Assembly (NCBI GenBank): GCA_964631125.1
Contig: CAZVYN010000008.1
Span: 3,746 to 67,745 of the forward strand
From: an uncultured bacterium
GTDB lineage: Bacteria; Eisenbacteria; RBG-16-71-46; CAIMUX01
Reading direction: 5' to 3'
Length of the DNA: 64,000 nucleotides
Below the pieces are notes generated by a model. That model had not been told where the DNA came from. It worked only from the letters and a program-made list of their open reading frames with translations, and ran no database searches. This document shows, one piece after another, positions 1-64,000 of this stretch. The number at the start of each line of letters is the position of its first letter. Within the stretch, counting starts at the first letter, position 1. Position numbers and translations under genes: made by a program.

Positions 1-285
1 TGTGTGGATCGTTGTTTTGAAGCGCGGAGCCTATTCGGTGACCTCGTCTAACCATGGCTGGCCGCTCAGCCACATCCGCGTGGTGGTGTGGGATGCGGCG
101 ACAGCGCGAGAGATCGGGAAGATCGCCGGCGCGTGAGCGAACCCGACGCGAGGATCAACAGCGCGCTGTACTTCAGAGGAAACCGCGCCGTTAGCCGCGC
201 CGTTAGCCGCGTCGAAAGTCGCGTGAGTGGCGGCACTTGCCCCAGGCTGGGCAGACTGCCTGCCAACGTTGGAGCGAGTCGACGC

Positions 286-723
286 TTAGCGCCGCTTCTC
301 CCCCCGCGCCGCCCACGCGATCGCGAGGAAACAGACGATCAGCAACGCGCTGTACTCCATCCCGTTTCGTCCGGCCCCGACGACGAACCACCCTTCGGTC
401 CAGTGGACGAGGATGACGCCGATGGTCAGTTCGGCGGCGAACCAGAGGGCGAGGGGAAAGACGAAGCGGCCGAGCACCAAGAGCGCGCCGCCGAGAATCT
501 CGACCGCGGTCAGGAGCCAGGCGACGGCGACGGCGACGCCGACGCCGACGGGGAAGCCGCGTAGGCCGAGAAACTCACCGAAGTCGTCGACGGTCCCGAG
601 AGACATGCGGGTGACGCCGTGGATGAGCATCATCGCGCCCACCGCCATTCGGATCACGACCAGTCCTTGACGTTGCCGTCCGATCCGCGAACGGTCGTGA
701 CGTCCGCCGCTCTGAACTGCCAT
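286..723 (-). CDS. DoxX family membrane protein (BufD-like partner of MNIO systems)
   Basis: ORF 286..873(-). The C-terminal 145 aa show the DoxX signature (GFPVGVGVAVAVAWLLTAVEILGGALLVLGRF..., four TM helices). The start is placed at an internal Met (MAVQSGG...). The gene runs divergent to the DUF692 gene. Confidence 0.65.
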   Translation of the reverse strand: MAVQSGGRHDRSRIGRQRQGLVVIRMAVGAMMLIHGVTRMSLGTVDDFGEFLGLRGFPVGVGVAVAVAWLLTAVEILGGALLVLGRFVFPLALWFAAELTIGVILVHWTEGWFVVGAGRNGMEYSALLIVCFLAIAWAARGEKRR

Positions 724-1768
724 GACGCCTCCTTGTCCCCCCGGAGTGTCCCCTCGGAGTGTCCCGTCGGAGTATCCTCGCCCGACGATGAACTCCCCGT
801 CCCAGGCGCCCGAGTCCGCACTCTTCCTCGAGCGCGTGAGAACACTGCCCCATCTCGGGATCGGCGTCTCCACCGAATACGGGGCGGGCGATTCCGCGTC
901 GGCGCTGGATGTCGTGCGGCTTCGACGAGAGCACCCCGGCTATGCCGGGTTCCTGGAGATCGGACTCGAGGCCGACAAGGGGCTGGATCGCCACGCGCGC
1001 GCGTGGGTCGAGTCGGGCGCCGCGTGCACCTACCACTTCCTGGACATCAATCTGGACGAGCCGGAAGACCTGGACGACGACTGGCTTCGGCGCGCGCAGG
1101 AGATGGCGGACGAGATCCGGCCGGCTTGGCTGTGTGGTGACGCGGGGTTGTGGCACTTCGGAGGTCGTGAACGCGGCCACATGCTGCTCCTGCCGCCGGT
1201 GCTCTCCGAAGAGTCGGCTCGCGCGATGGCGGCGGGGATCCGTCGGCTGCGTGAAGCGACCGGGCGCGAGGTATTGCCGGAGAATCCGCCGGGCTCCGTC
1301 TACCTGGGCGATCTGCACCTGCTGGAGTTCTTCGCGCGCGTTTGTGAGTACGCCGACACCGGCATGCTGCTCGATTGCGCGCACCTCGCGATCTATCAGA
1401 TGACGCAGGGACACGCGCCCCTCACCGGGCTCGATCGCTTCCCGATGGAGCGCGTGGTCGAGATGCATGTGGCCGGTGGCACGCGGCGCAGCGTCGACGG
1501 CTACGAGTTCGTCGAGGATGACCACCGCCCGAACGTCTTCGATGAGACCTGGTCGATCTTCGAGCACGCCGTTCCACGGGCCACGAACCTCAAGGCGGTC
1601 GTCTTCGAGTGCGAGCGGAATCCGCTTCCCGACACGCTGGAGGGATTCGCGCGGATCGAATCGATTCTCCGGCGCTCGCCCGTCGCGCCGCCCGTCGCGC
1701 CGCCCTCCGCGCCGCCCGTCGCGCCGCCCTCCGCGCCGCCCTCCGCGCCGCACGTCGCGCCGCGGTGA
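722..1768 (+). CDS. DUF692 / multinuclear non-heme iron oxidase (MNIO, MbnB/BufB-like), TIM-barrel
   Basis: Motifs LGIGVSTEY...FLEIGLE...YHFLDINLD...AWLCGDAGLWHF...LLLPPVL...MLLDCAHLAIYQ match the DUF692 xylose-isomerase-like fold. An alternative start lies at 788 (MNSPSQ). The C-terminal 28 aa form a Pro/Ala repeat tail (PVAPPSAPP...). Confidence 0.75.
   Translation: MTPPCPPGVSPRSVPSEYPRPTMNSPSQAPESALFLERVRTLPHLGIGVSTEYGAGDSASALDVVRLRREHPGYAGFLEIGLEADKGLDRHARAWVESGAACTYHFLDINLDEPEDLDDDWLRRAQEMADEIRPAWLCGDAGLWHFGGRERGHMLLLPPVLSEESARAMAAGIRRLREATGREVLPENPPGSVYLGDLHLLEFFARVCEYADTGMLLDCAHLAIYQMTQGHAPLTGLDRFPMERVVEMHVAGGTRRSVDGYEFVEDDHRPNVFDETWSIFEHAVPRATNLKAVVFECERNPLPDTLEGFARIESILRRSPVAPPVAPPSAPPVAPPSAPPSAPHVAPR
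1677..1762. repeat. 12-bp tandem repeat x7 encoding (PVAP/PSAP)n at the MNIO C-terminus
   Basis: cccgtcgcgccg / ccctccgcgccg units. Confidence 0.85.
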
Positions 1769-1780
1769 GCGGGTGATTCG

Positions 1781-2656
1781 GTGAGCAACGTTCACCTCCA
1801 GCGGCTCGTCGTGCGCATGCTCTACGACTCGCGGTTCTCCGAATCGGTCTATTCCGATCCGGCGGCCGCGCTGGCCGAAATCGAACTGACCGAGGAGGAA
1901 CGCCGCTGGCTGACGACGCCCGATCGCCGCGCCTATCGCACCGACGCTGCGCGCCGCGCACGCTCGCTCACCGTCGTGATCGAAGAGTTCGCTTCCACCT
2001 GCGCCTATTGGATCGCCGCCGGACGCGATGCACGGGCGCTCGATGGATACTTTTCGTCGCGGGAGTTCCACGACGAGATCCAAGCGCGCGGGTCGTTGGT
2101 GAGCGGATTCGGCGCGTATCTCCTGTCACTGAACGATCAGCTCGAGGACGACGCCAAGAAGCGGGTCGCGCTCAGCGAATTGGCGGGACTAGAACTGGCG
2201 TTGGTGAAGTTGCGGCGGCGCTTTCCGTTGGATCCCAAGGGTCCGACGGCACACGGCGAGATCGGTCGCCTGGCCCTCCATCCCCAGGTGGAACTGTTCG
2301 ATTGCGCGGGCGGGACGCTGACGCTCTCGGTCGAGATCCGTCAGCGCCTGGGGATCCCGAAGGAGAATCCGGTCGAGGTGATGTTCCGCCCCGGATTCCG
2401 GTTGGACGGACCCCCCCACGGTCGCCTGCCCAAGATCGATGCGGGCGCGAGGGAGTTCCTGCTGCTAGAGTTCCGCGGCGGAGAAACGACGGTGGGGGAG
2501 ATCAGCGAGGAGCTGTTCCACCTGCTGACGGCGGCCCGGAGTCCAAGGACACGGGACGAGTTGGAGGCGGAGGCGATCCAACTGGGGGCCGAGCCGGACG
2601 AGGCGAACGAGATCCTGCAGGGCTTGATCGACGAGTCGATGTTGCGACCGCGGTGA
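1781..2656 (+). CDS. DUF2063-like protein (BufC/HvfC-type MNIO partner)
   Basis: GTG start 12 nt after the DUF692 stop and in the same frame. The N-terminus MSNVHLQRLVVRMLYDS...AAALAEI resembles a DUF2063 N-terminal domain. At 291 aa the size matches MNIO partner proteins. Confidence 0.55.
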   Translation: MSNVHLQRLVVRMLYDSRFSESVYSDPAAALAEIELTEEERRWLTTPDRRAYRTDAARRARSLTVVIEEFASTCAYWIAAGRDARALDGYFSSREFHDEIQARGSLVSGFGAYLLSLNDQLEDDAKKRVALSELAGLELALVKLRRRFPLDPKGPTAHGEIGRLALHPQVELFDCAGGTLTLSVEIRQRLGIPKENPVEVMFRPGFRLDGPPHGRLPKIDAGAREFLLLEFRGGETTVGEISEELFHLLTAARSPRTRDELEAEAIQLGAEPDEANEILQGLIDESMLRPR

Positions 2657-2761
2657 CCCCGCGGGAAGTTCGACGAAGTGAGACAGAACCGATGAAACGT
2701 TGCCCCGTCGTTTCCGTAGAGGCCTCCGCCGGCTGATCCAGCCGGCGAGCGCGCTGCCGGG

Positions 2762-5500
2762 ATGCGCGACGCTCTCCACTTCCTGAACATGAGAGATCGA
2801 TTCATGACGAAGCCCTCTTCGCGCGGCTGGTTCGCGACGGCCTGGCCCCTCTTGAACCTCTTGACCCTCTTGACCCTCTTGACCCTCTTGACCCCTTTGA
2901 CCTTCGCGGCGCTCTCGACGACGGCCGCCCTCGCGGTCGAACCGCGGGTCTACTACACGGCCCGCACCGACACGCCGCCCCACCTCGACGGCGCTCTCGA
3001 CGATTCGGTTTGGGACAACGTGGAGTGGGGCGGCGACTTCATCCAGCACGAGCCGGCCGAAGGTCAGCCCCCTTCCTGCCAGACTGCGTTCAAGATCCTC
3101 TACGACGACGACAATCTCTACCTCGCCTATCAGGCCTTCGACCCCGAGCCCCAGGCCATCTCGAGCATCTTGGGCCGACGCGACGACTTCCCCGGCGACT
3201 GGGTCGAGATCAACATCGACAGCTTCGACGACAACCGCACCGCGTTCTCCTTCACCTCGAGCGTCTCGGGAACGCAAGGAGACGAGTTCATCTCGGAGGA
3301 CGGCGACAACTGGGACGGCAACTGGGATCCGATCTGGGAGCAACAGACTCGCATCGACGACCAGGGGTGGACCGCGGAGGTCCGCATTCCGCTGGGACAG
3401 CTTCGCTACGCCGACAGCGCCGAACATGTCTGGGGCATCCAGGTGACGCGACGCATCTATCGACACGAAGAGCGCTCCGTCTGGCAGCCGGTCCCGAAGG
3501 ACGAAGAGGGGTGGGTCAGCAAGTTCGGCGAGTTGCGCGGCATCACCGGCATCAAGGCGCAGCGTCAGATCGAGCTGCTGCCGTACGCTGTCACGCAGGG
3601 AGAGAATTTCCCCAAGCAGGCGGGCAATCCGTTCGAGGACGGCAGCAAGGGTCAGGTCGCGTTCGGTCTGGACGGCAAGATCGGCGTCACCAGCGATCTG
3701 ACCGCCGACTTCACGATCAATCCCGACTTCGGGCAGGTCGAGGCCGATCCGTCACAGGTCAACCTGACGGCGTTCGAGACCTTCTTCGAGGAGAAGCGCC
3801 CGTTCTTCATCGAAGGGAAGAACATCTTCGAGTTCCGCGTCGCGCCCTCCATCGCGTTCGGCACGCACACGACCGATCGACTCTTCTACTCGCGTCGTCT
3901 CGGTCGCTCGCCGCACTATCGCGCCGACGGATTCGAGGAGGGGTACGTCGACCAACCTGGCGAGACGTCGATCGTCGGCGCGCTCAAGCTGACCGGGAAG
4001 ACGGCCAACGGCACATCGATCGGTGTGCTGGAGAGCGTGGCGGCGAGAGAGACGGCTGAGATCGATGTCGACGGCGCGAGGCGCAGAGTCGAAGTGGAGC
4101 CGTCGACCAACTACTTCGTAAGTCGCGTCCAACGAGATTTCCGCCAAGGCGACACGCGAATCGGCGGGCTCTTCACGGCGGTGAATCGGAAGATCGACAC
4201 GGACGAACTGAAGTTCGTGCACGAGGCGGCCTATACCGGCGGGCTGGATTTCTTCCACTACACGCCGGGGCGCAAGAACTACATCGCGGTCAATCTCCTG
4301 GCCAGCACGGTGCGGGGCGATGAGGCCGCCATCCTGGCGACGCAGACGGCGCCGGCGCGCTACTACCAACGCCCGGACAACAAGGGGCAGTCGGTCGACA
4401 GCACGCGGACATTGCTGGCGGGACATGGCGGTTCATTGCGGGTCGGAAATTCGCAGGGCAACCTGCGATTCGAGACCGGCGCGGCCTGGCGCTCCTCCGG
4501 CTTCGAACTGAACGACATCGGATACATGCGCAATGCCGACGAGATCAATCAGTTCTCCTGGGCCGGCTACGCCTTCCGCAATCCGTTCTCGATCTTTCGT
4601 CGGATGGATCTGAACCTGAACCAGTGGCTCGATTTCGAATTCGGCGGGGAGAATCTCTACCAGGCCCTGAACTTCAATACGAGCGCGTCGTTCCTCAACA
4701 ACTGGAGCTACAACGGCTCGGTCGCGCGTGAGAACGAGCGCATCTCGACGTATGAACTGCGCGGCGGGCCCTCGATCAAACTCCCTGGCGCGATCAGCGG
4801 CGACTTCGGATTCGACTCCGACGGGCGGCGGAAGCTCGCCTTCGGCGGCGGCGCATCGTTCAGTAGGTCCGACGATGAGGCGGGAAGCTCGAGCGGCTGG
4901 GGAATCGGCGCCTCTTATCGGCCGACGAACGCCATTCGCTTGCAGGTGGAGCCGGAGTACGAGCGGGGCCGGCCGGACATGCAGCACATCTCGCGGGTCG
5001 ACTCCGATGCCGGCTCGCGCTTCATCTACGGCAGCCTCGATCAGGAAACCTTTGCCCTGTCGTTCCGGGTCGACTACAGCGCGACGCCGGATCTCACGAT
5101 CCAGTACTACGGCGCGCCTTTCGTCTCGGCCGGCAAGTATGGCGACTTCAGGCGCATCACCGACCCGCGCGCCGAGAACTACGAAGATCGCTTCGACCGC
5201 TTCGGCGATCGCGTCGAGTTCGACGGGAAGAGCGGCCGGTACTCGGTCGACGAGGACGACGACGGCGTCGAGGACTACTCGTTCCGGAAGCCCGACTTCA
5301 ATGTGCGGGACTTCAATTCGAACCTGGTCGTTCGCTGGCAATACTCGCCGGGTTCGAGCATCTATCTGGTCTGGTCGCAGAACCGCGGCGGCTTCAACCC
5401 GGACGGCAGCTTCTCACTGAAGGACGATCTCGACGGACTCTTCGGCGTGCAGCCGCACGACGTGTTCTTGATCAAGGTGAACAGGTGGTTTGATCTTTAG
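2762..5500 (+). CDS. CBM9-like/DUF5916 domain protein (probable outer-membrane-associated hydrolase-like protein)
   Basis: N-terminal DOMON/CBM9-like region (DGALDDSVWDNVEWGGDFIQHEP...FKILYDDDNLYLAYQAFD...DWVEINIDSFDDNRTAFSF) followed by an approximately 650-aa C-terminal region. Long signal peptide containing an (LLT)n repeat. Alternative starts at 2789 and 2804. Confidence 0.6.
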   Translation: MRDALHFLNMRDRFMTKPSSRGWFATAWPLLNLLTLLTLLTLLTPLTFAALSTTAALAVEPRVYYTARTDTPPHLDGALDDSVWDNVEWGGDFIQHEPAEGQPPSCQTAFKILYDDDNLYLAYQAFDPEPQAISSILGRRDDFPGDWVEINIDSFDDNRTAFSFTSSVSGTQGDEFISEDGDNWDGNWDPIWEQQTRIDDQGWTAEVRIPLGQLRYADSAEHVWGIQVTRRIYRHEERSVWQPVPKDEEGWVSKFGELRGITGIKAQRQIELLPYAVTQGENFPKQAGNPFEDGSKGQVAFGLDGKIGVTSDLTADFTINPDFGQVEADPSQVNLTAFETFFEEKRPFFIEGKNIFEFRVAPSIAFGTHTTDRLFYSRRLGRSPHYRADGFEEGYVDQPGETSIVGALKLTGKTANGTSIGVLESVAARETAEIDVDGARRRVEVEPSTNYFVSRVQRDFRQGDTRIGGLFTAVNRKIDTDELKFVHEAAYTGGLDFFHYTPGRKNYIAVNLLASTVRGDEAAILATQTAPARYYQRPDNKGQSVDSTRTLLAGHGGSLRVGNSQGNLRFETGAAWRSSGFELNDIGYMRNADEINQFSWAGYAFRNPFSIFRRMDLNLNQWLDFEFGGENLYQALNFNTSASFLNNWSYNGSVARENERISTYELRGGPSIKLPGAISGDFGFDSDGRRKLAFGGGASFSRSDDEAGSSSGWGIGASYRPTNAIRLQVEPEYERGRPDMQHISRVDSDAGSRFIYGSLDQETFALSFRVDYSATPDLTIQYYGAPFVSAGKYGDFRRITDPRAENYEDRFDRFGDRVEFDGKSGRYSVDEDDDGVEDYSFRKPDFNVRDFNSNLVVRWQYSPGSSIYLVWSQNRGGFNPDGSFSLKDDLDGLFGVQPHDVFLIKVNRWFDL
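2849..2903. repeat. 9-bp tandem repeat (cctcttgac) x6 encoding (LLT)n in a signal peptide
   Basis: Direct repeats in the 5' end of the CBM9/DUF5916 gene. Confidence 0.8.
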
Positions 5501-5530
5501 TGCGTTGAGACCGCAGCGGTCTCAACGCAC
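5500..5530. terminator. perfect 15-bp inverted repeat with 1-nt spacer between convergent genes
   Basis: gtgcgttgagaccgc-a-gcggtctcaacgcac spans both stop codons. There is no clear U-tract. Confidence 0.4.
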
Positions 5531-7597
5531 CTCCCATCCCACCGAAACCCCGTCCTCTCCGTCCACCACTCCATGTGCGACATCCACCCGAACCTGCCCC
5601 TTCATCCCGACACTCCCCACTCGCACCCCCACGCCCCCATCCACCAACCACTCCGCGCGCCCGAACCCTCCCGTCTCGCACGGCCTCGCCGCATCCACGA
5701 ACAGCGCCCCCCCGATCCGCACCGGCCCCACGCTCCACAGCCACCGCTGGTGCTCGACGCTTCCATGCGCGAGCGCGCGGCCGAACGCGTCGCCGTCGAT
5801 CACTCGGCCGTCGTCCAAGAGCGGATGCGCACGCAGTAGCAGCGTGCGCCCCTGCCCCGTACCGGCGCCCGGCCAGAGCGCCAGTGGCGCGCGCGAACTA
5901 GCGGAAGCCACGCCGACACGGCCGCGCCACGCGCTCCACGCGTCGACTCCGGCCGACCGCCACACGGCAGAAAGGCCGACCGTGTAGAACGGCGCTTCGC
6001 CGTCGAGGTCCGTCCAGTGGGCGAGTTCGGCAGTCAGTGCGAGTCGATCCCGCGCGGCGCGCTGTTCGAACGTTCCGTCCACCGAAAGGGATGCGTCGCG
6101 GCCGTTCCACTTGTCGAGCGCGGCGCCGAAGCGATAGCGCAGGCTCGGAGTCGCCCAGTCGGAGAACGAGACCGAGCTTCGGCGGCGTTCCTCGGGGAGC
6201 GGCGAACGATCGGAGGAGCGCAACGAGTCGTCCGCGGAGGCCGCGCGAACGTACGACTGCTCTTCCCAGAATCCCGCGACGCGCCAGACGCCGGGTCTTC
6301 CGGCGACACCTGGCATGTCGAGCGAGACGGAAACGCGCGGGCGCTCTTCCCACCACCTCCCGCCCACGCTCCACCGTTCTCCATGGCCGATGAGACTGAC
6401 CACCGAGAGTTCGATCTCTCGATCGACCGCGGCCTCGACGCCGAGGCGGACGACATCCCAACGGCTCGCGAAGAGTCGCGGACGCTCGAGCACCGCAACG
6501 TCGATCTGGGCGACGTCGTCCGAGGTCGGCCGCACGGAGAGGCGAGCGGCGGAGAGCGCGGGTAACTCCTCCAGGCGACGTTGCGCAAGGCGGAAGTCGC
6601 GGCGCGTCAGCATCTCGCCCGTTGGGAGGTCGAGTTGATTCGTCACGGCGCGGTAGCGAATGGAGGAGAGACCGTCGACCTTGACGAGATCGGTGCGCGG
6701 GGCCGAGACCGCGTTCCAAGCATCGAGCGCGCCGCCGGTGTCGCCAGCCAGGTAACGGCTACCGGCCAAAAGTCTCCACGCTCGAGCATCGCGTCGATCG
6801 ACGGCGACCGCCTGCTCGGCCAGCTCGCTCGCGCCGATCCAGTCCTCGGAGAGAAAGCGCAGGCCGGCGAGTTCGCGCAGCGGAGCAGAGGATTCCGGGC
6901 AGAGAGCGGCGGCCGCGCGAAGTGTCGTTTCCGCGTCGACCCGCGCGCCGCGCTGAGCCTCGGCAATCCCACGGTCGACGATCGCGCCGCATCCGTCCAA
7001 CGAGTCGAAGGAGCGCGTCGCGGCGGAGTCGACGGGAGCGACCGCAGCGAGTGTCGAGTCGGTTCGCGCGCTACTTCCCGCAGGCGGCAACGCGGTCAGC
7101 ATCCACCGCCCACTGCTCGCCCAGGCGAGGTCGAACTCTGCTTCGCGCAGGACGCGATGGGGCCCGGAGTTCGGATCGTGAACGATGACGCCGCCGTTCG
7201 CCCAGGCAACGACCACGACATAGTGCAGGGCGCTCGAGCTCATGCCGATGGCGCTGCCGACGCCGAGCAGCGCGATGACCGGGCGGCCGCGATCGAGTTG
7301 AGTCTGCGCGGCGTCGGCGGATCCTGCCTCGACCAACGCTGTCCATCCGCGTGACTCGACGGCCGCGACGAGCGATGTGGTGGAGATCCCGGCGCCGTCG
7401 GGTTCGAGGAGGTCGGCGAAATCTTCGGCGTGAACGCCGTCCTCGCCCCAGAAGCGGAACACCATCGCGACGGCGGCGCCGCCGCAGAGAGCGGGGCTTT
7501 GCGGCACGTAGGGCGCGTCGAGAAGTCGGACCGCGCCGGCCACAGAGCAGAAGGCGGTCGCCGTCAGCAAGACGACAACCGCCACCCACGATCTCAT
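5522..7597 (-). CDS. secreted multidomain protein: peptidase C39-like (papain-fold) domain + TPR repeats + POTRA-like/beta-barrel C-terminal region
   Basis: Signal peptide. YVPQSPALCGGAAVAMVFRFWG with HYVVVVAW and HDPN forms a C39_2-type Cys/His/Asp triad. A TPR-like segment follows (AWRLLAGSRYLAGDTGGALDAW). The C-terminal 300 aa have alternating beta-strand character (IDVAVLERP..., GVGVRVGSVGMKGQVRVDVAHG). Confidence 0.55.
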   Translation of the reverse strand: MRSWVAVVVLLTATAFCSVAGAVRLLDAPYVPQSPALCGGAAVAMVFRFWGEDGVHAEDFADLLEPDGAGISTTSLVAAVESRGWTALVEAGSADAAQTQLDRGRPVIALLGVGSAIGMSSSALHYVVVVAWANGGVIVHDPNSGPHRVLREAEFDLAWASSGRWMLTALPPAGSSARTDSTLAAVAPVDSAATRSFDSLDGCGAIVDRGIAEAQRGARVDAETTLRAAAALCPESSAPLRELAGLRFLSEDWIGASELAEQAVAVDRRDARAWRLLAGSRYLAGDTGGALDAWNAVSAPRTDLVKVDGLSSIRYRAVTNQLDLPTGEMLTRRDFRLAQRRLEELPALSAARLSVRPTSDDVAQIDVAVLERPRLFASRWDVVRLGVEAAVDREIELSVVSLIGHGERWSVGGRWWEERPRVSVSLDMPGVAGRPGVWRVAGFWEEQSYVRAASADDSLRSSDRSPLPEERRRSSVSFSDWATPSLRYRFGAALDKWNGRDASLSVDGTFEQRAARDRLALTAELAHWTDLDGEAPFYTVGLSAVWRSAGVDAWSAWRGRVGVASASSRAPLALWPGAGTGQGRTLLLRAHPLLDDGRVIDGDAFGRALAHGSVEHQRWLWSVGPVRIGGALFVDAARPCETGGFGRAEWLVDGGVGVRVGSVGMKGQVRVDVAHGVVDGEDGVSVGWEVR

Positions 7598-7608
7598 GCG
7601 CTGGGAGC

Positions 7609-8028
7609 TCAGCTCGTCAGCAGGATCAAGATCAACAGGATGATGATGACCGCGGTGGCCGAGATGACGATGTTCTGTCCGCCCACGCTTTCGTCGAGTT
7701 GGACGACCTGCGCGGCGAGATCCGCGAGTTCGCTGCCGGAGAGAACGGCGGCGGCGGCGTTGGCGCGCGCCAGGTCGATTCCGGCGGCGCCCGCGATCTC
7801 GCGGACTTCAGCACGTTGCAGCAGCTGCTGAACGGCCGCCCGGTCGGCGCTCTCGCGATCGAACTGCTGATCGATCCGCGCCTGGATCGCGCCGGCGTCC
7901 ACCACGGACCTGGTCTCGACGGGTGCGTCGTTGCGAGGTTCACTCGCCTGGCTGCCGACGGCAGATGAAAGAAGCGCAGCGGCGGCGAGGACGAGGGGGG
8001 CGACGAATGCGTGGGACACCTTCATGGG
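7609..8028 (-). CDS. hypothetical secreted/C-terminally membrane-anchored protein
   Basis: Start at MKVSHAF (signal peptide). Ala/Gln-rich helical middle region. C-terminal hydrophobic anchor IVISATAVIIILLILILL. Ends 11 bp before the downstream C39/TPR gene. Confidence 0.4.
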   Translation of the reverse strand, partial: PMKVSHAFVAPLVLAAAALLSSAVGSQASEPRNDAPVETRSVVDAGAIQARIDQQFDRESADRAAVQQLLQRAEVREIAGAAGIDLARANAAAAVLSGSELADLAAQVVQLDESVGGQNIVISATAVIIILLILILLTS

Positions 8029-8129
8029 ATTCTCCTTTTGACAGAACGCGAACACTTTACGACCCGGGCCGCGCGCCCCCACGCGGCTGTGGTTTGGATC
8101 ATACGCCGGACGGCGGGAGTCCCCAACCG

Positions 8130-11100
8130 TCAGCGTAGTTGGTCCAGCGCGACTTCGACCGATCGCTCCAACTGTCGATCGATCCCACGCGCGAGTTCAT
8201 CCGGTCGATTCACCACGACGATGTCGGGTTCGCACCCGGTCCCTTCCAACGGAATGTCGTCTTTGCGCGAGTACCAACCGCGAAGCGGCAACCGGAGCGA
8301 GGATCCATCGGCAAGCGTTGTGCCGCCCGTGGAGATGACGCCCCCGTAGGTGCGCTGCCCGACGACCGGTCCGCGTCCGATCACCTGCACCGCCCAGGCG
8401 AAGATCTCGCCGTTGGAGAAAGTGTTCTCGTCGCACAACACGACGATCGGCTTCGTCCAGGCATAGATCAAACGCCGATCCTGTGGGTAGCCGCGGGCGC
8501 CGTTGCGCTCGACGGTCGTGGCGTGCGAAGGCGCCATCAGACTGGTGAGTAGATAGTCCGTGATCCATCCGCCGGAATTGTCGCGAACATCGATCACGAG
8601 CGCGTCGCGTCCGCGCGCCCGCCTGTAGAGGTCGCGCTCGTAGGTCTCGAGATTGCCGACCCCCATGGCCGTCAGATGGCAATAGCCGACGCGCCCCTCA
8701 CTGCGCGCATGGACCAGCTCCTCGCGGGCCTCGATCTCCTCCTCGTAGAGCCGCGCGCTGAAGTCGGAGTTCTTGGCTGGACGGATCGTGACCTCGCGGC
8801 GCTTCCCGTCGGCGCCGAGGACGGTGAGTCGCACCTTCTGGTCGACGGTGCGATCGAGCAGTCGAGCCAGACCGTCGGCGCCTTCGATCGCGGCGCCATT
8901 GATCTGGAGGACGACATCGCCCGGGTGGAGTCGGCTCTCCTCGCGATCGGCAGGAGTTCGGCGAACGACACGCGCCACGCGGAGTCCGGGACCTTCGAAA
9001 CCGGCGTCGAAGAGAGACCCCAGCTCGCCGGTCTCGGCGACCAGTGTCGGCATGACGTACTCGCTCGTTCCGCCGCTGAAGTTCTGGTGCGACGAGTTCA
9101 GCTCTCCGATCATCATGCGCACGACATCCTGGAAGTCGCGGTGCGTCGAGGCGGCCAGCGCCCAGGGGCGATAGTGTTCGCGCATGCGTGGCCAGTCGAC
9201 GCCGTGCATCTTCTCGTCGTAGAAGCGGGCGCCGAGTTCACGCCACGCCTCATCGAAGACGTAGCCGCGGCGGGCGACGCGATCGAGCGTCATCTCCGAC
9301 TCGAACGGGTAGCTGGTCACCTCGCCGCCGTCGGTCCCGACCGAGGCGATCGAACCACCCGACTCGAGGAAGAACAACTTCTTCTGCTTCGCGTCCCAGC
9401 GGACCTGCGACGGCTCGACCCCCGCCTTGGTCAACCGCTCCAGCTCGGTTCCGTCCCACTTCACCTTCCAGAGGTCGCGTTTCCCGTCGGTGTCGCCGGT
9501 GAAGAAGAACTCCGCGCTGTCCTTGCCGATGAGCACGTCGCGCTCCTGGCCCGGCAGGCTCGTCAACTTGCGCACGCGAAGGGGCAAATCGTCGAAGTCG
9601 ATCTTGACTTCGACGACGGCGGAGTCAGCCTTGCCGCCATTGTCCTCACCTTTGTCCTTCTCGTCCTTGGCCGAGCCCGACTTCTTCCTCGGCTTCTCCT
9701 CCTCGTCGCTCAGGTCGCGTTTGCTCATCGCATCGAGACGGTCGATGCGCGAGAGCTCTTCGTCTTCACGCTGCAGTCGGACGTACCAGAGGTCGACTTC
9801 ATTGCGCACCTGTCGCTCGGAGACGAAGGCGATCAACTTGCCGTCGGACGACCAGGTGGGCGCCGTGTCGTTTCCTGGGCGTTGGGTCACATTGAACGGC
9901 TCGCGCGAGCCGTCGACCGGCTCGATCCAGATCTCGCTGTTCGAGTCCTCGTCGGACTGTGAGTAGACGATCCATTTCCCGTCGGGCGACCAGTCGTAGG
10001 CGAGGTCGGTCCATCCATCGACGAGTACGCGCTCGTTCGTCGTCTTGCCGTCCTCGAGCTTGACCAGAACGAGCGCGCCGATTCCCCGTTGGAACAGGAG
10101 GCGCCTCCCGTCAGGAGAGAGCAGCGGGCGGCTCTCCTCGGCGGGAGTTCGCGTCAGCGGGGTGATCTCGACCGAGAGCGTTCGGGCGAGGCGCGGCTCC
10201 TTCTCGTCGGTGGAGCGGAGCAGATAGAGGTCGCGGTTGCCGTCGCGGTCGGAGACGTAGATGAGCCCCTTCGAATCGTCCAGCCAGACCGGCGACTGGT
10301 CCCGCGCGGCCGACGAGGTGAGACGGGTCGCGTAGGTCTCGTCCTTCTCGGATTTCATCGCGAAGAGCTCGCCTTCATGCACGAAGGCCAGTTGTTCGCC
10401 ATCTTCCGAGACGGCGAACTCCGTCGCGTTCCCTTTCACCGCCACACGCACGACCGAAGCAGCGTTGGAGTCACGAGGCAACGTGATGACCAACTTCTGC
10501 GGAGCCTCCGCTTTCTGGCCGCTCCGCAATTCTTCCCCCGTCGGCGCCGCCACGACGTACAGATCCGACTCGTACTCGAACGTCGCGACCGCTCCGTTCG
10601 CGCTCAATCGCGGATGCCGCAACCGTCCGTCCGTGAACCGCGTGATCAACCAGCGCGATCCATCTGCGATCGACAGGACGCACAGATTCGAGGCGCCGTT
10701 CTTCTCGCGCAGATAGAGCAGGTGACGTCCGTCCGGCAGCCATTGCGGGACCCCGGTCATCTGCGGGTCAGGAACAAGCGATCCGGGCGCGGTGAAGTCG
10801 CTCAGGTTCGTCACGCGCCCGTCTGCCCGCAGCGCGCACTGCGCATGCAGCCCGGGGCCGGTGGCGACCGCATCGTCCCCCTCGACGTCCGGCGCATCAC
10901 GCGGCGTCCCCTCGGCGCCCGCGCGCCACCAATCACCCGTCAACGGCGTCGTCGGCTCATGGAGCCAGAGTCGATGGCGACCGTTCCCACTATAGTTGCG
11001 CCACCACCAGAAGACGCCTCCGCGGATGTACGCGAGCTTCGATCCATCGGGCGAGAGCACCGCCGATCTCGCGCCGGTCGGAAGAATCGGCCAGGCCGCT

Positions 11101-11588
11101 CCGCCTTCGAGCGGTGCGACCCACGCGCCGGGGGTGTTGCCATCCCGGACATGTCGTGTGCTCTGGAAGAGCACGGCTCGACTGTCGCTCGTCCAACCGG
11201 TGGGGACATCGGCGCCGCTGTGCCAGGTAAGGCGCTGGATATCGCCGGCCTCGACCGGGATCGCATAGACATCGTCGTTGCCGTCGCGGTCTGATGCGAA
11301 GGCGATCCACTTTCCATCGGGCGACCAGATCGGATGCGCGTCGTACGCGGCGTGCGCGGTGAGCCGTCGCGCTTCGCCACCCTGACGCGCGACGGTCCAG
11401 AGGTCGCCCTGGTACGAGAAGGCGATGGAGCGGCCGTCCGGACTCGGGGCCGGATGTCGGGCCAAGAGGATCGGATCGGCGGCGAGCGCGGGCGCAGTCG
11501 CGGGCGCGATCGTCGGCCCGACGGTCGTCACGAAAAGCAAAGCGCCGATCAGGACGATCGCGACACGATTCAACTTTCCAACGACCAT
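8130..11588 (-). CDS. tricorn protease homolog (S41 peptidase with beta-propeller and PDZ domains)
   Basis: PD40-type propeller repeats (SPDGRSIAFSYQGDLWTV, SPDGKWIAFASDRDGNDD). PDZ domain. C-terminal S41 domain (YAWTKPIVVLCDENTFSNGEIFAWAVQ...GQRTYGG). About 1150 aa. Signal peptide after MVVGKLNRVAIV. Confidence 0.85.
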   Translation of the reverse strand: MVVGKLNRVAIVLIGALLFVTTVGPTIAPATAPALAADPILLARHPAPSPDGRSIAFSYQGDLWTVARQGGEARRLTAHAAYDAHPIWSPDGKWIAFASDRDGNDDVYAIPVEAGDIQRLTWHSGADVPTGWTSDSRAVLFQSTRHVRDGNTPGAWVAPLEGGAAWPILPTGARSAVLSPDGSKLAYIRGGVFWWWRNYSGNGRHRLWLHEPTTPLTGDWWRAGAEGTPRDAPDVEGDDAVATGPGLHAQCALRADGRVTNLSDFTAPGSLVPDPQMTGVPQWLPDGRHLLYLREKNGASNLCVLSIADGSRWLITRFTDGRLRHPRLSANGAVATFEYESDLYVVAAPTGEELRSGQKAEAPQKLVITLPRDSNAASVVRVAVKGNATEFAVSEDGEQLAFVHEGELFAMKSEKDETYATRLTSSAARDQSPVWLDDSKGLIYVSDRDGNRDLYLLRSTDEKEPRLARTLSVEITPLTRTPAEESRPLLSPDGRRLLFQRGIGALVLVKLEDGKTTNERVLVDGWTDLAYDWSPDGKWIVYSQSDEDSNSEIWIEPVDGSREPFNVTQRPGNDTAPTWSSDGKLIAFVSERQVRNEVDLWYVRLQREDEELSRIDRLDAMSKRDLSDEEEKPRKKSGSAKDEKDKGEDNGGKADSAVVEVKIDFDDLPLRVRKLTSLPGQERDVLIGKDSAEFFFTGDTDGKRDLWKVKWDGTELERLTKAGVEPSQVRWDAKQKKLFFLESGGSIASVGTDGGEVTSYPFESEMTLDRVARRGYVFDEAWRELGARFYDEKMHGVDWPRMREHYRPWALAASTHRDFQDVVRMMIGELNSSHQNFSGGTSEYVMPTLVAETGELGSLFDAGFEGPGLRVARVVRRTPADREESRLHPGDVVLQINGAAIEGADGLARLLDRTVDQKVRLTVLGADGKRREVTIRPAKNSDFSARLYEEEIEAREELVHARSEGRVGYCHLTAMGVGNLETYERDLYRRARGRDALVIDVRDNSGGWITDYLLTSLMAPSHATTVERNGARGYPQDRRLIYAWTKPIVVLCDENTFSNGEIFAWAVQVIGRGPVVGQRTYGGVISTGGTTLADGSSLRLPLRGWYSRKDDIPLEGTGCEPDIVVVNRPDELARGIDRQLERSVEVALDQLR

Positions 11589-11690
11589 GCACCCCCCGAG
11601 AAAAAGGTCGTGAAGCAATCCGGCGGGGGCAGGCTACCCGAACCACGCCCGCAGCGGGCACACACTCCGTCGATCTGATAGGGTCGTTCG

Positions 11691-12140
11691 ATGGCTGAAT
11701 TGTTCTGCCTCGACGACCGGGACGACCGGGGGCGGCTCTTCATCTCGGGCGCGTTCCACGATTGGGCGCCCATCCACGCGGCCGGCATCGATGTCGTGAT
11801 CGACCTGGAAGGAGATCTGGACCCCGGCGTTCCCACGACGCCGGGTCGAGTCCTCTATATCTACTTCCCGATCCACGACGGCGACCTTCCGAACCTGGCC
11901 AAGCTCCACGCCGTGGCAGCGCTCTGCGCCTCACTCATCCAGTCCGGCCACTGCGTCCTCTCTCACTGCACGATGGGATTCAACCGCTCGGCGCTGTTAG
12001 CCGGCGTGATCCTGCATGAAATGGGCTGCGACGGACCTCGAGCGATCGACCAGATCCGCCAGCGCCGCGAAGGGGCGCTGTGGAACGACGTGTTCGAGGA
12101 GTACCTGCGCGGATTGCCGGGGAAGGGTCCTGCTGGGTGA
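11691..12140 (+). CDS. dual-specificity protein phosphatase
   Basis: Catalytic loop VLSHCTMGFNRSA fits HCx5R(S/T). 149 aa. Confidence 0.7.
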   Translation: MAELFCLDDRDDRGRLFISGAFHDWAPIHAAGIDVVIDLEGDLDPGVPTTPGRVLYIYFPIHDGDLPNLAKLHAVAALCASLIQSGHCVLSHCTMGFNRSALLAGVILHEMGCDGPRAIDQIRQRREGALWNDVFEEYLRGLPGKGPAG

Positions 12141-12162
12141 CGTCAATGGTTCGATGAACCCC

Positions 12163-12216
12163 CGGCCCGACCGGACCGAGCCACGGGCGCCGGGGTGTTT
12201 GGGCTCGGCCGGTCGG
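12163..12216. terminator. inverted repeat between convergent genes (candidate bidirectional terminator)
   Basis: cccgaccggaccgagcc ... ggctcggccggtcgg forms a 15-bp imperfect inverted repeat with a T-rich loop. It lies between the phosphatase stop (12140) and the FG-GAP gene stop (12231). Confidence 0.4.
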
Positions 12217-12230
12217 ACGCGGAGAACTCG

Positions 12231-13916
12231 TCAGCGCTGCGGCAGGAATTGAGTCGCGGCGGTGCTTTGTTCGGCGACGAGCCCCTCGGTCGAAGGACGT
12301 TCGGCCCACACTCTTGCGAAGTAGACGCCCGAGGCCGCTAGGTGGCCGTCGCCGAGACGTGCGTCCCAGAGAGCAAAGCGAGCGCCTTCGGCGCCGGAGT
12401 TCAAGCGGAGCAGGGCCACACGCGAACCTGCGGCGTTGTAGATCGCGACGCTAGCTTCGGGGATCCTCTCGGCGAGCGCGACATCGCGCAGATCCAGGCG
12501 CACCGCGCCTGTGGACGGATTCGGAAACGCCACTAGCCGTAGGCCGGTTGTGCGCGAGTTGTGCGGATCCTGCGGTCCGTGTGGTCCTTGTGGTCCGTCC
12601 GGTTCGACAGACGTCGCGGTGAGCTGCTCGGTCACCGTCGTCTTCGTACCGACCGGAACGCCGGGGACGATCTGCGTGATGCGCGCGCCGGCCGATCCGG
12701 GCCAAACGATCCTCAAGTCGACCGTCGTCCGACCCGGAAGTCCGAAGTGTCCGCCCATCTGGTTCTGAGGCGCGAAGCCCGACTGTGCGCAGATCTCGCG
12801 GACGCCCAGTCGGTACTCGGGCAGACCGGCGAAGCCCGCCTCGTACACTTCGACTCGCGCGCCGATGCCGTCGCGATTGGAGTAGCCGGCCCCCTGTGCG
12901 TGGAAACGCCCGGCCAGCTCGACCGTGAGGCCGTCGCTGGAGTCGGTGTCGTTGAGGAAGAGGTAGTTGTCGTTGGGGGAGTGTTCGTTGGCGGCGGCGA
13001 CGTCGAGGTCGCCATCGTTGTCGACATCGCCCCAAGAGAGCCCATCGGTGCTGCCGAGCCCGAACTCGGCAACCTCCGTGAACGAGCCGTCGCCGTTGTT
13101 CAGATACAGATAGTTCTGCTCGGCGGACGTGAAGTCGCCGTTCGCGGTTGCGCAGTCGAGGTCGCCGTCGTTGTCGGCGTCCCCCCATGAGATCGCATTC
13201 GTGTCGCGCGCTCCGAACGCGGGCGATGCGGTGAACGAGCCGTCGCCGTTGTTCGTGTACAACGCGCAGCCGTCGGCATTCCAGTTTCCGACCGCCATGT
13301 CCAAGTCGCCGTCGTTGTCACAGTCGGCCCAGGCGAGCGACGCGGTGTCTTTCATGCCGAATTGCGCCTGCTCCGTCCATGTCCCGTTGCCGTTGTTGAT
13401 GTAGAGATAGTTCTGTCGAGTCGCGCCGAGGATTCCGTTGCCGGTGGCCAGGTCGAGATCGCCGTCGCGGTCGTAGTCGGCCCAGGCCGCCGTAACGGTG
13501 CGACGCGCCACGGCGGAGAAGGGCGGCGCCGTCGTGTAGTTTCCGCCGCCGTCGTTGGTATGGAGCGCGTTCAGACCAGCGCCGCGACCCTCGGCCAGGT
13601 CGAGATCGCCGTCGTTGTCGCAATCCCCGAACACCATCGCGAAGCACTGAGAAGCGCCCCCCCATTGCTGGACGATGGTGAAGTCTCCCGCGCCGTCGTT
13701 GACGTAGAGGGACTTCGGCACGCCACCGTCGACCACTGCCGCATCGAGATCGCCGTCGCGGTCGACATCGCCCCACGAGATCGTGAGCGTGTTTCCGACT
13801 CCGAACTCTTGGCGTTGGATGAACCCGGCTTGGGCGACAGCGACGAATGTGGCGGTGCTCGCGACCGTCGCTACGGCCGCGAAGTTCACGGCTGTCGCTA
13901 CGGCCAACGCGAGCAT
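12231..13916 (-). CDS. FG-GAP/VCBS repeat protein with C-terminal T9SS-type sorting domain
   Basis: At least six repeats of the form GDxDxDGDLD / FG...G. C-terminal FPNPSTGAVRLDL...GVYFARV (Por_Secre_tail/FlgD-Ig-like). The true start is the internal ATG at 13916 (signal peptide MLALAVATAVNFAAVATVASTA). Confidence 0.7.
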   Translation of the reverse strand: MLALAVATAVNFAAVATVASTATFVAVAQAGFIQRQEFGVGNTLTISWGDVDRDGDLDAAVVDGGVPKSLYVNDGAGDFTIVQQWGGASQCFAMVFGDCDNDGDLDLAEGRGAGLNALHTNDGGGNYTTAPPFSAVARRTVTAAWADYDRDGDLDLATGNGILGATRQNYLYINNGNGTWTEQAQFGMKDTASLAWADCDNDGDLDMAVGNWNADGCALYTNNGDGSFTASPAFGARDTNAISWGDADNDGDLDCATANGDFTSAEQNYLYLNNGDGSFTEVAEFGLGSTDGLSWGDVDNDGDLDVAAANEHSPNDNYLFLNDTDSSDGLTVELAGRFHAQGAGYSNRDGIGARVEVYEAGFAGLPEYRLGVREICAQSGFAPQNQMGGHFGLPGRTTVDLRIVWPGSAGARITQIVPGVPVGTKTTVTEQLTATSVEPDGPQGPHGPQDPHNSRTTGLRLVAFPNPSTGAVRLDLRDVALAERIPEASVAIYNAAGSRVALLRLNSGAEGARFALWDARLGDGHLAASGVYFARVWAERPSTEGLVAEQSTAATQFLPQR

Positions 13917-14267
13917 CTTCGGCGGCGCCGCCTGCGCCTGCGCCTGCGCTCGCGCCTGTGCTCGCGCCTTCGTCTCGCCCGTCGCCCTCGCCGCGCTGGC
14001 TCGAGCTTCCTGGAATCGTTGCGTCACCCGCTCCTCCTTCGCGCCGCGTCGGCGCGTGTCCGTCCCGTGACTGCGCGAGAGGCCCCGAGTCTCTCGCCGA
14101 CGGGACAATCGACCCGCGGAGACGAACCGCGGCAAAGGAAGGGATGAGCGGACCTCGAGCAGGGACGAAGTGGCGCGTGGCGCGGGCGAACGGCGTGGGC
14201 GTGGGCGCGCGAGTGAAGGATTCGGCGTGAGAACCGGCCGGAGTCGACGTCCGCTCGAAGGCGAAGA

Positions 14268-14320
14268 TTGTGAAAAATGGTGCAACTATTGCCGGCAACA
14301 GTTGCACCATTTTTCACAAG
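14268..14320. terminator. 53-bp AT-rich near-perfect palindrome, copy 1 (probable bidirectional intrinsic terminator)
   Basis: ttgtgAAAAAtGGTGCAACTATTGCCGGCAACAGTTGCACCaTTTTTcacaag. The arms pair 25 of 26 positions. The one mismatch becomes a G-U pair on the minus-strand RNA. A GC-rich stem is flanked by A5 and T5. It lies 99 bp downstream of the DinB_2 gene stop, after a gcgtcccc x3 repeat. It is identical to the copy at 53393..53445. Confidence 0.6.
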
Positions 14321-14376
14321 CGCTGTCTCGGAAAGCGGGCCCGACCGGCGCTCACGAATCGCGCCCGCGCACGTCC

Positions 14377-14400
14377 GCGTCCCCGCGTCCCCGCGTCCCC
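14377..14400. repeat. 8-bp tandem repeat (gcgtcccc) x3
   Basis: Direct repeats lying between the DinB_2 stop and palindrome copy 1. Confidence 0.8.
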
Positions 14401-14418
14401 GCGGCCCTTCCCTTCCGC

Positions 14419-14943
14419 CTACCGCGACAGCACCGGCAAGTACTCCCTCCACGGCCCGACGTCATTCGCGTAGCGCTTCGACATGACGCGGGCGATCTGT
14501 GCGATGTGGCCGAGGTCGTGAGCGACCCAGGTGGCGAGGAGGTTCCGCAACGTCACGGGGCCGAGCGAGGGATGTAGCCCGGGCGACGAGAGCGACTCGG
14601 ACGAGATCGAGGTCGTGTCCAAGGTCTCCAGATTCGCGGCGCGCTGGCGGGCGAACTCATCGAGGAGCTGATCGAGCGACTTCCCCTCGCTCTCGCGAAA
14701 CTGCGCGAACCGATCGAACGGGTCGAATGCGCGCGCGGGGCCGTGTTCGAGCAAGATCCTCAGACGTGAGATCCAGTCGGTGCGTTCGCCGTGGATCAGG
14801 TGGCCGACCACGTCGTACGGACTCCAGGTCTCCGGTCCCTCGTTGTCGTTGATCCACTCGGCCGGGAGCCCGCGCAGCCAACTGTCCAAGACGACCGGTG
14901 TACGCGCGAGCACCGCGCGCGCCGATGCCAGTTCGAAGTTCAT
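14419..14943 (-). CDS. DinB_2 superfamily protein (DinB/YfiT-like metal-dependent four-helix bundle)
   Basis: WSPYDVVGHLIHGE...WVAHDLGHIAQI gives a His triad pattern. Start at MNFELASA. Confidence 0.6.
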   Translation of the reverse strand: MNFELASARAVLARTPVVLDSWLRGLPAEWINDNEGPETWSPYDVVGHLIHGERTDWISRLRILLEHGPARAFDPFDRFAQFRESEGKSLDQLLDEFARQRAANLETLDTTSISSESLSSPGLHPSLGPVTLRNLLATWVAHDLGHIAQIARVMSKRYANDVGPWREYLPVLSR

Positions 14944-15016
14944 GGCGGGACCTCCTTCTGCCCAATGGTGAGCTGCCTGGTAGCCATCATTCGTCATCAT
15001 TCGTCATCATTCGCCA

Positions 15017-15883
15017 TCATTCGCGGGGCGCAGAACCGCCGCGTTCGCGCCCCGCGAGCAGCGCGCGCAACTGCGAGGAATGGGTGCGTCCCGAAGTCAG
15101 CTCCGTGCCATCGAGCAGGACGACGATATACGCGCCGTGGAACCACGGGCGAAGCTCGCGCACCCGATCGAGGTTCACCACGATCGACCGATGGATGCGC
15201 AAGAACCGCGAGGAATCGAGGCGTGCTTCGAGATCCTTGAGCGGTTCGCGGTGCAGGTGCTTCGTCGCGCCAACGTGGAGCGCGACGTAGTTGCCTTCGG
15301 CCTCGATCCAATCGATCTCATCGTCGCGGACGAAGAAGGCGCGATCACCGTCATGCACGACGAGCCGCCGCGACGAAGGGTTCGCAGGAGCGACTGCCGA
15401 AATCGAAGCAAAGTGCTGCAGCGTTCGCATCAAGCGATCGACCGACGCCGTGAGGTCGGTGGCGATTTCCGGCTCCCGCGTCCGCTCCCGCGTCCGCTCC
15501 CGCAGCAGCCGCCGCGCCTCCACCCGCTCCTTCGCTCGCCGCAGCGCGCGTGCAAAGCGGTCGACGTCGAACGGCTTCAGCAAGTAGTCGATCGCCTGGA
15601 GATCGAACGCCTCCACTGCGTGTTGGTCGAACGCGGTGACGAAGACAACGACCGGCGTCTCGGTCGGCGACAGCGCGCGCAGGAGATCGAGGCCGGAGGG
15701 TCCCGGCATCTGGATGTCCAAGAAGACCAGCTCTGGGTGGAGACGACGGATCATCTCGAGCGCCTGTGCGCCGTCGGATGCTTCGCCCACGCACGCGACC
15801 TCTGCGTCGGTCGCGAGCAGCGCACGCAGCCGCGCACGCGCGAGCGGCTCGTCGTCCACCAGTAAGGTGGAGATCGCCGTCAT
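15017..15883 (-). CDS. LytTR family response regulator (REC + LytTR DNA-binding domain)
   Basis: N-terminal REC domain (LLVDDEPLARARLRALL...VFLDIQMP). C-terminal LytTR domain (RLVVHDGDRAFFVRDDEIDWIEAEGNYVALH). Its start overlaps the upstream kinase stop by 4 nt. Confidence 0.85.
   Translation of the reverse strand: MTAISTLLVDDEPLARARLRALLATDAEVACVGEASDGAQALEMIRRLHPELVFLDIQMPGPSGLDLLRALSPTETPVVVFVTAFDQHAVEAFDLQAIDYLLKPFDVDRFARALRRAKERVEARRLLRERTRERTREPEIATDLTASVDRLMRTLQHFASISAVAPANPSSRRLVVHDGDRAFFVRDDEIDWIEAEGNYVALHVGATKHLHREPLKDLEARLDSSRFLRIHRSIVVNLDRVRELRPWFHGAYIVVLLDGTELTSGRTHSSQLRALLAGRERGGSAPRE
15466..15505. repeat. 12-bp tandem repeat x2.6 inside the response regulator gene (encodes RERTRERTRE)
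   Basis: ctcccgcgtccg repeats. Confidence 0.6.
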
Positions 15884-17037
15884 CGCGCATCGACCGCGGC
15901 GCGCACTTCCGCGGCGCGCGCTCCTGCGACCCGCGCTTCCGCGACGTGCATGGGGGACCGTGGGATCCTGACCCTCGCCACCGCGCCCCCTCCCACTCGT
16001 CCTTCCAACTCCACCTTCGCCCGCTCCCCATACAGCGCCATCACGCGCGCCCGGGTGGACGCAAGCCCCAGCCCAGGTCGCGCCGAGTCAGTGACTGGCG
16101 CGCCTGGCTCCGCCCCCGGCCCGTCATCCAGCACCTCCAGGCAGAGACCCGCCGGATCCACGCGTAGACGAACCTCGATCGTTCCACCGGAAGGACGATC
16201 GGCCACGGCGTGACGGATCGAGTTCTCGACGAGCGGTTGCAGCACCATGTGCGGCACACGCCACGGAAGCGACTCAGGCGTGGCGTCGAGTTGGAAGCGC
16301 AGGCGGTCGCCGAACCGCATCTCCTGGATATCGACGTAACGCGCGAGCAGCTCGAGTTCTTCGGCCAGTGTGACCTCCTGGGGAGCGTCGGGGTCCATCG
16401 TCTGGCGGAGTAGGTCGCTCAGTCGGGCGATCATGCGATCGGCGCGCGGAGGATCGGTGTGCACCAACGCCGAGATCGAGTGCAGTGTGTTGAAGAGAAA
16501 GTGCGGCTGCAGGTGCGCGCGCAACGATCGGAGTTGCGCCCGCGCCAGGCTTGTCTCCAGGTGCGCCGCGCGTTGCTCTCTCTCCTGCGCGAGCCGGCCG
16601 TACGCGAATCCTCGGCTGATCGCGAGGATCACCCAATAGAAGAGGACGCCGAAGGCGAGCGCGTTGACGACATGCTGCTGGAAGGTCAGGTGCGACATCG
16701 ACGGCGTCTTGATCCACTGCTCGAACGGCCACTCGATCGCGAGATGGAGGAACGAGGCGGCGAACGAGGCGGGCAGATGCACGGCCAGCGCACGGAGACG
16801 ACGTGGCCCCTCAGGAGGAAAGCGTCTCCCCAGCCAGGCGATGGGAAGCGCCAGCGCCGCCCAGATGAAGTGATAGGTCAGCGTCGAGAGGAGTTCCGGC
16901 ACGACGGGCGCGGGGCGACCGGCGCGACGGAAACTCACGATCCGGTCGATCGCGACGAAGAGCGCCACCGCGAGCCAGACTCCGAGCAAGCTGAGGCGTT
17001 CAGAGGCGCGGGAAGCGCGGGACAACCGTGCTGACAT
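15880..17037 (-). CDS. sensor histidine kinase, LytS/YehU family (His_kinase + HATPase_c)
   Basis: HFLFNTLHSISALVHTDP is the His_kinase phospho-acceptor motif. N-terminal TM helices. C-terminal ATPase domain. Start at the internal ATG 17037 (MSARLSRAS...); the 130 codons upstream of it are a GC-rich artefactual extension. Confidence 0.8.
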   Translation of the reverse strand: MSARLSRASRASERLSLLGVWLAVALFVAIDRIVSFRRAGRPAPVVPELLSTLTYHFIWAALALPIAWLGRRFPPEGPRRLRALAVHLPASFAASFLHLAIEWPFEQWIKTPSMSHLTFQQHVVNALAFGVLFYWVILAISRGFAYGRLAQEREQRAAHLETSLARAQLRSLRAHLQPHFLFNTLHSISALVHTDPPRADRMIARLSDLLRQTMDPDAPQEVTLAEELELLARYVDIQEMRFGDRLRFQLDATPESLPWRVPHMVLQPLVENSIRHAVADRPSGGTIEVRLRVDPAGLCLEVLDDGPGAEPGAPVTDSARPGLGLASTRARVMALYGERAKVELEGRVGGGAVARVRIPRSPMHVAEARVAGARAAEVRAAVDAR

Positions 17038-17132
17038 CGGCTCCACGTTTCGTCGGACGCCGCGCCCGCACGCAGCGTTCCGTAGGTGTCCCCAACCCCG
17101 GCGTGGGTCGGACTGTTTAGAACACTGTCTGC

Positions 17133-17291
17133 CTAGAAGAGAGCGTAGATGAACGGCGCGAGCGCGGACCCCTGCGCGAAGACCAAGACCGCGCCGAGCA
17201 GCACGAGCACGAAGATCAACGGACCGATCCAATAGCGGCGGCCGACCTTCAGGAACAGCCAGAGTTCGCGGAAGATGCTCGAGCGACTCAA
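17133..17291 (-). CDS. DUF5989 (SxtK-like) small membrane protein, 52 aa
   Basis: SRSSIFRELWLFLKVGRRYWIGPLIFVLVLLGAVLVFAQGSALAPFIYALF matches the conserved small-protein family that is usually paired with SxtJ and a carbamoyltransferase. Probable TTG start. Confidence 0.5.
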   Translation of the reverse strand: MSRSSIFRELWLFLKVGRRYWIGPLIFVLVLLGAVLVFAQGSALAPFIYALF

Positions 17292-17400
17292 CGGTGACTC
17301 CTCGCGGCGATCCCGGGTCGAGTAGCTTCCCGAGACATCGGATCCCGGTCGGCCGTGATGCCGGAGAGTATGCCCTCGCCGGCGACTCGAACCCAAGAGC

Positions 17401-17427
17401 GGAGAGCAAGGAGAGCAGGGAGAGCAA
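17401..17427. repeat. 9-bp tandem repeat (ggagagcaa/g) x3, i.e. three tandem SD-like motifs immediately 5' of the ATG at 17430
   Basis: ggagagcaaggagagcagggagagcaacgATG. Confidence 0.7.
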
Positions 17428-17429
17428 CG

Positions 17430-18869
17430 ATGGAAGCGCCGCCGCCGTTCTGGGAGCCGTCCTCGTCTTCGCCCTGGATCCACGTCGAGGGGCGGCTGTT
17501 CGAGAACGGCGTCGAAGGGCGATTCTCGCTGACCGTCGCGCCGGACGGACGGTTCGCCGAGGAGCACCACTCGCCGCTGCCGCGGGCGTTCGGCTTCGAC
17601 GGCCAGCGCTCTTGGGCGGCCGATTGGCGCGGCGGCCCCTGGACGCAGAGTCTGGGCGAGGCGTCGGCGCGGCGCGTCGAGTCGGCGGTCCGCTTCGGAT
17701 TCCTGAGGCGGCCGCTACCGGCGCCGATCCCGGAAGGGCTCGTCCTCGATTCGACGACCGGTCTGCCGAGCGAGTTCACCCACCGCACGTCGATCGGCGA
17801 TCTGACTCGCTGGCGTTTCACGGATGTTCGGGCGCTGGATTCGCGCGCCGTCGGGACCACCCCCGGCCCCGCGCTCTCTTGGCCGCACCGCGTCGAGGTC
17901 CTAGCCGAGCACTCGGGGTTCGCGTCGTACACGACAGAACAGATCGAAACCGAACAGCTCGAGACAGGACGGTTCGAATCGCGCCTTCGTCCGCGCGCGG
18001 TCGCCTCGGCCAAGTGGCGAATTCCGCCATCCGGCTCGGTCTTCGAAGTCGAACGCGCGCCGACGGGACATCTCCTGATTCGCGGCGTCGTCCCCTCACT
18101 CCCGCCGGCCTGGTTCGTGCTAGACAGCGGCGCCGGCGCACTCGTGCTCGACCGAAAGTGGATCACGGCGGCGGGGGAAGCGGCAGGCGGCGAACCAGAG
18201 TTCTTCGGCGAGGTGAACGCGTTGGGCGTCGGAGGCTCGGTTTCCGCGCAGTTCACGAAGCTCGCTTCGCTCCGCATAGGAGATCTCAACGCGACCGGAC
18301 TCATCGGTGTGGCCTTTGATCTCGAGAGTCTCGGCGTCGCACTCCAACGGGAGATCGCCGGAATCCTCGGATTCGACCTCTTGCTCCACACCGCGCTCGA
18401 GATCGACGCGGAAACGCCGTCGGTGCGGGCGCTCGGCGCGCATCAACTCGACTCGCTCCGGTGGCAACCGCTCTTGCTCGACCACGAAGTACCGCATATC
18501 CGCGGGAGTTACGAAGGGGAGCGCGAGGGGATCTTCGTTCTCGACACAGGCTCGGCCCTCGAGCTGATCCTGCATACGCCCGAAGTCATCGAACAACGAC
18601 TGCTCGCGGGACGCGAAACGCGAGAGATAGGCGACGCCTTCGGCGCCGGCGTCGGAGGCGGGCTGGCGGGTGACCTCGGGCGATTGGAATGGGTGCGCGC
18701 CGGAGACATCGAGCGGCGCGACGTGCAGACGCTCTTTGCTCGCGCGGAGTTCGGTCCGTTGGCCAGCAGCTCCGCGGCGGGAAATCTGGGTGCGCCCTTC
18801 TTCCGGGGTCGTCGCATCGTGTTCGACTATCGCAACGAGCGGGCGGCGTTTCCGCCGACCGTTGGCTAG
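17430..18869 (+). CDS. two-lobed retropepsin-like (clan AA) aspartic peptidase
   Basis: Two hydrophobic-D-S/T-G-A/S motifs about 130 aa apart (FVLDSGAGALVLD and FVLDTGSALELIL), each followed by a beta-rich segment. An N-terminal domain of about 230 aa has unknown function. Confidence 0.55.
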   Translation: MEAPPPFWEPSSSSPWIHVEGRLFENGVEGRFSLTVAPDGRFAEEHHSPLPRAFGFDGQRSWAADWRGGPWTQSLGEASARRVESAVRFGFLRRPLPAPIPEGLVLDSTTGLPSEFTHRTSIGDLTRWRFTDVRALDSRAVGTTPGPALSWPHRVEVLAEHSGFASYTTEQIETEQLETGRFESRLRPRAVASAKWRIPPSGSVFEVERAPTGHLLIRGVVPSLPPAWFVLDSGAGALVLDRKWITAAGEAAGGEPEFFGEVNALGVGGSVSAQFTKLASLRIGDLNATGLIGVAFDLESLGVALQREIAGILGFDLLLHTALEIDAETPSVRALGAHQLDSLRWQPLLLDHEVPHIRGSYEGEREGIFVLDTGSALELILHTPEVIEQRLLAGRETREIGDAFGAGVGGGLAGDLGRLEWVRAGDIERRDVQTLFARAEFGPLASSSAAGNLGAPFFRGRRIVFDYRNERAAFPPTVG

Positions 18870-19345
18870 CGCAGCACCTTCAGATACGTGACCGACTCCG
18901 GCACGAACCCCTCGCGTTCGTAGAACCGCCGGGCGCGGGCATTTCGTTCGAAGACGTTCAACGACAACCAGCGGGCGCCGTTCTCGCGAGCCCAGACCTC
19001 GGCCTCCTCCATGAGCTGCGCGGCCACGCCGGTCCCTTCGGCCTCCGCCCGCACGGCGAACTCCGAGACGTATCCCTTTGGTTCGCCGGTGAACGGATCG
19101 CGATGGATCTCGCAGTGGATGAAGCCGAGCACCGCCCCGCCGGTGCTGCTTTCGTCGTGGGCGACGCGCACCATCGTTCCAACGGGTCTGCGCTCCACAC
19201 GTTCCGCCAAGAACTGTCGCGTGCTGTTCACGATCGACGACGCGTCGCGCCAGGGAGGGGGGTCGAAGTCGACGAACCGAGGGACGATCTCGTGGATCGC
19301 CGGCAAGTCCGACTCCACGGCAGTGCGGATCTGGAATCGTTTCAC
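18866..19345 (-). CDS. GNAT family N-acetyltransferase
   Basis: Acetyl-CoA binding region (VRAEAEGTGVAAQLMEEAEVWARENGARWLSLNV...FYEREGF). Confidence 0.8.
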   Translation of the reverse strand: MKRFQIRTAVESDLPAIHEIVPRFVDFDPPPWRDASSIVNSTRQFLAERVERRPVGTMVRVAHDESSTGGAVLGFIHCEIHRDPFTGEPKGYVSEFAVRAEAEGTGVAAQLMEEAEVWARENGARWLSLNVFERNARARRFYEREGFVPESVTYLKVLR

Positions 19346-19358
19346 GAACTCTCCTGTC

Positions 19359-20426
19359 TCATGCCGCGCAGAGGAAGTCTCGTCCCTCGCGGAATCCGGC
19401 CTCGATCAGTCGCGCGCGAATCCTTTCGCGCGCTCCGGCCGCTCCCACCGCGGCCACAAGCAGAGGAGGCTGCGGCGCCGGGACGTCGGCCGCCGCCTCC
19501 GCCGCAGTGAGCCACGCCTCCGAGTCGAGGATCGGCCGTCCCCGCGCCGTCCGCCCGATCTTGCGCGGATCGATGTCGAGAAAAGCGTCGATGCGCGCGC
19601 CCTCGCGCAGCAACGCCTTCGCCAGGCGCCGTCCGTCTCGTCCCGCGCCCCACACGACGATCGCGCGAACGCCGATGAACTGTGCGAGATGATGGGCGCG
19701 ACAGTCGAGGAAGCGATCCAAGCCATAGACCGCCTGCACCCGAGAGGCGCGCGTCGGAAGGTCGCGCCAGAGCACGAGCGGCTGGGCGATCTTCGCCATC
19801 CGCACGCCGTCGCGGAGCATTCGCAGCCAGAGATCGTAGTCCTCCGGCCAACCGACGTCGCGGTAGCCGCCGACTTGGTCGTACACTTCTCGCCGCATCA
19901 TCACGGTCGGATGGGGGAGCGGACTCTCGATCCAGAGATTCAGCGCGATCTCTTCCGAGGTGACGACCGAGTCGAGCCACTGCTCGTAGCGCCGAGCGCC
20001 GTCGGAGGGGGCGGCGTCGATCGCGCCGTCGCGGTCGAGAGTCCCGCGCAAGGTTCGCACTCCGGTCGCGACCAGGCCGACCTCCGGATGCGCCGCGAGG
20101 AACTCCACCTGACGACAGAATCGCTTCGGGAGCGCCAGGTCGTCCGCGTCGAAACGCGCGAGCAGCGAGCCCGAGGCCCGCGCCGCGGCGAAGATGAGCG
20201 CGCGCGCGATGTTCCCGGACGATTCCACGCGATGCGCCCGCACCCGCGGATCCCTCGACGCCCACGCCGCCAACAGGGCCGGCGTTTCGTCGGCCGAACC
20301 GTCGTCGACGGCGATCACTTCGAAGTCCTCGAACTTCTGTTCCGCGAGCGATCCGAGCGCGGAATCAAGGGTCGCGGCCGCGTTTCGCACCGGGAGAAGC
20401 ACCGAGATCCGCGGGGGTTGGGCCAT
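19359..20426 (-). CDS. glycosyltransferase family 2 with C-terminal domain of unknown function
   Basis: ISVLLPVRNAAATLDSALGSLAEQKFEDFEVIAVDDGS...RFDADD are the GT2 motifs. Confidence 0.75.
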   Translation of the reverse strand: MAQPPRISVLLPVRNAAATLDSALGSLAEQKFEDFEVIAVDDGSADETPALLAAWASRDPRVRAHRVESSGNIARALIFAAARASGSLLARFDADDLALPKRFCRQVEFLAAHPEVGLVATGVRTLRGTLDRDGAIDAAPSDGARRYEQWLDSVVTSEEIALNLWIESPLPHPTVMMRREVYDQVGGYRDVGWPEDYDLWLRMLRDGVRMAKIAQPLVLWRDLPTRASRVQAVYGLDRFLDCRAHHLAQFIGVRAIVVWGAGRDGRRLAKALLREGARIDAFLDIDPRKIGRTARGRPILDSEAWLTAAEAAADVPAPQPPLLVAAVGAAGARERIRARLIEAGFREGRDFLCAA

Positions 20427-20534
20427 CCTTCACCCTCTGCTAGTCTGCCGGCTTACCGACGGCCACCCACGATACGCCGCACGCGCCGTACGCGCGCCAG
20501 GTTCGCTCTCCACTCTCAGAGGATCCCGCCGCGC

Positions 20535-21803
20535 ATGAGCTATCCCGCCTTGTCGAAGATGTCCGCCGGAATCGTCGGCTCCGAGATCTTGAAGATCGCC
20601 GCCCAGATCCGCGCGAGGATCGCGCAGGGCGAGAAGGTCACGAACCTGACCGTGGGTGACTTCCGTCCCGATCTGTTTCCGATCCCCGTGAACCTGAAGA
20701 ACCTGATCACCGCGGCGCTGGAGAGTGGCGAGACCAACTATCCGCCCTCCGAAGGGATCCTCGACCTGCGCAAGGCGATCGGAGATTTCTACCGCGAACG
20801 GCTCGGCCTCGACTATCCGGTTTCGTCGATCATCGTGGCCGGGGGCGTGCGGCCGACGATCTATTGCGCCTATCGCACGCTCCTCGATCCGGGCGACACG
20901 CTGGTCTATCCGGCGCCATCGTGGAACAACAATCACTACGCCTGGCTCTGCGGAGCGCGCGGGGTGGCGGTCGTGGCGCACGCCGAGAATCACTTCCTGC
21001 CGACCGCGGATGAACTCCGCCCGCACCTGGCGGGGGCGCGCGTGCTCACGCTGAACACGCCGCTCAATCCGGCCGGCACCGCGTTCAGCGCCGATCAGCT
21101 CGAGCGCATCGTCAAGTTGATCCTGGATGAGAACACGGCGCGCGCGCGTGACGGTCGCCCGCCGCTCATGCTGCTCTATGACCATGTCTATTGGATGCTC
21201 ACCTTCGGCGGCGTCAAGCACATCACTCCGCTGCACATCGATCCGCGGATGCGCGAGTACACGGTCTTCACCGACGGGATCTCGAAGTCGTTCGCGGCGA
21301 CCGGGCTGCGCGTCGGCTGGTGCATCGGACCGGAGTCGATCATGGGCCAGTTCAGCTCACTGCTGGGACATGTCGGCGCGTGGGCGCCGCGCGCCGAGCA
21401 GGTCGCGACGGTCAAGTTCCTGCAAGACGGCGCGTCGATCGATCGCTTCCTCGTCGGGTTCCTGAGCGCGCTCGACGATCGCCTGACGCGCCTGCACGCC
21501 GGGTTCACCGCGCTGAAGCGCGACGGCTATCCGGTCGACTCGATCGCCCCCGAGGGCGCGATCTATCTGTCGGCTCGCTTCGATCTCGTCGGTCGCCGGG
21601 TGGGAGACCGCACGCTGCAGACCAACGAAGAGATCCGCACCTTCCTGTTGGAGAAGGCCGCGGTCGCGATCGTGCCGTTCCAGGCGTTCGGCCTACTGGA
21701 AGACACGGGCTGGTTCCGCCTCAGCGTCGGCGCCCTTTCGATGGAAGAGATCGAAACGCTGTTTCCCGCGTTGCGCCAGGCGCTCGACCTGGTCTCGAAG
21801 TAG
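20535..21803 (+). CDS. pyridoxal-phosphate-dependent aminotransferase (class I/II)
   Basis: Start MSYPALSK lies inside a longer spurious ORF. Fold-type I aminotransferase motifs (TNYPPSEGILDLR, VLTLNTPLNPAGT, SKSFAATGLRVGW). Confidence 0.8.
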   Translation: MSYPALSKMSAGIVGSEILKIAAQIRARIAQGEKVTNLTVGDFRPDLFPIPVNLKNLITAALESGETNYPPSEGILDLRKAIGDFYRERLGLDYPVSSIIVAGGVRPTIYCAYRTLLDPGDTLVYPAPSWNNNHYAWLCGARGVAVVAHAENHFLPTADELRPHLAGARVLTLNTPLNPAGTAFSADQLERIVKLILDENTARARDGRPPLMLLYDHVYWMLTFGGVKHITPLHIDPRMREYTVFTDGISKSFAATGLRVGWCIGPESIMGQFSSLLGHVGAWAPRAEQVATVKFLQDGASIDRFLVGFLSALDDRLTRLHAGFTALKRDGYPVDSIAPEGAIYLSARFDLVGRRVGDRTLQTNEEIRTFLLEKAAVAIVPFQAFGLLEDTGWFRLSVGALSMEEIETLFPALRQALDLVSK

Positions 21804-21827
21804 CCGCAGACCGGAACTCAGCCCGCG

Positions 21828-23333
21828 ATGACCGAGACGTTCCACCCGGCGCACTTCGCGCACCTGCTCCTCCTGATCGGCGTTGTCATCGTCGTCGCCG
21901 CGTCTGTTTCGGGTCTGCTCGAGCGATGGTCCATGCCGCCGGTCGCGGTTTTCCTCGCGCTGGGCGCGGCGCTCGGCCCGCTCGGCCTCGGACTGGCGGC
22001 GTTCGGCCTGGAGTCGCCGGCGCTCGGTGCGGTCGCGACCCTCTCGCTCATCCTCGTGCTCTTCACCGACGCGGTCTCGCTCGATTTCCGTGCGCTCCGC
22101 GCGCACATCGGGATCGCACTGCTCGTGTTGGGGCCGGGCACGCTCGTCACCGCCGCGATCATCGCCGCCGCGTCGGTCTGGTTGCTCGATCTCTCTCTCG
22201 CCCAGGCGGCGATTCTCGGAGCGGCTCTGGCTTCGACCGATCCGGTGATGGTGCGAGGGCTGCTTCGTCGGTCCGGCGTTCCCGATTCCGCCAAGACCGC
22301 GCTGGGAGTGGAGAGCGGACTGAATGACGTGGTCTTGCTCCCGATCGTCCTCGTCGCGACCGCGATGCTGGTGAAGGGGAGTGGACTGGAGTTCAGCGAG
22401 ACAGCCAGGGTGGTCGGAGAAGTGCTGATCCTGGGCCCGCTGGCCGGGGTCGGCGTCGGCTTCCTGGCCGTGCGACTGCTGGAACAGATGCGCAATCGAT
22501 TCGGGATGCGCCGTGACTACGAGTCACTCTACGTGCTCGGCGTCTCTTTCACCGCCTACGCCTTGGCCGAGTCGATGCACGCGAGCGGCTTCATGGCGGC
22601 GTTTGCGGCCGGACTCACCGTCGCGCTCGTCGGCGTCGAACTCTGCGACTGTTTCCACGACTACGGCGAGGCGACCGCCGAGGCCTTCCTGCTCTTCGCC
22701 TTCGTCGCCATCGGAGGCAGCGTCATCTGGTCGGGACTCGACGTGATCAGCGCGAACGCGCTCCTCTTCGCCTTCATCGCGCTCTTCGCCCGCAGCGTCG
22801 TGCTTGCCGTCGCTCTCTCCGGCTCCGAAATGGACGCCCACGGACGACGCATGACCGTCTGGTTCGGTCCCAAGGGGCTGAGCAGCCTCTTGCTCGTACT
22901 CCTGCCGATCTTCGCGGGGGCGGACGCCGCACTCGAGCTCTTCCCGATCTGCGCGCTGGTGGTGCTGCTCTCGGTCGTCGTGCACGGAGGCATGCCGTGG
23001 TTCCTGGCGCCGCATCAAGCGAAGGACCAACGCAACGCGCCGCGAAACGCCCGTGGCTCGGTTTCGCCCGAGGCGCGGCATGACACGCGCGCCGAGACGC
23101 GCAGTGACCCGCCCCTGGTGGCGAACCGCGTGCTCATCACCTTCGACGAGGTGCAGCGCCTGCGCGACGCCGGTCACTCGGTCACGATCCTCGACTCACG
23201 GACTCCAGGCAGTTTCGCCGAGAGCGACCGACGTGCGACGGGCGCGGTTCGCCTCCCGCCCGACGAAGCGGTCGAGAGCGCCGCGCGACTCGCGTTGCCG
23301 CGCAGCGATTGGCTCGTCGCCTTCTGCGCCTGA
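21828..23333 (+). CDS. CPA1-type cation/proton antiporter fused to a C-terminal rhodanese domain that is interrupted by an in-frame TGA
   Basis: The Na+/H+ exchanger TM core is followed by a rhodanese fold (VTILDSRTPGSFAESD...LVAFCA). A TGA at 23331-23333 falls two codons after the catalytic Cys. The same frame stays open for 44 more codons (SNEATSARVARDLQQAGWKNARALVGGWAQWQEAEWP), which complete the rhodanese domain up to 23468. Confidence 0.7.
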   Translation: MTETFHPAHFAHLLLLIGVVIVVAASVSGLLERWSMPPVAVFLALGAALGPLGLGLAAFGLESPALGAVATLSLILVLFTDAVSLDFRALRAHIGIALLVLGPGTLVTAAIIAAASVWLLDLSLAQAAILGAALASTDPVMVRGLLRRSGVPDSAKTALGVESGLNDVVLLPIVLVATAMLVKGSGLEFSETARVVGEVLILGPLAGVGVGFLAVRLLEQMRNRFGMRRDYESLYVLGVSFTAYALAESMHASGFMAAFAAGLTVALVGVELCDCFHDYGEATAEAFLLFAFVAIGGSVIWSGLDVISANALLFAFIALFARSVVLAVALSGSEMDAHGRRMTVWFGPKGLSSLLLVLLPIFAGADAALELFPICALVVLLSVVVHGGMPWFLAPHQAKDQRNAPRNARGSVSPEARHDTRAETRSDPPLVANRVLITFDEVQRLRDAGHSVTILDSRTPGSFAESDRRATGAVRLPPDEAVESAARLALPRSDWLVAFCA

Positions 23334-23509
23334 AGCAACGAAGCAACAAGCGCCCGTGTGGCGCGAGATCTACAACAAGCAGGATGGAAGAACGCGAGGG
23401 CCCTCGTCGGGGGATGGGCGCAGTGGCAAGAGGCGGAGTGGCCGACCGAACTCGAGTCGGACGGTTAGAACTCCGCCCGCCCCGCGCTCCGCTGGTACTC
23501 TCGCCCCCC

Positions 23510-24340
23510 ATGCACCCGACCCTGCCGGCCCTCTCCGAAACCCTCCTGTGGACTCTGCACAACCGAGCCCATGAATCGCTGCGCGAAGGTGGCGCGCTGC
23601 GCGACCCCAACGCGGTTCGCATCTATCAGGCGATCCGGTACGACTTCACGCGCCATTTCGGGCCACCCGACGGCTCCCACGCCCGCCGCTCTGGCGCCTT
23701 CGATCGCATCGTCGGAGCGTGGATCGAACGGAATCCCGACGGCGTCGTCATCGCATTGGGAGACGGGCTGGAGACGCAGAATTGGCGGTTGGACAACGGG
23801 CGCATTCGTTGGATCTCGGTCGACCTACCGGAGGCAATGGCGCTGAGGGAATCGTTTCTCCCAGCAACCGAGCGGTTTCGGAACGTGGTGGGGGATGTGC
23901 GGAATCTCGAGTGGAAGCCCGTGGTAGACAGCGCGGGGCGCCGCGCCATCTTCATTACTGCGGCGGGTTTGTTGATGTACTTGGAGCCCGAATCCGTCCG
24001 CCACCTGCTCGCCGAACTCGCAACGCGCTTCGCGCCTTGCGAGCTACTGTTCGACGTCATCCCTCGCTGGTTCTCGCGCCTGACACTGCTGGGACTCCAT
24101 AAGACCCCTCACTACAAGCTTCCCCCGATGCCCTTCGGCCTCGACCGCGACGAGATCCAGCCAGCGGTGCTCTCGATCCAACCGAAATTCACGCGCGTTT
24201 CGATCACGCCGTTCCCGCTCTTCGATCGGCGGTGGGCTTGGCTCCAGCAAGTCGCGCTCTCGATCCCCGGCTTGCGCACGCGCGGCCCGAATCTCGTGCA
24301 CGTCCAGATCGACGGCATCGAAAGGAGCCGCTCCGCGTGA
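23510..24340 (+). CDS. class I SAM-dependent methyltransferase (TcmP/LCM-like)
   Basis: N-terminus LSETLLWTLHNRAHES...DPNAVRIY is typical of the TcmP/leucine carboxyl methyltransferase family. Start at internal Met MHPTLPAL. Confidence 0.55.
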   Translation: MHPTLPALSETLLWTLHNRAHESLREGGALRDPNAVRIYQAIRYDFTRHFGPPDGSHARRSGAFDRIVGAWIERNPDGVVIALGDGLETQNWRLDNGRIRWISVDLPEAMALRESFLPATERFRNVVGDVRNLEWKPVVDSAGRRAIFITAAGLLMYLEPESVRHLLAELATRFAPCELLFDVIPRWFSRLTLLGLHKTPHYKLPPMPFGLDRDEIQPAVLSIQPKFTRVSITPFPLFDRRWAWLQQVALSIPGLRTRGPNLVHVQIDGIERSRSA

Positions 24341-25392
24341 AGGCGCTCACCTACCACGCTCCGCAGTCGATCCACTTCGAGGACGTCCCCGACCCGAAGC
24401 TCCTCGCCTCGGGCGACGCCATCGTGCAGGTGGAAGTGGCCGCGGTCTGCGGCTCGGATCTCCACGTCTATCACGGGCGCGAGGCCGGTCTCGATCCGGG
24501 CACAGTGATGGGACACGAGTTCCTCGGCCGCGTGGTGGAATGCGGTTCGGAGGTGCGCGCGATCCGGCGGGGCGATCGCGTGGTCGCGCCGTTCACGGCG
24601 AACTGCGGGGCTTGTTACTTCTGTTCGACCGGCCTGACCGCGCGATGCACGCAGAGTCAACTCTTCGGATGGGTGCAGGGCGGCGTCGGACTGCAAGGGG
24701 GACAGGCGGAGTTCGTGCGAGTCCCCTTGGCGGACTCCACGCTGATGAAAGCGCCGGACGATCTCCCGTCGCAGCTCGCGCTCCTCCTCGCGGATGTCCT
24801 TCCGACCGGATATCACTGCGCCAAGTCGGCCGAGGTGAAGCCGGGCGGTGTCTACGCCGTGGTCGGTTGCGGTCCGGTCGGGTTGATGGCGGTCGCCGGC
24901 GCGAGCGCGCTGATGGGCGGCCATCCTTCGAAGCTGTTCGCGATCGACACCGTGCCCGAACGGCTCGCGCTGGCCGGACAGCTCGGCGCGACCCCGATCG
25001 ACGTCGGCAAAGCCGACGCGCGCGCCGTGCTCCTGGCAGCGACCGAGGGCCGCGGCGCCGACGGCGTGATGGAGGCGGTGGGGAGCGCCCAGGCCGGGCG
25101 TCTCGCGTTCGAACTCGTGCGGGCCGGCGGCGTCCTTTCGGTGGTCGGCGTGCACCACGAATCGCACGCGCCGTTCTCGCCCGGCGAGGCCTACGACAAG
25201 AACCTCACGTTCCGCATCGGACGCTGTCCCGCGCGCGGTCTCTTGGACGAGGTCCTGCCGATCGCCCGCGCTCAGTCGGATCGATTGGCCCGAGTCTTCA
25301 CCCATCACCTTCCGCTCAGCGCCGGTCCCGACGCCTATCGGATGTTCGACCAGCGCCGCGACGGCTGCATCAAGGTCGTCCTCCGGCCCTGA
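24337..25392 (+). CDS. zinc-dependent alcohol dehydrogenase (MDR family)
   Basis: GTG start overlapping the upstream stop (GTGA). Zn-site motifs GHEFLG and CGACYFC. GxGxxG-like VVGCGPVG. Confidence 0.8.
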   Translation: MKALTYHAPQSIHFEDVPDPKLLASGDAIVQVEVAAVCGSDLHVYHGREAGLDPGTVMGHEFLGRVVECGSEVRAIRRGDRVVAPFTANCGACYFCSTGLTARCTQSQLFGWVQGGVGLQGGQAEFVRVPLADSTLMKAPDDLPSQLALLLADVLPTGYHCAKSAEVKPGGVYAVVGCGPVGLMAVAGASALMGGHPSKLFAIDTVPERLALAGQLGATPIDVGKADARAVLLAATEGRGADGVMEAVGSAQAGRLAFELVRAGGVLSVVGVHHESHAPFSPGEAYDKNLTFRIGRCPARGLLDEVLPIARAQSDRLARVFTHHLPLSAGPDAYRMFDQRRDGCIKVVLRP

Positions 25393-25534
25393 CTTCCGAA
25401 GGAAGAAGGATCTCTCGGGCCGGATCTGCGTTTATATTCCTCACGTCCGCCGGGCGCGGCGGGCCCCAAGGCCTCCCGCGGCTTCCACGGGTGGAAGCCG
25501 CCCGTACGACTCTCCATCCGAAGGAGCGTGAATC

Positions 25535-25633
25535 ATGGCCAAGAGTCTCGAGACCAAGAAAGAAACGAAGAAGAAGCCGACCAAGAGCCTCAAGGAGAAG
25601 AGGGCTGACAAGAAGGCGAAGAAGGACAAGTAG
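25535..25633 (+). CDS. small Lys-rich peptide (32 aa), not in the ORF track
   Basis: MAKSLETKKETKKKPTKSLKEKRADKKAKKDK. An AAGGAG SD lies 9 nt upstream. A 9-bp stem hairpin (gatccgcgc-agca-gcgcggatc) starts 2 nt after the stop. Locally lower GC. Confidence 0.45.
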   Translation: MAKSLETKKETKKKPTKSLKEKRADKKAKKDK

Positions 25634-25766
25634 TCGATCCGCGCAGCAGCGCGGATCGATCAGTTCGAGACCCCGGAGGGCAAGAACCCTGGGGTCTCGC
25701 TGTTACCGCCCCTCAACCTGCGAAGCGAATCACCTCGTCACTCTCTTCCACCGAAGGACCTTCGCC

Positions 25767-26054
25767 ATGGCAGACCCCAAGGATCCCAAGAAGCCGCGTC
25801 CGGATTTCTCCGACGTGCAGTCCGGAAGTTCATCAACCGCCCGCCCCGCGCCGCTCCCGCCCTCCGCGCCGCTACCGCCGCCCGCGGCCGAACGCACGTA
25901 CACCGTCGTCGCCGGTGACAACCTGTCGAAGATCTCGAAGAAGTTCTACGGAGAGTCGAAGCGTTGGCGGCGGATCTTCGATGCCAACAAGGACACCATC
26001 GAGAACCCGGATCTCATCTATCCCGGGCAGGTGTTGAAGATCCCCAACGACTGA
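25767..26054 (+). CDS. LysM domain protein (95 aa)
   Basis: C-terminal LysM (YTVVAGDNLSKISKKFYGESKRWRRIFDANKDTIENPDLIYPGQVLKIP). Pro-rich N-terminus. SD GAAGGA upstream. Confidence 0.75.
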   Translation: MADPKDPKKPRPDFSDVQSGSSSTARPAPLPPSAPLPPPAAERTYTVVAGDNLSKISKKFYGESKRWRRIFDANKDTIENPDLIYPGQVLKIPND

Positions 26055-26070
26055 GAGAGGAGAGACCCCC

Positions 26071-26535
26071 ATGAGATTCACACCCAGGAGTTCCGAAGTG
26101 GCTGTTTCTTTGTTGGCGGTGCTGTGCGCTGCCGCCGTGCTCGCGCTACCCGCCTGCGGGAAGAAAGACTCGAAGAACCCGCCCGCCGCGCAAACCCCGG
26201 CGGTGACGGCGCCCCGGGTCGTGGGCATCGAGTTGGGCAATGAACTGAAGAGCGACAATCGCGTGGCCGAGGCGATGTCGACGTTCGCCGTGAACGACGT
26301 GATCTACGTGGCGGTCATGACGGAGGGCAACTCGCCGTCGGCAGCCGTCACGGCCCGTTGGACCTACGGGGACGGGCAACCGGTCAACGAGACGACGCGG
26401 ACGGTCGTGTTGAGCGGACCGGCCACGACGGAGTTCCACATCTCCAAGCCGGGCGGATGGCCCACCGGCGCCTACAAGGTCGAGATCTTGCTGAACGGAG
26501 CGTCGATGCGGACGGCGCAGTTCGAGGTGAGATAG
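26071..26535 (+). CDS. hypothetical lipoprotein
   Basis: Signal peptide with lipobox LALPAC. 154 aa. No recognisable domain. Confidence 0.5.
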   Translation: MRFTPRSSEVAVSLLAVLCAAAVLALPACGKKDSKNPPAAQTPAVTAPRVVGIELGNELKSDNRVAEAMSTFAVNDVIYVAVMTEGNSPSAAVTARWTYGDGQPVNETTRTVVLSGPATTEFHISKPGGWPTGAYKVEILLNGASMRTAQFEVR

Positions 26536-26547
26536 ACTTTCGGTCCC

Positions 26548-29500
26548 ATGTCGCCCCTCCAGAGCTTCCATCCGACGGTTCGCGAATGGTTCGCGCGCGA
26601 GCTCGGCGAACCGACTCGACCGCAGGCAGAGGGGTGGACGCAAATCCGAGCGGGGCGGCACACGCTGATCGCCGCCCCGACCGGCACCGGCAAGACGCTG
26701 GCGGCCTTCCTCTGCGCAGTCGACGAACTCCTGCAACGGGGTGAGGCGCTCGCCGATGAGACGAGCGTCTTGTACGTCTCGCCGCTCCGCGCGTTGTCGA
26801 ACGACGTGCAGAAGAATCTGGCGGAGCCGCTCGCGGCGTTCCATGCGCTCGATCCCTCGTTGCCGGAAGTGCGCGTGTTGGTGCGGACCGGCGACACGCC
26901 GAACAAGGAACGCACGGCGATGCGGAAGCGCGCGCCGCACGTGCTCGTGACGACGCCGGAGTCGCTCTATGTCCTGCTCACTTCGGCGAGCGGGCGCGCC
27001 ATGCTCCGAACGGTGCGCACGGTGATCGTCGATGAGATCCATGCCCTCGCGCGCGACAAGCGCGGCTCTCATTTGGCGCTCTCGCTCGAACGATTGAGCG
27101 AACTCTGTCTCAGACACACGGGCCGCGAAGTGCAGCGGATCGGACTCTCCGCCACGCAGAAACCGATCGAAGACGTGGCGAGGCTGCTGGCTGGCGAGGG
27201 CCGGGACTGCGCACTGGTCGACGCCGGGCATCTGCGGTCGATCGATGTCGATATCGTCGTGCCCGACACTCCGCTCTCGGCGGTCTGCACGCATGAGCAG
27301 TGGCGCGAGCTGTACGCGAAGATGTCCGCCTTGATCCGCTCCCATCGCGTCACGCTCGTCTTCGTCAACACGCGGAAGCTGGCCGAGCGGCTGACCGCGC
27401 GGCTGACCGAGGAGCTGGGGGCAGGGCAGGTCTCCTGTCACCACGGGAGCCTGTCGAGGGAGACGCGCCTGGCGGCCGAGGAGCGTCTGAAGCGAGGCGA
27501 ACTGCGAGCGCTGGTCGCGACGGCGTCGCTCGAACTGGGCATCGATATCGGAGATGTCGATCTCGTCGTGCAGGTTGGCTCGTCGCGCACGATCGCGACG
27601 TTTCTCCAGCGCGTCGGGCGCGCGGGGCATGGCGTGCACCGCACTCCGAAAGGCCGACTGTTCGCGCTCACCCTCGATGAAGCGGTGGAGGCGGTCGCGG
27701 TCCTCTCCGCCGTGAGGCGCGGGCTGCTCGACCGGACTCCGCAGGCGCCGGGCGCGCTCGATATCCTTGCACAGCAGATCGTGGCCGAGTGTTCGGCGAC
27801 CGAAGAGTCGGCGGCGTGGAGAGAAGACCAGCTCTTCGCCTGCTTCCGGCGGGCGTTTCCCTATCGCGATGCGCCGCGCGAGGATTTCGACGCGCTGCTG
27901 ACGCTGCACTCGACCGGCCGCAATGCGCTGCTGCACCGCGATGCCGTGGGCGGACGGGTGCTCGCGACCAAGCGCGCGCGGATCCCGGCGCTGACCAGCG
28001 GAGGCGCGATTCCCGACAACGCCGACTATCGCGTGGTGAGCGAACCCGGGGGCACGTTCATCGGGACGTTGAACGAGGACTTCGCGATCGAGTCGAACGT
28101 GCATGACATCTTCCAGCTCGGCAATGCCTCGTGGCGCGTGCTCGGGATCGAACCGGGGACAGTGCGCGTCGCCGACGCCCAGGGTGCGCCGCCCAACCTG
28201 CCGTTCTGGCTGGGCGAGGCGCCCGCGCGAAGTCTGGAACTGTCGGCGGAAGTCAGCCGCGTGCGCGAGGAGTGCACCGGCGCCGCGTGGGTCACCACCG
28301 AAACCGGTGTCGGCCGCGAGGTGGCCGAGCAGGTCGCCGAGTATCTGGAGACCGGTCGCGCCGGGCTCGGCGCGATGCCGAGCATCCGCCGCATCGTGGT
28401 CGAACGATTCTTCGACGAGTCTGGCGGCATGCAGCTCGTGATCCATGCGCCCTTCGGCAGCCGCATCACGAAGGCGTTCGGTCTGGCGCTGCGCAAGAGA
28501 GTCTGTCGGAGCTTCGGCTTCGAGCTGCAGGCGGCGGCCGACGAACAGTCGATCGTGCTCTCGCTCGGCCTGCAACACAGCTTCGCGCTCGACGAGGTCT
28601 TCGAGTGGCTGCGCAGTACGACCGCCAAGGATGTCCTCGTGCAAGCGATACTGGCGGCGCCGATGTTCACCACGCGGTGGCGCTGGAACGTCGGCCGATC
28701 GCTCATGCTGCCGCGGACTCGGGGCGGCAAGCGCGTCGCGCCGCAACTGCTCAGGATGAAGGCCGAAGATCTGCTCGTGCAGGCGTTCCCGCAAGTCGTC
28801 GCCTGCGGCGAGACGCTGCCGCCCGGCGATATCGAGCCGCCCATGGACCATCCGATCGTGAAGCAGACGATCGAGGACTGCCTGCACGAGGCGCTCGACG
28901 TCGACGGGCTGCTCGAGGTGCTGCGCGGGCTGGAGGACGGCAGCATCGAGCGACACGCGGTCGATACGACGGAGCCGTCGGTCTTCGCGCACGGCATTCT
29001 CTCGGCCCAGGTCTACAGCTTCCTCGATGACGCGCCGCTGGAGGAGCGCCGCACTCAGGCGGTGCGGACGCGACGCGTGCTCGGCGCCGGCGACGCGGAT
29101 GAGATCGGTGTGCTCGATGTTGACGCGATCGACCGGGTGCGCGAAGAGGCCTGGCCCAAGCCGGAAAGCGCCGAAGAGGTCCACGAGGCATTGCTCTGGA
29201 TGGGATTCGTCACCGACGAGGAGGCGCTCGCGTGGCGCGTTTGGCTGGACGAACTGGCCGAGGCGCGACGCGTGGTGAGAGTGGACGGCGCTCGCGGACA
29301 TCGCTGGTACGCGGTCGAAGCGCCGCGGAGCGGCAGGGAAGTACTACGCGGGCGGCTGGAGGCGCTCGGCCCGGTGAGCGCGGACGACCCACTCATCGTC
29401 GAGTTTGCGAACGAAGTCTTGGAGCTGGAGCAGGAAGGCGCGGTGTTGCGCGCCCGCTTCCCTTCGCGCGGCGGCGGGTCATCGAATGGCTGGTGCATCC

Positions 29501-30585
29501 GTCGCCTGCTGGCGCGCATCCACCGCTACACGCTCGATCGGCTCCGGCGAGAGATCCAACCGGTGACCGCAGCCGAGTTCTTGCGTTTCCTGGCGGTCTG
29601 GCAGCACGCGGACCCCGAGCAACCGTTGCAGGGACCGCGCGGCGTGCTCGCGGTGGTCGAACAGCTCTCGGGATTCCAGGCGCCGGCCGAAGCGTGGGAA
29701 AGGCAGATCTTGCCCGCCCGCGTGAAGGGGTATGACGCGCGGTGGCTGGATGAACTCGCGTTTTCCGGCGAGATTGCGTGGGGTCGATTGTGGAGCGCGA
29801 GCGACTGCGCCGCGCGCTCGATCCCTGTGTCGATCGTGCCGAGAGCCGAACTCGATCGGTGGGCCGCGCTCTGCGAGCCCGGAGATCTCACCGACCTGCC
29901 GGGCGAAGCGCGGACGCTGCTGGATCTGCTCATGTCGCGCGGCGCGTCATTCCAACAAGATCTCGCGCGCGCGAGCGGCCTGTTGCCGTCTCGCATCGAT
30001 GATGCGTTGGTCACATTGATCGGTCGGGGTCTCGTGACTTGTGATGCGTTCTCCGGCCTGCGCGCACTCTTCGGGCGCAACGAGGCCCGCACTCGAAACG
30101 GTCGTCGTCGCAACGGCCGCACCCGACCCTCACGCATCGCTCCGGTCATCGCGGGACGGTGGAGCCTCTTCCGGGATCCACGCGCGTCGGCCGGGTCGTC
30201 GATCGTTTCGATGGAGGCGCCGCCGGACGACGCGCTGGTCGAGTTCGCCGCGCGCACGCTCCTCGCTCGGACCGGTGTCGTCTTCAAGAGCACGATCGCG
30301 AGGGAGCGGCTCCCGATCGGATGGCGCGATCTCTTGCGCTGCTTCCGCCGCATGGAGGCTCGCGGCGAGATCCACGGAGGACGGTTCGTGGCGGGATTCC
30401 ACGGCGAGCAGTACGCGCTGCCGGAAGCGGTCCGGGGGTTGCGCGCGACCCGCAAGTTGCCGGAAGGCGCGCCGCTCCATGTCGACGCCGCCGACCCCCT
30501 CAACTACGCGGGGATTCTCACGCCGGAGAAGCGCGTCGCCTCGAACACCCATCGTCGGGTCGATGTCGTGCCCGCGTCGAGCTGA
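26548..30585 (+). CDS. lhr: Lhr-like ATP-dependent DEAD/DEAH-box helicase (large helicase-related)
   Basis: Walker A AAPTGTGKTLAAF, DEIH box VIVDEIHAL. Helicase C domain and Lhr-specific C-terminal extension. 1345 aa. Confidence 0.85.
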   Translation: MSPLQSFHPTVREWFARELGEPTRPQAEGWTQIRAGRHTLIAAPTGTGKTLAAFLCAVDELLQRGEALADETSVLYVSPLRALSNDVQKNLAEPLAAFHALDPSLPEVRVLVRTGDTPNKERTAMRKRAPHVLVTTPESLYVLLTSASGRAMLRTVRTVIVDEIHALARDKRGSHLALSLERLSELCLRHTGREVQRIGLSATQKPIEDVARLLAGEGRDCALVDAGHLRSIDVDIVVPDTPLSAVCTHEQWRELYAKMSALIRSHRVTLVFVNTRKLAERLTARLTEELGAGQVSCHHGSLSRETRLAAEERLKRGELRALVATASLELGIDIGDVDLVVQVGSSRTIATFLQRVGRAGHGVHRTPKGRLFALTLDEAVEAVAVLSAVRRGLLDRTPQAPGALDILAQQIVAECSATEESAAWREDQLFACFRRAFPYRDAPREDFDALLTLHSTGRNALLHRDAVGGRVLATKRARIPALTSGGAIPDNADYRVVSEPGGTFIGTLNEDFAIESNVHDIFQLGNASWRVLGIEPGTVRVADAQGAPPNLPFWLGEAPARSLELSAEVSRVREECTGAAWVTTETGVGREVAEQVAEYLETGRAGLGAMPSIRRIVVERFFDESGGMQLVIHAPFGSRITKAFGLALRKRVCRSFGFELQAAADEQSIVLSLGLQHSFALDEVFEWLRSTTAKDVLVQAILAAPMFTTRWRWNVGRSLMLPRTRGGKRVAPQLLRMKAEDLLVQAFPQVVACGETLPPGDIEPPMDHPIVKQTIEDCLHEALDVDGLLEVLRGLEDGSIERHAVDTTEPSVFAHGILSAQVYSFLDDAPLEERRTQAVRTRRVLGAGDADEIGVLDVDAIDRVREEAWPKPESAEEVHEALLWMGFVTDEEALAWRVWLDELAEARRVVRVDGARGHRWYAVEAPRSGREVLRGRLEALGPVSADDPLIVEFANEVLELEQEGAVLRARFPSRGGGSSNGWCIRRLLARIHRYTLDRLRREIQPVTAAEFLRFLAVWQHADPEQPLQGPRGVLAVVEQLSGFQAPAEAWERQILPARVKGYDARWLDELAFSGEIAWGRLWSASDCAARSIPVSIVPRAELDRWAALCEPGDLTDLPGEARTLLDLLMSRGASFQQDLARASGLLPSRIDDALVTLIGRGLVTCDAFSGLRALFGRNEARTRNGRRRNGRTRPSRIAPVIAGRWSLFRDPRASAGSSIVSMEAPPDDALVEFAARTLLARTGVVFKSTIARERLPIGWRDLLRCFRRMEARGEIHGGRFVAGFHGEQYALPEAVRGLRATRKLPEGAPLHVDAADPLNYAGILTPEKRVASNTHRRVDVVPASS

Positions 30586-30605
30586 GTCGCCGCGGGCGCG
30601 AGTGT

Positions 30606-32792
30606 CTACGATCTGTCCCGGTGCTTTTTCGATGGCTTCTTCGCGGAGCGGCTCCAGTGGCGGTGCTGCGCGATCGCGTCGATGAACCGACCGATGACCT
30701 TGGCGGACGCCCCGTCCGAACCAACGATGACCCCAACGGTCTGGTCATCCTTCGCTCCCGGGGCGGGGGCAACGAGGCCGGGACAGGAGCGCAGTAACTC
30801 CGCGCCTTCCCCGCTCGCGCCGATCGTCTTGCAGTGCCGATACGCTTCGGTCACGAAATCGACGGCGTCATGCTCTTCCAGCAGAGCGCGAATGCTCTTC
30901 TCGCCGCCCGGGACATAGACCGCGTCGAAGAGCACCGAGGACGTGGTGAGGAAGCTGCAGTCGACCGGGATCTCGCTTCCACCGGCCCCAGTGATGACGC
31001 CGAGTTTCGGCGCGACGATCTTCGTTTCCGCCCCGGCGGCCTGCAACGCCTTCACCATCTTCGAGACCGAGCCGTCGTGCACTCCATTCGCGGCCAGGAT
31101 GGCGACTCGGCGCGTCTCGATGACTTCCTTGGTCGTGTTGGCCATGCTGAGCGCCTCGGAGCGGCCGATCGAACCCTTCCTCCGTGTCGACTCACGGCTC
31201 GCGGGATCGGCGTCGGCGGGAACGCTGTGATTCAGGGGTAGCTCGACTTTCGGAATCCGCGACAGTCCGAGCCCTTCGGCCACTCGACCGGCCAGCGTCG
31301 AATCGACGAAGTTCAGCATCCCGACCATCCGTTCGCGGATCGCGGGCCGCTCCAGTTTGCCCAGCTCGAATTGGAGCGCCTGCACCAGATGGTCCTTCTC
31401 AGGCTCCGATTGGCTGTTCCAGAAGAGCGTTGCCTGGCTGAAGTGATCGAGGAACTTGGCGCTGCGCCCGCGCGTCTTCGCGCCATCCATCCGTTCGGGG
31501 AAGCTCGTGAACCCGCCGTCGGCCGCGCCCGTTTGGAACGGACAGCCGCCGCCGACGGTGTTGGGCTCATAGGCAGCCCTGGACTGATTGATCGTCTGGC
31601 GCATGAACCCATCGCGTTGATGGTTGTGCACCGGCGCGACCGACCGGTTGATCGGGATCTCGTGGAAGTTCGGCCCGCCGAGTCGGATCAACTGCGTATC
31701 TGTGTACGAGAAGAGCCGACCGGCCAGGAGCGCGTCGTTGGTGAAGTCGATTCCGGGCACGACATGTCCGGGATGAAACGCGACCTGCTCGGTCTCGGCG
31801 AAGAAGTTGTCCGGGTTGCGGTCGAGAGTGAGGCGACCGATTCGTTGCACGGGAACGAGCTCTTCCGGGATGAGCTTGGTCGGGTCGAGCAGATCGAAAT
31901 CGAAGGCATGCTCCTTCGCCTCGTCGACCAATTGCACACCGAACTCCCATTGAGGAAACTTGCCGCCCGCGATCGCTTCCCACAGATCCCGCCGCATAAA
32001 GTCTGGATCCTTCCCCGAGATCTTCTGCGCTTCGTCCCAGGACACCGAGTGGACGCCGAGGACCGGCTTCCAGTGGAACTTGACGAAGCGCGGCTTCCCG
32101 CGAGCGTTCACGAAGCGAAACGTGTGCACCCCGAAACCTTCCATCATGCGGAAGCTCCGCGGGATCGCGCGATCCGACATGACCCACATGATCATGTGCA
32201 TCGACTCCGGCATCAGGGAGATGAAATCCCAGAACGTGTCGTGCGCGGAGGCGGCCTGCGGCATTTCGTGATCGGGTTCCGGCTTCACCGCGTGGATGAG
32301 GTCTGGGAACTTGATCGCGTCCTGGATGAAGAAGACGGGGATGTTGTTGCCGACGAGATCGAAGACGCCTTCGGATGTGTAGAACTTCACCGCGAAACCG
32401 CGCGCGTCGCGTGCGAGGTCGGAGGAGCCGCGCGAGCCGGCGACCGTCGAGAATCGTACGAAGACGGGGGTGCGAACACCGGGATCCTGGAGGAACCCGG
32501 CCCGCGTGATCTTGGCCAGGCTTTCGTACACCTCGAAGTAGCCATGGGCGCCCGACCCGCGCGCATGCACGACGCGCTCGGGAATCCGCTCGTGATCGAA
32601 GTGGGTGATCTTCTCCCGCAGGTGGAAGTCTTCGAGAAGAGTGGGTCCTCGTTCTCCCGCCTTCAGCGAGTCTTGGTCGCTCTGGAGACGCAGCCCCTGG
32701 TTGGTCGTCAGCGATTCTCCGGCGCCGTTCTCACGAAATGCGGCCAGGTCCGCCGCTTTCGGGTCGACGCGCTTCCGTTTGGGCTCCTTCAT
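30606..32792 (-). CDS. katE: large-subunit catalase (HPII type) with C-terminal DJ-1/PfpI-like domain
   Basis: Catalase core motifs ([40 protein letters not shown]) and a C-terminal class-I glutamine amidotransferase-like domain. Start at internal MKEPKRK. Confidence 0.9.
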
Positions 32793-33026
32793 CGATCGTG
32801 CTCCTGTTCGGTCCCACCCGGAGTCGCCTCCGGATGCACCGGTCTGTAGATTTTCCCCGCCAGGGTTCCGTTTCTTGCAACACGCCGGGATCACGGACGA
32901 GCAAACGCCCGGAGTTGCGAGGCGTCGCCGAGGTTCGCGGCGACAGCGCTAGTGCGTTGCAGGAATCGAGCCGTCGGGCGACGCGGCAACCCGGCGAGGT
33001 AGCCCGCGACCTCGCGCGTCCACCCG

Positions 33027-35291
33027 CTAGCGCAACAGCGCCTTGCCCGAAGCTGCGTACCCGGCGCCGGTCAGGCGGATGAAGTAGACGCCCGGGGCGA
33101 GCGAACGTCCATCACGGTCGAGGCCGTCCCACGGCAGTTCCGTGCGACCGGCCGCGAACGAGTGGTCGGCGAGGAGCGCGACCTGTCGTCCGGTGACATC
33201 GTGCACCGCCACGCGCGCGTCGCCGGCTCTCGGAATCTCCAGCAGGATGCGGGCGCCCCCTGAGCTGGGGTTCGGCGCGATGGCGTCGATGCTCGCTCGC
33301 ACCGCGGAAACGAAATCCCCTTCGGCCACGTCGCTGCTCGCTCCGAGCTGAACCTCGGCCAAGAGCCAGAGCGCGTTCTCCGCATTGATCTCGACATGCC
33401 CTTGGTTGCCGCTCGGGAAATAGACGGCGTCGAAGGGAGTGTGCGAGAGGATGTCGACGTCGCCCGCGATGTCGTAGAAGAGATTGCTCGTGTCGAGTGC
33501 GAGCGCGCTGACCGAGGGGATGAAACAGTGATTCGGGTGGAGCGCGACGATGTCGCCGTACGGCGCGGACGTCGCATCCATTTGCGCCATGCTGTTGCGC
33601 CATCCGCCCGACGCGTTGTCGTAGGGGAGCGTGCCCGAGACATTCACGGTCTGGGATTCTTCGGGCAGGAAGATGATGTCGACCAGCCCTTGGAAGATCG
33701 TTCCGTTGCCGGGGAACGGAGTCGCCCAGACGTTGCCCGTCACATCGACGAGGAAACTGGTGTACTCCCAGTCGATGATCTGAGAGCCGGCGGAGAACCC
33801 TTGGCTGACCTGCGCGCCGCTGCCGTTCGCCACCGCGACCTTGCGCGGCTGCGACGGATAGCCGCCGAGCACGTTGAAATCATTGAGGAGCTGCACGCGG
33901 AGCGGATCGACTTGGCCGGTTCCGCCGGGGGGGTCGGTGTGGTGATAGACCAACATCTGCCGCGCGCCCGGCGTGTCGAGTGTCGCGAGCAATGCGCCGG
34001 CCTCCTCGGAGTCGTCGGCGAAGAACGAGAGCCAGTACTGGATGCCGAGCGGAATGCTCGCGCCTTTCTGCGGCGAGTCGAACGAGATGAAGGTCCGGGC
34101 GCGATGCTCCGGGCCGTTGGTCTCCATGTGGGCGAGCGCGTAGCGACCGACCAAGCCGCCCATGCTCGCGCCGACCAACGCGAAATCTTGTGAGGGTGAG
34201 ATCGTCGCCTGGATCTGCTCGATCAGTTCGACCGCGACGTACGCATTCCGCTGGATGTGCGTGACGGCGTCGTCGAAATTGAGGACCACCGCGTCGTAGC
34301 CGAGCGCGCGCAGGTTCTCCAGGAGCTGCTCGCGGTTGAGCAGCGCATACAGTTCGTCCCAGTTCATCGAGTTGTCCAGGTCGAAACCCTCGATCACGAC
34401 GACCGGGTTGGTGATCGAGGCGTGTTCCTCGGCCAGATAGACATAGGCCTCGCCGGTCCCGGCGATACTCTGGTACGGGATCGACGCGGTGATCTGCAGC
34501 GTGTCGTCGGGCGCGGGCGTTCCGAGCGCGCGCACATCGAAGACGAAGAAGGCATTCTCGCTGGCCGGCGTCGCGTCAGTCGGCCGCAGGCGCATCCGAA
34601 TCAACTTTTGACCCGTCGTCGAGTAACTCACGTCCACCGGCTGATCGAGCCGCACCGCCCGATACCCCAACCCATCCTCGAAGTCGATCTCCACCGTCGA
34701 GGGCGCCGGTCGGTCGTTCGAGAGATATCTCTCGCGCGAGAACTCGAACTTCACCGACTCGCCGCGATACGTGTAGGTGCGCGCCGCCGCCGCCGCCACG
34801 ACCCGCAGTGACAGGAACGCATCGCCGGTCCCCAGCGCTAGGCGTTCTCCCCGCGCGACGAGCGCTCCGCTCTCCAACACATCCGGCCGGAGCCGCTGGT
34901 AGGCGAAGTCGATCGCAACGATCGGGATCACGCCGTCTGGCGCCCCGGCGCGAAGGTCGCGTCGGGTCGACTCGTCGATCGAAGCCAGCGACGGCCAGTT
35001 CGGCTCACGGACCGAAGCGCGTGTGATCTCGTCGAGCATCTGTCGCCACTCTCGGAGCGTCCCGACCTTGGCGGAGGCGGAACCGTCATAGCGGTCGATC
35101 TCGGAGAGCGAGAGCACGCGGTCGTAGAGGATCCCGCTCGGGATGCTGGAGGCCGGCAGGTCGTCGAGGGTCGCGGCCACGCGCTCGCTGACACTGAGCG
35201 CGCTCGACACCGCGATCGACACCGTGCTCGATAGTGCGGCGGAGCAGACCAAGAAGAAGAAGACGGCGACGTCCGCGCGGATCCGGAACAT
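33027..35291 (-). CDS. secreted alpha/beta-hydrolase (lipase/esterase-like, GxSxG) with C-terminal T9SS-type sorting domain
   Basis: Nucleophile elbow VGASMGGLVG. Signal peptide. C-terminal APNPSSGGARILLEIP...GVYFIRL. Confidence 0.55.
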   Translation of the reverse strand: MFRIRADVAVFFFLVCSAALSSTVSIAVSSALSVSERVAATLDDLPASSIPSGILYDRVLSLSEIDRYDGSASAKVGTLREWRQMLDEITRASVREPNWPSLASIDESTRRDLRAGAPDGVIPIVAIDFAYQRLRPDVLESGALVARGERLALGTGDAFLSLRVVAAAAARTYTYRGESVKFEFSRERYLSNDRPAPSTVEIDFEDGLGYRAVRLDQPVDVSYSTTGQKLIRMRLRPTDATPASENAFFVFDVRALGTPAPDDTLQITASIPYQSIAGTGEAYVYLAEEHASITNPVVVIEGFDLDNSMNWDELYALLNREQLLENLRALGYDAVVLNFDDAVTHIQRNAYVAVELIEQIQATISPSQDFALVGASMGGLVGRYALAHMETNGPEHRARTFISFDSPQKGASIPLGIQYWLSFFADDSEEAGALLATLDTPGARQMLVYHHTDPPGGTGQVDPLRVQLLNDFNVLGGYPSQPRKVAVANGSGAQVSQGFSAGSQIIDWEYTSFLVDVTGNVWATPFPGNGTIFQGLVDIIFLPEESQTVNVSGTLPYDNASGGWRNSMAQMDATSAPYGDIVALHPNHCFIPSVSALALDTSNLFYDIAGDVDILSHTPFDAVYFPSGNQGHVEINAENALWLLAEVQLGASSDVAEGDFVSAVRASIDAIAPNPSSGGARILLEIPRAGDARVAVHDVTGRQVALLADHSFAAGRTELPWDGLDRDGRSLAPGVYFIRLTGAGYAASGKALLR

Positions 35292-35387
35292 GGAAGACCT
35301 CCCCCGAAGCATGGGTCACGAACGGAATGCGGGGGGAAGAGTAGCGGATCGGCGGGACTCGAAGCGCGGTCGTCGGCTGGTAGGAAC

Positions 35388-35430
35388 TCGGAAAGTAAAC
35401 GGCGAGGCTCCGGTGACCGGAGGCCTCGCC
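35388..35430 (-). terminator. intrinsic terminator candidate downstream of the OM beta-barrel gene
   Basis: On the minus strand, ggcgaggcctccgg-tcac-cggagcctcgcc (13-bp stem with one bulge) is followed by GUUUACUUUCC. Confidence 0.5.
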
Positions 35431-35471
35431 GTGAGAGTCAGGCGGAGGTGCGAACGTGTCCGCTGACTCGT

Positions 35472-35984
35472 CTAGTGGTAGAAGGTCCAGCCGACGGTGA
35501 CCTTGAGATCGGGCGATTCGTCCACGAGACCCGCCTTGGCTTCGACGAAGAACCGATCGCCGTTGGAGAGCCCCTTCTCGATTCCGCCGAGGACATTGAG
35601 ACCGAGGTCGGTACTCGTGTCGTCGCCGAGTCCATTGTCGCCGAAGCTCGCGAAGTTCACGCCGATGCCGCCGCCGGCGTAGGGAGTCCACACGTCCCAC
35701 GTCTCGCGAAAGCGGTAGGCCGCTTCAGCGTTGACCGCCACCAACGTGATGTCATCCCCGACACCGACTTCGATGTTCGGTTGGAAGCGGACGCGGCGCG
35801 CGAAGTGTCCGTAGTCGAGGTGCGCTCCGAAGTGGAACTGATCGGGGCCGAAGGAAAGCCCGACTCGGGGTCCCCAACCGCGGAATCCCACTTCGTCTTG
35901 GTTATCGGACGGTTGGGCGCCGGCCAGATTCGGAGCGAGCGCGAGGGCTCCGAATGTGACGGCAGCCATGTACATTTTTCGCAT
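35472..35984 (-). CDS. outer membrane beta-barrel protein (OmpW/OmpA-like small barrel)
   Basis: Signal peptide. Alternating amphipathic strands. Aromatic C-terminus GWTFYH. Confidence 0.5.
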   Translation of the reverse strand: MRKMYMAAVTFGALALAPNLAGAQPSDNQDEVGFRGWGPRVGLSFGPDQFHFGAHLDYGHFARRVRFQPNIEVGVGDDITLVAVNAEAAYRFRETWDVWTPYAGGGIGVNFASFGDNGLGDDTSTDLGLNVLGGIEKGLSNGDRFFVEAKAGLVDESPDLKVTVGWTFYH

Positions 35985-36042
35985 TTGTAAGAACTTCCCT
36001 TCTTCCGGGCCTGCTGGACGGTTGGACCTGCTGAACTGCGAA

Positions 36043-36726
36043 CTACCTCTGGGCGAGGAGTGTCAGATCGACCGGGGACGTGATGTGGATGTTGAGTCTC
36101 TGACCAGCGTTCAACTCAACGTCGTCCCCCTTGGTAGCGAGCATCAAGATGGTTCCGGCGCCGGCGCCGATGACCGCGCCCTTGCCGGCGCCCTTCGATC
36201 CGTCCGCGATCCCGCCGATGACCGCGCCGAGGATTCCTCCCGCGGCGATCTTCTCGACGTCGCTGCTCGTCTCGGAAGCCGCCTGCACAGTGAGCGGAGT
36301 CGCCGAGATCGCGTGGGACTTGCCGTCCGAGTCGACGAACTCTTCGAAGGCGAGCGTCATGCTCGCGCGTCCCTTGATCCGTCCGGAGTCCTTCACGTCA
36401 CGGAGGACGCCGCGGATCCGCGAGCCGGTGGCGATGACTGTCCTGCCGTCGACGACGACCGGAACGATCGTCGAGGCGACGAAGGAATCGCCGGTGTGGT
36501 TGACGTCGGTGGCGAGCGGCGTCTGCAGCGATGCAACGATGTTGGTCCCCGCGGGGATCACGATCCGCTGGGTTTGCGGCAGCGCCGGCTTCGCGGCCGC
36601 CGGTTTCGACGCGACGCTCTTCGCGGGCGTCGCGTCAGCCTGATCGGTCCTGCGATCACCCGCGCAGCCGGTGGCGGCCGCCGTGGCGACGATCAGCGCG
36701 GCGAGCAAACGTGTGTTCTTCATCAT
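36043..36726 (-). CDS. lipoprotein with C-terminal glycine-zipper region
   Basis: Lipobox AAATGC. C-terminal GGILGAVIGGIADGSKGAGKGAVIGAGAG glycine zipper. Confidence 0.5.
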   Translation of the reverse strand: MMKNTRLLAALIVATAAATGCAGDRRTDQADATPAKSVASKPAAAKPALPQTQRIVIPAGTNIVASLQTPLATDVNHTGDSFVASTIVPVVVDGRTVIATGSRIRGVLRDVKDSGRIKGRASMTLAFEEFVDSDGKSHAISATPLTVQAASETSSDVEKIAAGGILGAVIGGIADGSKGAGKGAVIGAGAGTILMLATKGDDVELNAGQRLNIHITSPVDLTLLAQR

Positions 36727-36887
36727 GGTGTGTCGTACTCCTGTTCTACTTGGACCGAGATGGTGCTGACGAGACTTAGTCAAGAACCGCGCCATCACGA
36801 CGACGCCGGCCCTGCGCGCCCGTAACGTCGCGGGCGCCAGCCAATTACGCGGGCGCCCGCACCGTTTTCAAGTCACGAACCGTCGGA

Positions 36888-38471
36888 CTACTTGGTCAGG
36901 AGCTTCCTGCGCTCCTGCTCCTTCTTCAACACCTCGGTGTTGAGCACCTTGAACTCGACGCGACGGTTCGCCGCCATGCCTTCGACGGTGTTGTTCGTCG
37001 CGACCGGCGCCGACTCGCCGTAGCCCTTCGAGGTGTACTGCGCACGGTCGATGCCGGGGAACTTCGAGAGCAAGTACTCGAGCACGGCGCCCGCGCGCTT
37101 CTCTGACAGCTCCAGGTTGTACGAATCGGAGCCGCGCGCGTCGGCATGTCCGCCGATCTCGATCCGGAGCTGCGGCCACTGCACGAGGATGGTCCCGATC
37201 TCGTCGAGGACCTTGTACGAGACGGGCAGGATGGTCGACTTGGCCGTCTCGAAGTTGATGTCGCGGACCGTGATCTTGCCGGTGTCCAACAGCTCGGTCT
37301 CCCGTTCGCTCACTTCGATCGGGCAGCCTTCGACGTCGACGCGCACGTTGCGCGGGGTGTTCGGGCAGCGGTCGACGCCGTCGACCACGCCGTCGCCATC
37401 GGAGTCGAGAGGACAACCGGTCGCGTCGACCGAGGCGCCGGCCGGCGTCGATGCGCAGAGGTCGATTCCGTCGAAGACGCCGTCGCCGTCGCTGTCGGCC
37501 GGGCATCCGCGTCCGTCGACGGTGGCGCCGGCGGGAGTCCCTTCACATTGGTCGAGACCGTCGTAGACACCATCGGAATCGCTGTCGGCCGGGCAACCAC
37601 GAGAGTCGACCCGCGCTCCGATCGGCGTTCCGCCGCACTGGTCGATCCCGTCGGGAACGCCGTCGGAGTCGCCGTCGATCGGACATCCGTCCGCATCGAC
37701 GCGAGCGCCGAGCGGCGTGTCCGGACAACGGTCCTTCTTGTCTCCGATGCCGTCGCCATCTGCGTCCGGCAGGATGACGGAGCCGCCCAAGGCGAACTCG
37801 ATGCCTGCGCTCAGCATCAGGTTGTGGTTCATCTTGTCAGCCGGAGGATCATCGGCCGGGGGAGAGTTGAACGTCCAGATCTGGTCACGCACATCGGCTC
37901 GCAGCGCGACGCGCGGAGAGGCGCGGAACTTCACGCCAGCGCCGATCTCCGGACCGTTCTCATAGGTCGGATGCTCGTTCTGGATCGCGCCGTCCGGATC
38001 GCGTTCGAACTTCGACTCCTGCCATCCCGCCAAGACGAACGGGACGATGGCGCCGTCGGGAATCAGGTGAACGATGACGTCGACGCCGTACGTGCGCAGG
38101 TCGGCCGTCACCGGCGCGCGGTTAGCGACGCGATCGGCGACGAAGATGGGGCTGCCGTGCATCGACTCGGTGGAGAGCATCCCGTAGTGCGCCTCGATGC
38201 CGAGCATGCGGACGGGGAAGAAGCCCACGCGTCCGCCGAATGCAATTTTGTCTTCGAGATTCACGTGCTTGCCGAACATCGAGTAACCGAGATAGGGCGT
38301 AGCGGTGAAGTGAGGCCCGTAGACTTGCGCGCTCGCCGAGGTTGCGACCGCCGCGAGGGCCATCGTCATGGCGACGAGGCTCAGGCGGAAGTCGGGGCTT
38401 TTCGGCCCCGCATGAGAGGAGCCGGGGATCCCGTGAAATCCGGATTCGAGCGCTGAAGACAGTTGGGACAT
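36888..38471 (-). CDS. OmpA family protein with thrombospondin type 3 (TSP3) repeats
   Basis: N-terminal beta-barrel. At least six DxDxDGxxDxxDxC Ca-binding repeats. C-terminal OmpA_C domain (NFETAKSTILPVSYKVLDEIG...GHADARGSDSYNLELSEKRA). Confidence 0.85.
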   Translation of the reverse strand: MSQLSSALESGFHGIPGSSHAGPKSPDFRLSLVAMTMALAAVATSASAQVYGPHFTATPYLGYSMFGKHVNLEDKIAFGGRVGFFPVRMLGIEAHYGMLSTESMHGSPIFVADRVANRAPVTADLRTYGVDVIVHLIPDGAIVPFVLAGWQESKFERDPDGAIQNEHPTYENGPEIGAGVKFRASPRVALRADVRDQIWTFNSPPADDPPADKMNHNLMLSAGIEFALGGSVILPDADGDGIGDKKDRCPDTPLGARVDADGCPIDGDSDGVPDGIDQCGGTPIGARVDSRGCPADSDSDGVYDGLDQCEGTPAGATVDGRGCPADSDGDGVFDGIDLCASTPAGASVDATGCPLDSDGDGVVDGVDRCPNTPRNVRVDVEGCPIEVSERETELLDTGKITVRDINFETAKSTILPVSYKVLDEIGTILVQWPQLRIEIGGHADARGSDSYNLELSEKRAGAVLEYLLSKFPGIDRAQYTSKGYGESAPVATNNTVEGMAANRRVEFKVLNTEVLKKEQERRKLLTK

Positions 38472-38703
38472 AGAAAGAGCCCTCCCGCGTGCGAAGGCTC
38501 GAGATCATCGAGACCTAGCGCCTCGCCGTTGGAAATGCCGTATGGCGGAGTCGTGGTTGAGAAAGCAGCGCGGTCCTGGGTCCCACCCCGTGGCGTGCTT
38601 TCACTGTTACAACCGCATAGCAGCAAGACCGAGGCCAACGCTGTGGCTGGTCTCATTTCGGCCGAGCCAACGGGTCGTTTCGCGATCGGCGGAGGATGGA
38701 TCA

Positions 38704-38759
38704 CCGCTACGGCGCTATGCCGCTACGGCGCTATGCCGCTACGGCGCTATGCCGCTATG
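38704..38759. repeat. 16-bp tandem repeat (ccgctacggcgctatg) x3.5
   Basis: Intergenic, 70 bp downstream of the ComM stop and upstream of the OmpA-TSP3 gene. Adjacent to a lower-GC stretch at 38560-38700. Confidence 0.85.
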
Positions 38760-38830
38760 CCGCGGTGCGCGCCAAGCGAGCCGTGACCCTGCCGTCGTTC
38801 GTCCATCGCTCCTCCGCCGCTCCGCACTCC

Positions 38831-40534
38831 TCACCCACTCCGGTCTCCCCGATCCAACATCCGGTATCCGATCGCCTCGATGACATGGCGCGCTTCGATT
38901 TCCTCGCTCTCGGCGAGGTCGGCGATGGTTCGGGCGACGCGTAGAGATCGGTGTACAGCGCGCGCGCTGAGGGAGAAGCGATCGGCGGCGGCGTGAAGCA
39001 TGCCGTGGGGCTTGGGCGCGAGGCGGACATGTCGCTCCAAGTCGACGAGCCCCATCTGCGCGTTGCAGAAGACGCCCTCACGGTCGGCAAACCTTGCTCT
39101 CTGGAGTTCGCGCGCAGCTTCGACCCGCGCCCGGACGGTGGCGGAACTCTCGGCGCTGATACTCTCGGAGCTCGCGATCTCGGAGCGTTCGTCACTCGCG
39201 CCCATGAGCTCCTGCGCCGTCACAGGCGGCGCGTCGACATGGAGATCGAGCCGATCGAGGAGCGGGCCGCCGATGCGTCCTTGATACGACGCGACTTGAT
39301 GCGGCGTGCAGCGGCAGGCGCGCCTTGGATGCCCGGTGAATCCACAGGGGCAGGCGTTCATCGCGGCGACGAGCTGGAAACGACAGGGCAAACGAACCGA
39401 GCGTCCCGCTCGGACGAGAGAGATCGTTCCTTCCTCGAGCGGCTGCCGAAGCAGATCGAGAACGGATCCGCGAAACTCCGGCAGCTCGTCGAGGAAGAGG
39501 ACGCCTCGATGGGCGAGGGAGATCTCACCGGGACGCGGCCAAGCGCCGCCTCCGACGAGCCCCGCGCCGGTGATCGAGTGGTGCGGCGCACGAAATGGAC
39601 GTTCGGTGAGACGGCGCGCGCCGGGCGCGAGCAGGCCGGCCACGCTATGAACAACCGTCGCCTCCAACGCCTCTCGCGGATCGAGTCGCGGCAAGATTCC
39701 GGGCAGCGCTTGCGCGAGGAGCGACTTGCCGGCGCCGGGTGGACCGACGAACAGGAGGTTGTGGCCCCCGGCGGCCGCGATCTCCAACGCGCGGCGTGGG
39801 CCGGCTTGGCCGCGGATGCGAGTGAGGTCGACATACTCTCTCCTCCTAGCGGCTGCCTCGGGAACTGGAGTCGAAGGGTCGACCGCCGTCGTCGCGACGA
39901 CTTCCTTCAGCGGTTCACCTCCGTTCAGCGCGGCGACGATCTCGGAAAGTGAGGAAACAGGAACGAGCCGCACGTCCCCAACGCCAACCGCCTCCGCGAG
40001 ATTCGCCTCGGGCAGGATGAGCCGCCGCCGATGTGACGCTTCCGCCGCGAGCGCCATGGAGAGCGCGCCGCGAACCGCCCGCACGCTCCCATCGAGCGCG
40101 AGTTCACCGGAGACCGGCGTGGCTCGGAGAGCGTCGGCGGGAACCTGACCCGACGCCAGCAAGATTCCGAGCGCGATCGGCAGGTCGAGCCCGGAACCTT
40201 CCTTGCGCAATTCGGCCGGTGCGAGGTTCACGGTGACATGTCGATCGGGGAGTCGCAGGCCGCTGCTGCGAAACGCCGCCGAGATCCGCTCGCGGCTCTC
40301 GCGCACCGACGTGTCGGGCAGTCCGACCAGACTCACCTGCGGATACCCGGAGTCGACCGAGACCTGCACCTCGACCGAGACGGCTTCGATGCCGACGAGC
40401 GTGAAGGTCTCGACGGTGGCGCGGCCTTGGCCGACCGGTTCGCGGGCGTCGGTGTCGAACGGATCGGCGAGCACGATGCTCCCTTTCGTTGAGCGGACGT
40501 CGACGCGCCGACATCCAGAGGAGAAGAGGAGCAA
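38831..40534 (-). CDS. comM: YifB/ComM family Mg-chelatase-like AAA+ ATPase
   Basis: Walker A LLFVGPPGAGKSLLAQ. ChlI-like domain. C-terminal Mg_chelatase_C. The start may lie downstream of the longest-ORF start. Confidence 0.8.
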   Translation of the reverse strand: MLLFSSGCRRVDVRSTKGSIVLADPFDTDAREPVGQGRATVETFTLVGIEAVSVEVQVSVDSGYPQVSLVGLPDTSVRESRERISAAFRSSGLRLPDRHVTVNLAPAELRKEGSGLDLPIALGILLASGQVPADALRATPVSGELALDGSVRAVRGALSMALAAEASHRRRLILPEANLAEAVGVGDVRLVPVSSLSEIVAALNGGEPLKEVVATTAVDPSTPVPEAAARRREYVDLTRIRGQAGPRRALEIAAAGGHNLLFVGPPGAGKSLLAQALPGILPRLDPREALEATVVHSVAGLLAPGARRLTERPFRAPHHSITGAGLVGGGAWPRPGEISLAHRGVLFLDELPEFRGSVLDLLRQPLEEGTISLVRAGRSVRLPCRFQLVAAMNACPCGFTGHPRRACRCTPHQVASYQGRIGGPLLDRLDLHVDAPPVTAQELMGASDERSEIASSESISAESSATVRARVEAARELQRARFADREGVFCNAQMGLVDLERHVRLAPKPHGMLHAAADRFSLSARAVHRSLRVARTIADLAESEEIEARHVIEAIGYRMLDRGDRSG

Positions 40535-40598
40535 AGGTCGGACCAGCGCGGCTAGAATGACGCCCCGCCGGGGACGAACCCCATCGCAGGAGGCTCCG

Positions 40599-40742
40599 AT
40601 GTCCGAGATCGCACGAATGCTCGATCAGTTCGATCGCGCCTGGAAGGGGGAGGCGTGGCACGGCCCGTCGCTCCATGAGTTGATCGACGATCTCAGTCCC
40701 GAAGAGGCCGCGACGACCTCTCGGCTGCGCGCGCAGGCGTAG
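40599..40742 (+). pseudogene. 47-codon ORF resembling the N-terminus of a DinB-family protein (truncated remnant or micro-ORF)
   Basis: MSEIARMLDQFDRAWKGEAWHGPSLHELIDDLSPEEAA resembles DinB-family N-termini and ends at a TAG. A GGAGG SD lies upstream. The Eis gene follows immediately. Confidence 0.3.
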
Positions 40743-40774
40743 CTCACGTGCTGACTCCTGGAGGACAGAAAGAG

Positions 40775-41989
40775 ATGGGTATCGAAGTCACGCCTTGCGC
40801 GTCGCTCGAAGAGGTGACCGGCGCGTTCGCGCCGATCTGGCACTACTTCGGCGGGCGGCCGACGCCCGAGGATATAGAGCGGTTCTCCACCCTCCTTCCG
40901 ATCGACCGCGTCCACGCCGCGCGGGAGAACGGGCGAATCATCGGGGGGGCGAGTTCCTTTCCGTTCGAGATGACGACGCCAGGCGGAACGGTGCGCGCGG
41001 CCGGCACGACAGTCGTCGGTGTGCTCCCGACCCATCGCCGCCGCGGCGTGCTCCGTTCCATGATGCGGGCGCAACTCGACGCGATTCACGAGCGACAGGA
41101 GCCAGTCGCCTATCTCTGGGCCTCCGAAGAGACGATCTACGGACGCTTCGGCTACGGGATGGCGTCGGTCAGTTGTGACTTCGACCTGCCCAAGTCGCAC
41201 GGCGAGTTCGTGCAGCGGTTCGAACCGCGGGGCGAACTCAGGATGCTGGAAGAAGAGGAAGCGCTCGCTCCGTTCGCGGAGATCTATGAACGCGTGCGGC
41301 CGCTCCATCCAGGGATGTTCGCGCGTTCAGAGGACTGGTGGAAGCTCCGCAAGTTGAACGACCCCGAGGCTCGGCGAGCCGGCGGCGGTCCGTTGAATCG
41401 GATTCTGCTGACGCTGGATGGGAGGCCCGAGGCGTACGCGCTCTATCGGATGCATCAGTCGCTCGAACTCGGGATCAGCTCCGGGCATATCAGCGTGATC
41501 GAAGCGATCGGAACCTCGCCGGACGCGACGCGGGAGACCTGGCGGTTTCTCCTGGATATCGATTGGACCGCGCGCGTGAAGGCGCAGCTCCTACCGATCG
41601 ACCACCCGCTGTTCCTCTTGCTCGCGCGCCCGCGGATGATGCGGCTTCGAGTCGCCGACGCGCTCTGGGTGCGCCTGGTCGACGTCAACGCAGCGCTCGC
41701 CGCGCGCAGCTACGGTCCGGGAGGGCCGGTAGTGCTCGAGGTCGCCGATGCGTTCTGCCCCTGGAACGCGGGGCGATTTCGCGTGAGCCGCGACGGCGTC
41801 GAGAGGACGACCGCGGAAGCTGATCTCTCGCTCGACGTGACCGCGCTCGGCTCGATGTACCTGGGCGGATTCAGCGCGGAACGACTCGCGCAAGCGGGAC
41901 GCGGGGCGGAGTTGCGCGCGGGGGGCCTGACCCGAGCCACCAACATCTTCGCGGCAGATCGCGCGCCGTGGTGTCCGGAGATCTTCTAG
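40775..41989 (+). CDS. Eis-like GNAT acetyltransferase (GNAT + GNAT + SCP2-like domains)
   Basis: TVVGVLPTHRRRGVLRSMMRAQL...ASEETIYGRFGYGMAS is the Eis signature. About 400 aa in three domains. Confidence 0.7.
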   Translation: MGIEVTPCASLEEVTGAFAPIWHYFGGRPTPEDIERFSTLLPIDRVHAARENGRIIGGASSFPFEMTTPGGTVRAAGTTVVGVLPTHRRRGVLRSMMRAQLDAIHERQEPVAYLWASEETIYGRFGYGMASVSCDFDLPKSHGEFVQRFEPRGELRMLEEEEALAPFAEIYERVRPLHPGMFARSEDWWKLRKLNDPEARRAGGGPLNRILLTLDGRPEAYALYRMHQSLELGISSGHISVIEAIGTSPDATRETWRFLLDIDWTARVKAQLLPIDHPLFLLLARPRMMRLRVADALWVRLVDVNAALAARSYGPGGPVVLEVADAFCPWNAGRFRVSRDGVERTTAEADLSLDVTALGSMYLGGFSAERLAQAGRGAELRAGGLTRATNIFAADRAPWCPEIF

Positions 41990-42001
41990 CTCACGCTTCG
42001 A

Positions 42002-43777
42002 TCAGAACTCCACGATCTCCGGACTGGTCGCGAGGAAGTCGATCGGGCGGAAACGTCGCTCGCCGAACGCCGTCGTGGAGTACGGATCGTGTTCGACGGG
42101 AAGGTTCGGATACCACGCGAAGCGCAGTTGGAGCGGGCCGATCCCGTACTTGGCGTTGTGCAGCCGCAGGCCCGCTCCGAGGCCGGAGTAATAGTCTTGG
42201 TCGAACAAGCTATTGCCGCGTGAGCCGATGATGTCTATATCGGCAAACGTGAACAGAGCGATGCTGACGCCGCCCGGTCGCCAGGGCGTAAAGGTGACCG
42301 ACTCGAGGTTCACCAAGAAGCGCTCCAATCCGACAACGGTGTGGTCATAGGTGACGCCACGGATGGCGTCGTCGCCGCTGAGATCGATGCTGTCGTCCGC
42401 GAAGCGCTCGATTCCGGTGATGTACTGCGCGTGCAAGAAGTGCCGGAAGCGGAACTCTCCGCGGCGCTGGAGCTCGCTGAAGCAGAGGGTTCGAAGGCGG
42501 AGCACTCCGTGGTTGAAGCCGCCATCCTCGGGGTAGCCGCCGATCCGCATCTCCCCGACTCCATAGCCGACTTTGGTGTGAGTCTCCGCCGCCGCCAACG
42601 TGGCGGACAGATACGGCCGACGGCGGAACTCCTCGTCGGCCAGCCCGAACGTCACCCGAGCGAGAAAGCCGCAAGGGATGTCCTGGGTGCGGCCGAAGTT
42701 GTACAGAAGGTTTGCTCGGTCGTACCGACTCTGGATGAACGCCACACTGCCGAGCAGATGCCGCGCGTGGTGGTACTGGAAGAGACTGGACTCCGTCACG
42801 TCGGGTCGCTTGGTGAAGCGGAGACTCCTCGAGCGGGCGCTGAAGAAGAGAAAACGTCGAAAGTCCGAGCCGTCGTCCGTCATTTTCAGCGGGATCGGTC
42901 GGCCGATCCACAGGTCGACCAGCTCGGAAGTATTGTCGTCCACGGTGGCGAGTGAGTCTTTGACCGTGTTTCGAGTCCGGATCAAGTCGAGGCCGCCGGC
43001 GTAGTCGAGCAATGGCGAGACGAGCGCTCGGGCGAATGAGATGCGCGTCGTTTCCGCGCTCGGTCGATCCGCGTAGGCCAACTCTCCCGCGATAAAGGAG
43101 CGCCCGAAGTTCGAGACGGAGTAACCGGCGTCGAACCCGGAGCCCGGAGCGGCCTGCGGAATGAACGTGACGCCGACCGAGGCGCGATGACCGAGGCCCA
43201 GGAGATTCTGCTCACTCACGTCCACGTCGATCCGGTTTCCCTCCTTCAGACTGCCCGACACCTCGAGTCCCCATCGGTCCTTCACCAGGACGAGGACCTC
43301 GACGGAGTCGGCGCCCGCCGGGTGCGGTTCGACGACGATGCGCGCGTCGTCGAAGAACGGCAGTCCTCGCAACATGCGTTCGCTGTCGGCCAGGCGAAAT
43401 GGAGAGAGGATGTCTCCTTCCCCGAACAGCAGGTTGTTCCTCACGGTGACGTCGCGCGTTTGCGAGTGGAGCGTGTTCAAGAGACGGGACAGCCTCGATG
43501 TGCCTGTTCGGGTCGTGTCGTCGATCGAGGGACCGAAAACAGGGAGAACTTTGACCCGGATCCGGGCGATGCGTTTCCCCTCGGACGAAGCGAAGCGTCC
43601 GACGTTCTCATGCGGATTGGTCGCTGAGACGGGAGGGCCGACTTCGGCCTCGGGTGGGACGTCGGAGGAGTCGGCGCTCGTTGCGGGTGAGGGCGCTGGA
43701 TCCTGCGCGCGTGCGTGATCACGCGCCGTGGCGAGCGTCAGCAGGAGGGAGAGAACGATCAGCGTCGGCCGGGACAT
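42002..43777 (-). CDS. Omp85 family outer membrane protein (POTRA + surface-antigen beta-barrel)
   Basis: Signal peptide after MSRPTLIVLSLLLTLATA. The C-terminal barrel ends in F. Confidence 0.6.
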   Translation of the reverse strand: MSRPTLIVLSLLLTLATARDHARAQDPAPSPATSADSSDVPPEAEVGPPVSATNPHENVGRFASSEGKRIARIRVKVLPVFGPSIDDTTRTGTSRLSRLLNTLHSQTRDVTVRNNLLFGEGDILSPFRLADSERMLRGLPFFDDARIVVEPHPAGADSVEVLVLVKDRWGLEVSGSLKEGNRIDVDVSEQNLLGLGHRASVGVTFIPQAAPGSGFDAGYSVSNFGRSFIAGELAYADRPSAETTRISFARALVSPLLDYAGGLDLIRTRNTVKDSLATVDDNTSELVDLWIGRPIPLKMTDDGSDFRRFLFFSARSRSLRFTKRPDVTESSLFQYHHARHLLGSVAFIQSRYDRANLLYNFGRTQDIPCGFLARVTFGLADEEFRRRPYLSATLAAAETHTKVGYGVGEMRIGGYPEDGGFNHGVLRLRTLCFSELQRRGEFRFRHFLHAQYITGIERFADDSIDLSGDDAIRGVTYDHTVVGLERFLVNLESVTFTPWRPGGVSIALFTFADIDIIGSRGNSLFDQDYYSGLGAGLRLHNAKYGIGPLQLRFAWYPNLPVEHDPYSTTAFGERRFRPIDFLATSPEIVEF

Positions 43778-43889
43778 CTCCAGCACAGCCTGATGCACGA
43801 ACCGAGTTGCGAGCAACGACCCTTCTTGACGACCTGTCATCCTTGCCGTCGCCGGATCGCTCGTCGCGAGCGGTGCTGGTCGCGCTCGA

Positions 43890-44032
43890 ATCTCTTCTTC
43901 GGACTTCCGGCCTACCACCTCGGCGCTCGCGTCTACATGGCGGAGCTGCGGAAGAATCTGGAGGACGATCCGGCGCAACCGAAGTGGCTGCTGACCGAGC
44001 CGGGTGTCGGGTATCGATTGCGGGACGAATAG
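43890..44032 (+). pseudogene. remnant of an OmpR/PhoB-type response regulator C-terminus (winged helix)
   Basis: The frame ends ...LGARVYMAELRKNLEDDPAQPKWLLTEPGVGYRLRDE*, which matches the last 35 aa of trans_reg_C domains. The upstream sequence is degraded and no REC domain is present. Confidence 0.4.
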
Positions 44033-44110
44033 AAATACCGGATACGCCGAGAGCCGCACTTCTGCGGCTCCCGGCGTCTAGTGGAACTGACTCGACGAGG
44101 ACGGCAGCCG

Positions 44111-44668
44111 TTACTTCGGGAGGACCACGCTGTCGATGACGTGGATCACGCCGTTGGTGGTCTCGATGTCGGTCTTGATGACTCGGGCCTGATCGATCAT
44201 CACTCCGCCGTCCTTCACCGCGACGGTGAGCGACTGGCCGTTGACGGTCGCCGCCGACTTCAGCCCCACGACATCCTTGGCCATGACCTGACCAGCGACG
44301 ACGTGGTAGGTGAGGATCGCGATCAGCTTCTCCTTGTTCTCAGGCTTCAGCAGCGTGGCGATCGTGCCTTCGGGCAGCTTGGCGAATGCCTCATCGGTCG
44401 GGGCGAAGACGGTGAACGGTCCCTTCCCCTTGAGGGTCTCGACCAGTCCGGCCGCCTGGAGCGCGGCCGCGAGGGTCTTGAAAGTTCCCGCGGCCACCGC
44501 GGTGTCGACGATGTCCATCTGCTTCACGGTGTTTGTGTTCACTGCGTTCGTGCTCACCTTCGTTGCCTCCTTCTTGTCGTACTTCTGCCCTGCGGGACTC
44601 ATTCCTGCGGTGAAGAGCAGGGCGCTTCCCGCGAGAGTTGCGATCGTTCGTGGCTTCCAGATCTTCAC
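44111..44668 (-). CDS. fasciclin (FAS1) domain protein
   Basis: [18 protein letters not shown]...TYHVV...[16 protein letters not shown] start preceded by an AAGGAG SD. Signal peptide. Confidence 0.8.
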
Positions 44669-44723
44669 TGTCGATCTCCTTCGGTTGTGACTGTTAGGCA
44701 TGGGATTGAGGCAGGTCGGTGGG

Positions 44724-44966
44724 TCAGCGCGAGTGGACGGCCACGCGCGCGGGCTGCCAGCGTTCCTGGATCCGCTTCCAGAGGAGGCCCTGATAGACGC
44801 CGGCCGCGCCGACGAGCAGGTAGACCACGCTGGTCAGCGCGGAGGTGTCGCCGAATTGCCGACCGAAGAGGGTCGCGACGAGGTCGAACTTCGCGGCGCC
44901 GACCAGGCCCCAGTTGAGTGCGCCGACGATCGTCAGCACGGCTGCCAGCACATCGAGCTTCTTCAT
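44724..44966 (-). CDS. DUF378 family membrane protein
   Basis: [35 protein letters not shown] is the DUF378 signature. Confidence 0.8.
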
Positions 44967-45029
44967 GAGAGTTCCTTTCGCTCTGGCGATCGACCTGGTT
45001 GGATCTGTCGCTCGCCCTGTTTCGACAGT

Positions 45030-45146
45030 GGTAGTATGATGACAATCGATTTTAGTTCTAGGAAATATTGCTTCACACTCAAGATCGTTTGACTGTCAAT
45101 ACGCCAAGAGTCGCGGAAGTTGAACCTCACGCAAAAGGAGCGGCCG
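45030..45146. promoter_or_regulatory. AT-rich divergent promoter/operator region between the DUF378 operon and the XRE regulator
   Basis: GC drops sharply (gtagtatgatgacaatcgattttagttctaggaaatattgcttcacactcaag). A TTGACTGTCAA palindrome lies about 65 bp upstream of the regulator start. Confidence 0.45.
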
Positions 45147-45734
45147 TTGCTTTCGAACACGCTGTCCCAGGGTCTGGAATCGTATGGAATCGGAGGGAAG
45201 CTGCGCGGACTTCGGCTGGGAAAACAGATGGGTCTGGTCGAACTCGGGCGCCACACCGGGCTGTCCTCCGCGCTGCTCTCGAAGATCGAGCGCGGAAAGC
45301 TCTTTCCCACGCTCCCGACTCTCCTGCGTATCGCGATGGTCTTCGGCGTCAGCCTCGACTTCTTCTTCTCCCGCGATCTCAAGCGGAGCACGGTCGCCAT
45401 CGTGAGGAAGGCGGAGAGGTCGCGTTTTCCGGAGAGCCCGGACGGCGGACCGCTCGCCTACCACTTCGAGTCGCTCGACTTCACCGCGAACGACCGGAAG
45501 CTGAGCGCGTTTCTCGCGGAGTTCGAAGCGTTGGAGCCAAAAGAGCTCCGCACCCATGCGCACGGGAGCGCCGAGTTCCTCTACTTGATCAGCGGGAAAC
45601 TGGCGCTGACCGTGGACTCGGAGGAGCATCTCTTGGGAGCGGGTGACTCGGTCTACTTCGACTCGACCGAGCCGCACTCCTACCGACGCGTCGGTTCGGC
45701 GAAGTGCGCGGCGGTCGTGGTGACCTTGCCCTAG
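45147..45734 (+). CDS. XRE-family HTH transcriptional regulator with C-terminal cupin domain
   Basis: HTH_3 (LRGLRLGKQMGLVELGRHTGLSSALLSKIERGK) plus cupin barrel. Probable TTG start 6 nt after AAGGAG. The longer ORF begins at 45120. Confidence 0.8.
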   Translation: MLSNTLSQGLESYGIGGKLRGLRLGKQMGLVELGRHTGLSSALLSKIERGKLFPTLPTLLRIAMVFGVSLDFFFSRDLKRSTVAIVRKAERSRFPESPDGGPLAYHFESLDFTANDRKLSAFLAEFEALEPKELRTHAHGSAEFLYLISGKLALTVDSEEHLLGAGDSVYFDSTEPHSYRRVGSAKCAAVVVTLP

Positions 45735-45780
45735 CCGTGGCGCCACTCTCGTCCGGTGCGCTCGCTGACTACATTCGCGG

Positions 45781-45828
45781 CCTCACTCGCAACCTCATTC
45801 GCCGCCTCATTCGCCGCCTCATTCGGCC
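45781..45828. repeat. 12-bp tandem repeat (cctcattcgccg) x4
   Basis: Intergenic between the XRE-cupin gene and the convergent lipoprotein gene. Confidence 0.8.
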
Positions 45829-45867
45829 TCGCTATGATCCCCGCGCTGGCGAAGCAGCTCCGCTCGG

Positions 45868-46296
45868 TCAATAAGAGTCCGGAAAGCTCCCGTTCCATCT
45901 CCGCGCGAGGTTCACGAACGCGATGTCGGCTGCTACCCCACAGACCAGCCAGACGTAGCGATAGACCTCTCTCGGCGTTGTCATGACTCGGATCTCGGAG
46001 GCCGCGACGGTCACGGTATTGCGAGTTGCCTCCGACTCCAGGGATCCCCATCGCGGGAGGCGAGCGACGACCACGACGGACGAATCGCTGAAGCAATTGG
46101 CCTGGATCAGTTCGCCGCGCAGCGCCGTTCCGTCAATTCGCACGAGTTCGACGGGAAGCGGCAGGCTGGCTCGAACGCGAGCGCAATCCTCGTAGGAGAC
46201 AGGTCTCCCTTCCGCCTCATCCGTGTGGATTCCCCACATGTAACCGTCGACGGTGCAGCCGGTGAGTGCGACGCACGCAATTGCGGCGGACAGCAT
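45868..46296 (-). CDS. hypothetical lipoprotein
   Basis: Lipobox MLSAAIACVALTGC. No recognisable domain. Confidence 0.45.
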   Translation of the reverse strand: MLSAAIACVALTGCTVDGYMWGIHTDEAEGRPVSYEDCARVRASLPLPVELVRIDGTALRGELIQANCFSDSSVVVVARLPRWGSLESEATRNTVTVAASEIRVMTTPREVYRYVWLVCGVAADIAFVNLARRWNGSFPDSY

Positions 46297-46334
46297 CCGT
46301 AGTGACGGCGATGCGGATCCTGGCCTCCAAATCG

Positions 46335-46553
46335 TCAAGCGACCGACTTCCAGGCAACCGACAAGCGCTTCTTACTCGATGCGCAGTCGCGCAAGTACAG
46401 GTTGATCAGAGTCTGGTAAGGGATGCCGGAGTCCTCCGCCATCCGCTTGAAGTACTCGATCGTCTGCTCGTCCAGCCGAATGGTGACCTGACGCTTCAAC
46501 CGCGAGGCGTAGGGGTTTCGCCGAGCCTTCGAGAAGTCGTATTCCTTCCTCAT
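46335..46553 (-). CDS. brnA: BrnA-family antitoxin (type II TA, CopG/RHH-like)
   Basis: MRKEYDFSKARRNPYA...KRQVTIRLDEQTIEYFKRMAEDSGIPYQTLINLYLRD matches BrnA. Confidence 0.75.
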   Translation of the reverse strand: MRKEYDFSKARRNPYASRLKRQVTIRLDEQTIEYFKRMAEDSGIPYQTLINLYLRDCASSKKRLSVAWKSVA

Positions 46554-46574
46554 ATTCTCCTCCTCTCGATGTAG

Positions 46575-46637
46575 ATCACCTGCTCCGTTCGTTCGCGAGG
46601 GCCTGGCGAGGATCCCATTCGAACCGCAGCTCGATCA
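46575..46637 (-). pseudogene. 20-codon remnant of a BrnT (DUF497) toxin gene
   Basis: MIELRFEWDPRQALANERSR* matches BrnT N-termini (FEWDxxKAxxNxRKHG). It is truncated by deletion and ends 24 nt before the brnA ATG. Confidence 0.55.
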
Positions 46638-46745
46638 TACGTACACTGTAACTACACCGCGTAGTGTCGACGCAAGGTCGAGCTTGTTCAGCCGTGCGTC
46701 ACGGCGCCGGGAACAGGCTCCGGAGTAGCTGCCGGCGAATGACGC

Positions 46746-49700
46746 TTGGGCCCAGTCCGATCGGACGCGATACTCCCCAGCCATGACTCCACCGACCGAC
46801 CGACTTCCGCCGGAGACGTGCTCGCGATGACTTCATCGCAGGATCACGATCCGTCCGACGAGACCGACGAGACCGTCGGTTCCCATTCAGCGCCCCCACC
46901 GGCCGACTCGAGCGCCAGCTTCCACCCCGGCGACCTCCTCGCCGATCGCTATCGCATCGAGTCGTTCCTCGCGCGAGGCGGGATGGGGGAGGTGTACCGC
47001 GCGCTCGACGTGGAGCTCGGTGTTGCCGTTGCGCTCAAGACGATCCGTCCCGAGATCGCGGCGGATCCGGCGGCGCTGCGGAGTTTCAAGCAAGAGGTGT
47101 TGACCGCACGGTCGGTCACGCACTCCAACGTTTGCCGCATCTACGATCTCTGGCGACACCACGACGACGCGCGCGATGTCTCGTTCCTCACGATGGAGTT
47201 CTTGCCGGGCGAGACGCTTTCATCTCGGCTGCGCTCCGGCGGAAAGTTGAACGGCGCCGAGGCGTTGCCGATCGTGCGGCAGCTCGCCGACGGACTGGAT
47301 GCGGCGCATCGAGCGGGGATCGTCCACCGTGACTTCAAGAGCGCGAATGTGATCCTCGCGCCCGGCAAGGGCGCGGAGCGCATCGTGATCACTGACTTCG
47401 GACTGGCGATGGCGGCGGAGTGGACGGGGGACGACGTCGCCGTCGGCGGAGCGGTGGCAATCCTCTCGGGCGATACGGATGCGACCGTCGACTCGCTCGA
47501 TCCACGCGGAGCGCAGATCTGCGGGACGCCGGCCTATATGGCGCCGGAGCAGGTGCGCGGCGAGCGCGTCGGGCCGGCGGCGGATCTCTATGCGCTCGGC
47601 GTCACGCTCTTCGAGATGCGGACGGGACAATTGCCGTTCCGCGGGAGGTCGCCCCTCGAGACGGCGCAACTCCGCCTCACGACGCCCCCGCCTCGTCCGA
47701 GCTCGATCGCGGAGCTGGAGCCCGAGTGGGAAGTAGCGATCCTCAGGCTCCTCTCGCTCGATCCCGCGGAGCGGTTTGCGAGCGCGGGCGAGGCGGCGCA
47801 ATCTCTCGTCGCGAACGTCAACCGGGCGGACGGAGCGCCGGCCGCTCTCGTTTCTCCCTCCTCTCGCCCGAGACACTCGCTTCCGGCGGAACACGACGCA
47901 TTCGTCGGAAGGCGAGATGTCCTTTCCTCTCTCTCCGCGCTCTTGGAGCCCGCGCCCGCGTTGGTCACGCTGCTCGGCATCGGCGGCACAGGCAAGACAC
48001 GTCTCGCGCGCCGTTACGGATGGGAGAGTCTCGAGCGTTGGCCGGGCGGGGTCTGGTTCTGCGATCTAGCAGACGCGCGCGATGGGAACGGGATCGCCTC
48101 GGCGGTCGCCGCGGCGCTGGGCGTCTCGCTGACCAGAGGCGATCCGGTAGACCAGTTGGGGCACGCGATCGCGGGGCGCGGGCGGGCGCTCCTTATCTTG
48201 GACAATTTCGAGCAGATCACCGCGGAGGCGGAGGCGACGCTCGGGCGGTGGCGCGCACGCGCGAGGGAGACGTCGTTTCTCGTCACGACGCGCGAACGCC
48301 TCCAACTGGGCGGAGAGAGTGTGGTCGAGGTCGAGCCGCTGGATCCCGAGACCGAGGCGGTCGAGCTGTTCCGAGAGCGGGCGCGAGCGCAGCGGCCGGG
48401 GTTCGAAGTGACCGATGAGAACCGGGCGGCGGTGATCGAGATCGTTCGGCTGCTCGATGGCCTGCCGCTCGCCATCGAGCTCGCGGCGTCACGCGTGCGC
48501 CTGCTGTCGCTCGAGCAGTTGCGTGAGCGGTTGGGCGATCGGTTCGCGGTGCTCGCCAGCTCGAAACGGGGGCGACACGGAACTTTGCGCGCGGCGCTGG
48601 ACTGGTCGTGGTCGTTGCTCACGGCTTGGGAGCAATCGGCGGTGGCGCAGGCGTCGGTTTTCCAGGGTGGGTTCACGCTGGAGGCGGCGGAGGCGGTGAT
48701 CGATCTGTCGGGGTTCGAAGACGCGCCGATGGTCTTGGATGTGATCCAGTCGTTGGTGGACAAGAGTTGGTTGCGGGCGCGAGTGGTGCTGCAGGCGCCG
48801 CGGTTTTCGATGTACACGACGGTGCAGGAGTATGCGGCGGAGAAGGAAACCGCGGAACTTCGTTCCGCGGTTACAGCGCACGGCGCCTACTTCGCCACGA
48901 AGGGCGCGGAGAAGGCAATCACTGCGCTGAGCCGCCGAGGCGGGGTCGCGCGACGAGCGGCGCTACGCGTAGAGCTCGACAATCTGATCGCGGCTTGCCG
49001 CGCCGCGCTCGCGGCTGGGAACGAACAGGTCGCAGGACTGACCTATGTCGCGGCCGCTCATGTGCTCGCTCTCCAGGGGCCGGCCGGCGCCTCGGTGGAA
49101 CTCGGGCTGAACGTGCTGGGCGTCTCGAGGGATCCAACCCTGCGTGCCCGCGTGCTCTCCGCGTTGTCCTTCGCGGAAAGAGCGGCAGGCAAGATGCGAG
49201 CGGCGCAGCTTCACTGCGAGGACGCCGTCGCCATCTATCGCGCCGCGGGCGCCCGCAGTTCCGAGGGGGACGCGATCCTGAGTCTCGGCACGCTCTGTTT
49301 CGATCAAGCTCGGATGGACGAGGCTCGATCCCACATGGAGGCGGCGCTCACGATCAGCCGCGAGGGGAGAATCCGGAATCTGGAGTGCGGGTCGCTCCAG
49401 CTCCTGGGTCTGTTCCAGCGACGGTTGGGACAGTCGGAGCAAGCGCGATCGAACCTCGAGGCCTCCCTCGCCATTGCGCGCGAGAAGGGATACTGGCGCT
49501 TCGAGGCAGCCGCGCTCGGCAACTTAGGCATGATCCTACGGGACCTGGGTCGATTCGAGGAGTCCCGTTCGGCCTATGAGGCCACGATCGCGATCCACCG
49601 CGAAACGGGCGAACGGGGAGGCGAGGGCATCACGCTCGGCAACCTCGGAGCTCTGCAAGCCGAGCAGGGACGCACCAGCGAGGCGACGTCTTCGATGGAA

Positions 49701-50282
49701 AAGGCTCTCGCGATCAGCCGCGAAGTGGGAGAACGTCGCTTCGAGGGGCATGTCATTGGAAGCTTGGGTACTCTGTACGTGACGATGGGTCGGCTGGACG
49801 AAGCGAGAGTCTCCCTCGAGGCCGCGCTCGCGATCCACCGAGAAACGAACAGCCCGCGCGGAGAAGGTGACGTGCGCCGCTACTTGGCCAGCCTTTCTTT
49901 CCGCGAGGGGCGGCTGGAGGAGGCTCGAGCCCACTTCGAGGCATCGCTCGCCATCCAACGAACGCTGGGCGACCGAATCTTCGAAGGCGTCACCCTCGGC
50001 CTGATCGGATCTCTCCTCGTCGAATCGGGCCAGCCGGCGGAAGCGCGTCGCTTCATCGACGACGGCATCGCGGTTCTCCGTGAAGTCGGCGACCGCTTGA
50101 GACTCGCAACGGGCCTCTGTCACCTCTGTTCGTTGGAGCTCGAGGAAGGGAATCTCGACGCGGCGCGGACGGCTCTGGCCGAGGCCGAGGAGATCTCCGG
50201 GGCGCTCGAGGTAGGAGAATCGGACCTGGAAAGAGACGTCGCGAAGCTGCGCGAGGCGCTGAGGAAGAAGACGGAGGCCTGA
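46746..50282 (+). CDS. Ser/Thr protein kinase with AAA/NB-ARC-like ATPase and TPR repeats (STAND-type)
   Basis: Kinase subdomains (GGMGEVYRA, VALKTI, HRDFKSANVIL, DFGLA). Central P-loop GIGGTGKT. At least eight C-terminal TPR units. An alternative start lies at 46827. Confidence 0.85.
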   Translation: MGPVRSDAILPSHDSTDRPTSAGDVLAMTSSQDHDPSDETDETVGSHSAPPPADSSASFHPGDLLADRYRIESFLARGGMGEVYRALDVELGVAVALKTIRPEIAADPAALRSFKQEVLTARSVTHSNVCRIYDLWRHHDDARDVSFLTMEFLPGETLSSRLRSGGKLNGAEALPIVRQLADGLDAAHRAGIVHRDFKSANVILAPGKGAERIVITDFGLAMAAEWTGDDVAVGGAVAILSGDTDATVDSLDPRGAQICGTPAYMAPEQVRGERVGPAADLYALGVTLFEMRTGQLPFRGRSPLETAQLRLTTPPPRPSSIAELEPEWEVAILRLLSLDPAERFASAGEAAQSLVANVNRADGAPAALVSPSSRPRHSLPAEHDAFVGRRDVLSSLSALLEPAPALVTLLGIGGTGKTRLARRYGWESLERWPGGVWFCDLADARDGNGIASAVAAALGVSLTRGDPVDQLGHAIAGRGRALLILDNFEQITAEAEATLGRWRARARETSFLVTTRERLQLGGESVVEVEPLDPETEAVELFRERARAQRPGFEVTDENRAAVIEIVRLLDGLPLAIELAASRVRLLSLEQLRERLGDRFAVLASSKRGRHGTLRAALDWSWSLLTAWEQSAVAQASVFQGGFTLEAAEAVIDLSGFEDAPMVLDVIQSLVDKSWLRARVVLQAPRFSMYTTVQEYAAEKETAELRSAVTAHGAYFATKGAEKAITALSRRGGVARRAALRVELDNLIAACRAALAAGNEQVAGLTYVAAAHVLALQGPAGASVELGLNVLGVSRDPTLRARVLSALSFAERAAGKMRAAQLHCEDAVAIYRAAGARSSEGDAILSLGTLCFDQARMDEARSHMEAALTISREGRIRNLECGSLQLLGLFQRRLGQSEQARSNLEASLAIAREKGYWRFEAAALGNLGMILRDLGRFEESRSAYEATIAIHRETGERGGEGITLGNLGALQAEQGRTSEATSSMEKALAISREVGERRFEGHVIGSLGTLYVTMGRLDEARVSLEAALAIHRETNSPRGEGDVRRYLASLSFREGRLEEARAHFEASLAIQRTLGDRIFEGVTLGLIGSLLVESGQPAEARRFIDDGIAVLREVGDRLRLATGLCHLCSLELEEGNLDAARTALAEAEEISGALEVGESDLERDVAKLREALRKKTEA

Positions 50283-50294
50283 GGGTTCGGATCG

Positions 50295-51299
50295 ATGCAC
50301 CTTCTCATCACCATCGACACGGAAGAGGACGACGCTTGGGGCTCGAAGCCGGGCGTGACAACGGAGAACGTCACGTATCTGGCGCGCTTCCAGGCGCTCT
50401 GTGATCGCTATGAGTTTCCGCCGACGTGGCTGACGACGACGGTGGTGCTCGAGGATCCGCGGTTCGCGCATACGCTGGGGCCATCGGTTGCCGCGGGGCG
50501 CGCGGAGATCGGGGCGCATCTGCATCCGTGGAACTGTCCGCCGTTCGCGAACGGCGCGCCGCCCGATCCGACCGAGCGCTTCTACGGCTTCGAGATTCCG
50601 GTGACCGAGTACCGCGCGAAGATGGAGCGGGTCGTCGAGCGGATCACGCGCGACTTTGGTGTGGCGCCGGTGAGTCATCGCGCGGGGCGATGGGGGTTCA
50701 CGCCGGGGATGGTTCCGACCTTGCTCGAGCTCGGCCTGCGCGTCGACACGAGCGTGACGCCGCATACCTCCTGGCATCGCTCCAAAGGGAAGCGCGACGG
50801 CGGGGGCGGGTCGGATTTTCGTGGAGCGCCGTATCTGCCGTACTGGCTCGATCCCGCGGATGTGCGGAGGCCGGGGAACTCGCAGATGCTGGAGCTGCCG
50901 ACGACGGTGCTGTTCACGGAGGGGCCGTTCGCGTCGGCGCAGAGTGGGCGGCGGTTCGTGGATGGGGTGCGATATGGCGCGGTGGGGAAGGTGCTCCAGC
51001 GAATGGGGTGGACGGGGAAGATGTTCCGGCCTTGGCATGGGCACGGGGCGAAGGAGCTGGCCAAGATCGCGGAGCAGGCCGAGGGACTCGGCCTGCCGTA
51101 TGCCATGCTCATGTTCCACAGTTCGGAGCTGATGCCGGGGGGGTCTCCTTACAATCCGGATGCGGCCTCCATCGAGCGGTTGTACGGGCTCTTCGAGGAG
51201 CTGTTCACGACGCTGCGATCGCGCGGGGTAACAGGCGCGACGGTGCGGCGGTTCAGCGAGCCGTACCTGAAGGGGGAGGTCTCGGCGCTTCGGGGCTGA
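50295..51299 (+). CDS. polysaccharide deacetylase-like protein (WalW-type)
   Basis: N-terminal MHLLITIDTEED and HLHPW motifs are typical of this deacetylase family. Confidence 0.45.
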   Translation: MHLLITIDTEEDDAWGSKPGVTTENVTYLARFQALCDRYEFPPTWLTTTVVLEDPRFAHTLGPSVAAGRAEIGAHLHPWNCPPFANGAPPDPTERFYGFEIPVTEYRAKMERVVERITRDFGVAPVSHRAGRWGFTPGMVPTLLELGLRVDTSVTPHTSWHRSKGKRDGGGGSDFRGAPYLPYWLDPADVRRPGNSQMLELPTTVLFTEGPFASAQSGRRFVDGVRYGAVGKVLQRMGWTGKMFRPWHGHGAKELAKIAEQAEGLGLPYAMLMFHSSELMPGGSPYNPDAASIERLYGLFEELFTTLRSRGVTGATVRRFSEPYLKGEVSALRG

Positions 51300-51415
51300 G
51301 AGGATTTCTCGAGAAACGCATGTCCATCTCCGCGCCGTTCCTGCGCGTCTTTCGATGAGGCCAGCCACCTCAGACGACACAACCGCAGGCACGGAGAGAG
51401 AAGGAGAACCTGGAC

Positions 51416-52654
51416 ATGCCCCGCATTTCTGATTCGAAGATCGGCCGGACGGCCGGACAGTTGGCCGAACGGTCGGCCGGCCCGCTGGCGGGAGTGCTGG
51501 CCGGCTTGGCGTTGCTCGGCCTAGTGAATGGGACGGCGCCCGCCCAAGTGGTCGAGAGCTGGACCCTCACGATCGACAGCTCTACGACCCAACCCGTGGC
51601 GACGGGGCTCTTCGCCTTCGACGCGGCGGACGACGTGATCGTCCTGGCGGAGGGCGCCCTCCGCGCGGGCCAAGAGAGCGAGCCGTACGACCAGGGTTGG
51701 TTCGGGCCGGCCGGCCACACTCGGCTGTCGCGGTTCGGCCAGCCGGTCGGCAACGGAATGCCGTTCGGAGCGCTCGTCGGCGGATTCGGCTCCGATGTGA
51801 CGCAGTTCGAACAACTGGGACGCCTCGGCGCCTTCGCGGTCGCGCTGACGGAAGTCGGAGAAGAGTTCCACGTCGCGCTCAACATGTCCGACTCCGACCT
51901 CGCCGCACTCGAAGGCTCGGTCACGATCACGTTGATCTACGTTCCGGCGGGGAGTGCGGATGTTTCGGAGATCACGATCACTGCGGGCAGTCCCGACGAG
52001 ATCCCGACTGGGTTGACGGCAGATTCCGGAGACAAGTTCGTCGTGCTCCCATACGCCGCGGTGCGCGCGAATGCGGTCGGCGCCAATCCCTACAGCAACG
52101 GCTGGTTCTCCTCGGCGGGTCGGATTCAATTGACGCGCGCAGGACAGCCGGCCGTGACCGGTCCGTACGGCGCGCTCTACGGCAGATACGCCGGAGGATC
52201 CAATTTCTTCATCGGTGACGGCGGGTGTTGGATCACGCAGCCGGCGGATCTCGGACAGGAGCTGATGTTGCTCACGAACATGTCGGCGGCCGATCGCGCG
52301 ACGCTCGTCGGTCGCTACGTCGCCAACGTGATTCGCGTTCCGGCGCCCGCGCCCGCGGCCGTGCCGGGACCTGACGCGATCGAGTACGGCCTGTCCTCCT
52401 CGCCGAATCCGATGAACGGCGCGGCGACGATCCGCTACCAGCTTCCGCAGGCGGGACTCGCGCGTGTGCGGATCGCGGATGCGACTGGACGTTGGGTGCG
52501 GACTTTGACCGACGGAACCGCTCCGGCCGGCGCGCACGCGATTCAGTGGGACGGCGCCGACGATCGGGGTGAGTCGCTGCCCGGGGGAATGTACTTCTTC
52601 CAACTCAGCACCGATGCCGGTTCGCGCGCGGGGCGGATCGTGATCAGTCGCTAG
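51416..52654 (+). CDS. secreted protein with an internally duplicated domain and C-terminal T9SS-type sorting domain
   Basis: Two copies of a domain of about 110 aa (NGWFGPAGHTRLSRFGQPVG / NGWFSSAGRIQLTRAGQPAV). C-terminal SPNPMNGAATIRYQLP...GMYFFQL. Confidence 0.45.
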   Translation: MPRISDSKIGRTAGQLAERSAGPLAGVLAGLALLGLVNGTAPAQVVESWTLTIDSSTTQPVATGLFAFDAADDVIVLAEGALRAGQESEPYDQGWFGPAGHTRLSRFGQPVGNGMPFGALVGGFGSDVTQFEQLGRLGAFAVALTEVGEEFHVALNMSDSDLAALEGSVTITLIYVPAGSADVSEITITAGSPDEIPTGLTADSGDKFVVLPYAAVRANAVGANPYSNGWFSSAGRIQLTRAGQPAVTGPYGALYGRYAGGSNFFIGDGGCWITQPADLGQELMLLTNMSAADRATLVGRYVANVIRVPAPAPAAVPGPDAIEYGLSSSPNPMNGAATIRYQLPQAGLARVRIADATGRWVRTLTDGTAPAGAHAIQWDGADDRGESLPGGMYFFQLSTDAGSRAGRIVISR

Positions 52655-53306
52655 CGCGCGAGAGTTCTCGCCAGAGCCAGCTCTTCGCGAACCGCCAGTC
52701 ACGGACGACGGTTCGCGTCGCCACTCCCAGAATCTCGGCCGTGTCGTCGAACGTCATTCCGCCGAAGTAGATCAGTTCGACGACACGGAGTTTGCGGACG
52801 TCTTCGAGGCCGAGACGTTCGAGGGCGCGGTCGAGATCGAGGGCGTCGATCGGCGTAGCCGAGTTGTTGTCCCAGAGACTCTCGTGCAGGCTGACGCGTT
52901 GTTGTTCACCGCCTCGCCTCTGCGCTCGATGCGCGCGCGCGTAGTCGATCAGAACCCGCCGCATGGTCGTCGCGGCCAGTGCCAACAGGTGACCGCGGCC
53001 CTGCACCTGCGTGTGCGTCTCTCTCGCAAGCCGCAGGTAGGCCTCGTTGGCGAGTGCGGTGGGCCGGAGGGTGTGTTCGGCGCGCTCCCTCCGCATCAAG
53101 TGGCTCGCGAGCCCGCGGAACTCGTCGTAGACCAACGGCAAGAGATCATCGAGCGTGCTCGGCTCGCCTTCGGTCACCTGTTCGAGGACATCCTGCGCGA
53201 AGCGCTCGATGGCGGAGGCTTCTTCGGGGGTGGCGCTGGGCGTGGCGCTGGGTGCGGCGCTGGGTGCGGCGTCTGGCGCGCGATCAGGACGTTCGAACTC
53301 TTTCAT
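52644..53306 (-). CDS. ECF-type RNA polymerase sigma factor (Sigma70_ECF family, kinase-associated type)
   Basis: Region 2 (DLLPLVYDEFRGLASHLM) and region 4 (GMTFDDTAEILGVATRTVVRDWRFAKSWL). Start at MKEFERPD. The N-terminal extension of the longer ORF is a palindrome artefact. Confidence 0.75.
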   Translation of the reverse strand: MKEFERPDRAPDAAPSAAPSATPSATPEEASAIERFAQDVLEQVTEGEPSTLDDLLPLVYDEFRGLASHLMRRERAEHTLRPTALANEAYLRLARETHTQVQGRGHLLALAATTMRRVLIDYARAHRAQRRGGEQQRVSLHESLWDNNSATPIDALDLDRALERLGLEDVRKLRVVELIYFGGMTFDDTAEILGVATRTVVRDWRFAKSWLWRELSRASD

Positions 53307-53392
53307 GCCGTTTCTCCCGATGAGGCGTCTTGCGAGTTCGACCGAGGGTACACGCGAAGGCGTTTCGCGGGTGGCATCGAGGGAGTTGGGGC

Positions 53393-53445
53393 TTGTGAAA
53401 AATGGTGCAACTATTGCCGGCAACAGTTGCACCATTTTTCACAAG
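53393..53445. terminator. 53-bp AT-rich near-perfect palindrome, copy 2 (identical to 14268..14320)
   Basis: Same 53 bp including the single arm mismatch. It lies 101 bp downstream of the STK2 stop and 87 bp upstream of the ECF sigma ATG. Confidence 0.6.
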
Positions 53446-53466
53446 CCCGGGCGATCCCCCGAGGCG

Positions 53467-53553
53467 TCCGCGCGTCTCATGCGCGTCTCATGCGTCTCAT
53501 GCGTCTCATGCGTCCATGCGTCCATGCGTCCATGCGTCCATGCGTCTCATGCG
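53467..53553. repeat. compound tandem repeat: (gcgtctcat)x4 then (gcgtccat)x4 then gcgtctcat
   Basis: Lies between the STK2 stop and palindrome copy 2. It shares the gcgtcc core with the copy-1 repeats. Confidence 0.85.
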
Positions 53554-56500
53554 CGAGTCGCGCTCGCCCACTTCACCATCTCCCCCAAGCTCCGCGCAGC
53601 GCCGCGTTCATACGCGGCGGTGAACGGCTCGTCGCCGATTCTCTCGCGAATCGAGAGGCGCGCGGCGTCGAACATCCTTCGTTGGCCGTCGAGCAGCGGC
53701 AGGCGCTCCTGCTCGTAGGCGCGATCGAGTCCACCGAGCGTTTCGGCGAATGACGCCGGATCTCCCATCGCGTCGGCCAGACGACCGAGCGCGAGCAAAA
53801 CCGAGCAGACGCCCGACGAATTGCCGAGCTTGGAGCGGATGCGCAGCGACTGGACCAGATGTGTGCGCGCCTCGTCGAAGCGGCCGAGCGCCGTGCAGGT
53901 GTCGCCGAGATTGTGCAGGCAGAGCGCCATGCCGGGCGCATCCCGCGCTTCGCGGTGCACTTCGAGGGCTTCTTGGATCGGCGCGAGCGCTTCCTGCGGA
54001 CGTTGCAGGATCTCCAGTGCGCGGCCGATGCTGAGCAGCGCTTTGGACGCGCCCAAACGGTCGCCCAACTCGCGGCTGAGGCGGAGTTGTTCCTCGAAGA
54101 GCGCCTTGGCCTCGGCGTGCTGACCGCGGACGCCGTGAATCGCGGCCATGTTGCCCACGCTGGTGGCGACTCCCGCGCGGTCCCCCACTTGCTCGAAGAG
54201 ATCGCGGGCCTCGCGCCACTGCGCTTCCGCTAGATCGATCTCGAGGGCGAACCAGCTGACGGCGCCGGCGTCGCGCAGCCCGCGCGCGAGAGCCGCGGGA
54301 TCGCCGAGTTCTCTCGCCATCGCAATCATCCGGAGCGAGGCGTCGTCGGCGGCGGGGCGATCCTCGAGCATCGCCAAGGTGCGAGCGAGTCCTCCCCACA
54401 CGGCGATGCGGTCTTTCGGATCGACCGCCGCTCCGTCCAACGGCAACTCGAGCACGCGGCGGAGGTAGGCCACGCCCTCTCGCCAATACCCGGCCATGCT
54501 CCAGTAGCGGCTGAGTCCAGCGGCCAGGGTGTAGACGCGCCGGGCCCACCGTCGGCGCAGGCAGATCTCCAACGCGTCGACCAGATTGGTGTGCTCGACG
54601 TCCATGCGCGCCAGCCATTCCAAACTCAGCCCCTGCTCGCTGGCCTTCGGCGAGAGCATCTGTGTGAGTTGATCGACGTAGCGACCCTCGGTTCGCTCCG
54701 GTTCCTCGTCGCGTCGCGCGAGACGATCGCGGGCGAAGCGTTGGATCGTCTCCAGGAAGCGGTATCGAGCCTGACGACCGCCGTCGAGATTCTCCACCTC
54801 GACGAGTGAGCGCTCGACCAGACGCGCGAGTAGATCGCACTGCTGCCAGGTCGACAGGCCGTCGCGCGCGCAGACCGCCTCTGCGAGTTCGAGTGTCCAT
54901 CCGCCGCGAAACACCGACAGACGCTCGAAGAGCAGTCGCTCCGAGCGGCCGAGGAGTCGATAGCTCCAACTCACCACGCCGGCAAGCGAGCGGTGGCGCT
55001 GCGGTCCGCGTCGCTCGGGCGTCCCGAGCGAAAGCGGGTTGGCGCGGAGTCGCGCGAGGATCTCTTCGGCCGGCAGGGCGCGCGAGTGCCCGGCGGCGAT
55101 CTCGATCGCGAGCGGCAGCCCATCCGCACGGCGGCAGATCTCGGCGACGGTGGCGAGCTGTTCGTCGCGCAGTTGGAAAGACGGTTGCCGCGACCGTGCT
55201 CGCGCGACAAACAGTCGGACCGCCTCGCAGGAGCGCAGCGCGACGGGGTCGTCGGTTTCGGCCGGGAGTCCGAGCGGCGGTAGCACGTAGACCTGCTCAT
55301 CCGGCGAACCGAGCGGCGCGCGGCTTGTCGCGAGCACCGAGACGCCGCGGCAGTTCTCCAGCAAGTCCGCGATCCATCCACCGGCTGCCTCCAGCAGATG
55401 TTCGCAGTTGTCGACCACGAGGAGCGCTTGCCGGTCGCCGAGCAAGCGTGTGACCGCCTGTGCGCGCGAATCGCCCGAAGCGCCTCCCTGGACATCGCGA
55501 ACGCCGAGGGCGCGCGCCGCCAGGCCGCCGATCTGCTCTCCACTCTGTTCCCCACTCTCGATCGTCGAGAGGTCGACGAACCAGATTCCGTCGGGAAAGC
55601 GCGCCGCGGAGCGGGCGGCGGCTTCCAAGGCGAGGCGCGTCTTGCCGGCGCCTCCTGGGCCGGTCAGCGTCAGAAGTCGATGGCCGCCGAGGAAAGTCTC
55701 CACCTCCGCGCGTTCGCGTTCGCGTCCGATGAACTCGGAGAGACGGCGCGGGAGATTGCCGCGCGCGGCGGAGGAGTCGACCGACTCGACCGCGAAGAGC
55801 GCTCGGGCTCGCAAACGCAGGAGCTCCTCGTCCAAGACGCGCCGCGCGTCGGCCGCGGAGGGTCTCGTCTCCGCGTCGAGCGAGATGAGTCCGTGCAGTA
55901 GGTCCACGATCGGACGCGCCAGCGTGTCGGGCAGCGCGCTCCAGTCGATGTGCGCGCCGGCTTCGGGGCCCGAGGCGTCGACCGGCGAACGGTGATCGAG
56001 GGCGGCGCGCCGGGCGAGACACTCGTAGAGCACACAGCCGAACGACCAGAGGTCGGACGCCTCAGTGAGGGCGTCGCCGCGCGCCTGTTCGGGGCTCATG
56101 TAGCCGACGGTGCCGCACGGGCTCCCCGACGCGCCGGGATTGGTCTCGGGAGTGAACGCGAGACCGAAGTCCAAGACCTTCACCCATCCGTCGGGCGTCA
56201 CGCGGATGTTCTGCGGCTTCAGATCGCGGTGCACGACGCCTTGGGCGTGCGCAGCCTCGAGCGCGGCGGCGATCTGCCGTCCGAACTCGAGCGACGCGGC
56301 CAGCGGGACTTCCTCCGAGCGCAGCCTCTCGGCCAGTGTGGCGCCCGGCACATACTCCATCGTCAAGAACGAAGCGGTCTCGGAGGCGCCGTCGATGCGT
56401 TGCTGACTCTCGATCTCGACCAGCTCCTCGAACGAATAGACCTGCGCGACATTGGGCTGGCTCACCGCCGCCAGCATTCGCGCCTCGTCTCGCAGACGAG

Positions 56501-56837
56501 CGCGCCGAGCCCGGCTGCCCGCCGCCTCCGACGTGAGGGTCTTCAGCGCGACGTTGCGACCGAGTTGCGGATCCTCCGCGAGATAGACCACTCCCATCGC
56601 CCCGCGCCCGATCTCCGCCAGGACAAGATACCGGCCGACCCGGTCGGCCGGTCGCAGCCTTCCGCGTGACGCCGGCCGCAAAAAAGCCTCCGACGCCTCG
56701 AACGCCGCCGCGAGCGACGAGACCTCCTCGCGCAACGCGTCGTCCCCCGCGCAAACCTCGTCGAGGTAACGAGATCGCTCGTCCATCGAAAGGTCGATCA
56801 GGCGATCGAGGATCTCTTCGGTCCGGGGTGAGAACAC
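53547..56837 (-). CDS. Ser/Thr protein kinase with AAA/NB-ARC-like ATPase and TPR repeats (STAND-type)
   Basis: Kinase motifs (GRGAMGVVYLA, VALKTL, HRDLKPQNIRV, DFGLA). P-loop GPGGAGKTRLA. TPR C-terminus. Confidence 0.85.
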   Translation of the reverse strand: MFSPRTEEILDRLIDLSMDERSRYLDEVCAGDDALREEVSSLAAAFEASEAFLRPASRGRLRPADRVGRYLVLAEIGRGAMGVVYLAEDPQLGRNVALKTLTSEAAGSRARRARLRDEARMLAAVSQPNVAQVYSFEELVEIESQQRIDGASETASFLTMEYVPGATLAERLRSEEVPLAASLEFGRQIAAALEAAHAQGVVHRDLKPQNIRVTPDGWVKVLDFGLAFTPETNPGASGSPCGTVGYMSPEQARGDALTEASDLWSFGCVLYECLARRAALDHRSPVDASGPEAGAHIDWSALPDTLARPIVDLLHGLISLDAETRPSAADARRVLDEELLRLRARALFAVESVDSSAARGNLPRRLSEFIGRERERAEVETFLGGHRLLTLTGPGGAGKTRLALEAAARSAARFPDGIWFVDLSTIESGEQSGEQIGGLAARALGVRDVQGGASGDSRAQAVTRLLGDRQALLVVDNCEHLLEAAGGWIADLLENCRGVSVLATSRAPLGSPDEQVYVLPPLGLPAETDDPVALRSCEAVRLFVARARSRQPSFQLRDEQLATVAEICRRADGLPLAIEIAAGHSRALPAEEILARLRANPLSLGTPERRGPQRHRSLAGVVSWSYRLLGRSERLLFERLSVFRGGWTLELAEAVCARDGLSTWQQCDLLARLVERSLVEVENLDGGRQARYRFLETIQRFARDRLARRDEEPERTEGRYVDQLTQMLSPKASEQGLSLEWLARMDVEHTNLVDALEICLRRRWARRVYTLAAGLSRYWSMAGYWREGVAYLRRVLELPLDGAAVDPKDRIAVWGGLARTLAMLEDRPAADDASLRMIAMARELGDPAALARGLRDAGAVSWFALEIDLAEAQWREARDLFEQVGDRAGVATSVGNMAAIHGVRGQHAEAKALFEEQLRLSRELGDRLGASKALLSIGRALEILQRPQEALAPIQEALEVHREARDAPGMALCLHNLGDTCTALGRFDEARTHLVQSLRIRSKLGNSSGVCSVLLALGRLADAMGDPASFAETLGGLDRAYEQERLPLLDGQRRMFDAARLSIRERIGDEPFTAAYERGAARSLGEMVKWASATRA

Positions 56838-56952
56838 GGGGGAGAGTATAAGTCTCGGCCGCCATCAGATTGGTTGTCCTCCTCCGCTGGCGTTTCCCGC
56901 GTTCCCCTCTCGAAGGCTGGAGACCGCAGGCCCCGATCAGAAGGAGTCGACT

Positions 56953-58959
56953 ATGGGACAGGATCTACAACCAACGCTTCGCGCTCTGGCGCTAGGACTC
57001 ACGCTCCTCGCGGCATGCTCAACCGCCGGAGAGAGCCGGGCCGAGACCCTCTACGATTTGACGTTCGGTCTGCCGCACGCGCCGACCTTTCCGGCCGTGG
57101 AAGGCGCCGGGCCCACGCCCCGCAGAGTCGTCTCGCCGGCCCTGGATACGATGCCGATCGTGGTGGCGGTTCACGGCGCGCTGACCGATCAACCGCTCGA
57201 GTTGGTGGCGACCGACACCGGGAGCCCTTTCGACGACCAGCAGTTCGACCTGAGGCTCGATGATCTGCCGGCGGCGGAGCTCTACTCGATCGAAGCGGAC
57301 GTCCTGGTCACGGCGGGCGAGCTGAACGCGAGCATCACGCTGCTGATCGACGCCCCCGCCGTCCGCGCGATCGACTTTCAGGCGGATGGCGAGATCTGGG
57401 GCTGGGCCTCCGGCGGCAGCATCTTCTCGCTCGGGAGCTTCACGCTCGGGGAGGTCGTCCACCTACGCGTCGATGTCGATCTCGAGGTGGACAGTTGGTC
57501 GATCTGGATCGACGGCGTGCTCACCGCCGTGGAGGACTTCGAGTCGGCCAGTTCGATCACCACGGTTCGGATGGGAACAGACGTCTCGGTGCTGGGGCCG
57601 TCGATCTCCGGCGCGGTCGACAATCTCGTCATCTCGATTCCGGACGAGGGCCCTTGCTCTCGCGTGCGGTTCAACGACCTGACTCTCGGCGATCAGTGGG
57701 TCGAAGGCGAGAGCTTCGTCTCGGACGATGTCCGAGTCGATGTGAGCGAGTTCTACTTCGACGTTGGTCCATGCGGGGGCGCCAGCTCGAGCGGATTCAC
57801 GAAAGTCGTCGGCACGGCGCTGGCCTGCGCCGGGGGGAAGGAACTCGAAGTCAACAACGTCACGCTCGACTTCGACTTTCACGGCCCGGTCACGGACGTC
57901 TTGATTCGCTACGGCGAATACGGCGGCGAGGTCTCGCTGGGCGTGAATGGCGCCTGCGAGGTCGTGGTGGATATGAACGATCTGAGCGGCGCGGTTCTGG
58001 GCGGCGTCCTCGTCACGGTCTTCGACGACGACCTGGCGGCGGACGGGTGCGGAGTCATCCGACTGGGCGGAGAAGTCACGCAGCTCTCGATCGGCGGCCA
58101 GGAGCTCTTCATCGACCAGATCAGTTACTGCCCGGCCTGCGTCGACCTGAAGCGATCCGCGTTCGAGGACCAGGCGATGGGGGATCAGTTCTTCGTCGGT
58201 GAAACGTTCTCGAGCGGGGCGGCGACACACAACTTCCGCCGCTTCTCGCCGCCGGGCGCCGACTGCTCCGTCCTCGTCGCGAATGGCGTCGCCACGATCG
58301 ACTCAGGCGACGCTGCTTGCCAGGACGGTTTGGAACTCGGGCTGAACAACATCAACGACCAGATCACTTTCGACCAGGAGATCACCTGGCTCGCGCTCGC
58401 CTATGGAGAGTTCGGCGGCAACATCAACCTTCGGATCAACGGCGAATGCCGCAATGCGGGCAACTTCGCCGAACTCAGCGGCGACTTGATCGGCGGCGTC
58501 CTGGTCTGGGCGGTGGACTACAGCGATCCGGGCCAGGGCTGCGGCACGCTCTACGCCGTCGGCGCGATCGAAGAGTTCACGATCGGCGGTCAGGAGCTCT
58601 GGATCGATAACGTCCGAACCTGTCTCGACGCGACGACGGGACTGGAGGAGGGCGTGCCGGAGTCGCTGGTCGCCGCGTCCCGGCTGGCTCGGCTGCGGCA
58701 GAGCGTTCCGAATCCGGCGCGATCCGGCGCGGAGATCCGCTTCGACCTGGCGCGGTCGGCGCCTGTCGCCCTCTCGATCCACGATGTCGCCGGGCGTCTG
58801 GTGCGCGAACTCGTGGTCGGCCGGTTCGAGGCTGGATCACACCGCGTCTCGTGGGATGGACGGGACGCGAGCGGTCAGCCCGTCGCGGCCGGCGTCTACC
58901 TGTACCGAATCGACGCGGAGGGCGCGACAGAGACGAGGAGGATGGTGGTGGTGAACTAG
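56953..58959 (+). CDS. secreted repeat-domain protein with C-terminal T9SS-type sorting domain
   Basis: Lipoprotein-like signal peptide. Two copies of a domain of about 200 aa (…GEYGGEVSLGVNGACEVVVDM… / …GEFGGNINLRINGECRNAGNF…). C-terminal VPNPARSGAEIRFDL...GVYLYRI. Confidence 0.45.
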   Translation: MGQDLQPTLRALALGLTLLAACSTAGESRAETLYDLTFGLPHAPTFPAVEGAGPTPRRVVSPALDTMPIVVAVHGALTDQPLELVATDTGSPFDDQQFDLRLDDLPAAELYSIEADVLVTAGELNASITLLIDAPAVRAIDFQADGEIWGWASGGSIFSLGSFTLGEVVHLRVDVDLEVDSWSIWIDGVLTAVEDFESASSITTVRMGTDVSVLGPSISGAVDNLVISIPDEGPCSRVRFNDLTLGDQWVEGESFVSDDVRVDVSEFYFDVGPCGGASSSGFTKVVGTALACAGGKELEVNNVTLDFDFHGPVTDVLIRYGEYGGEVSLGVNGACEVVVDMNDLSGAVLGGVLVTVFDDDLAADGCGVIRLGGEVTQLSIGGQELFIDQISYCPACVDLKRSAFEDQAMGDQFFVGETFSSGAATHNFRRFSPPGADCSVLVANGVATIDSGDAACQDGLELGLNNINDQITFDQEITWLALAYGEFGGNINLRINGECRNAGNFAELSGDLIGGVLVWAVDYSDPGQGCGTLYAVGAIEEFTIGGQELWIDNVRTCLDATTGLEEGVPESLVAASRLARLRQSVPNPARSGAEIRFDLARSAPVALSIHDVAGRLVRELVVGRFEAGSHRVSWDGRDASGQPVAAGVYLYRIDAEGATETRRMVVVN

Positions 58960-59002
58960 CCCGGACCGCGATCGACGCCTGCGACAGCTCCGCGGATCCA
59001 CA

Positions 59003-60319
59003 CTAACGCGTCGTCCGCACCTCGCGGGCGACGCGCTCGTAGATGGCCGAAAGGAGGTCGACCTGTCGGGTGAGCGAGAACGACTCGACCACGCGACGGC
59101 GACCGCCCTCTCCCAGTCGGCGACGCGCCCTCGGGTCGGCCAGCAGTCCCTGGATCGCGTCGGCGAGACCGGAGGCGTCGCGCGCCGTATAGAGCCGACC
59201 GTCGACGCCGTCACGGACGATACTCGAGATCGCGCCCTCCGCCGGTCCGACGACCGGGGCGCCGACGCTCATCGCTTCGATCACCGCCATCCCGAACGGC
59301 TCGGGCCGGATCGAAGTGTGCACCGCGAGATCAGCGGCGCCGAAGAGGTCGGGGACATCGCCGCGTTGGTCGAGTAGGCGCACCTGCGCCAAGAGTCCGG
59401 CGGCGTCGATCTGCTGACGCAAGCGGAGCGCGAAGTCGGGATCGATCTCGCTTCCGCAGAAGAACCACTGGAAATCGACGCCGCGGTCGCGCAGCAAGCG
59501 CGCCGCCTCCACGCCGAGCGCTTGTCCCTTCCACTCCAGGATGTGACTCGCCGTGACCAGGAAAGGAATCGAGTCGTCGAGGCCGAATTCGGCGCGGACC
59601 TCGGCGCGAGAGCGGCGGGGTTGTTGCATCTCCACGTCGACGCCGTTGGGGACGACCTCGGTTTGGACGCGACCGGCGCAGAACTCTCGCACCTGGGACG
59701 CGCGTTCATCGGTCAAGCAGATGACCGCGGCGGCGTCATGCGCCACGCGTCGGAAGGCGGAAGGGGGGCGGCGCCAGACGCCGTGCTCATGCGTGAGAAA
59801 CGGGACACCGCGCTGCATGGCGACATGCGCCCACTCGTACCGCTCCTGCATCGGCGCGTTGAAATGTATCAGGTCGACGCCGTCCGGCACGAATCGTCCG
59901 AGGTCGCGCGCGCGGGCGCGTTCGCGCAGGTTGTACTGAACCTCCGACCGCAGGTCGCGCGCCAACAAACGGAGAGAGGAGCGTTGGACCTCTCCATCGG
60001 AGGTTCGGCCGCGGCCGAAGAGCAGTTCGCCGCCGGGCCAGTCGAAGCCCCAGCCCGTCCCGGCGCCGAAGGCGAGACGTAGCTCCTCCGGGGCCGAGAC
60101 CGGAATGCCGAGCGCGGCGATCTGGTCCACATACGGACCGGTACTGTGAAAGAGCACATACGGTTCGAATCGATCGCGGTCGAGGTGAGAAAGAATGTTG
60201 TACAGAACGCGCTTCGACCCCCCGTACGACGGGAAGATGCTGTGCTCGATGAAGAGGATGCGAACAGGTTCCACGCTGGAAGATCTCTCGGGTCGACGAA
60301 CCGAAAACGCCGAGTGCAT
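59003..60319 (-). CDS. glycosyltransferase family 4
   Basis: GT4 C-terminal motif (EPFGMAVIEAMSVGAPVVG...DGVDGRL). Confidence 0.8.
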   Translation of the reverse strand: MHSAFSVRRPERSSSVEPVRILFIEHSIFPSYGGSKRVLYNILSHLDRDRFEPYVLFHSTGPYVDQIAALGIPVSAPEELRLAFGAGTGWGFDWPGGELLFGRGRTSDGEVQRSSLRLLARDLRSEVQYNLRERARARDLGRFVPDGVDLIHFNAPMQERYEWAHVAMQRGVPFLTHEHGVWRRPPSAFRRVAHDAAAVICLTDERASQVREFCAGRVQTEVVPNGVDVEMQQPRRSRAEVRAEFGLDDSIPFLVTASHILEWKGQALGVEAARLLRDRGVDFQWFFCGSEIDPDFALRLRQQIDAAGLLAQVRLLDQRGDVPDLFGAADLAVHTSIRPEPFGMAVIEAMSVGAPVVGPAEGAISSIVRDGVDGRLYTARDASGLADAIQGLLADPRARRRLGEGGRRRVVESFSLTRQVDLLSAIYERVAREVRTTR

Positions 60320-60339
60320 CGAACAGAAGCCGCGTCGCG

Positions 60340-61488
60340 TCAGCCACCCAGCAGGGCGGACCGGAGCGACTCCACGACGCGCTCCTGAGTGTCCGCTGTG
60401 ATCTGCGGCCAGATCGGCAAACTCAGGACCTCGCGCGCGGCGGCCTCCGCCAGAGGACAGGACACCTCGAGATGCGCGTAGACCGGCAGCCGGTGCGCGG
60501 GGACGGGGTAGTAGATCATCGTCGCGATGCCGTCCGCGGCCACTTTCTCGTGCACCGAGTCGCGCAGCCCGTTCGGGATGCGAATCGTGTACTGGTGATA
60601 AACATGGTCGATGTGGGCGGGCGGCCGCGGCGTGACCACGCCGCTCCCGGCCTCTCCTGGGGCGAAAGCACCGCGCGACAACAGCGCGTCATACCGTGCG
60701 GCCGCGGCGCGTCGACCTGCATTGGCGCGGTCCAGGTGCGGGAGCTTCACGCGCAGCATCGCAGCCTGCAGGGCGTCGAGCCGCGAGTTGTAGCCGAGGA
60801 GCTCATTGAAATAGCGGCGCTTCGAACCGTGCGCGCGGAGCATGGCGGAGATCTCGGCCACGCGCGCGTCGTCGGTCGTGATGAGGCCGCCGTCGCCGAA
60901 GGCGCCGAGGTTCTTCGAAGGGAAGAAGGAGAACGCTCCGCCGGCGCCGATCGTCCCGAGCATGCGTCCCCGGTAGCGACCGCCCATCGCCTGCGCGACA
61001 TCCTCCAGCACGACCAGTTGGTTTCGTTGCGCCAGGGCGAGGAGCGGGTCCATCTCGCACGACTGGCCGAAGAGATGCACCGGGATGATCGCCTTGGTGC
61101 GCGGCGAGATCTTCGCTGCGACCTGGTCCGAATCGAGGTTGAGCGTGGACGGGTCGATATCGGCGAAGATCGGAACCGCGCCGATCAGACTGATCGCCTC
61201 GGCCGAGGCGACGAAGGTGAACGGAGTGGTGATCACCTCGTCGCCCGGCGAAACACCGAGCGCCCGCAAGGTGATGAAGAGCGCGTCGGTGCCGGAGTTG
61301 ACCGCTACCGCGTGTTCGACGCCGAGGAAGGCGGCGATCTCGCGCTCGAAGGCCTCCACCTCGGGGCCCATGATGAAGTGCCCCGAACGGAGGACGCGCT
61401 GCATCGCTTCTTGCAGATCGCCCCAGAGCTCGTCGATCTCGGGCGCCAGATCGAGGATCGGAATCTTGGGAAGCGACGACGGATTCAA
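60340..61488 (-). CDS. DegT/DnrJ/EryC1/StrS family PLP-dependent sugar aminotransferase (WbpE-like)
   Basis: IPILDLAPEIDELWGDLQEAMQRVLRSGHFIMGPEVEAFE...AVNSGTDAL. TTG start overlaps the stop of the upstream acetyltransferase (TTGA). Confidence 0.8.
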   Translation of the reverse strand: MNPSSLPKIPILDLAPEIDELWGDLQEAMQRVLRSGHFIMGPEVEAFEREIAAFLGVEHAVAVNSGTDALFITLRALGVSPGDEVITTPFTFVASAEAISLIGAVPIFADIDPSTLNLDSDQVAAKISPRTKAIIPVHLFGQSCEMDPLLALAQRNQLVVLEDVAQAMGGRYRGRMLGTIGAGGAFSFFPSKNLGAFGDGGLITTDDARVAEISAMLRAHGSKRRYFNELLGYNSRLDALQAAMLRVKLPHLDRANAGRRAAAARYDALLSRGAFAPGEAGSGVVTPRPPAHIDHVYHQYTIRIPNGLRDSVHEKVAADGIATMIYYPVPAHRLPVYAHLEVSCPLAEAAAREVLSLPIWPQITADTQERVVESLRSALLGG

Positions 61489-62087
61489 CTGAGCCGGCCC
61501 GTTTCGCCGACCTGGCGAATTTCGTCGTCCCCGGATGCTTCGTAGAGGCGCTGGCAATCGCCGCACGTCGCCTGGGCGTCGCGCAGCCGAAGGGTCGCGC
61601 CGCACTTGCACGCCCAGCCGATGCGACGACCCGGCACCCCCGCCATAAGGGCATGAGCGGGGACATCCTTCGTCACGACGGCGCCGGCGGCGATGAAGGC
61701 CCAAGCCCCGATCGTGACGCCGCAGACGACGGTGGCGTTGGCGCCGATACTCGCGCCGAACTGCACGCGGGTGACGGCGTAGTCGGCCGCCGTGTTGCGC
61801 GGAAACGCGGAGCGCGGCGTGCGCACGTTGGTGAACACCATGCTCGGCCCGCAGAAGACGAAGTCTTCCAGGATCACGCCCTCGTAGAGCGAGACGTTGT
61901 TCTGCACCTTGACGCCGTCGCCCACCTCGACGCGAGGGGCGACGAAGACGTTCTGTCCGAACGAGCAGTTCTTCCCGATGCGCGCCCCAGAGGAGACGTG
62001 GGAAAAGTGCCAGATCTTGGTCCCTTCGCCGATCTCGCAGCCCGGATCGACCACCGCGGTGGCGTGCGCGAAGAATCCCGCGCTCAT
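61485..62087 (-). CDS. hexapeptide-repeat (LbH) sugar N-acetyltransferase (WbpD-like) with C-terminal Cys4 motif
   Basis: Left-handed beta-helix repeats. C-terminal CKCG...CGDC. Confidence 0.7.
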   Translation of the reverse strand: MSAGFFAHATAVVDPGCEIGEGTKIWHFSHVSSGARIGKNCSFGQNVFVAPRVEVGDGVKVQNNVSLYEGVILEDFVFCGPSMVFTNVRTPRSAFPRNTAADYAVTRVQFGASIGANATVVCGVTIGAWAFIAAGAVVTKDVPAHALMAGVPGRRIGWACKCGATLRLRDAQATCGDCQRLYEASGDDEIRQVGETGRLS

Positions 62088-63037
62088 GACGGACTCGACT
62101 GGAGCAGGAGCGGATGGCGTAGCTCGGGTCGCTCGGTCAGCGACGACTGTCGAATGCGATGCACCAGCTCGATCGAAGGGCGCGAGTCGTCGATCCCGAA
62201 GCCGCCGCCGGCCAAGATGTCCCGATAGACCATCGTGTGCAGATTCCCGAAGCCTTCGGAGAAATCGACTTCCTGTCCGTCCATGAGCAGCGCTCGATAG
62301 GCGGGCCCGCTCTTGGCCCCGGTCAGCTCCAGATCGCGCGCCGAAATCGAGAGATACCAGACGACATCCGCATGCTCGAGCTCGAGGTAGCCCGACATCC
62401 GCTCCGGATCGGAGAGATGCAGCTCGGTTCGGCGCACATCGCCGAAGAGCCAGAGCAATACATCGAAGAAATGGATCCCGATGTTCATCCCGACTCCGCC
62501 GGACTTCTCCAGATCGCCCTTCCAGGAGACGTGGTACCAGGGGCCGCGACGGGTGACGTAACTCAGCTCGATCTTGGCGCGGCGCCTCGGACGTTCAGCG
62601 TCGAGTCGCTCCTTGAGCGCGATCAGCGCCGGATGCAGTCTGAGCTGCAGCACCGTGTAGATGCGCTTGCCGTGCTCCTTCTCCAGATCGGCCAGTTGGT
62701 CGAGATTCCACGGACTGATGACGAGCGGCTTCTCGCAGATGACATCGCAGTGCAACCGCAGCGCCAGGCGCGCGTGCGCGTCATGCAGGTAGTTGGGCGA
62801 GCAGATGCTGACGTAGTGCGTCCGCTCGTCGTCGCCGCGGCGACGTAGCTTCTCCAAGAAGCGGTCGAAACGTTCGATTTCAGTGAAGAAGCGGACATCG
62901 GGAAAGTACCGGTCGAGGACGCCGGCGGAGTCGTTCGGGTCGACGGCCGCGACCAAGGCGCCGCCCAGATCCTTGACGGCCTGCAGGTGTCTCGGGGCAA
63001 CGAAGCCCGAGGCGCCGATGAGCGCGAAGTTTGTCAT
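62084..63037 (-). CDS. Gfo/Idh/MocA family NAD-dependent oxidoreductase (WbpB-like)
   Basis: Rossmann fold IGASGFVAPRHL and the EKP motif (DVICEKPL). Confidence 0.8.
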   Translation of the reverse strand: MTNFALIGASGFVAPRHLQAVKDLGGALVAAVDPNDSAGVLDRYFPDVRFFTEIERFDRFLEKLRRRGDDERTHYVSICSPNYLHDAHARLALRLHCDVICEKPLVISPWNLDQLADLEKEHGKRIYTVLQLRLHPALIALKERLDAERPRRRAKIELSYVTRRGPWYHVSWKGDLEKSGGVGMNIGIHFFDVLLWLFGDVRRTELHLSDPERMSGYLELEHADVVWYLSISARDLELTGAKSGPAYRALLMDGQEVDFSEGFGNLHTMVYRDILAGGGFGIDDSRPSIELVHRIRQSSLTERPELRHPLLLQSSPS

Positions 63038-63273
63038 GTCCTCTTTCTATCCGGAGACGCCGGTAGCCGGCGCCGATAGTGCCGACTGACAGCTTGCTGT
63101 TCAACGATCGACTACCTGAGACGGCTCCTTGACCTCGGGCCGCCCAGCCGCCTCGCCCGCTCGCTTGACTTCAACTCTGAAGTTCAGGAAGGTCTGCCGC
63201 GAGCCGAGGCCGGGGAGGAGGCTACTTCCCTGGCCGCCGCTCGTCGCCTATCGGATTCCGTCTGCCGTGAGGG

Positions 63274-64000
63274 GTGGATCGACTTGAAGCACATCTTCGC
63301 GGTGGTGGGGGCGCGGCCCAATTTCATGAAGGTCGCGCCGGTCATGCAGGCCCTGACCGCGACCGGTCGATTCAAGCTCTCGCTCGTCCACACCGGCCAG
63401 CACTACGCGCCCGAGATGTCGGACGATTTCTTCCGTGACCTCGGGATGGGCCGTCCCGATTTCCACCTGGAGGTGGGGTCGGCCTCACACGCGGTGCAGA
63501 CCGCGCGCATCCTCGAACGGTTCGAGCCGGTCGTCCTGGAGCAGCGGCCCGATCTCGTGCTCGTGGCGGGCGATGTCAACTCGACCTTCGCCTGCGCGCT
63601 GGTCGCCGCGCAGCTCCGGGTGCAGGTGGGGCACATCGAAGCGGGGCTGCGCAGCCGCGATCGGAACATGCCCGAGGAAGTGAACCGGCTCTTGACCGAT
63701 TCGATCTCGGACATTCTCTTCACCACCTCACGGGACGGCGACGCGAACCTGATCGCCGAGGGAGTCGAGCGGGAGAAGATCCACTTCGTCGGCAACACGA
63801 TGATCGACACCCTGCGCCGCTTCGAGACGGCCGCGCGCTCTTCGGACGCGCCGGCCAAGCACGGCGCCGCCTCCGGGAAGTATCTGCTCGTCACACTGCA
63901 CCGGCCGTCGAACGTCGACTCGCCCGAGGGACTCGAGCGCGTCTTCGCCTATCTGACCGAAGCGGCGGGGCGCATGCCGGTCCTCTTTCCGGTCCACCCG
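63274..64000 (+). CDS. UDP-N-acetylglucosamine 2-epimerase (WecB/WbpI family), 5' partial (runs off the window)
   Basis: IFAVVGARPNFMKVAPVMQAL...HTGQHY...LVAGDVNSTFACALVA...HIEAGLRS. TTG start after a GAGGGG SD. The ORF track does not list it because it has no stop. Confidence 0.75.

Follow-up and report, generated by a model that had tools for sequence, protein, structure and literature searches.

The closest described systems pair an MNIO gene with the gene of a partner protein. PME-type 2 partners lie directly after the MNIO gene, lack the Pfam DUF2063 signature, are approximately 260-290 aa long, consist of helical and RRE-type domains related to NGO1945 (3DEE)/TglI, and have relatives in Myxococcota, including Nannocystaceae (PMC12452194). 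One example is WP_006975235 of Plesiocystis pacifica (276 aa), and many members of the group are found alongside precursors, of TigrFam TIGR04222 or other types (PMC12452194). The partner gene in the window (the whole 64-kb stretch of DNA that was analysed) resembles this group in all of these respects, but no precursor was found co-located with it. TglH-TglI of Pseudomonas syringae (3-thiaglutamate/pearlin; 8HCI, 8HI7) shares just 15-17% sequence identity with the window proteins, and, unlike at that locus, no TglA-like substrate, TglB-type ligase or other pathway gene was found nearby. The bufferin and oxazolin maturases BufB-BufC and HvfB-HvfC show the same order, MNIO followed by partner, and a DoxX-family gene is adjacent in the window lineage. 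However, the BufB equivalog (NF050167), the best NCBIfam match of the window MNIO, scored 83.4 bits against a cut-off of 310, and the HvfB profile scored 59 bits against a cut-off of 360. In addition, the window partner is without the DUF2063 signature typical of PME-type 1, no candidate precursor of the DUF2282, Buf or signal-peptide kind came to light, and the DoxX adjacency is not conserved in other lineages. Given the BufB score, the BufB/BufC names used in an earlier note on this DNA find no support.

An engineered HvfB-HvfC fusion was more active than the co-expressed pair (bioRxiv 10.64898/2026.07.17.739211), and MovX is a natural MNIO with a C-terminally fused RRE. A link from the MNIO C-terminus to the N-terminus of its partner is thus compatible with activity and can even improve it. 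The window is one stop codon short of this fused topology and has a separate start for the partner, whereas three related loci (L041, L093 and L155) have it in nature. Interdomain linkers rich in Ala and Pro are well known, as are short tandem repeats in coding sequence, with the linkers of E2 lipoyl domains and the Pro-rich spacers of TonB as examples. The C-terminal tail of the window MNIO resembles such linkers in its P, A, V and S composition and in a tetrapeptide periodicity typical of extended semi-rigid spacers, and the underlying repeat resembles coding short tandem repeats in its likely origin by slippage of a 3n-bp unit. Unlike interdomain linkers, the tail is a free C-terminus with no following domain, and it is not conserved.

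The MNIO gene (DUF692 / MbnB_TglH_ChrH; forward strand) is open from an ATG at 722 (348 aa). The most likely start is the ATG at 788 (788..1768, 326 aa), because a start at 722 would overlap head-to-head with that of the divergent DoxX gene, because orthologues have approximately 10-20 residues ahead of LPHLGIG, and because 788 is the start in the JGI gene calls; the choice of start does not alter the frame relation to the partner. PF05114 matched residues 75-307 of the 348-aa ORF (E = 7.6e-25, 88.1 bits, cut-off 25). A PDB sequence search with the MNIO returned nothing, and only fold comparison succeeded: the best Foldseek matches of the AF2 model (pLDDT 88) were TglH (8hci_B), DUF692 (3bww) and MbnB, all pointing to a xylose-isomerase-like TIM barrel. 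An alignment of 52 sequences showed H83, D118, H123, E165, D196, H199, H227, D244, H246 and E274 to be invariant. The TIM-barrel domain ends at approximately residue 297 (...FARIESILRRS), its last helix being modelled at 280-296. The repeat tail (residues 298-326) was modelled as coil without secondary structure, with pLDDT values of 64-74, which are above those typical of fully disordered segments.

The partner gene (1781..2656, forward strand, GTG start) encodes 291 aa, with an N-terminal helical, DUF2063-like domain (approximately residues 1-145) and a C-terminal RRE-type winged helix (approximately residues 163-291). Pfam gave no match to it even at E ≤ 10, PF09836 (DUF2063) included, and none of 101 members of the partner family matched PF09836 at E ≤ 0.01. 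A PDB sequence search with the partner profile likewise returned nothing; fold comparison alone related the helical and RRE-type domains, in that order, to NGO1945 (3DEE) and TglI. The partner lies immediately downstream of the MNIO gene, an adjacency found in approximately 140 related loci, and corresponds to PME-type 2. The earlier note had described an MNIO + DUF2063 pair: the MNIO with a cognate partner stands, whereas the DUF2063 label applies at the level of fold and not at that of sequence.

Upstream, a divergent gene (286..723, reverse strand) encodes a 145-aa DoxX-family membrane protein (PF07681, E = 1.6e-7). It adjoins the MNIO-partner pair only in the window lineage and two sister contigs (L001 and L002) and is not a regular neighbour at other loci. 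A scan limited to five proteins in 286-7597 found no member of a precursor family (DUF2282, Buf_6/12_Cys, EGKCG). When every ORF lying up to 1.8 kb from the pair was clustered for approximately 135 loci, no general conserved precursor was found; the largest flanking-ORF cluster covered nine loci, and the one family identified there was a TANGO2-like upstream gene. The analysis places the MNIO and PME-type 2 pair of Myxococcota and Eisenbacteria as a module of two genes that stands alone, is widespread and is conserved to an unusual degree, with no precursor gene found beside it.

The 3′ end of the MNIO gene holds an in-frame tandem array of seven 12-bp units with a higher-order period of 36 (1679..1762, forward strand). 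Three units read CCCGTCGCGCCG and three CCCTCCGCGCCG, and the last is CACGTCGCGCCG. The array encodes PVAP-PVAP-PSAP-PVAP-PSAP-PSAP-HVAP, read directly from the sequence, as the C-terminal tail of the MNIO, and the ORF at 722..1768 (forward strand) ends in SPVAPPVAPPSAPPVAPPSAPPSAPHVAPR before its stop. TRF reported the array at 1672-1763 with period 12 (7.6 copies, score 126) and with period 36 (score 155). No array scoring above 90 arose in 60 dinucleotide-preserving shuffles of the whole window; thus, the array is far beyond chance. The MNIO stop TGA (1766..1768) is followed by a 12-nt intercistronic spacer, GCGGGTGATTCG (1769..1780), and then by the partner GTG at 1781. Because 1781 − 722 = 1059 = 353 × 3, both genes are in the same frame. 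No uninterrupted ORF runs through both domains. The seven Pro/Ala-coding copies at the end of the DUF692 ORF, as well as the single in-frame TGA 12 nt before the partner start, had been pointed out in the earlier note and agree with the sequence, the TRF results and the ORF list. ORFs that cross the repeat in other frames or in antisense (ARRA... repeats) were taken as GC-rich artefacts.

The array showed the same copy number, exactly seven, in five assemblies of the window's own strain (L004-L008), which came from five samples (JGI 3300020203, 3300015360, 3300020192, 3300020201 and 3300022222), had the tract on contigs of 6.7-138 kb, and differed from the window by 0-3 mismatches over 3-6.6 kb; the TGA was present in all of them. 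Three sister contigs (L001, L002 and L009) had no copies, so that the count, taken within the strain from assemblies, was seven versus zero between lineages. Fixity at seven copies could reflect selection or, equally, one clonal population sampled five times. A scan of metagenome contigs for the exact partner 5′ end, seeking copy-number variants, gave no matches, and the collection evidently does not hold the source contigs. In L001 and L002, the MNIO is 93-95% identical to that of the window (the partner, 83%) and ends in ...ESILSRS; in L009, it is 92% identical over the 3′ gene end held on the contig and ends in ...ESILQCSRAAQR. Sister-contig MNIO proteins terminate in ...ILSRS or ...ILQCSRAAQR, with no repeat tail. 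L009 can be aligned on either side of the array, which makes the array an insertion of approximately 72-84 bp into a short ancestral tail.

Repeat arrays were frequent in the window, with 25 found by TRF versus 1.5 ± 1.3 in shuffles (approximately a 16-fold excess), which points to a tendency of the genome as a whole to form repeats. Most indels between the window and L001 were repeat copy changes, and the larger window-specific insertions were all tandem-repeat expansions (12 bp in the DoxX gene, 95 bp here, and 39 bp in a DUF5916 signal peptide). The suggestion that the 12-mers are prone to slipped-strand length variation was borne out insofar as the array looks like a product of slippage, given its absence in sisters, the excess of arrays and the L001 indels; varying copy number was not observed, all five assemblies being fixed at seven. 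Changes of 12 bp would leave the reading frame unswitched. Among 120 MNIO orthologues (62-95% identical), the sequence after ...GFARIxxxL was unconserved and ranged from 0 to approximately 60 aa. The PxAP repeats were absent from the tails of all 120, and the window's tail was approximately the fourth longest of 93. A role of the tail as a docking segment seems unlikely, since the tail lacks conservation even where the MNIO is 93% identical.

The usual junction in the approximately 140 related loci was a 4-nt ATGA overlap in which the MNIO stop is TGA. The census comprised 102 such overlaps, 25 separated junctions out of frame, five separated junctions in frame, two other overlaps and four fusions. 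A stricter motif-based census with identical junctions removed gave 77, 7, 4, 1 and 4 in the same class order, plus four with an unclear partner start. In-frame junctions thus represented five of the 30 non-overlapping ones, versus one third expected; the in-frame arrangement is not over-represented, and the shared frame of the window is coincidental, at the level of chance. Spacers differed among close relatives, being 4 nt before an ATG in L001 and L002 and 10 nt before an ATG in L009, both out of frame. No promoter- or terminator-like sites were found in the window's spacer, which probably supports coupling of termination and reinitiation. The 81 nt around and after the TGA folded like shuffled sequences (z = -0.58), no read-through-promoting or SECIS-like structure was found by folding, and no tRNA-Sec gene occurred within the 64-kb window, which is weak evidence at that length. 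Programmed recoding (selenocysteine or read-through) was rejected because of the missing 3′ RNA structure and because relatives differ in spacer and frame.

Genuine single-ORF MNIO-linker-partner fusions, which the earlier note had proposed to look for, were found at four of the approximately 140 loci: L041, L093, L155 and, apparently, L071. Their linkers are approximately 35-70 aa long and Pro-rich in L155, and L041, L093 and L155 have no start codon at the N-terminal position of the partner. The motif-to-motif spacing is 63 codons in both L093 and L155, versus 68 in a hypothetical read-through product of the window. L041 (contig coverage 2.4x) and L093 are 62% identical along the whole fused protein, indicating that the fusion is evolutionarily maintained. 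The fused loci are just 64-70% identical in their MNIO part, and their linkers are unrelated. A locus that might be an unfused sibling of the fused L093 (P0041/L156) is cut off at the junction, where its 1.7-kb contig of low coverage stops. Two look-alikes were rejected: P0234 (348 aa; contig L017), in which the last approximately 20 MNIO residues are joined to the partner ORF, is a remnant of an MNIO deletion, and P0224 (701 aa) combines the first approximately 230 residues of a partner with a TonB-receptor plug domain. A protein search with a chimeric query that joined the MNIO C-terminus to the N-terminus of the partner returned just 50 candidates, missed the parent proteins themselves and was uninformative. 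A limited search of the MNIO literature brought up no account of full-length MNIO-PME fusions in nature, for which we do not claim priority.

We consider it likely that the feature is an ordinary, young, lineage-specific slippage expansion in an unconstrained tail, within a two-cistron, translationally coupled operon. Replication slippage or unequal exchange would have multiplied a GC-rich 12-bp unit, together with its 24/36-bp multiples, at the very 3′ end of the MNIO gene and lengthened a C-terminal tail under no evolutionary constraint by approximately 24-28 residues of (P-V/S-A-P)n. Such an expansion would be tolerated, and probably near-neutral, since a unit divisible by three preserves the reading frame and the tail follows the final helix of the TIM barrel. 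The MNIO and its TglI/NGO1945-like partner would remain two cistrons of one operon, with ribosomes terminating at the TGA (1766-1768) and presumably reinitiating at the GTG 12 nt downstream (1781), an arrangement that would replace the ATGA overlap of most relatives. Natural fusions of the same pair, with linkers of approximately 35-70 aa and, in L093 and L155, a spacing near the window's 68 codons, count against this explanation. The tail's pLDDT of 64-74 also speaks against it, as would the fixity at seven copies if that were due to selection. By analogy with the more active HvfB-HvfC fusion, tethering by the tail, or a read-through product at low level, would be biochemically plausible.

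Basal read-through of TGA in bacteria normally reaches the percent level at most. This low rate argues against a functional Pro/Ala tail, whether as a semi-rigid tether or docking arm or as the read-through linker of a sub-stoichiometric fusion, with a gene fusion in progress; we judge such a role unlikely. In its favour, both genes share a frame in which one stop and just four sense codons precede the partner start, and natural single-ORF fusions exist (L041, L093, L155 and L071), three of which have lost the partner start codon and two of which are 62% identical throughout, suggesting maintenance. The Pro-rich linker of L155, the spacing in L093 and L155 similar to that of the window, the superior activity of the engineered HvfBC fusion over separate proteins, and the naturally fused RRE of MovX point in the same direction. 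However, the tail is absent at 92-94% MNIO identity, in-frame junctions are not enriched (5 of 30 separated), neither a read-through or SECIS-like structure nor, more weakly, a tRNA-Sec gene was detected in the window, and the partner retains its own start codon and conserved N-terminus. Very improbable, in our estimate, is the stronger proposal that the locus is an MNIO-partner fusion in the making, in which a slippage tail brought the cistrons into frame at a fusion-like linker length (68 versus 63 codons in L093 and L155) and a leaky TGA would already yield a little of a tethered, more active and selectable holoenzyme.

A recently split fusion, raised in the earlier note, would require an ancestral MNIO-PA-linker-partner gene that gained a nonsense mutation and a new internal start. 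The in-frame arrangement with a linker-like tail and the fused relatives elsewhere in the family are compatible with it, but the closest lineages (L001/L002 and L009) are unfused, linkerless and out of frame, and the ATGA overlap, dominant in the family, is presumably ancestral. The array flanks align directly to the short tail and stop of L009, with CGGTGAGC at the stop common to both, and thus the stop is older than the expansion. Furthermore, the fused loci are distant in their MNIO part and have unrelated linkers, and the window partner has its own start and the canonical MSNV..LQR N-terminus, where L041, L093 and L155 have no start. A split is therefore largely refuted, with only a marginal probability left to it. 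Least probable is that the tract, or its length, is an assembly artefact from a collapsed or expanded GC-rich repeat. GC-rich short repeats are error-prone in short-read assemblies; here, however, the identical tract occurs in five contigs assembled independently from five samples, the array is just 84 bp (below typical read length), and the ORF is open and in frame.

The repeat and the common frame thus give no sign of recoding, of a split gene or of a conserved docking element, and annotation should accordingly keep two genes. The natural fusions found elsewhere are a more interesting by-product than the window repeat itself: the MNIO C-terminal tail appears as evolutionary raw material for MNIO-linker-partner fusions, which have arisen at least twice. 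Because MNIO family heterodimers are often weak, such fusions could serve as handy single-chain constructs, comparable to the engineered HvfBC.

The ORF of the MNIO enzyme (DUF692; 722..1768, plus strand) ended in SPVAPPVAPPSAPPVAPPSAPPSAPHVAPR, and its last codons were formed by seven head-to-tail 12-mers (1679-1762, plus strand): three copies of CCCGTCGCGCCG (encoding PVAP), three copies of CCCTCCGCGCCG (PSAP), and one terminal copy of CACGTCGCGCCG (HVAP). The unit order, V V S V S S V', created an additional 36-bp higher-order period. TRF recovered the array at 1672-1763 as 7.6 copies of period 12 (score 126) and also as period 36 (score 155); when the 64-kb window was shuffled 60 times with dinucleotides preserved, no array scored >90. 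The TGA stop codon (1766-1768) was followed by a 12-base spacer (GCGGGTGATTCG) and by the GTG start codon of the partner gene (1781), all on the plus strand, and the two frames coincided (1781 - 722 = 1059 = 353 × 3). The sequence and TRF thus bore out, as written, the seven-copy tail, single TGA, and in-frame GTG described in the earlier note. The MNIO start is likely ATG 788 (326 aa) rather than 722, because JGI gene calls and orthologue N-termini agree on it; a start at 722 would overlap the start codon of the divergent DoxX gene (286-723, minus strand). This choice left the frame relation as before. Promoter-like sites, terminator-like sites, and stable RNA structures were all absent from the junction.

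The upstream ORF was confirmed as an MNIO (PF05114, E 7.6e-25, 88 bits, cut-off 25). Its AlphaFold model (pLDDT 88) was a TIM barrel with residues 280-296 as the last helix, and the 30-residue tail had no secondary structure; the best-matching solved structures were TglH, the DUF692 protein 3BWW, and MbnB. The equivalogs HvfB (59 bits, cut-off 360) and ApyH (60 bits, cut-off 400) were rejected. BufB was also rejected (83 bits, cut-off 310), and the BufB/BufC naming used previously is not supported. The partner is a "PME-type 2" protein in the sense of PMC12452194, a type with a DUF2063-like fold that is missed by the DUF2063 signature and is encoded directly 3' of the MNIO. Calling it a DUF2063 partner was therefore right in spirit, but not as a family assignment.

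The exact partner sequence was found on contigs of five JGI samples, in all of which the MNIO was 326 aa long; region 1600-1800 was identical base for base, with 0-3 mismatches over 3-6.6 kb. In the nearest different lineage (L001/L002; MNIO 93-95% and partner 83% identical), the MNIO ended in ...ARIESILSRS, followed after the stop codon by 4 nt and ATG. In a third lineage (L009), it ended in ...ESILQCSRAAQR, with 10 nt between the stop codon and ATG. The two genes were out of frame in both sister lineages. At the DNA level, L009 aligned to the two flanks of the array (...GCTCGC|GCG...CCGCGC..CGGTGAGC.GG); therefore, the array represents approximately 72-84 bp inserted into an ancestral tail that was short and GC-rich, and the MNIO stop codon is older than the array. 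Among 120 MNIO orthologues (62-95% identical, 280-349 aa, every one single-domain), residues beyond the conserved ...GFARIxxxL helix were unconserved and varied in length from 0 to approximately 60, and none of the C-terminal tails contained a PxAP repeat. The tail of the window MNIO was approximately the fourth longest among 93 non-redundant junctions.

Tandem repeats were frequent throughout the window, with 25 TRF rows (score ≥ 50) vs. 1.5 ± 1.3 in shuffles (approximately 16-times the expectation); period 12 was common. When 5.4 kb were aligned with L001 (87% identical), every one of the larger window insertions was a tandem-repeat expansion. These were 95 bp covering the MNIO tail and spacer, 12 bp in a 6/18-bp repeat of DoxX encoding VGVGVAVAVA (520-559, minus strand), and 39 bp in a 9-bp repeat (6.2 copies, 2847-2919) encoding LLTLLTLLT in the signal peptide of a downstream DUF5916/CBM9 protein (2762-5500). 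A 24-bp difference also occurred at a 13-bp repeat (TGTCCCCTCGGAG, 3.4 copies, 734-777) between the divergent DoxX and MNIO genes (intergenic or 5' region); this repeat could influence how both genes are expressed. The repeat excess and the L001 indels support the slippage suspected for the 12-mers, and the MNIO tail repeat is one case of a general slippage-type mutational habit of this genome. Further arrays were located at, for example, 14375-14407, 14985-15023, and 37366-37598 (90 bp, 2.6 copies). Periods that are not multiples of three were seen at 38704-38763 (8/16 bp) and at 53472-53553 (8 bp, 9.3 copies; this array appears intergenic).

Junctions were classified by tblastn and ORF tracing at 58 genome loci (Ca. 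Eisenbacteria, Myxococcota, Bradymonadia, and others) and 80 metagenome loci. A 4-nt ATGA/GTGA/TTGA overlap was found at 102 loci, an out-of-frame separation at 25, an in-frame separation at 5 (the window, L019, L022, L109, and L149), other overlaps at 2, and a single-ORF fusion at 4. A stricter motif-based census with identical junctions removed gave 77, 7, 4, 1, and 4, respectively, plus 4 with unclear partner start. The translationally coupled 4-nt overlap is the dominant state and presumably the ancestral one, and in the window lineage and its sisters the junction has drifted to a short spacer. The in-frame fraction of separated pairs (5/30) did not exceed the chance expectation of one third. 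The partner family comprised 726 representatives (E ≤ 0.001), the best 150 of which were 238-348 aa long except for one of 701 aa. In the latter, a plug domain of TonB-dependent receptors (PF07715, E 1e-12) came after the initial ~230 residues of a partner homologue; the protein could be a genuine chimera, or an artefact of gene calling or assembly.

We consider it probable that slippage has recently expanded the 12-bp repeat in an MNIO tail free of constraint, with the two genes remaining separate cistrons of one translationally coupled operon and sharing a frame by coincidence. That the tail serves as a functional tether or as a read-through linker is improbable: the tail was missing at 92-94% MNIO identity, in-frame junctions were not enriched, the partner start codon was kept, and no recoding signal of any kind was present. 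That a fusion gene has recently split, one of the alternatives offered in the earlier note, is very unlikely given the sister lineages and the alignment, which places the stop codon before the repeat in age. An assembly artefact is hardly credible, the 84-bp tract being identical in five assemblies. The observation thus stood, and its interpretation only in part: the feature at 1677-1790 is ordinary, a coding tandem repeat that is lineage-specific and sits in a variable tail.

The main interest of the locus lies in natural MNIO-partner fusions among its relatives. The fused orthologues sought were found at three loci (L041, L093, and L155) and apparently at a fourth (L071). In L041 (Ca. Eisenbacteria MAG HKST-UBA01, ~910-2859), one 646-aa ORF ran from a complete MNIO through a charged ~65-aa linker into an equally complete partner; L093 (~640-2487) encoded an equivalent 614-aa protein (linker ~38 aa). 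These two were 62% identical over their full length; therefore, the fusion was inherited and maintained and is not an assembly error. The 541-aa fusion of L155 (~1540-3163) was more distant (42-48% identical) and had a Pro-rich linker (EGAPPTEGPATMPGPLPWFEGPPPRQ). All three had lost the canonical partner start codon. L071 (Nannocystaceae, ~1600-2686, contig end) looks like a frameshift, genuine or erroneous, because unrelated residues replaced the MNIO C-terminal helix and the partner ATG was kept. The ECERN-to-VRMLYD spacing was 63 codons in L093 and L155, 91 in L041, and 68 in a hypothetical window read-through product; there is a small chance that the window locus is an intermediate on the path to fusion. 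A limited search of the MNIO literature returned no description of natural full-length MNIO-PME fusions. Published work supports the feasibility of such fusions: an engineered direct HvfB-HvfC fusion outperformed the co-expressed proteins in activity, and MovX has a natural C-terminal RRE (both bioRxiv 10.64898/2026.07.17.739211). Separately, a partner ORF at L017 (2813-3859) opened with just the last ~20 MNIO residues (NLKAVVFECERNALEVCLPG), had no upstream MNIO gene, and looks like a deletion remnant.

No conserved flanking ORF or precursor was found beside the pair (788-2656 in the window; the largest cluster covered 9 of ~135 loci), and DoxX adjoined it only in the window lineage and its sisters; thus, the pair is a stand-alone module with its substrate probably encoded elsewhere. 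Two genes downstream, a 691-aa protein (5522-7597, minus strand) carried a C39-like peptidase domain at its N-terminus (PF13529, E 1e-12), a neighbour found at none of the other related loci examined for gene content. Some peptide leaders are processed by C39-family peptidases. Across ~140 related loci, conservation of the MNIO was unusually high, at 65-72% identity between Eisenbacteria and Myxococcota, and the partner was just 30-44% identical.

Follow-up and report, generated by a model that had tools for sequence, protein, structure and literature searches.

A putative two-gene envelope module pairs a C39 peptidase-Omp85-type barrel fusion with a small Gly-Gly-bearing protein

Described systems closest to the locus

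In PCAT1, ComA and LahT, a cytoplasmic peptidase domain carried on an inner-membrane ABC exporter removes an N-terminal leader. Peptidases of family C39 cut behind a Gly-Gly or Gly-Ala that is preceded by a helical recognition segment. The cleavage sites of C39 peptidases take the form 'lv-x-GG' (PMC5557850), and LahT recognizes a helix plus the GG (PMC6363468). FapD is a Sec-exported, active periplasmic C39 protease that is required for export via an outer-membrane barrel (PMC5557850). It is a separate protein from this barrel, FapF, which is trimeric and 12-stranded and is not of the Omp85 type. A further gene pair, PA2778/PA2779, encodes a small protein beside a C39 peptidase, and PA2779 has been described as merely 'hypothetical' (PMC3985676).

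Proteins of the Omp85 superfamily play a central part in outer-membrane biogenesis and in type V secretion. A systematic survey recognized ten subfamilies, none with a peptidase or TPR N-terminus (PMC4104836), and a hallmark of the superfamily is the in-barrel loop L6, whose Arg motif (VRGF/Y) forms a salt bridge to an FxDxG motif in the barrel wall (PMC9355242). In PlpD (type Vd), an N-terminal patatin lipase, one POTRA and an Omp85 barrel form a single polypeptide, and the enzyme domain on this scaffold is periplasmic (PMC11116518). Two-partner secretion (type Vb; FhaC, CdiB) involves two POTRAs, an H1 plug helix and a large exoprotein with a TPS domain, and the GlyGly-CTERM/rhombosortase system relies on a GG, a transmembrane helix and a basic cluster that are found on many cargo proteins.

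We analyzed a window of 64,000 nucleotides from an uncultured bacterium (GCA_964631125.1, CAZVYN010000008.1:3746-67745), focusing on three genes, here A, B and C (Table 1). ORF calling recovered the three minus-strand ORFs proposed in an earlier note on this sequence, and the gaps of 100 and 11 bp given there match the computed 104 bp (A-B) and 11 bp (B-C). The note could not match the locus to a described system; we find, however, that B belongs to the PA2779 family and that the peptidase of C is nearest to PA2778. The PA2779 model (NF033919, cut-off 40) scores 41.3 bits on the 138-aa B protein and 40.5 bits on the 157-aa ORF, and it matches 32/32 B homologs, some of which NCBI labels 'PA2779 family protein'. 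The PA2778 equivalog model (NF033920) reaches 60.9 bits on C, below its cut-off of 150, over profile positions 3-166 of 255, and is the top NCBIfam match for all 40 C homologs. Because B passes the PA2779 cut-off and the best match of C is PA2778, the gene pair is catalogued, although functionally uncharacterized.

Compared through the family models, C differs from PA2778 by an additional POTRA-Omp85 barrel of ~395 residues, which is too large for a 255-position model. We found no barrel-less PA2778/PA2779 pair: a tblastn search of plasmid records returned only unrelated C39 domains, and database queries with B turned up no lineages beyond those already found. The public NCBI names of C homologs are limited to 'C39 domain-containing protein', and the FapD model is a weak match in one C homolog (NCBIfam). 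Our literature search turned up no account of a C39-TPR-POTRA-Omp85 class, and the peptidase-fused barrel with its partner looks like an undescribed Omp85 variant.

Table 1. Coordinates of the features discussed, in positions of the window.
Feature	Position	Strand	Residues	Details and evidence
Gene A, tricorn-like protease	8130..11618	minus	1162 aa	TTG start; PD40 propellers, Tricorn_C1, PDZ, S41 (Pfam)
Gene B, PA2779-family	7609..8025	minus	138 aa	Signal peptide aa 1-27, four helices, Gly-Gly, C-terminal hydrophobic helix
B, amphipathic helix before GG	7684-7734	minus	98-114	Model
B, Gly115-Gly116, proposed C39 cleavage site	7678..7683	minus	115-116	GG conserved in homologs; unstructured in model
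B, C-terminal hydrophobic tail, predicted membrane anchor	7612..7677	minus	22 residues	QNIVISATAVIIILLILILLTS; sequence, model
Gene C	5522..7597	minus	691 aa	Signal peptide, C39 peptidase, linker, TPR, POTRA, Omp85-type barrel
C, signal peptide	7532..7597	minus	1-22	Hydrophobic N-terminal helix in model; cleavage after VAGA inferred by eye
C, C39 double-glycine-type peptidase domain	7085..7522	minus	26-171	
C, catalytic codons	7499-7501; 7484-7486; 7223-7225; 7175-7177	minus	Gln33; Cys38; His125; Asp141	
C, flexible linker, peptidase to TPR	6998..7066	minus	178-200	23 residues; pLDDT <50, length varies in alignment
C, three TPR repeats (six helices)	6710..6994	minus	202-296	Profile matches, helices in model
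C, single POTRA	6485..6697	minus	301-371	Beta-alpha-alpha-beta-beta; secondary-structure order in model
C, Omp85-type beta-barrel region	5525..6481	minus	373-691	Helix 379-392, then 15 modelled strands
C, long conserved loop, candidate Omp85 loop L6	5777..5899	minus	567-607	LWxGAGTGxGR...LLRAHPLL
C, candidate wall partner of L6	5687-5701	minus	633-637	Phe633-x-Asp635-x-Ala637, invariant, two strands later

A peptidase on a predicted Omp85-type scaffold

Gene C has more than 790 full-length homologs, and its AlphaFold model has a pLDDT of 83.8. Pfam, profile searches and the model agree with the earlier reading of this 691-aa protein as a fusion of C39, TPR, POTRA and beta-barrel parts. Peptidase_C39_2 matches aa 26-143 with 49.3 bits (cut-off 24). 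The triad previously picked out in the sequence (Cys38 in QSPALCGG, His125 in HYVVVV and Asp141 in HDPN) is real, and its conservation, on which that reading was staked, is complete: together with Gln33, the three residues are invariant across 40 homologs of 41-84% identity (numbering in this alignment equals protein numbering minus one). The domain and LahT150 superpose at 2.0 Å, and the His-Asp spacing of 16 residues in C is the same as that between the LahT150 catalytic residues His101 and Asp117 (PMC6363468). With a papain-like fold, a Cys/His/Asp triad and an oxyanion Gln, the domain is a C39 family peptidase, and its sequence predicts that it is catalytically competent.

Downstream of the linker, the TPR block matches consensus TPR proteins in profile searches (E about 1e-6 to 1e-7 per stretch), and Pfam TPR families match 34/40 members. 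Bearing on the compartment, both B and C carry Sec signal peptides, and Cys203/Cys233 in the TPR block form a near-invariant pair in the alignment.

The POTRA unit is modelled with pLDDT >90. Fold matches of C cover the POTRA plus the barrel of CdiB, TamA and BamA, in structural alignments of 357-389 residues that exceed the length of the barrel alone; BamA and TamA score almost level with CdiB. The C-terminal beta-barrel, the other point on which the earlier reading was staked, is thus predicted in the model. Judged from this model, C is a member of the Omp85 superfamily, the criterion for which is a 16-strand Omp85-fold membrane barrel. Conservation within the family peaks in the 41-residue loop at aa 567-607, which the model places between strands and in which Arg589-Ala590-His591 is invariant. 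By analogy, this loop may be L6 and Phe633-x-Asp635-x-Ala637 the equivalent of FxDxG, as pattern and position fit.

With the E limit relaxed to 10, the Pfam Omp85 model (PF01103) still found nothing in the window protein, and it matched 4/40 C homologs (best E=5e-5), so that the assignment of C to Omp85 comes from the modelled fold and not from sequence. Since this model is blind to the barrel of C, surveys based on barrel HMMs would have missed the family. A search with the barrel only yielded 747 clusters (50% identity), and relatives are encoded in at least 256 species genomes, some of which carry several copies.

C also departs from other barrel proteins. TPR-porin polymer exporters of the PgaA/BcsC/PelB type, to which it had been likened and in which a TPR domain runs straight into a polysaccharide-export porin encoded beside polymer synthesis genes, are ruled out by the fold ranking and by the POTRA. 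Unlike TpsB proteins, C has one POTRA and no pre-peptidase helix besides the signal peptide, and its partner is a 138-aa helical protein. Compared with BamA and TamA, it has one POTRA, unrelated N-terminal domains and a strongly divergent sequence. The architecture resembles that of PlpD, which likewise joins an N-terminal enzyme, one POTRA and an Omp85 barrel in one polypeptide; C, however, carries C39 and TPRs rather than a patatin lipase, and it has a dedicated, conserved partner gene.

The conserved gene pair and its neighbors

We compared 80 genome loci from Eisenbacteria, Krumholzibacteriota and Vicinamibacteria. B adjoins C on the same strand in about 70 of them, downstream in two and otherwise upstream, usually with gaps of 4-130 bp, and the loci without an adjacent B are mostly contig ends. 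All-against-all ORF clustering detected no further conserved neighbor (the next best cluster is present in 29/80 loci) and no conserved protease among the neighbors in these 80 loci; the leading clusters correspond to a convergent sigma-54 activator, an OmpA/PKD protein and a histidine kinase. Judging by this gene-order conservation, B and C are a self-contained two-gene envelope module.

Gene A encodes a tricorn-like protease by its predicted domain set of beta-propellers, C1, PDZ and S41, and its top match among solved structures is tricorn protease 1k32 (aa 786-1162, E=1.5e-35). The earlier note had read A, B and C as a single co-transcribed operon for proteolysis or for processing and export, with the tricorn-like protease working together with C. 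The shared strand, the short gaps, the lack of a terminator-like site between the genes and the export signals in all three products fit such an operon, and one locus whose barrel protein lacks C39 (L086) is flanked by large peptidases of M1 and PD40/S9 type. The A-B-C arrangement is also kept in another locus (L081). However, none of the 80 loci from other species has A within 10 kb of the pair, no protease is conserved among the neighbors, and L081, the only locus where A adjoins the pair, is a close relative (A 93% and C 81% identical), so that its gene order reflects recent common ancestry. Comparison of relatives, which the note had proposed, thus retains B and C as the conserved unit and not the trio. 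We consider a functional operon of all three very unlikely and regard A, on its genomic distribution, as a neighbor unrelated to the B-C module; its co-transcription with B-C in this organism is possible. No sigma-70-like promoter was found at the locus, no terminator-like site was found between A, B and C, and an Rfam scan of positions 5000-12500 gave no match, all of which are weak indicators for this phylum. PADLOC gave no matches to anti-phage defense.

The ATG start of B is preceded by an AAGGAGA Shine-Dalgarno sequence, and the mechanical ORF extends to a GTG at 8082. Both sequence and model bear out the previous description of its product as a protein with a signal peptide and an anchor at the C-terminus. 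Its conserved Gly-Gly had gone unmentioned. GG is present in 155/156 database homologs; among these 155, Leu occupies position -4 in 138 (89%), position -3 is Val or Ala, and the fragment C-terminal of the GG is 21-27 aa long. The model has a single unstructured break, which separates helix 98-114 from tail helix 123-137 and contains the GG. In the sequences of the family, the hydrophobic/Ala positions -4, -8, -11, -15 and -18 share one helix face. The resulting L-[VA]-G-G motif fits the C39 site form, and the helix-GG arrangement fits what LahT recognizes. The register upstream of GG (-4, -8, -11, -15) departs from the canonical -4, -7, -12. No PDB structure is a significant fold analogue of B (all matches E >1).

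The C-terminus of B looks tripartite (motif, hydrophobic helix and very short tail), which could suggest a sorting tag analogous to those of the GlyGly-CTERM/rhombosortase or LPXTG/sortase systems, with C39 as a sorting enzyme that passes B on to a different component of the envelope. In principle, transfer could resolve the acyl-enzyme intermediates that arise in papain-fold cysteine peptidases; C39 peptidases, though, are not known to carry out transpeptidation. While B shares GG and helix with GlyGly-CTERM proteins, the C-terminal basic cluster is mostly absent from B proteins, and the motif occurs on one dedicated small protein, conserved over its full length, rather than on many cargo proteins. 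B is the only ORF in the 64-kb window with a comparable GG-plus-tail motif. A sorting role is therefore highly improbable. The Gly-Gly could also be conserved simply as a helix breaker ahead of the anchor.

Gly-Gly conservation and proposed cleavage of B

The G-[GA] motif of B follows the presence of C39 in its partner. Beside a C39-bearing partner it is kept in 68/68 genome loci and 55/55 metagenome loci (123/123), whereas it is absent from B in all three loci with an intact, signal-peptide-bearing partner that lacks C39 (L082, L085 and L086). The association has a Fisher p of 1.7e-5, with kinship ignored and a negative class of three loci. C39-less barrels are interspersed among C39-bearing barrels, and thus C39 was probably lost more than once. 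At one locus (L151), a GG-bearing B lies beside a C39-less barrel ORF; this ORF may be a remnant, as it is 5'-truncated and has no signal peptide. The metagenome scan, from which L151 comes, returned mostly C39-bearing loci, and its two other C39-less loci, L143 and L160, have no adjacent B.

In the reading towards which we lean, the barrel holds the C39 domain at the outer membrane, and this domain severs B behind its Gly-Gly and so frees the ectodomain from its anchor. Here, C would be exported by Sec and inserted into the outer membrane through its 16-stranded Omp85-type barrel with one POTRA, leaving the C39 domain, tethered by the linker to three TPRs, most likely in the periplasm. B would also be exported by Sec and held by its C-terminal hydrophobic helix, displaying just outside the anchor an amphipathic helix that ends in L-[VA]-G-G. 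Binding of B would probably fall to the TPR/POTRA part of C, and a cut after Gly-Gly would separate a helical ectodomain of ~88 residues from the 22-residue anchor. We infer that the peptidase lies in the periplasm and, from the sequences, that B is cleaved at the GG. If the tail sits in the inner membrane, the peptidase would need to span the periplasm, a reach that the 23-residue linker makes conceivable. To our knowledge, not all PF13529-type domains are double-glycine peptidases, which, like the sub-threshold NF033920 score of C and the non-canonical register in B, counts against cleavage at the GG.

FapD and PlpD offer precedents for a periplasmic C39 protease and for a periplasmic enzyme on an Omp85 scaffold, respectively. 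Like FapD, C would be a Sec-exported C39 protease working with an outer-membrane barrel, its activity being predicted; here, however, the two are fused, and amyloid subunit genes are absent. C differs from PCAT1, ComA and LahT in that its peptidase is exported by Sec as part of an outer-membrane barrel protein; the candidate site also lies close to the C-terminal end of B, so that an anchor rather than a leader would be removed.

Alternatively, C could be a PlpD-like stand-alone peptidase acting on other envelope or surface proteins, with B as an accessory (inhibitor, chaperone or tether) and the GG structural. PlpD shows that enzymes on Omp85 scaffolds can have non-transport roles (PMC11116518), and the target of FapD is still unknown (PMC5557850). 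Moreover, B is still paired with peptidase-less TPR-POTRA-barrel proteins at L082, L085 and L086, which indicates a relationship between B and the scaffold that is independent of cleavage. This alternative leaves unexplained why the Gly-Gly motif, with Leu at -4, is kept beside C39 and lost without it, and no other ORF of the window offers a comparable motif as a target; we judge it rather unlikely.

Cleavage of B might also be coupled to secretion, with the ectodomain passing through the Omp85 barrel to the surface or medium in a two-partner-like manner. Such a route appears improbable given the single POTRA, the lack of an N-terminal plug helix in C, the lack of a TPS domain in B (small, helical and without a fold analogue in the PDB) and the nearly equal fold scores of BamA, TamA and CdiB; in addition, passenger-like domains need not be exported, as PlpD illustrates (PMC11116518). 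It is similarly doubtful that C is the outer-membrane equivalent of the ABC exporters that contain a peptidase, recognizing B through TPR/POTRA, cutting at Gly-Gly and exporting the released domain.

Cleavage at the GG, our preferred reading, gives the uncharacterized PA2778/PA2779 pair a testable hypothesis, namely that a Sec-exported double-glycine peptidase cuts its neighbor at L-[VA]-G-G. The locus could be a useful model because it presents one obvious candidate substrate, whereas periplasmic C39 peptidases such as FapD are still without a defined substrate. The C family is large and is found in poorly studied soil and sediment phyla. If processing-coupled export were true, it would constitute a route outside the current type V classes, with a wide distribution among uncultured soil phyla (Eisenbacteria, Krumholzibacteriota and Vicinamibacteria).

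Gene Layout and Architecture of the C39-Barrel Protein

The minus-strand ORFs of genes A, B, and C together span 5522-11618, with intergenic distances of 104 bp (A-B) and 11 bp (B-C), in agreement with the coordinates, lengths, and gaps of the earlier note. The start of gene B is best placed at an ATG that is preceded by an AAGGAGA Shine-Dalgarno sequence. The product of gene A includes PD40 propeller repeats, Tricorn_C1, PDZ, and Peptidase_S41 domains (Pfam), and its nearest solved relative is the tricorn protease 1k32 (E = 1.5e-35, aa 786-1162).

Several neighboring genes were noted in the window. A DUF5916/CBM9 gene is convergent with and downstream of gene C, the two stop codons lying 21 bp apart, and a short repeat, LLNLLTLLTLLTLLTPLTF, in the signal-peptide region of its product points to 9-bp tandem repetition at the DNA level. 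A gene divergent from gene A encodes a dual-specificity-phosphatase-like protein (DSPc, 38.4 bits) that also weakly matches a polymorphic-toxin phosphatase family. An FG-GAP/ASPIC protein has a FlgD_ig-like domain at its C-terminal end; this domain recurs C-terminally at two further sites of the window (33-40% identity), and its presence at three sites suggests a common C-terminal sorting or secretion domain of several proteins in the source organism.

In the window's gene C product, Pfam recognized nothing beyond an N-terminal peptidase (Peptidase_C39_2 at aa 26-143, 49.3 bits; Peptidase_C39, 28.5 bits); in a profile search of solved structures, its relatives were ComA (E = 1.3e-7) and PCAT1, both by their double-glycine peptidase domains. 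An alignment of 40 homologs (41-84% identity to C) shows no variation at Gln33, Cys38, His125, and Asp141; the last three are the catalytic residues that the earlier note named. The AlphaFold model built from this alignment (mean pLDDT 83.8, pTM 0.70) resolves the domains listed in the table; alignment and model lack the initial Met, and protein numbers are therefore one higher than alignment or model numbers. Cys203, where TPR helix 1 begins, and Cys233, where helix 2 ends, are near-invariant and could form a disulfide, a pairing that fits an oxidizing, extracytoplasmic compartment.

Positions of genes, domains, and neighboring features in the window and in related loci (L-numbers)
Feature	Position	Strand	Remarks
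Gene A, tricorn-like protease	8130-11618	-	1162 aa from TTG start
Gene B, small protein	7609-8025	-	138 aa from ATG at 8025
Gene C, C39-barrel protein	5522-7597	-	691 aa
C signal peptide	N-terminal	-	AlphaFold model
C alpha/beta peptidase domain	aa 26-171	-	AlphaFold model
C disordered linker	aa 178-200	-	AlphaFold model
C six helices (TPRs)	aa 202-295	-	AlphaFold model; profile search of solved structures
C beta-alpha-alpha-beta-beta unit (POTRA)	aa 301-371	-	AlphaFold model
C helix after POTRA unit	aa 379-392	-	AlphaFold model
C fifteen long strands, up to C-terminus	one long loop between, aa 567-607	-	AlphaFold model
C Cys203/Cys233	nt 6989-6991 and 6899-6901	-	40-homolog alignment
DUF5916/CBM9 protein	2762-5500	+	912 aa
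Phosphatase-like protein	11691-12140	+	149 aa
FG-GAP/ASPIC protein	12231-14285	-	
FlgD_ig-like domain	33072-33275	-	
FlgD_ig-like domain	58678-58920	+	
B downstream of C, L050	12115-12498		
B downstream of C, L080	2674-3057		
B downstream of barrel ORF, L151	4256-4642		
Sigma-54-dependent activator, L001	11981-13663	-	
OmpA/PKD protein, L002	4243-6120	+	
M1-family and PD40/DPPIV/S9 peptidases, L086	1-1896, 4227-5792		
TPR protein, L160	1129-2925		599 aa
Signal-peptide-POTRA-barrel gene, L160	2980-4350		
B with Gly-Ala, L162	1829-2215		

For the C-terminal 390 residues, two independent fold searches with the model returned the Omp85 superfamily, the Foldseek matches including BamA (E = 5e-14), TamA (E = 4e-13), and FhaC (E = 7e-10). 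At the sequence level the barrel of the window's protein had no Pfam match even with E values up to 10 allowed, PF01103 was touched by only 4 of 40 homologs (best E 5e-5), and under curated thresholds the sequence failed both PF01103 and the PA2778 equivalog. Judged by its predicted fold, C is a member of both the Omp85 superfamily and peptidase family C39. The domain call of the earlier note was right.

The long loop is the best-conserved stretch of the family (LWxGAGTGxGR...LLRAHPLL, with Arg589-Ala590-His591 invariant), and Phe633, Asp635, and Ala637, two strands beyond it, are likewise invariant. Omp85 proteins are marked by a conserved motif on loop L6 that forms a salt bridge with the wall of the barrel (PMC9355242); the pattern in C resembles this hallmark, as a fit and not as a demonstration. 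Since the loop follows the tenth of fifteen modelled strands, one N-terminal strand seems to be absent from the model, probably the segment modelled as a helix at lower confidence, and strand parity supports a 16-stranded barrel.

Conservation of the B-C Gene Pair

More than 790 database homologs of C were found, the majority about 690 aa long and matching over the full length. A scan with each species represented by a single genome detected relatives in 256 genomes; the best 80 belong to Candidatus Eisenbacteria and Krumholzibacteriota, at about 50-55% identity, or to Vicinamibacteria of the Acidobacteriota, at about 40-43%. When up to 10 kb on either side of these 80 loci was searched with the window's proteins, about 70 showed a same-strand B next to C, and loci without a visible B were mostly at contig ends. 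B lies immediately upstream in all paired loci except two, where it is just downstream; with these few loci, the order of B and C is not fixed. Some organisms have multiple copies of the module: separate C genes occur on different contigs in one Krumholzibacteriota MAG (L014, L030, and L039) and in one Vicinamibacteria MAG (L032 and L034), and each adjoins a B wherever upstream DNA is present (L030 begins at a contig end).

The tricorn-like protease was beside the pair in none of the 80 genome loci, within 10 kb on each side. It adjoins the pair only in L081, a close relative of the window (A 93% and C 81% identical) whose A-B-C order reflects shared recent ancestry, and on this synteny the proposal that the protease belongs to the module with B and C is rejected; in the source organism, A may be co-transcribed with them. 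Clustering of all ORFs from the 80 loci revealed no widely conserved neighbor except B, the next cluster being present in 29 loci. Its members (in L001 and 28 other loci) are sigma-54-dependent activators (XylR_N/V4R/AAA+/HTH_8) whose genes lie directly downstream of C in convergent orientation; a same-strand OmpA/PKD outer-membrane protein occurs in L002 and 22 other loci, and neither gene is in the window.

The gene B product scores above the NCBIfam curated cut-off for PA2779 family protein, a name that some B homologs already bear. The top NCBIfam match of C is PA2778 family cysteine peptidase, with a score of 60.9 bits where the cut-off is 150, and with only the first 166 of 255 profile positions covered; its homologs in public records are named only "C39 domain-containing protein." The gene pair is thus already catalogued but unstudied, and our search for functional literature on the PA2778 and PA2779 families found none.

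The Gly-Gly Site and Its Covariation With the Peptidase Domain

The decisive feature, absent from the first account of the trio, is a Gly-Gly site in B. B homologs are uniform proteins of about 130 aa in which a signal peptide and a helical region precede a C-terminus reading ...LSGxxLxxLAxQARxVNxxL-[VA]-G-G, then 3-8 residues and a strongly hydrophobic helix. Among 156 database homologs, Gly-Gly is present in 155, Leu occupies position -4 in 138 and Phe in 10, Val or Ala fills position -3, large hydrophobic or Ala residues recur at -4, -8, -11, -15, and -18 on a single helix face, and the fragment after Gly-Gly is always 21-27 residues. In the AlphaFold model of B (pLDDT 72), Gly115-Gly116 lies in the sole break, between helix 98-114 and tail helix 123-137. 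The C-terminus appears to follow the logic of double-glycine substrates, the canonical C39 site being "lv-x-GG" (PMC5557850); the register upstream of -4 is unlike the canonical one.

With the barrel region of C alone as query we recovered 747 cluster representatives; 113 of the best 150 have the full architecture, and several shorter proteins have their own signal peptide and no C39 domain. Three loci (L082, L085, and L086) encode an intact C39-less barrel protein with a B homolog immediately upstream, and in all three B keeps its tail and has lost Gly-Gly (ALAQSN, ALADN, and ALAND at the site). Beside a C39-bearing partner, B has Gly-Gly in all 68 genome loci and in 54 of 55 further metagenome loci; the B of the remaining one (L162) reads L-A-G-A-G in place of L-A-G-G, and C39 peptidases are known to use Gly-Ala as an alternative site (PMC5557850). 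For the genome loci, Fisher's test yields p = 1.7e-5, a value that ignores shared ancestry and has a negative class of three loci. The nearest relatives of the C39-less barrels are C39-bearing proteins, and for most of the three Gly-Gly-less B proteins the nearest relative is not another of the three, which suggests more than one independent loss.

The locus L151 is ambiguous. Its B bears Gly-Gly and follows a C39-less barrel ORF that begins within the POTRA, lacks a signal peptide, and abuts unrelated minus-strand genes; this ORF looks like a truncated remnant. The C39-less barrels of L083, L084, L143, and L160 have no adjacent B. In L160, a protein with C-terminal TPRs and an unrecognized N-terminal part precedes the barrel gene, and may represent the scaffold in split or alternative form. 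In L086, same-strand peptidase genes lie on either side of the pair, loosely recalling the window's tricorn-like neighbor, but no general pattern emerges from the 80 loci.

Relation to Known Systems and Proposed Mechanism

The fold ranking and the POTRA of C contradict the earlier analogy with the polymer exporters PgaA, BcsC, and PelB. In overall design C most resembles PlpD, which likewise joins an enzyme to a single POTRA and an Omp85 barrel, but it has no patatin domain; in enzymology its nearest parallel is with the peptidase domains found in PCAT exporters, but it has no ABC transporter. The genetic logic, a transporter-like barrel beside one dedicated small partner, recalls two-partner secretion, whose two POTRAs and TPS-domain cargo are both missing here. 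C therefore has the full defining features of none of these. A survey of Omp85 proteins distinguished BamA, TamA, BamA-like, Lipo, FhaC, Hmw1B, patatin, Metallo, WD40, and noNterm classes, with no peptidase/TPR class among them (PMC4104836). A full-text literature search for Omp85, POTRA, and C39 jointly returned nothing relevant, and neither the barrel fusion to C39 nor the Gly-Gly covariation seems to have been described before.

We propose that B and C would both be exported by Sec, with C inserted into the outer membrane and its POTRA, TPR, and peptidase domains on the periplasmic side. To our knowledge, the POTRA-side domains of every characterized Omp85 protein face the periplasm, and it is by analogy with such proteins, PlpD among them, that we place those of C there. 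The enzyme domain of PlpD has been shown to be periplasmic (PMC11116518). B would be anchored via its C-terminal helix, and the C39 domain would cleave it after Gly116 to free the helical ectodomain. We lean slightly toward this reading as a whole. Against it, a C39 domain tethered to the outer membrane would have to reach a site beside the presumed inner membrane, and the negative class of the covariation is only three loci. As FapD illustrates, export through an outer-membrane barrel can depend on a C39 protease that is active and periplasmic (PMC5557850). If cleavage does occur, the released domain could either stay periplasmic or cross the barrel as in two-partner secretion. Because B stays paired with peptidase-less TPR-POTRA-barrel proteins, it probably binds the scaffold itself, and cleavage would then be an added layer on that interaction.

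Follow-up and report, generated by a model that had tools for sequence, protein, structure and literature searches.

A previously undescribed family of short hairpin repeats is present at no fewer than 24 sites between genes of one uncultured bacterium, and the single variable base in each half of the repeat follows the direction of the neighbouring genes, which is a new finding. We read these palindromes as lineage-specific, compact REP/REPIN-like (or TIR-only MITE-like) dispersed repeats that would serve as bidirectional transcription terminators, and assign this reading a probability of roughly 0.6. Two copies lie in the window, i.e. the whole stretch of 64,000 nucleotides that was analysed.

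These two copies, at positions 14268-14321 and 53393-53446, are near-perfect palindromes (TTGTGAAAAATGGTGCAACTATTGCC|GGCAACAGTTGCACCATTTTTCACAAGC) that are identical at 54/54 bp, one base beyond the 53 bp claimed in an earlier note made from the sequence. In copy 1 (14268..14321, no strand assigned) the arms span 14268-14293 and 14294-14319 and are followed by GC, and the left border is GA in place of the family's usual GC. Copy 2 comprises the 56-bp family unit GC-TTGTG...CACAA-GC (53391..53446, no strand assigned), and its palindrome reaches arms of 30 nt (53389-53448). Recomputation reproduced the pairing described before: 25 of 26 arm positions pair, and the sole mismatch is A.C on the plus strand and G.U on the minus strand. 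Copy 1 carries A in the left arm and G in the right arm, giving G.U in a minus-strand transcript, and copy 2 shows the same state. The G+C content of the 53-mer (41.5%) agreed with the earlier estimate of about 42%, while the background of about 69% did not, the window having 66.5%. A 30-mer core occurs at only these two sites in the window and had no matches in 100 dinucleotide-preserving shuffles.

Both copies are flanked by minus-strand genes. Copy 1 begins 97 nt past the stop codon of a DinB_2 gene (14419..14943, minus strand, 174 aa, as called on public contigs), whose 3' end faces the G arm; the A arm faces, across a gap of 240 nt, the 5' end of a gene with FG-GAP_3, UnbV_ASPIC and FlgD_ig domains (12231..14027, minus strand, 598 aa, with GGAGGAG ahead of the GTG start at 14027). 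The G arm of copy 2 faces the 3' end of a Ser/Thr kinase-AAA-TPR gene (53547..56837, minus strand, 1096 aa), 100 nt past its stop, and the A arm faces the ATG (53306) of an ECF sigma factor gene (52644..53306, minus strand, PF07638, 220 aa) at a distance of 84-87 nt. These measurements bear out the earlier placement of the copies about 100 bp downstream of the minus-strand DinB_2 and STK2 genes, with copy 2 lying 87 bp upstream of the ECF sigma start.

Both copies, together with their flanks and the asymmetric mismatch, recur in independent assemblies of several samples (ENA metaSPAdes assemblies and JGI contigs), and the sequence of copy 2 was found in five independent contigs; they are therefore not an assembly duplication. 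The artefact named in the earlier note is thereby ruled out, as ENA and JGI assemblies agree in the joins and in the asymmetric base. Breaks at the element were confined to short-k Logan contigs, which end exactly at the palindrome centre, and such palindromes may contribute to genome fragmentation in these communities. We also excluded that the copies are the attL and attR sites of a 39-kb island, since 22 other loci carry the sequence and the interval, which holds glycosyltransferase, kinase and FlgD_ig genes, contains no integrase. Integron attC sites were rejected as well: the stem is fully paired, the copies lie 20-40 kb apart among housekeeping genes and not in a cassette array, and GTGCAAC and GTTGCAC match the attC box consensus at only 6/7 positions.

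Family copies were obtained by searching public metagenomes with a half-arm 20-mer. The search returned 34 stretches, among them 32 true copies, all in surroundings of 64-68% G+C, which together with the window represent 24 distinct loci, all intergenic; exact identity of the window copies thus reflects a dispersed repeat family, as had been suggested. All copies derive from one high-GC organism or population of Antarctic Lake Vanda mats, which is probably related to Candidatus Eisenbacteria. Several contigs of 21-87 kb carry two to three copies, as the window carries two in 64 kb, and this density suggests, to an order of magnitude, 100 copies in a genome of about 4 Mb. The neighbours are ordinary chromosomal genes such as gltX, argS, rplS, gcvP, lipA, cydA and an icd-like gene. 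Flanks are unrelated right up to the element border; extended flank homology (about 190 bp) was seen only between L019/L028 and L031/L027, the remaining resemblance being tandem-repeat similarity only. Within this duplicated 190-bp segment, the elements of L019 and L031 differ at 1/56 positions and the flanks are 88-89% identical.

The family unit of 56 bp, GC-TTGTGAAAAATGGTGCAACTRTTGCC|GGCAAYAGTTGCACCATTTTTCACAA-GC, consists entirely of two inverted arms, is non-coding and has one polymorphic base (G/A) per arm. Variant arms, which we designated B, C, D and E to distinguish them from the common A arm, keep the outer TTGTGAAA and GGTGCA blocks as well as palindromy. Relative to the A arm, the B arm has lost 2 nt and gained 2 nt around GTGCA, and a D-type relative in L038 retains the outer TTTGTGAAAT around another palindromic core. 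Hybrid elements (A|B, A|C and D1|D2) join arm subtypes precisely at the centre, and neither B/B or C/C elements nor solo arms were found in the window or the collected loci. GC flanks the arms on both sides in 11/23 loci and is itself part of the palindrome. With seven alternative borders tried, no target-site duplication longer than 2-3 bp was shared across loci. Altogether, the family is shown to be dispersed and strictly intergenic, with sharp borders and variant arms. Compared with MITEs, it has the terminal inverted repeats, the small size and the non-coding nature, and lacks the target-site duplication. No parent IS was detected, and no transposase was found in the window or in the collected loci, which cover part of the genome. 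Likewise, neither RAYT nor transposase genes occur among the 38 flanking genes outside the window (Pfam) and the annotated genes beside the window copies, and a crude Y1/HUH (RAYT) motif screen of 583 kb, a small part of the genome, was negative.

The other collections searched did not contain the family. The earlier note had proposed counting copies in the genome and its relatives: the count reached the 24 loci, and 185,579 species genomes gave no true family match. A relaxed core pattern gave six hits in these genomes, with other loop lengths and in low-GC or actinobacterial MAGs, four of which share conserved flanks of their own; we consider them unrelated. The viral contigs searched contained no match, Rfam returned nothing at gathering score (hits at E<1 were only generic noise from eukaryotic miRNA-precursor hairpins), and a literature search for the element sequence found nothing.

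The junction between the kinase and sigma factor genes allowed the presence of the element to be followed among relatives. Orthologues of the ECF sigma factor with 80%, 77% and, in a Candidatus Eisenbacteria MAG, 63% identity are encoded by genes that overlap the kinase gene by 4 bp and leave no spacer; a further homologue with 77% identity has a 104-bp spacer that does not contain such a palindrome, and about 50 kb of relatives' DNA contained no palindrome of this kind. The more distant relatives thus lack the element at this junction. A related element occupies the position in a 91% relative from another sample; its outer arm is kept (CTTGTGAAA, GGTGCAACT), and its inner core differs and is still palindromic (GCCCC|GGGGC). 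Hence, a gene pair that overlaps in relatives is here separated by 240 bp of spacer, which consists of a tandem array and the hairpin, and the family illustrates the building of intergenic DNA in an uncultured phylum about which little is known.

Tandem arrays beside the copies were found as previously described, although the common module of gcgtcc-type repeats postulated for both was not, the units elsewhere being unrelated. The array next to copy 1 (14375..14407, no strand assigned) has an 8-nt unit, CCGCGTCC, in 4.1 copies, with two or three full units depending on the sample. The one next to copy 2 (53470..53553, no strand assigned) consists of 9.3 copies of 8-9-nt units (GCGTCTCAT / GCGTCCAT) and overlaps the kinase stop codon (53547-53549). 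Short arrays with unrelated units are found in most spacers, whether or not these contain the element and, where they do, on either of its sides; their copy number differs between samples. By count, 10/18 element-bearing spacers had a tandem array versus 19/77 others, element-bearing spacers being longer. The arrays are a general, length-variable feature of the spacers of this organism and not part of the repeat family.

Each copy can form a hairpin of 26-28 bp. RNA segments of 81 nt had predicted folding energies of -39 to -55 kcal/mol (z-scores relative to shuffled sequences, -7 to -10), so that the folding test suggested in the earlier note returned a stable hairpin; the 56-mer alone folds at about -41 kcal/mol and its 13-bp top stem at -19 kcal/mol. 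The GC-rich top of the hairpin, GGUGCAACURUUGCC/GGCAAYAGUUGCACC, is directly followed by AUUUUUCA (U5) on each strand. By its predicted fold, the hairpin resembles a bidirectional intrinsic terminator in shape, in line with the earlier description of a GC-rich stem with U5 on both strands, and most likely acts as a two-way transcription stop signal. The sites escaped a simple terminator scan, the stem being continuous through the A5/U5 tracts. Beyond the shape, the one line of support from which we infer terminator activity is the bias of the variable base toward pairing in the transcribed strand. Each arm holds a nested 11-bp palindrome, GCAAC-N-GTTGC, which only the G arms form perfectly, the version in A arms being imperfect.

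All statistics on gene context rest on 24 loci, of which 19 were fully scorable, and on 43 scorable arms; genes at the loci were called with our own codon-usage caller, and Pfam agreed in frame and strand for 32/38 flanking genes. A gene 3' end is faced by 25/43 arms, mostly at 14-180 nt from the stop codon, and downstream starts lie between 37 and about 1000 nt away. Copies also occur outside the gene 3' regions in which the earlier note had placed both window copies: of the 19 fully scorable loci, three are flanked by divergent gene starts, a setting that calls for no terminator, which speaks against the terminator reading, and five lie between convergent genes. Depletion from divergent spacers relative to background was not significant (p = 0.17).

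The state of the variable base differed strongly between the two kinds of gene end. Arms facing 3' ends carried G in 21 cases and A in four, and those facing 5' ends G in three and A in 15-16 (Fisher p = 1e-5 to 2e-5; permutation p < 5e-6; p = 0.006 when only orientations were flipped). With G toward 3' ends and A toward 5' ends, the better RNA hairpin is therefore on the transcribed strand. Concordantly, the mixed G/A form in tandem contexts was oriented to give a G.U and not an A.C transcript in 9/10 cases, the folding energies being -41.2 and -36.9 kcal/mol, respectively. Mixed forms were found at 10/11 tandem loci versus 2/8 in other contexts (p = 0.006). Between convergent genes, 4/5 copies had the symmetric, perfect G/G form, and the A/A form, which likewise gives a perfect hairpin, was seen at divergent loci.

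Our preferred reading, that of dispersed repeats serving as terminators, would involve two steps. First, a hairpin-forming unit would spread or be homogenised within the genome; a RAYT/HUH-type single-strand transposase is our best guess for the enzyme because target duplications are absent and only the outer arm sequence and palindromy are conserved. Second, transcription of the neighbouring gene would turn the inserted element into a 26-28-bp RNA hairpin that ends or protects transcripts arriving from either side, i.e. a bidirectional intrinsic terminator and 3' stabiliser, because the GC-rich top is directly followed by AUUUUUCA on either strand. The variable pair would then be kept paired, as G:C or G.U, in whichever strand is transcribed into the element, and such kept pairing is the signature to be expected if selection sees the RNA hairpin. 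Selection on pairing alone would be weak, because one A.C mismatch costs only about 4 of 41 kcal/mol, and the occurrence of G/G at convergent and A/A at divergent loci is not explained by it.

The alternative that survives best, which we regard as possible though rather unlikely, is that the element, a TIR-only MITE or REP-like repeat, is purely selfish and does nothing for its host, the hairpin being two abutted terminal inverted repeats. The G/A pattern would then come from oriented insertion or from strand-biased mutation or repair, for example of a hypermutable C that is shielded only on the transcribed template strand, a template-strand-only repair model that would fit tandem, convergent and divergent contexts alike. 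Sharp borders, near-identical copies, unrelated housekeeping neighbours, copies in divergent spacers, a single polymorphic site changing by transition in several arm types and the small energy cost of the mismatch are all compatible with this origin. It is weakened by the lack of a target-site duplication of more than 2 bp and of a parent IS, and by the element being better conserved than its flanks in the duplicated segment. Moreover, oriented insertion alone leaves the dominance of mixed forms at tandem loci unexplained, and classical C-to-T deamination of the non-template strand was rejected, as it would yield A/A at convergent and G/G at divergent loci, contrary to the data.

The arm-by-arm regularity could also mean that each half carries a one-base mark recording the adjoining gene end, a doubtful proposal that we make tentatively. 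If more than tolerance of G.U pairing lies behind them, such marks could belong to a direction-tunable, sequence-read stop or to halves exchanged together with genes. In the former version G/G would be a two-way stop at convergent genes, G/A a one-way stop in tandem contexts and A/A the form used where nothing needs stopping, and the reader would sense sequence and not pairing only; in the latter the repeats would be breakpoints for gene-order rearrangement.

An improbable relative of the exchange version is a recombination or hairpin-processing site at which halves are swapped at the palindrome centre, each travelling with its neighbouring gene, so that inversions between copies would generate G/G at convergent and A/A at divergent genes. 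This model predicts the arm-by-arm rule exactly, any two palindrome copies being direct and inverted repeats of each other, and the A|B, A|C and D1|D2 hybrids are joined where it would place the crossover. However, no recombinase gene was found near any copy and different samples showed no alternative joins for a given flank, homologous crossover over 54 bp would fall mostly outside the central 10 bp and leave mixed forms, and an initial orientation bias would still be needed, which the model leaves unexplained.

The earlier note had also considered a protein-binding operator, and a site for a global DNA-binding regulator controlling the ECF sigma factor, the FG-GAP gene and others would suit the palindromy, the nested 11-bp palindrome in each arm, the outer TTGTGAAA and GGTGCA blocks conserved in variant arms, and the two copies that precede ECF sigma genes (window copy 2 and L021). 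We hold it to be very unlikely: near-identity over 56 bp with abrupt borders is unlike a degenerate binding motif, five convergent loci have no promoter and start distances vary from 37 to about 1000 nt, and the neighbouring genes are functionally unrelated and the orthologous junction in relatives lacks the site. A sigma-70 promoter scan near both copies found none, and manual inspection gave no convincing sign that the A state creates a promoter of the -35/-10, ECF or Bacteroidota type. The idea of back-to-back sigma-54 promoters, with TGGTGC-N5-TTGC on both strands, can be dismissed and the match is incidental, as presumed earlier, for although A arms show the GG-N10-GC spacing, their motif departs from TGGCAC at two positions, CG replaces GG at -24 in the B arm, D and E arms lack TTGC at -12, arm promoters would fire across the element and at convergent loci antisense into a gene, and no enhancer-binding protein gene is found among the annotated genes of two stretches of about 20 kb around the window copies.

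Whether REP-like repeats are selfish or are kept for shaping transcript ends is a long-running question, for which the family is a simple natural test case: its hairpin is nearly invariant apart from one base pair, which exists in the four variants G/G, G/A, A/G and A/A and follows gene direction (p about 1e-5, 24 loci). Should the rule hold over the whole genome, it would constitute population-genetic evidence that transcription acts on such repeats.

Among known systems, bidirectional intrinsic terminators resemble the element in their GC-rich stem with an upstream A-tract and a downstream U-tract, giving U5 on either strand, and in the position of most copies 14-180 nt after a stop codon. 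Ordinary terminators differ in sequence between loci and do not lie between divergent genes, whereas the element is nearly identical between loci and also occurs in divergent spacers, and its stem runs through the A/U tracts to reach 26-28 bp. Correia elements of Neisseria are TIR-only MITEs of 100-155 bp with a TA target duplication that derive from a DDE-type transposon. They share with the element the non-coding nature, two terminal inverted repeats of about 26 nt, the dispersed intergenic distribution and, as predicted for the element, the capacity to form RNA hairpins that terminate or process transcripts; in contrast, duplications at the element do not exceed 2 bp and a parent IS was not found.

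REP and REPIN sequences, which RAYT transposases mobilise in E. coli, Pseudomonas and Stenotrophomonas, are likewise short, extragenic, hairpin-forming and present at many loci. REPINs are nested palindromes of two inverted REPs (bioRxiv 10.1101/2022.05.22.493013), and the element too consists of two inverted arms with nested palindromes, here of 26-28 nt. Symmetric and asymmetric forms exist in both, and the deletion plus insertion in the B arm fits the description of asymmetric REPINs, in which a deletion and a matching insertion are possible; REPINs are, furthermore, inherited vertically (bioRxiv 10.1101/2022.05.22.493013). Neither system makes a target duplication, and both comprise lineage-specific types persisting at orthologous positions. 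The element differs from REPINs in measuring 56 bp without a spacer instead of about 100 bp. Compared with REPs, it contains A5/T5 tracts and, within a genome of 66% G+C, is rich in AT; the 5' GTAG of E. coli-type (group 2) REPs is absent at the hairpin foot, where the arms start with GC-TTGTGAAA. Moreover, no RAYT was found in the sequence screened here, and the host is an uncultured Eisenbacteria-like lineage. In E. coli, REP elements act as 3'UTR terminators and stabilisers, and about 1% of them lie between divergent genes (bioRxiv 10.64898/2026.03.23.713779), compared with about 16% of the loci here. Altogether, the anatomy of the family appears closest to that of compact REP/REPIN-like or TIR-only MITE-like repeats.

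The two palindromes of the window, copy 1 (14268-14321) and copy 2 (53393-53446), share an identical 54-bp sequence (TTGTGAAAAATGGTGCAACTATTGCC and GGCAACAGTTGCACCATTTTTCACAAGC as left and right halves), which bears out the identical pair described in the earlier note. Their 26-nt arms are paired at all but one position (25 of 26), the mismatch being A.C on the plus strand and G.U on the minus strand; at copy 2 the palindromic arms reach 30 nt (53389-53448). Within the window the 30-nt core matched only these two sites, and it was matched in 0 of 100 shuffles. G+C content of the 53-mer is 41.5%, compared to 66.5% for the window. The four neighbouring genes are all on the minus strand: copy 1 follows the stop codon of a DinB_2 gene by 97 nt and precedes the GTG start of an FG-GAP/UnbV_ASPIC/FlgD_ig gene by 240 nt, and copy 2 follows the stop codon of a Ser/Thr kinase gene by 100 nt and precedes an ECF sigma gene by 84-87 nt. 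The window's only other near-perfect palindromes with arms of at least 14 nt (5500-5530 and 44044-44077) are GC-rich, lack flanking A/T tracts and are unrelated to the family. Its two AT-richest spots (45015-45104 and 35953-36008; 30-38% G+C over 40 nt), likewise unrelated, may be promoter regions or foreign DNA.

Exact-protein look-ups placed the window in microbial-mat metagenomes (JGI Ga01631xx, ENA ERZ505514, Logan SRR64482xx), the source samples being pinnacles of benthic mats in Antarctica's Lake Vanda (PMC11080526). Both copies were recovered with unchanged flanks and the asymmetric base in independently assembled contigs from several samples, which rules out an assembly artefact and disposes of the objection that one copy is an assembly duplication. 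The short-k Logan contigs break exactly at the palindrome centre, at position 1 in L011, L012, L014-L016 and L057 and at the last base in L054-L056 (L numbers denote other metagenome contigs or MAGs). Such breaks are what a de Bruijn graph is expected to give at a repeated palindrome, and the repeat thus fragments short-k assemblies of the host organism.

A 20-nt half-arm pattern matched 34 stretches in public metagenomes, two of which were chance matches in low-GC DNA, while 32 were true copies in DNA of 64-68% G+C, without exception from these mats. Once occurrences of one locus in several samples had been merged and one paralogous pair split, the result was 24 distinct loci including the two of the window, and the suggestion of a dispersed repeat family thereby held. 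A search with a relaxed core pattern across 185,579 species, each represented by one genome, gave no relevant match, viral contigs contained no match, Rfam holds no family for the palindrome, and its sequence was absent from the searched literature. Flanks are unrelated between loci up to the very edge of the element, defining a common unit of 56 bp (GC-TTGTG...CACAA-GC), and the loci have no target-site duplication exceeding 2-3 bp in common. With two to three copies per contig of 21-87 kb, the genome copy number is probably of the order of 100. All copies are intergenic and adjoin ordinary chromosomal genes (isocitrate/isopropylmalate dehydrogenase, gltX, argS, rplS, gcvP, E2 acyltransferase, lipA, cydA, cstA and others), with no transposase or recombinase among the adjoining genes; Pfam agreed with the called frame and strand for 32 of 38 flanking genes submitted.

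The majority of copies consist of two A-type arms, but hybrids also occur. In A/B hybrids, the B arm (TTGTGAAATCGTGCACTACTRTTGCC) lacks 2 nt of the A arm on one flank of GTGCA and has 2 extra nt on the opposite flank, and A/C hybrids carry the C arm TTGTGAAATCAAGCGCAACTGTTGCC. A D-type element (TTTGTGAAATACAGCACAACTCGTCTC and GAGACGAGGTGCACCAAATTTCACAAA), 180 bp from a copy with two A arms, is a diverged palindrome (L038 4586-4640, equal to L020 14176-14230) that kept the outer TTTGTGAAAT around another palindromic core (CTCGTCTC and GAGACGAG), its middle parts not matching each other. Arm types share the conserved outer TTGTGAAA, a GTGCA block and an inner core that is palindromic but varies in sequence by type. 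Two distinct loci (L019 1285-1470 and L031 1120-1310) have a palindrome-containing segment of approximately 190 bp in common, with 88-89% identity in the flanks and a difference at 1 of the 56 positions in the element. The segment may represent a local duplication or a mobile unit of greater length. The gene adjoining the duplicated segment (L028 4132-5358) encodes 408 aa with an N-terminal ribbon-helix-helix and a C-terminal HNH nuclease motif. A 34-nt palindrome with conserved flanks (GGTGCAACATTTGACTCACGTCAAGTGTTGCACC), common to four actinobacterial MAGs (L001, L002, L003, L006), is unrelated to the family and probably lies inside a conserved gene.

At the kinase-sigma junction, ECF sigma homologues of 80%, 77% and 63% identity, the last from an NCBI MAG of Candidatus Eisenbacteria, are encoded by genes overlapping the kinase gene by 4 bp without spacer (e.g. 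L058 6001-6004; L060 10001-10004), and a second 77% homologue has a 104-bp spacer without such a palindrome. Approximately 50 kb of DNA from these relatives contained no palindrome with arms of at least 13 nt. In a 91% relative, which comes from another sample, a related element occupies the corresponding position, on a contig that begins at its centre (GCCCC/GGGGCGAGTTGCACCTTCTTTCACAAG), with the outer arm conserved and the inner core swapped for another palindrome. Since more distant relatives lack the palindrome and the 91% relative carries a related element, the element is an insertion in the window lineage that has persisted at this site, where evolution or homogenisation has brought it to a type specific to the genome. 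The resulting 240-bp spacer (53307-53546), composed of tandem array, short linker, palindrome and 84-nt leader, may uncouple expression of the kinase and the sigma factor.

As RNA, the copies are predicted to fold at -39 to -55 kcal/mol (z-scores -7 to -10), the 56-mer at about -41 kcal/mol. At its top the hairpin has a GC-rich stem of 13 bp (-19 kcal/mol), capped by a CCGG loop and directly followed by AUUUUUCA on either strand. The predicted fold thus agrees with the proposed shape of a bidirectional intrinsic terminator. A generic terminator scan reported neither site, because the stem runs on through the A5/U5 tracts. Among 19 loci with both neighbours known, 11 were tandem, 5 convergent and 3 divergent. 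Copies at divergent loci imply that the element is not confined to 3' ends; depletion from divergent spacers relative to background was not significant (p = 0.17).

One arm position is commonly polymorphic, the R of ACT[R]TTGCC when each arm is read inwards to the centre on its own strand, and every arm combination of G and A was found. Arms facing the 3' end of a neighbour, i.e. with the gene pointing towards the element, carried 21 G and 4 A, and 5'-facing arms, from which the neighbour points away, 15-16 A and 3 G (Fisher p = 1e-5 to 2e-5). Permutation gave p < 5e-6 when elements were shuffled among loci with random flips, and p = 0.006 with flips alone. Tandem loci were mixed G/A in 10 of 11 cases, and in 9 of these 10 the G occupied the first-transcribed arm, so that the transcript forms G.U instead of A.C (-41.2 versus -36.9 kcal/mol for the hairpin). 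Perfect G/G forms were found at 4 of 5 convergent loci and A/A at 2 of 3 divergent loci; mixed and symmetric forms were distributed differently between tandem and other contexts (p = 0.006). This context-dependent base is an unusual and statistically solid feature of the family.

On the minimal reading, selection disfavours a mismatch in whichever strand is transcribed into the hairpin. This accounts for the orientation at tandem loci as well as for the symmetric forms seen at convergent ones, and it is the best indirect sign that the RNA hairpin is of consequence. The minimal reading leaves unexplained that G/G and A/A, both perfect hairpins, sort by context (4:0 versus 0:2, p = 0.07), and that symmetric forms are rare at tandem loci. 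We also considered a sequence-specific reader of the arms, in line with a nested GCAAC-N-GTTGC palindrome that is perfect in G arms only, and a transition hotspot at the C opposite the variable G, which sits in ACAGT/ACNGT and would be protected only on the transcribed template strand. Exchange of halves at the palindrome centre, each half staying with its gene, would fit the hybrid arms, but neither a recombinase nor alternative joins were seen. Classical non-template-strand deamination was rejected, as it predicts the opposite pattern.

Tandem Repeats Finder confirmed the arrays beside both copies (14375-14407 and 53470-53553). Most copies have short arrays with unrelated units and periods of 5-25 nt no further than 200 nt away, on either side, and GACGC-core units were seen at three loci. 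The arrays noticed earlier are therefore real; a module common to array and palindrome is not, since 19 of 77 element-free spacers also contain arrays, compared to 10 of 18 element-bearing ones. Element-bearing spacers are longer, with array densities of 2.5 versus 1.4 per kb. The 8-nt unit array at 14375-14407 has two or three full units depending on the sample (L051 versus L052, ~11480-11530) and is therefore length-polymorphic in the natural population. We conclude that arrays are a general, unstable trait of the host's intergenic DNA outside the palindrome element, with a mild association at most. Short GC-rich arrays are very frequent in the window, with 77 rows from Tandem Repeats Finder over the 64 kb, both at gene ends and in spacers (e.g. 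734-777, 1672-1763, 2847-2902, 14985-15023, 38704-38763 and 45772-45825), and they seem to be the main building material of the host's intergenic DNA.

Altogether, the analysis supports the main idea, namely that the palindrome is a dispersed hairpin, REP- or MITE-like and shaped like a terminator. REP/REPIN is the closest known class, with membership as a candidate: REPINs are vertically inherited nested palindromes of two inverted REPs (bioRxiv 10.1101/2022.05.22.493013), and the element has in common with them the nesting of two inverted units, extragenic location, many copies, lack of target duplication, symmetric and asymmetric forms, vertical persistence and lineage-specific sequence. 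A MITE consisting of terminal inverted repeats only is the other possibility, although the target duplication that defines this class was looked for and not found. A protein-binding operator, also proposed earlier, is unlikely given the sharp borders and convergent contexts. B, D and E arms do not retain the sigma-54 promoter match, which was rightly judged incidental, and the element is not an attC site. No RAYT, the transposase mobilising REP/REPIN, was found in the small part of the genome examined. The element differs from REP/REPIN in having no GTAG head, in being shorter (56 bp, no spacer) and in being AT-rich. Members of the E. coli REPs act as 3'UTR terminators and stabilisers (bioRxiv 10.64898/2026.03.23.713779), and compared to these a larger share of the copies described here lies between divergent genes. 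The palindrome is thus a new family of a known kind, from an uncultured Eisenbacteria-like bacterium.
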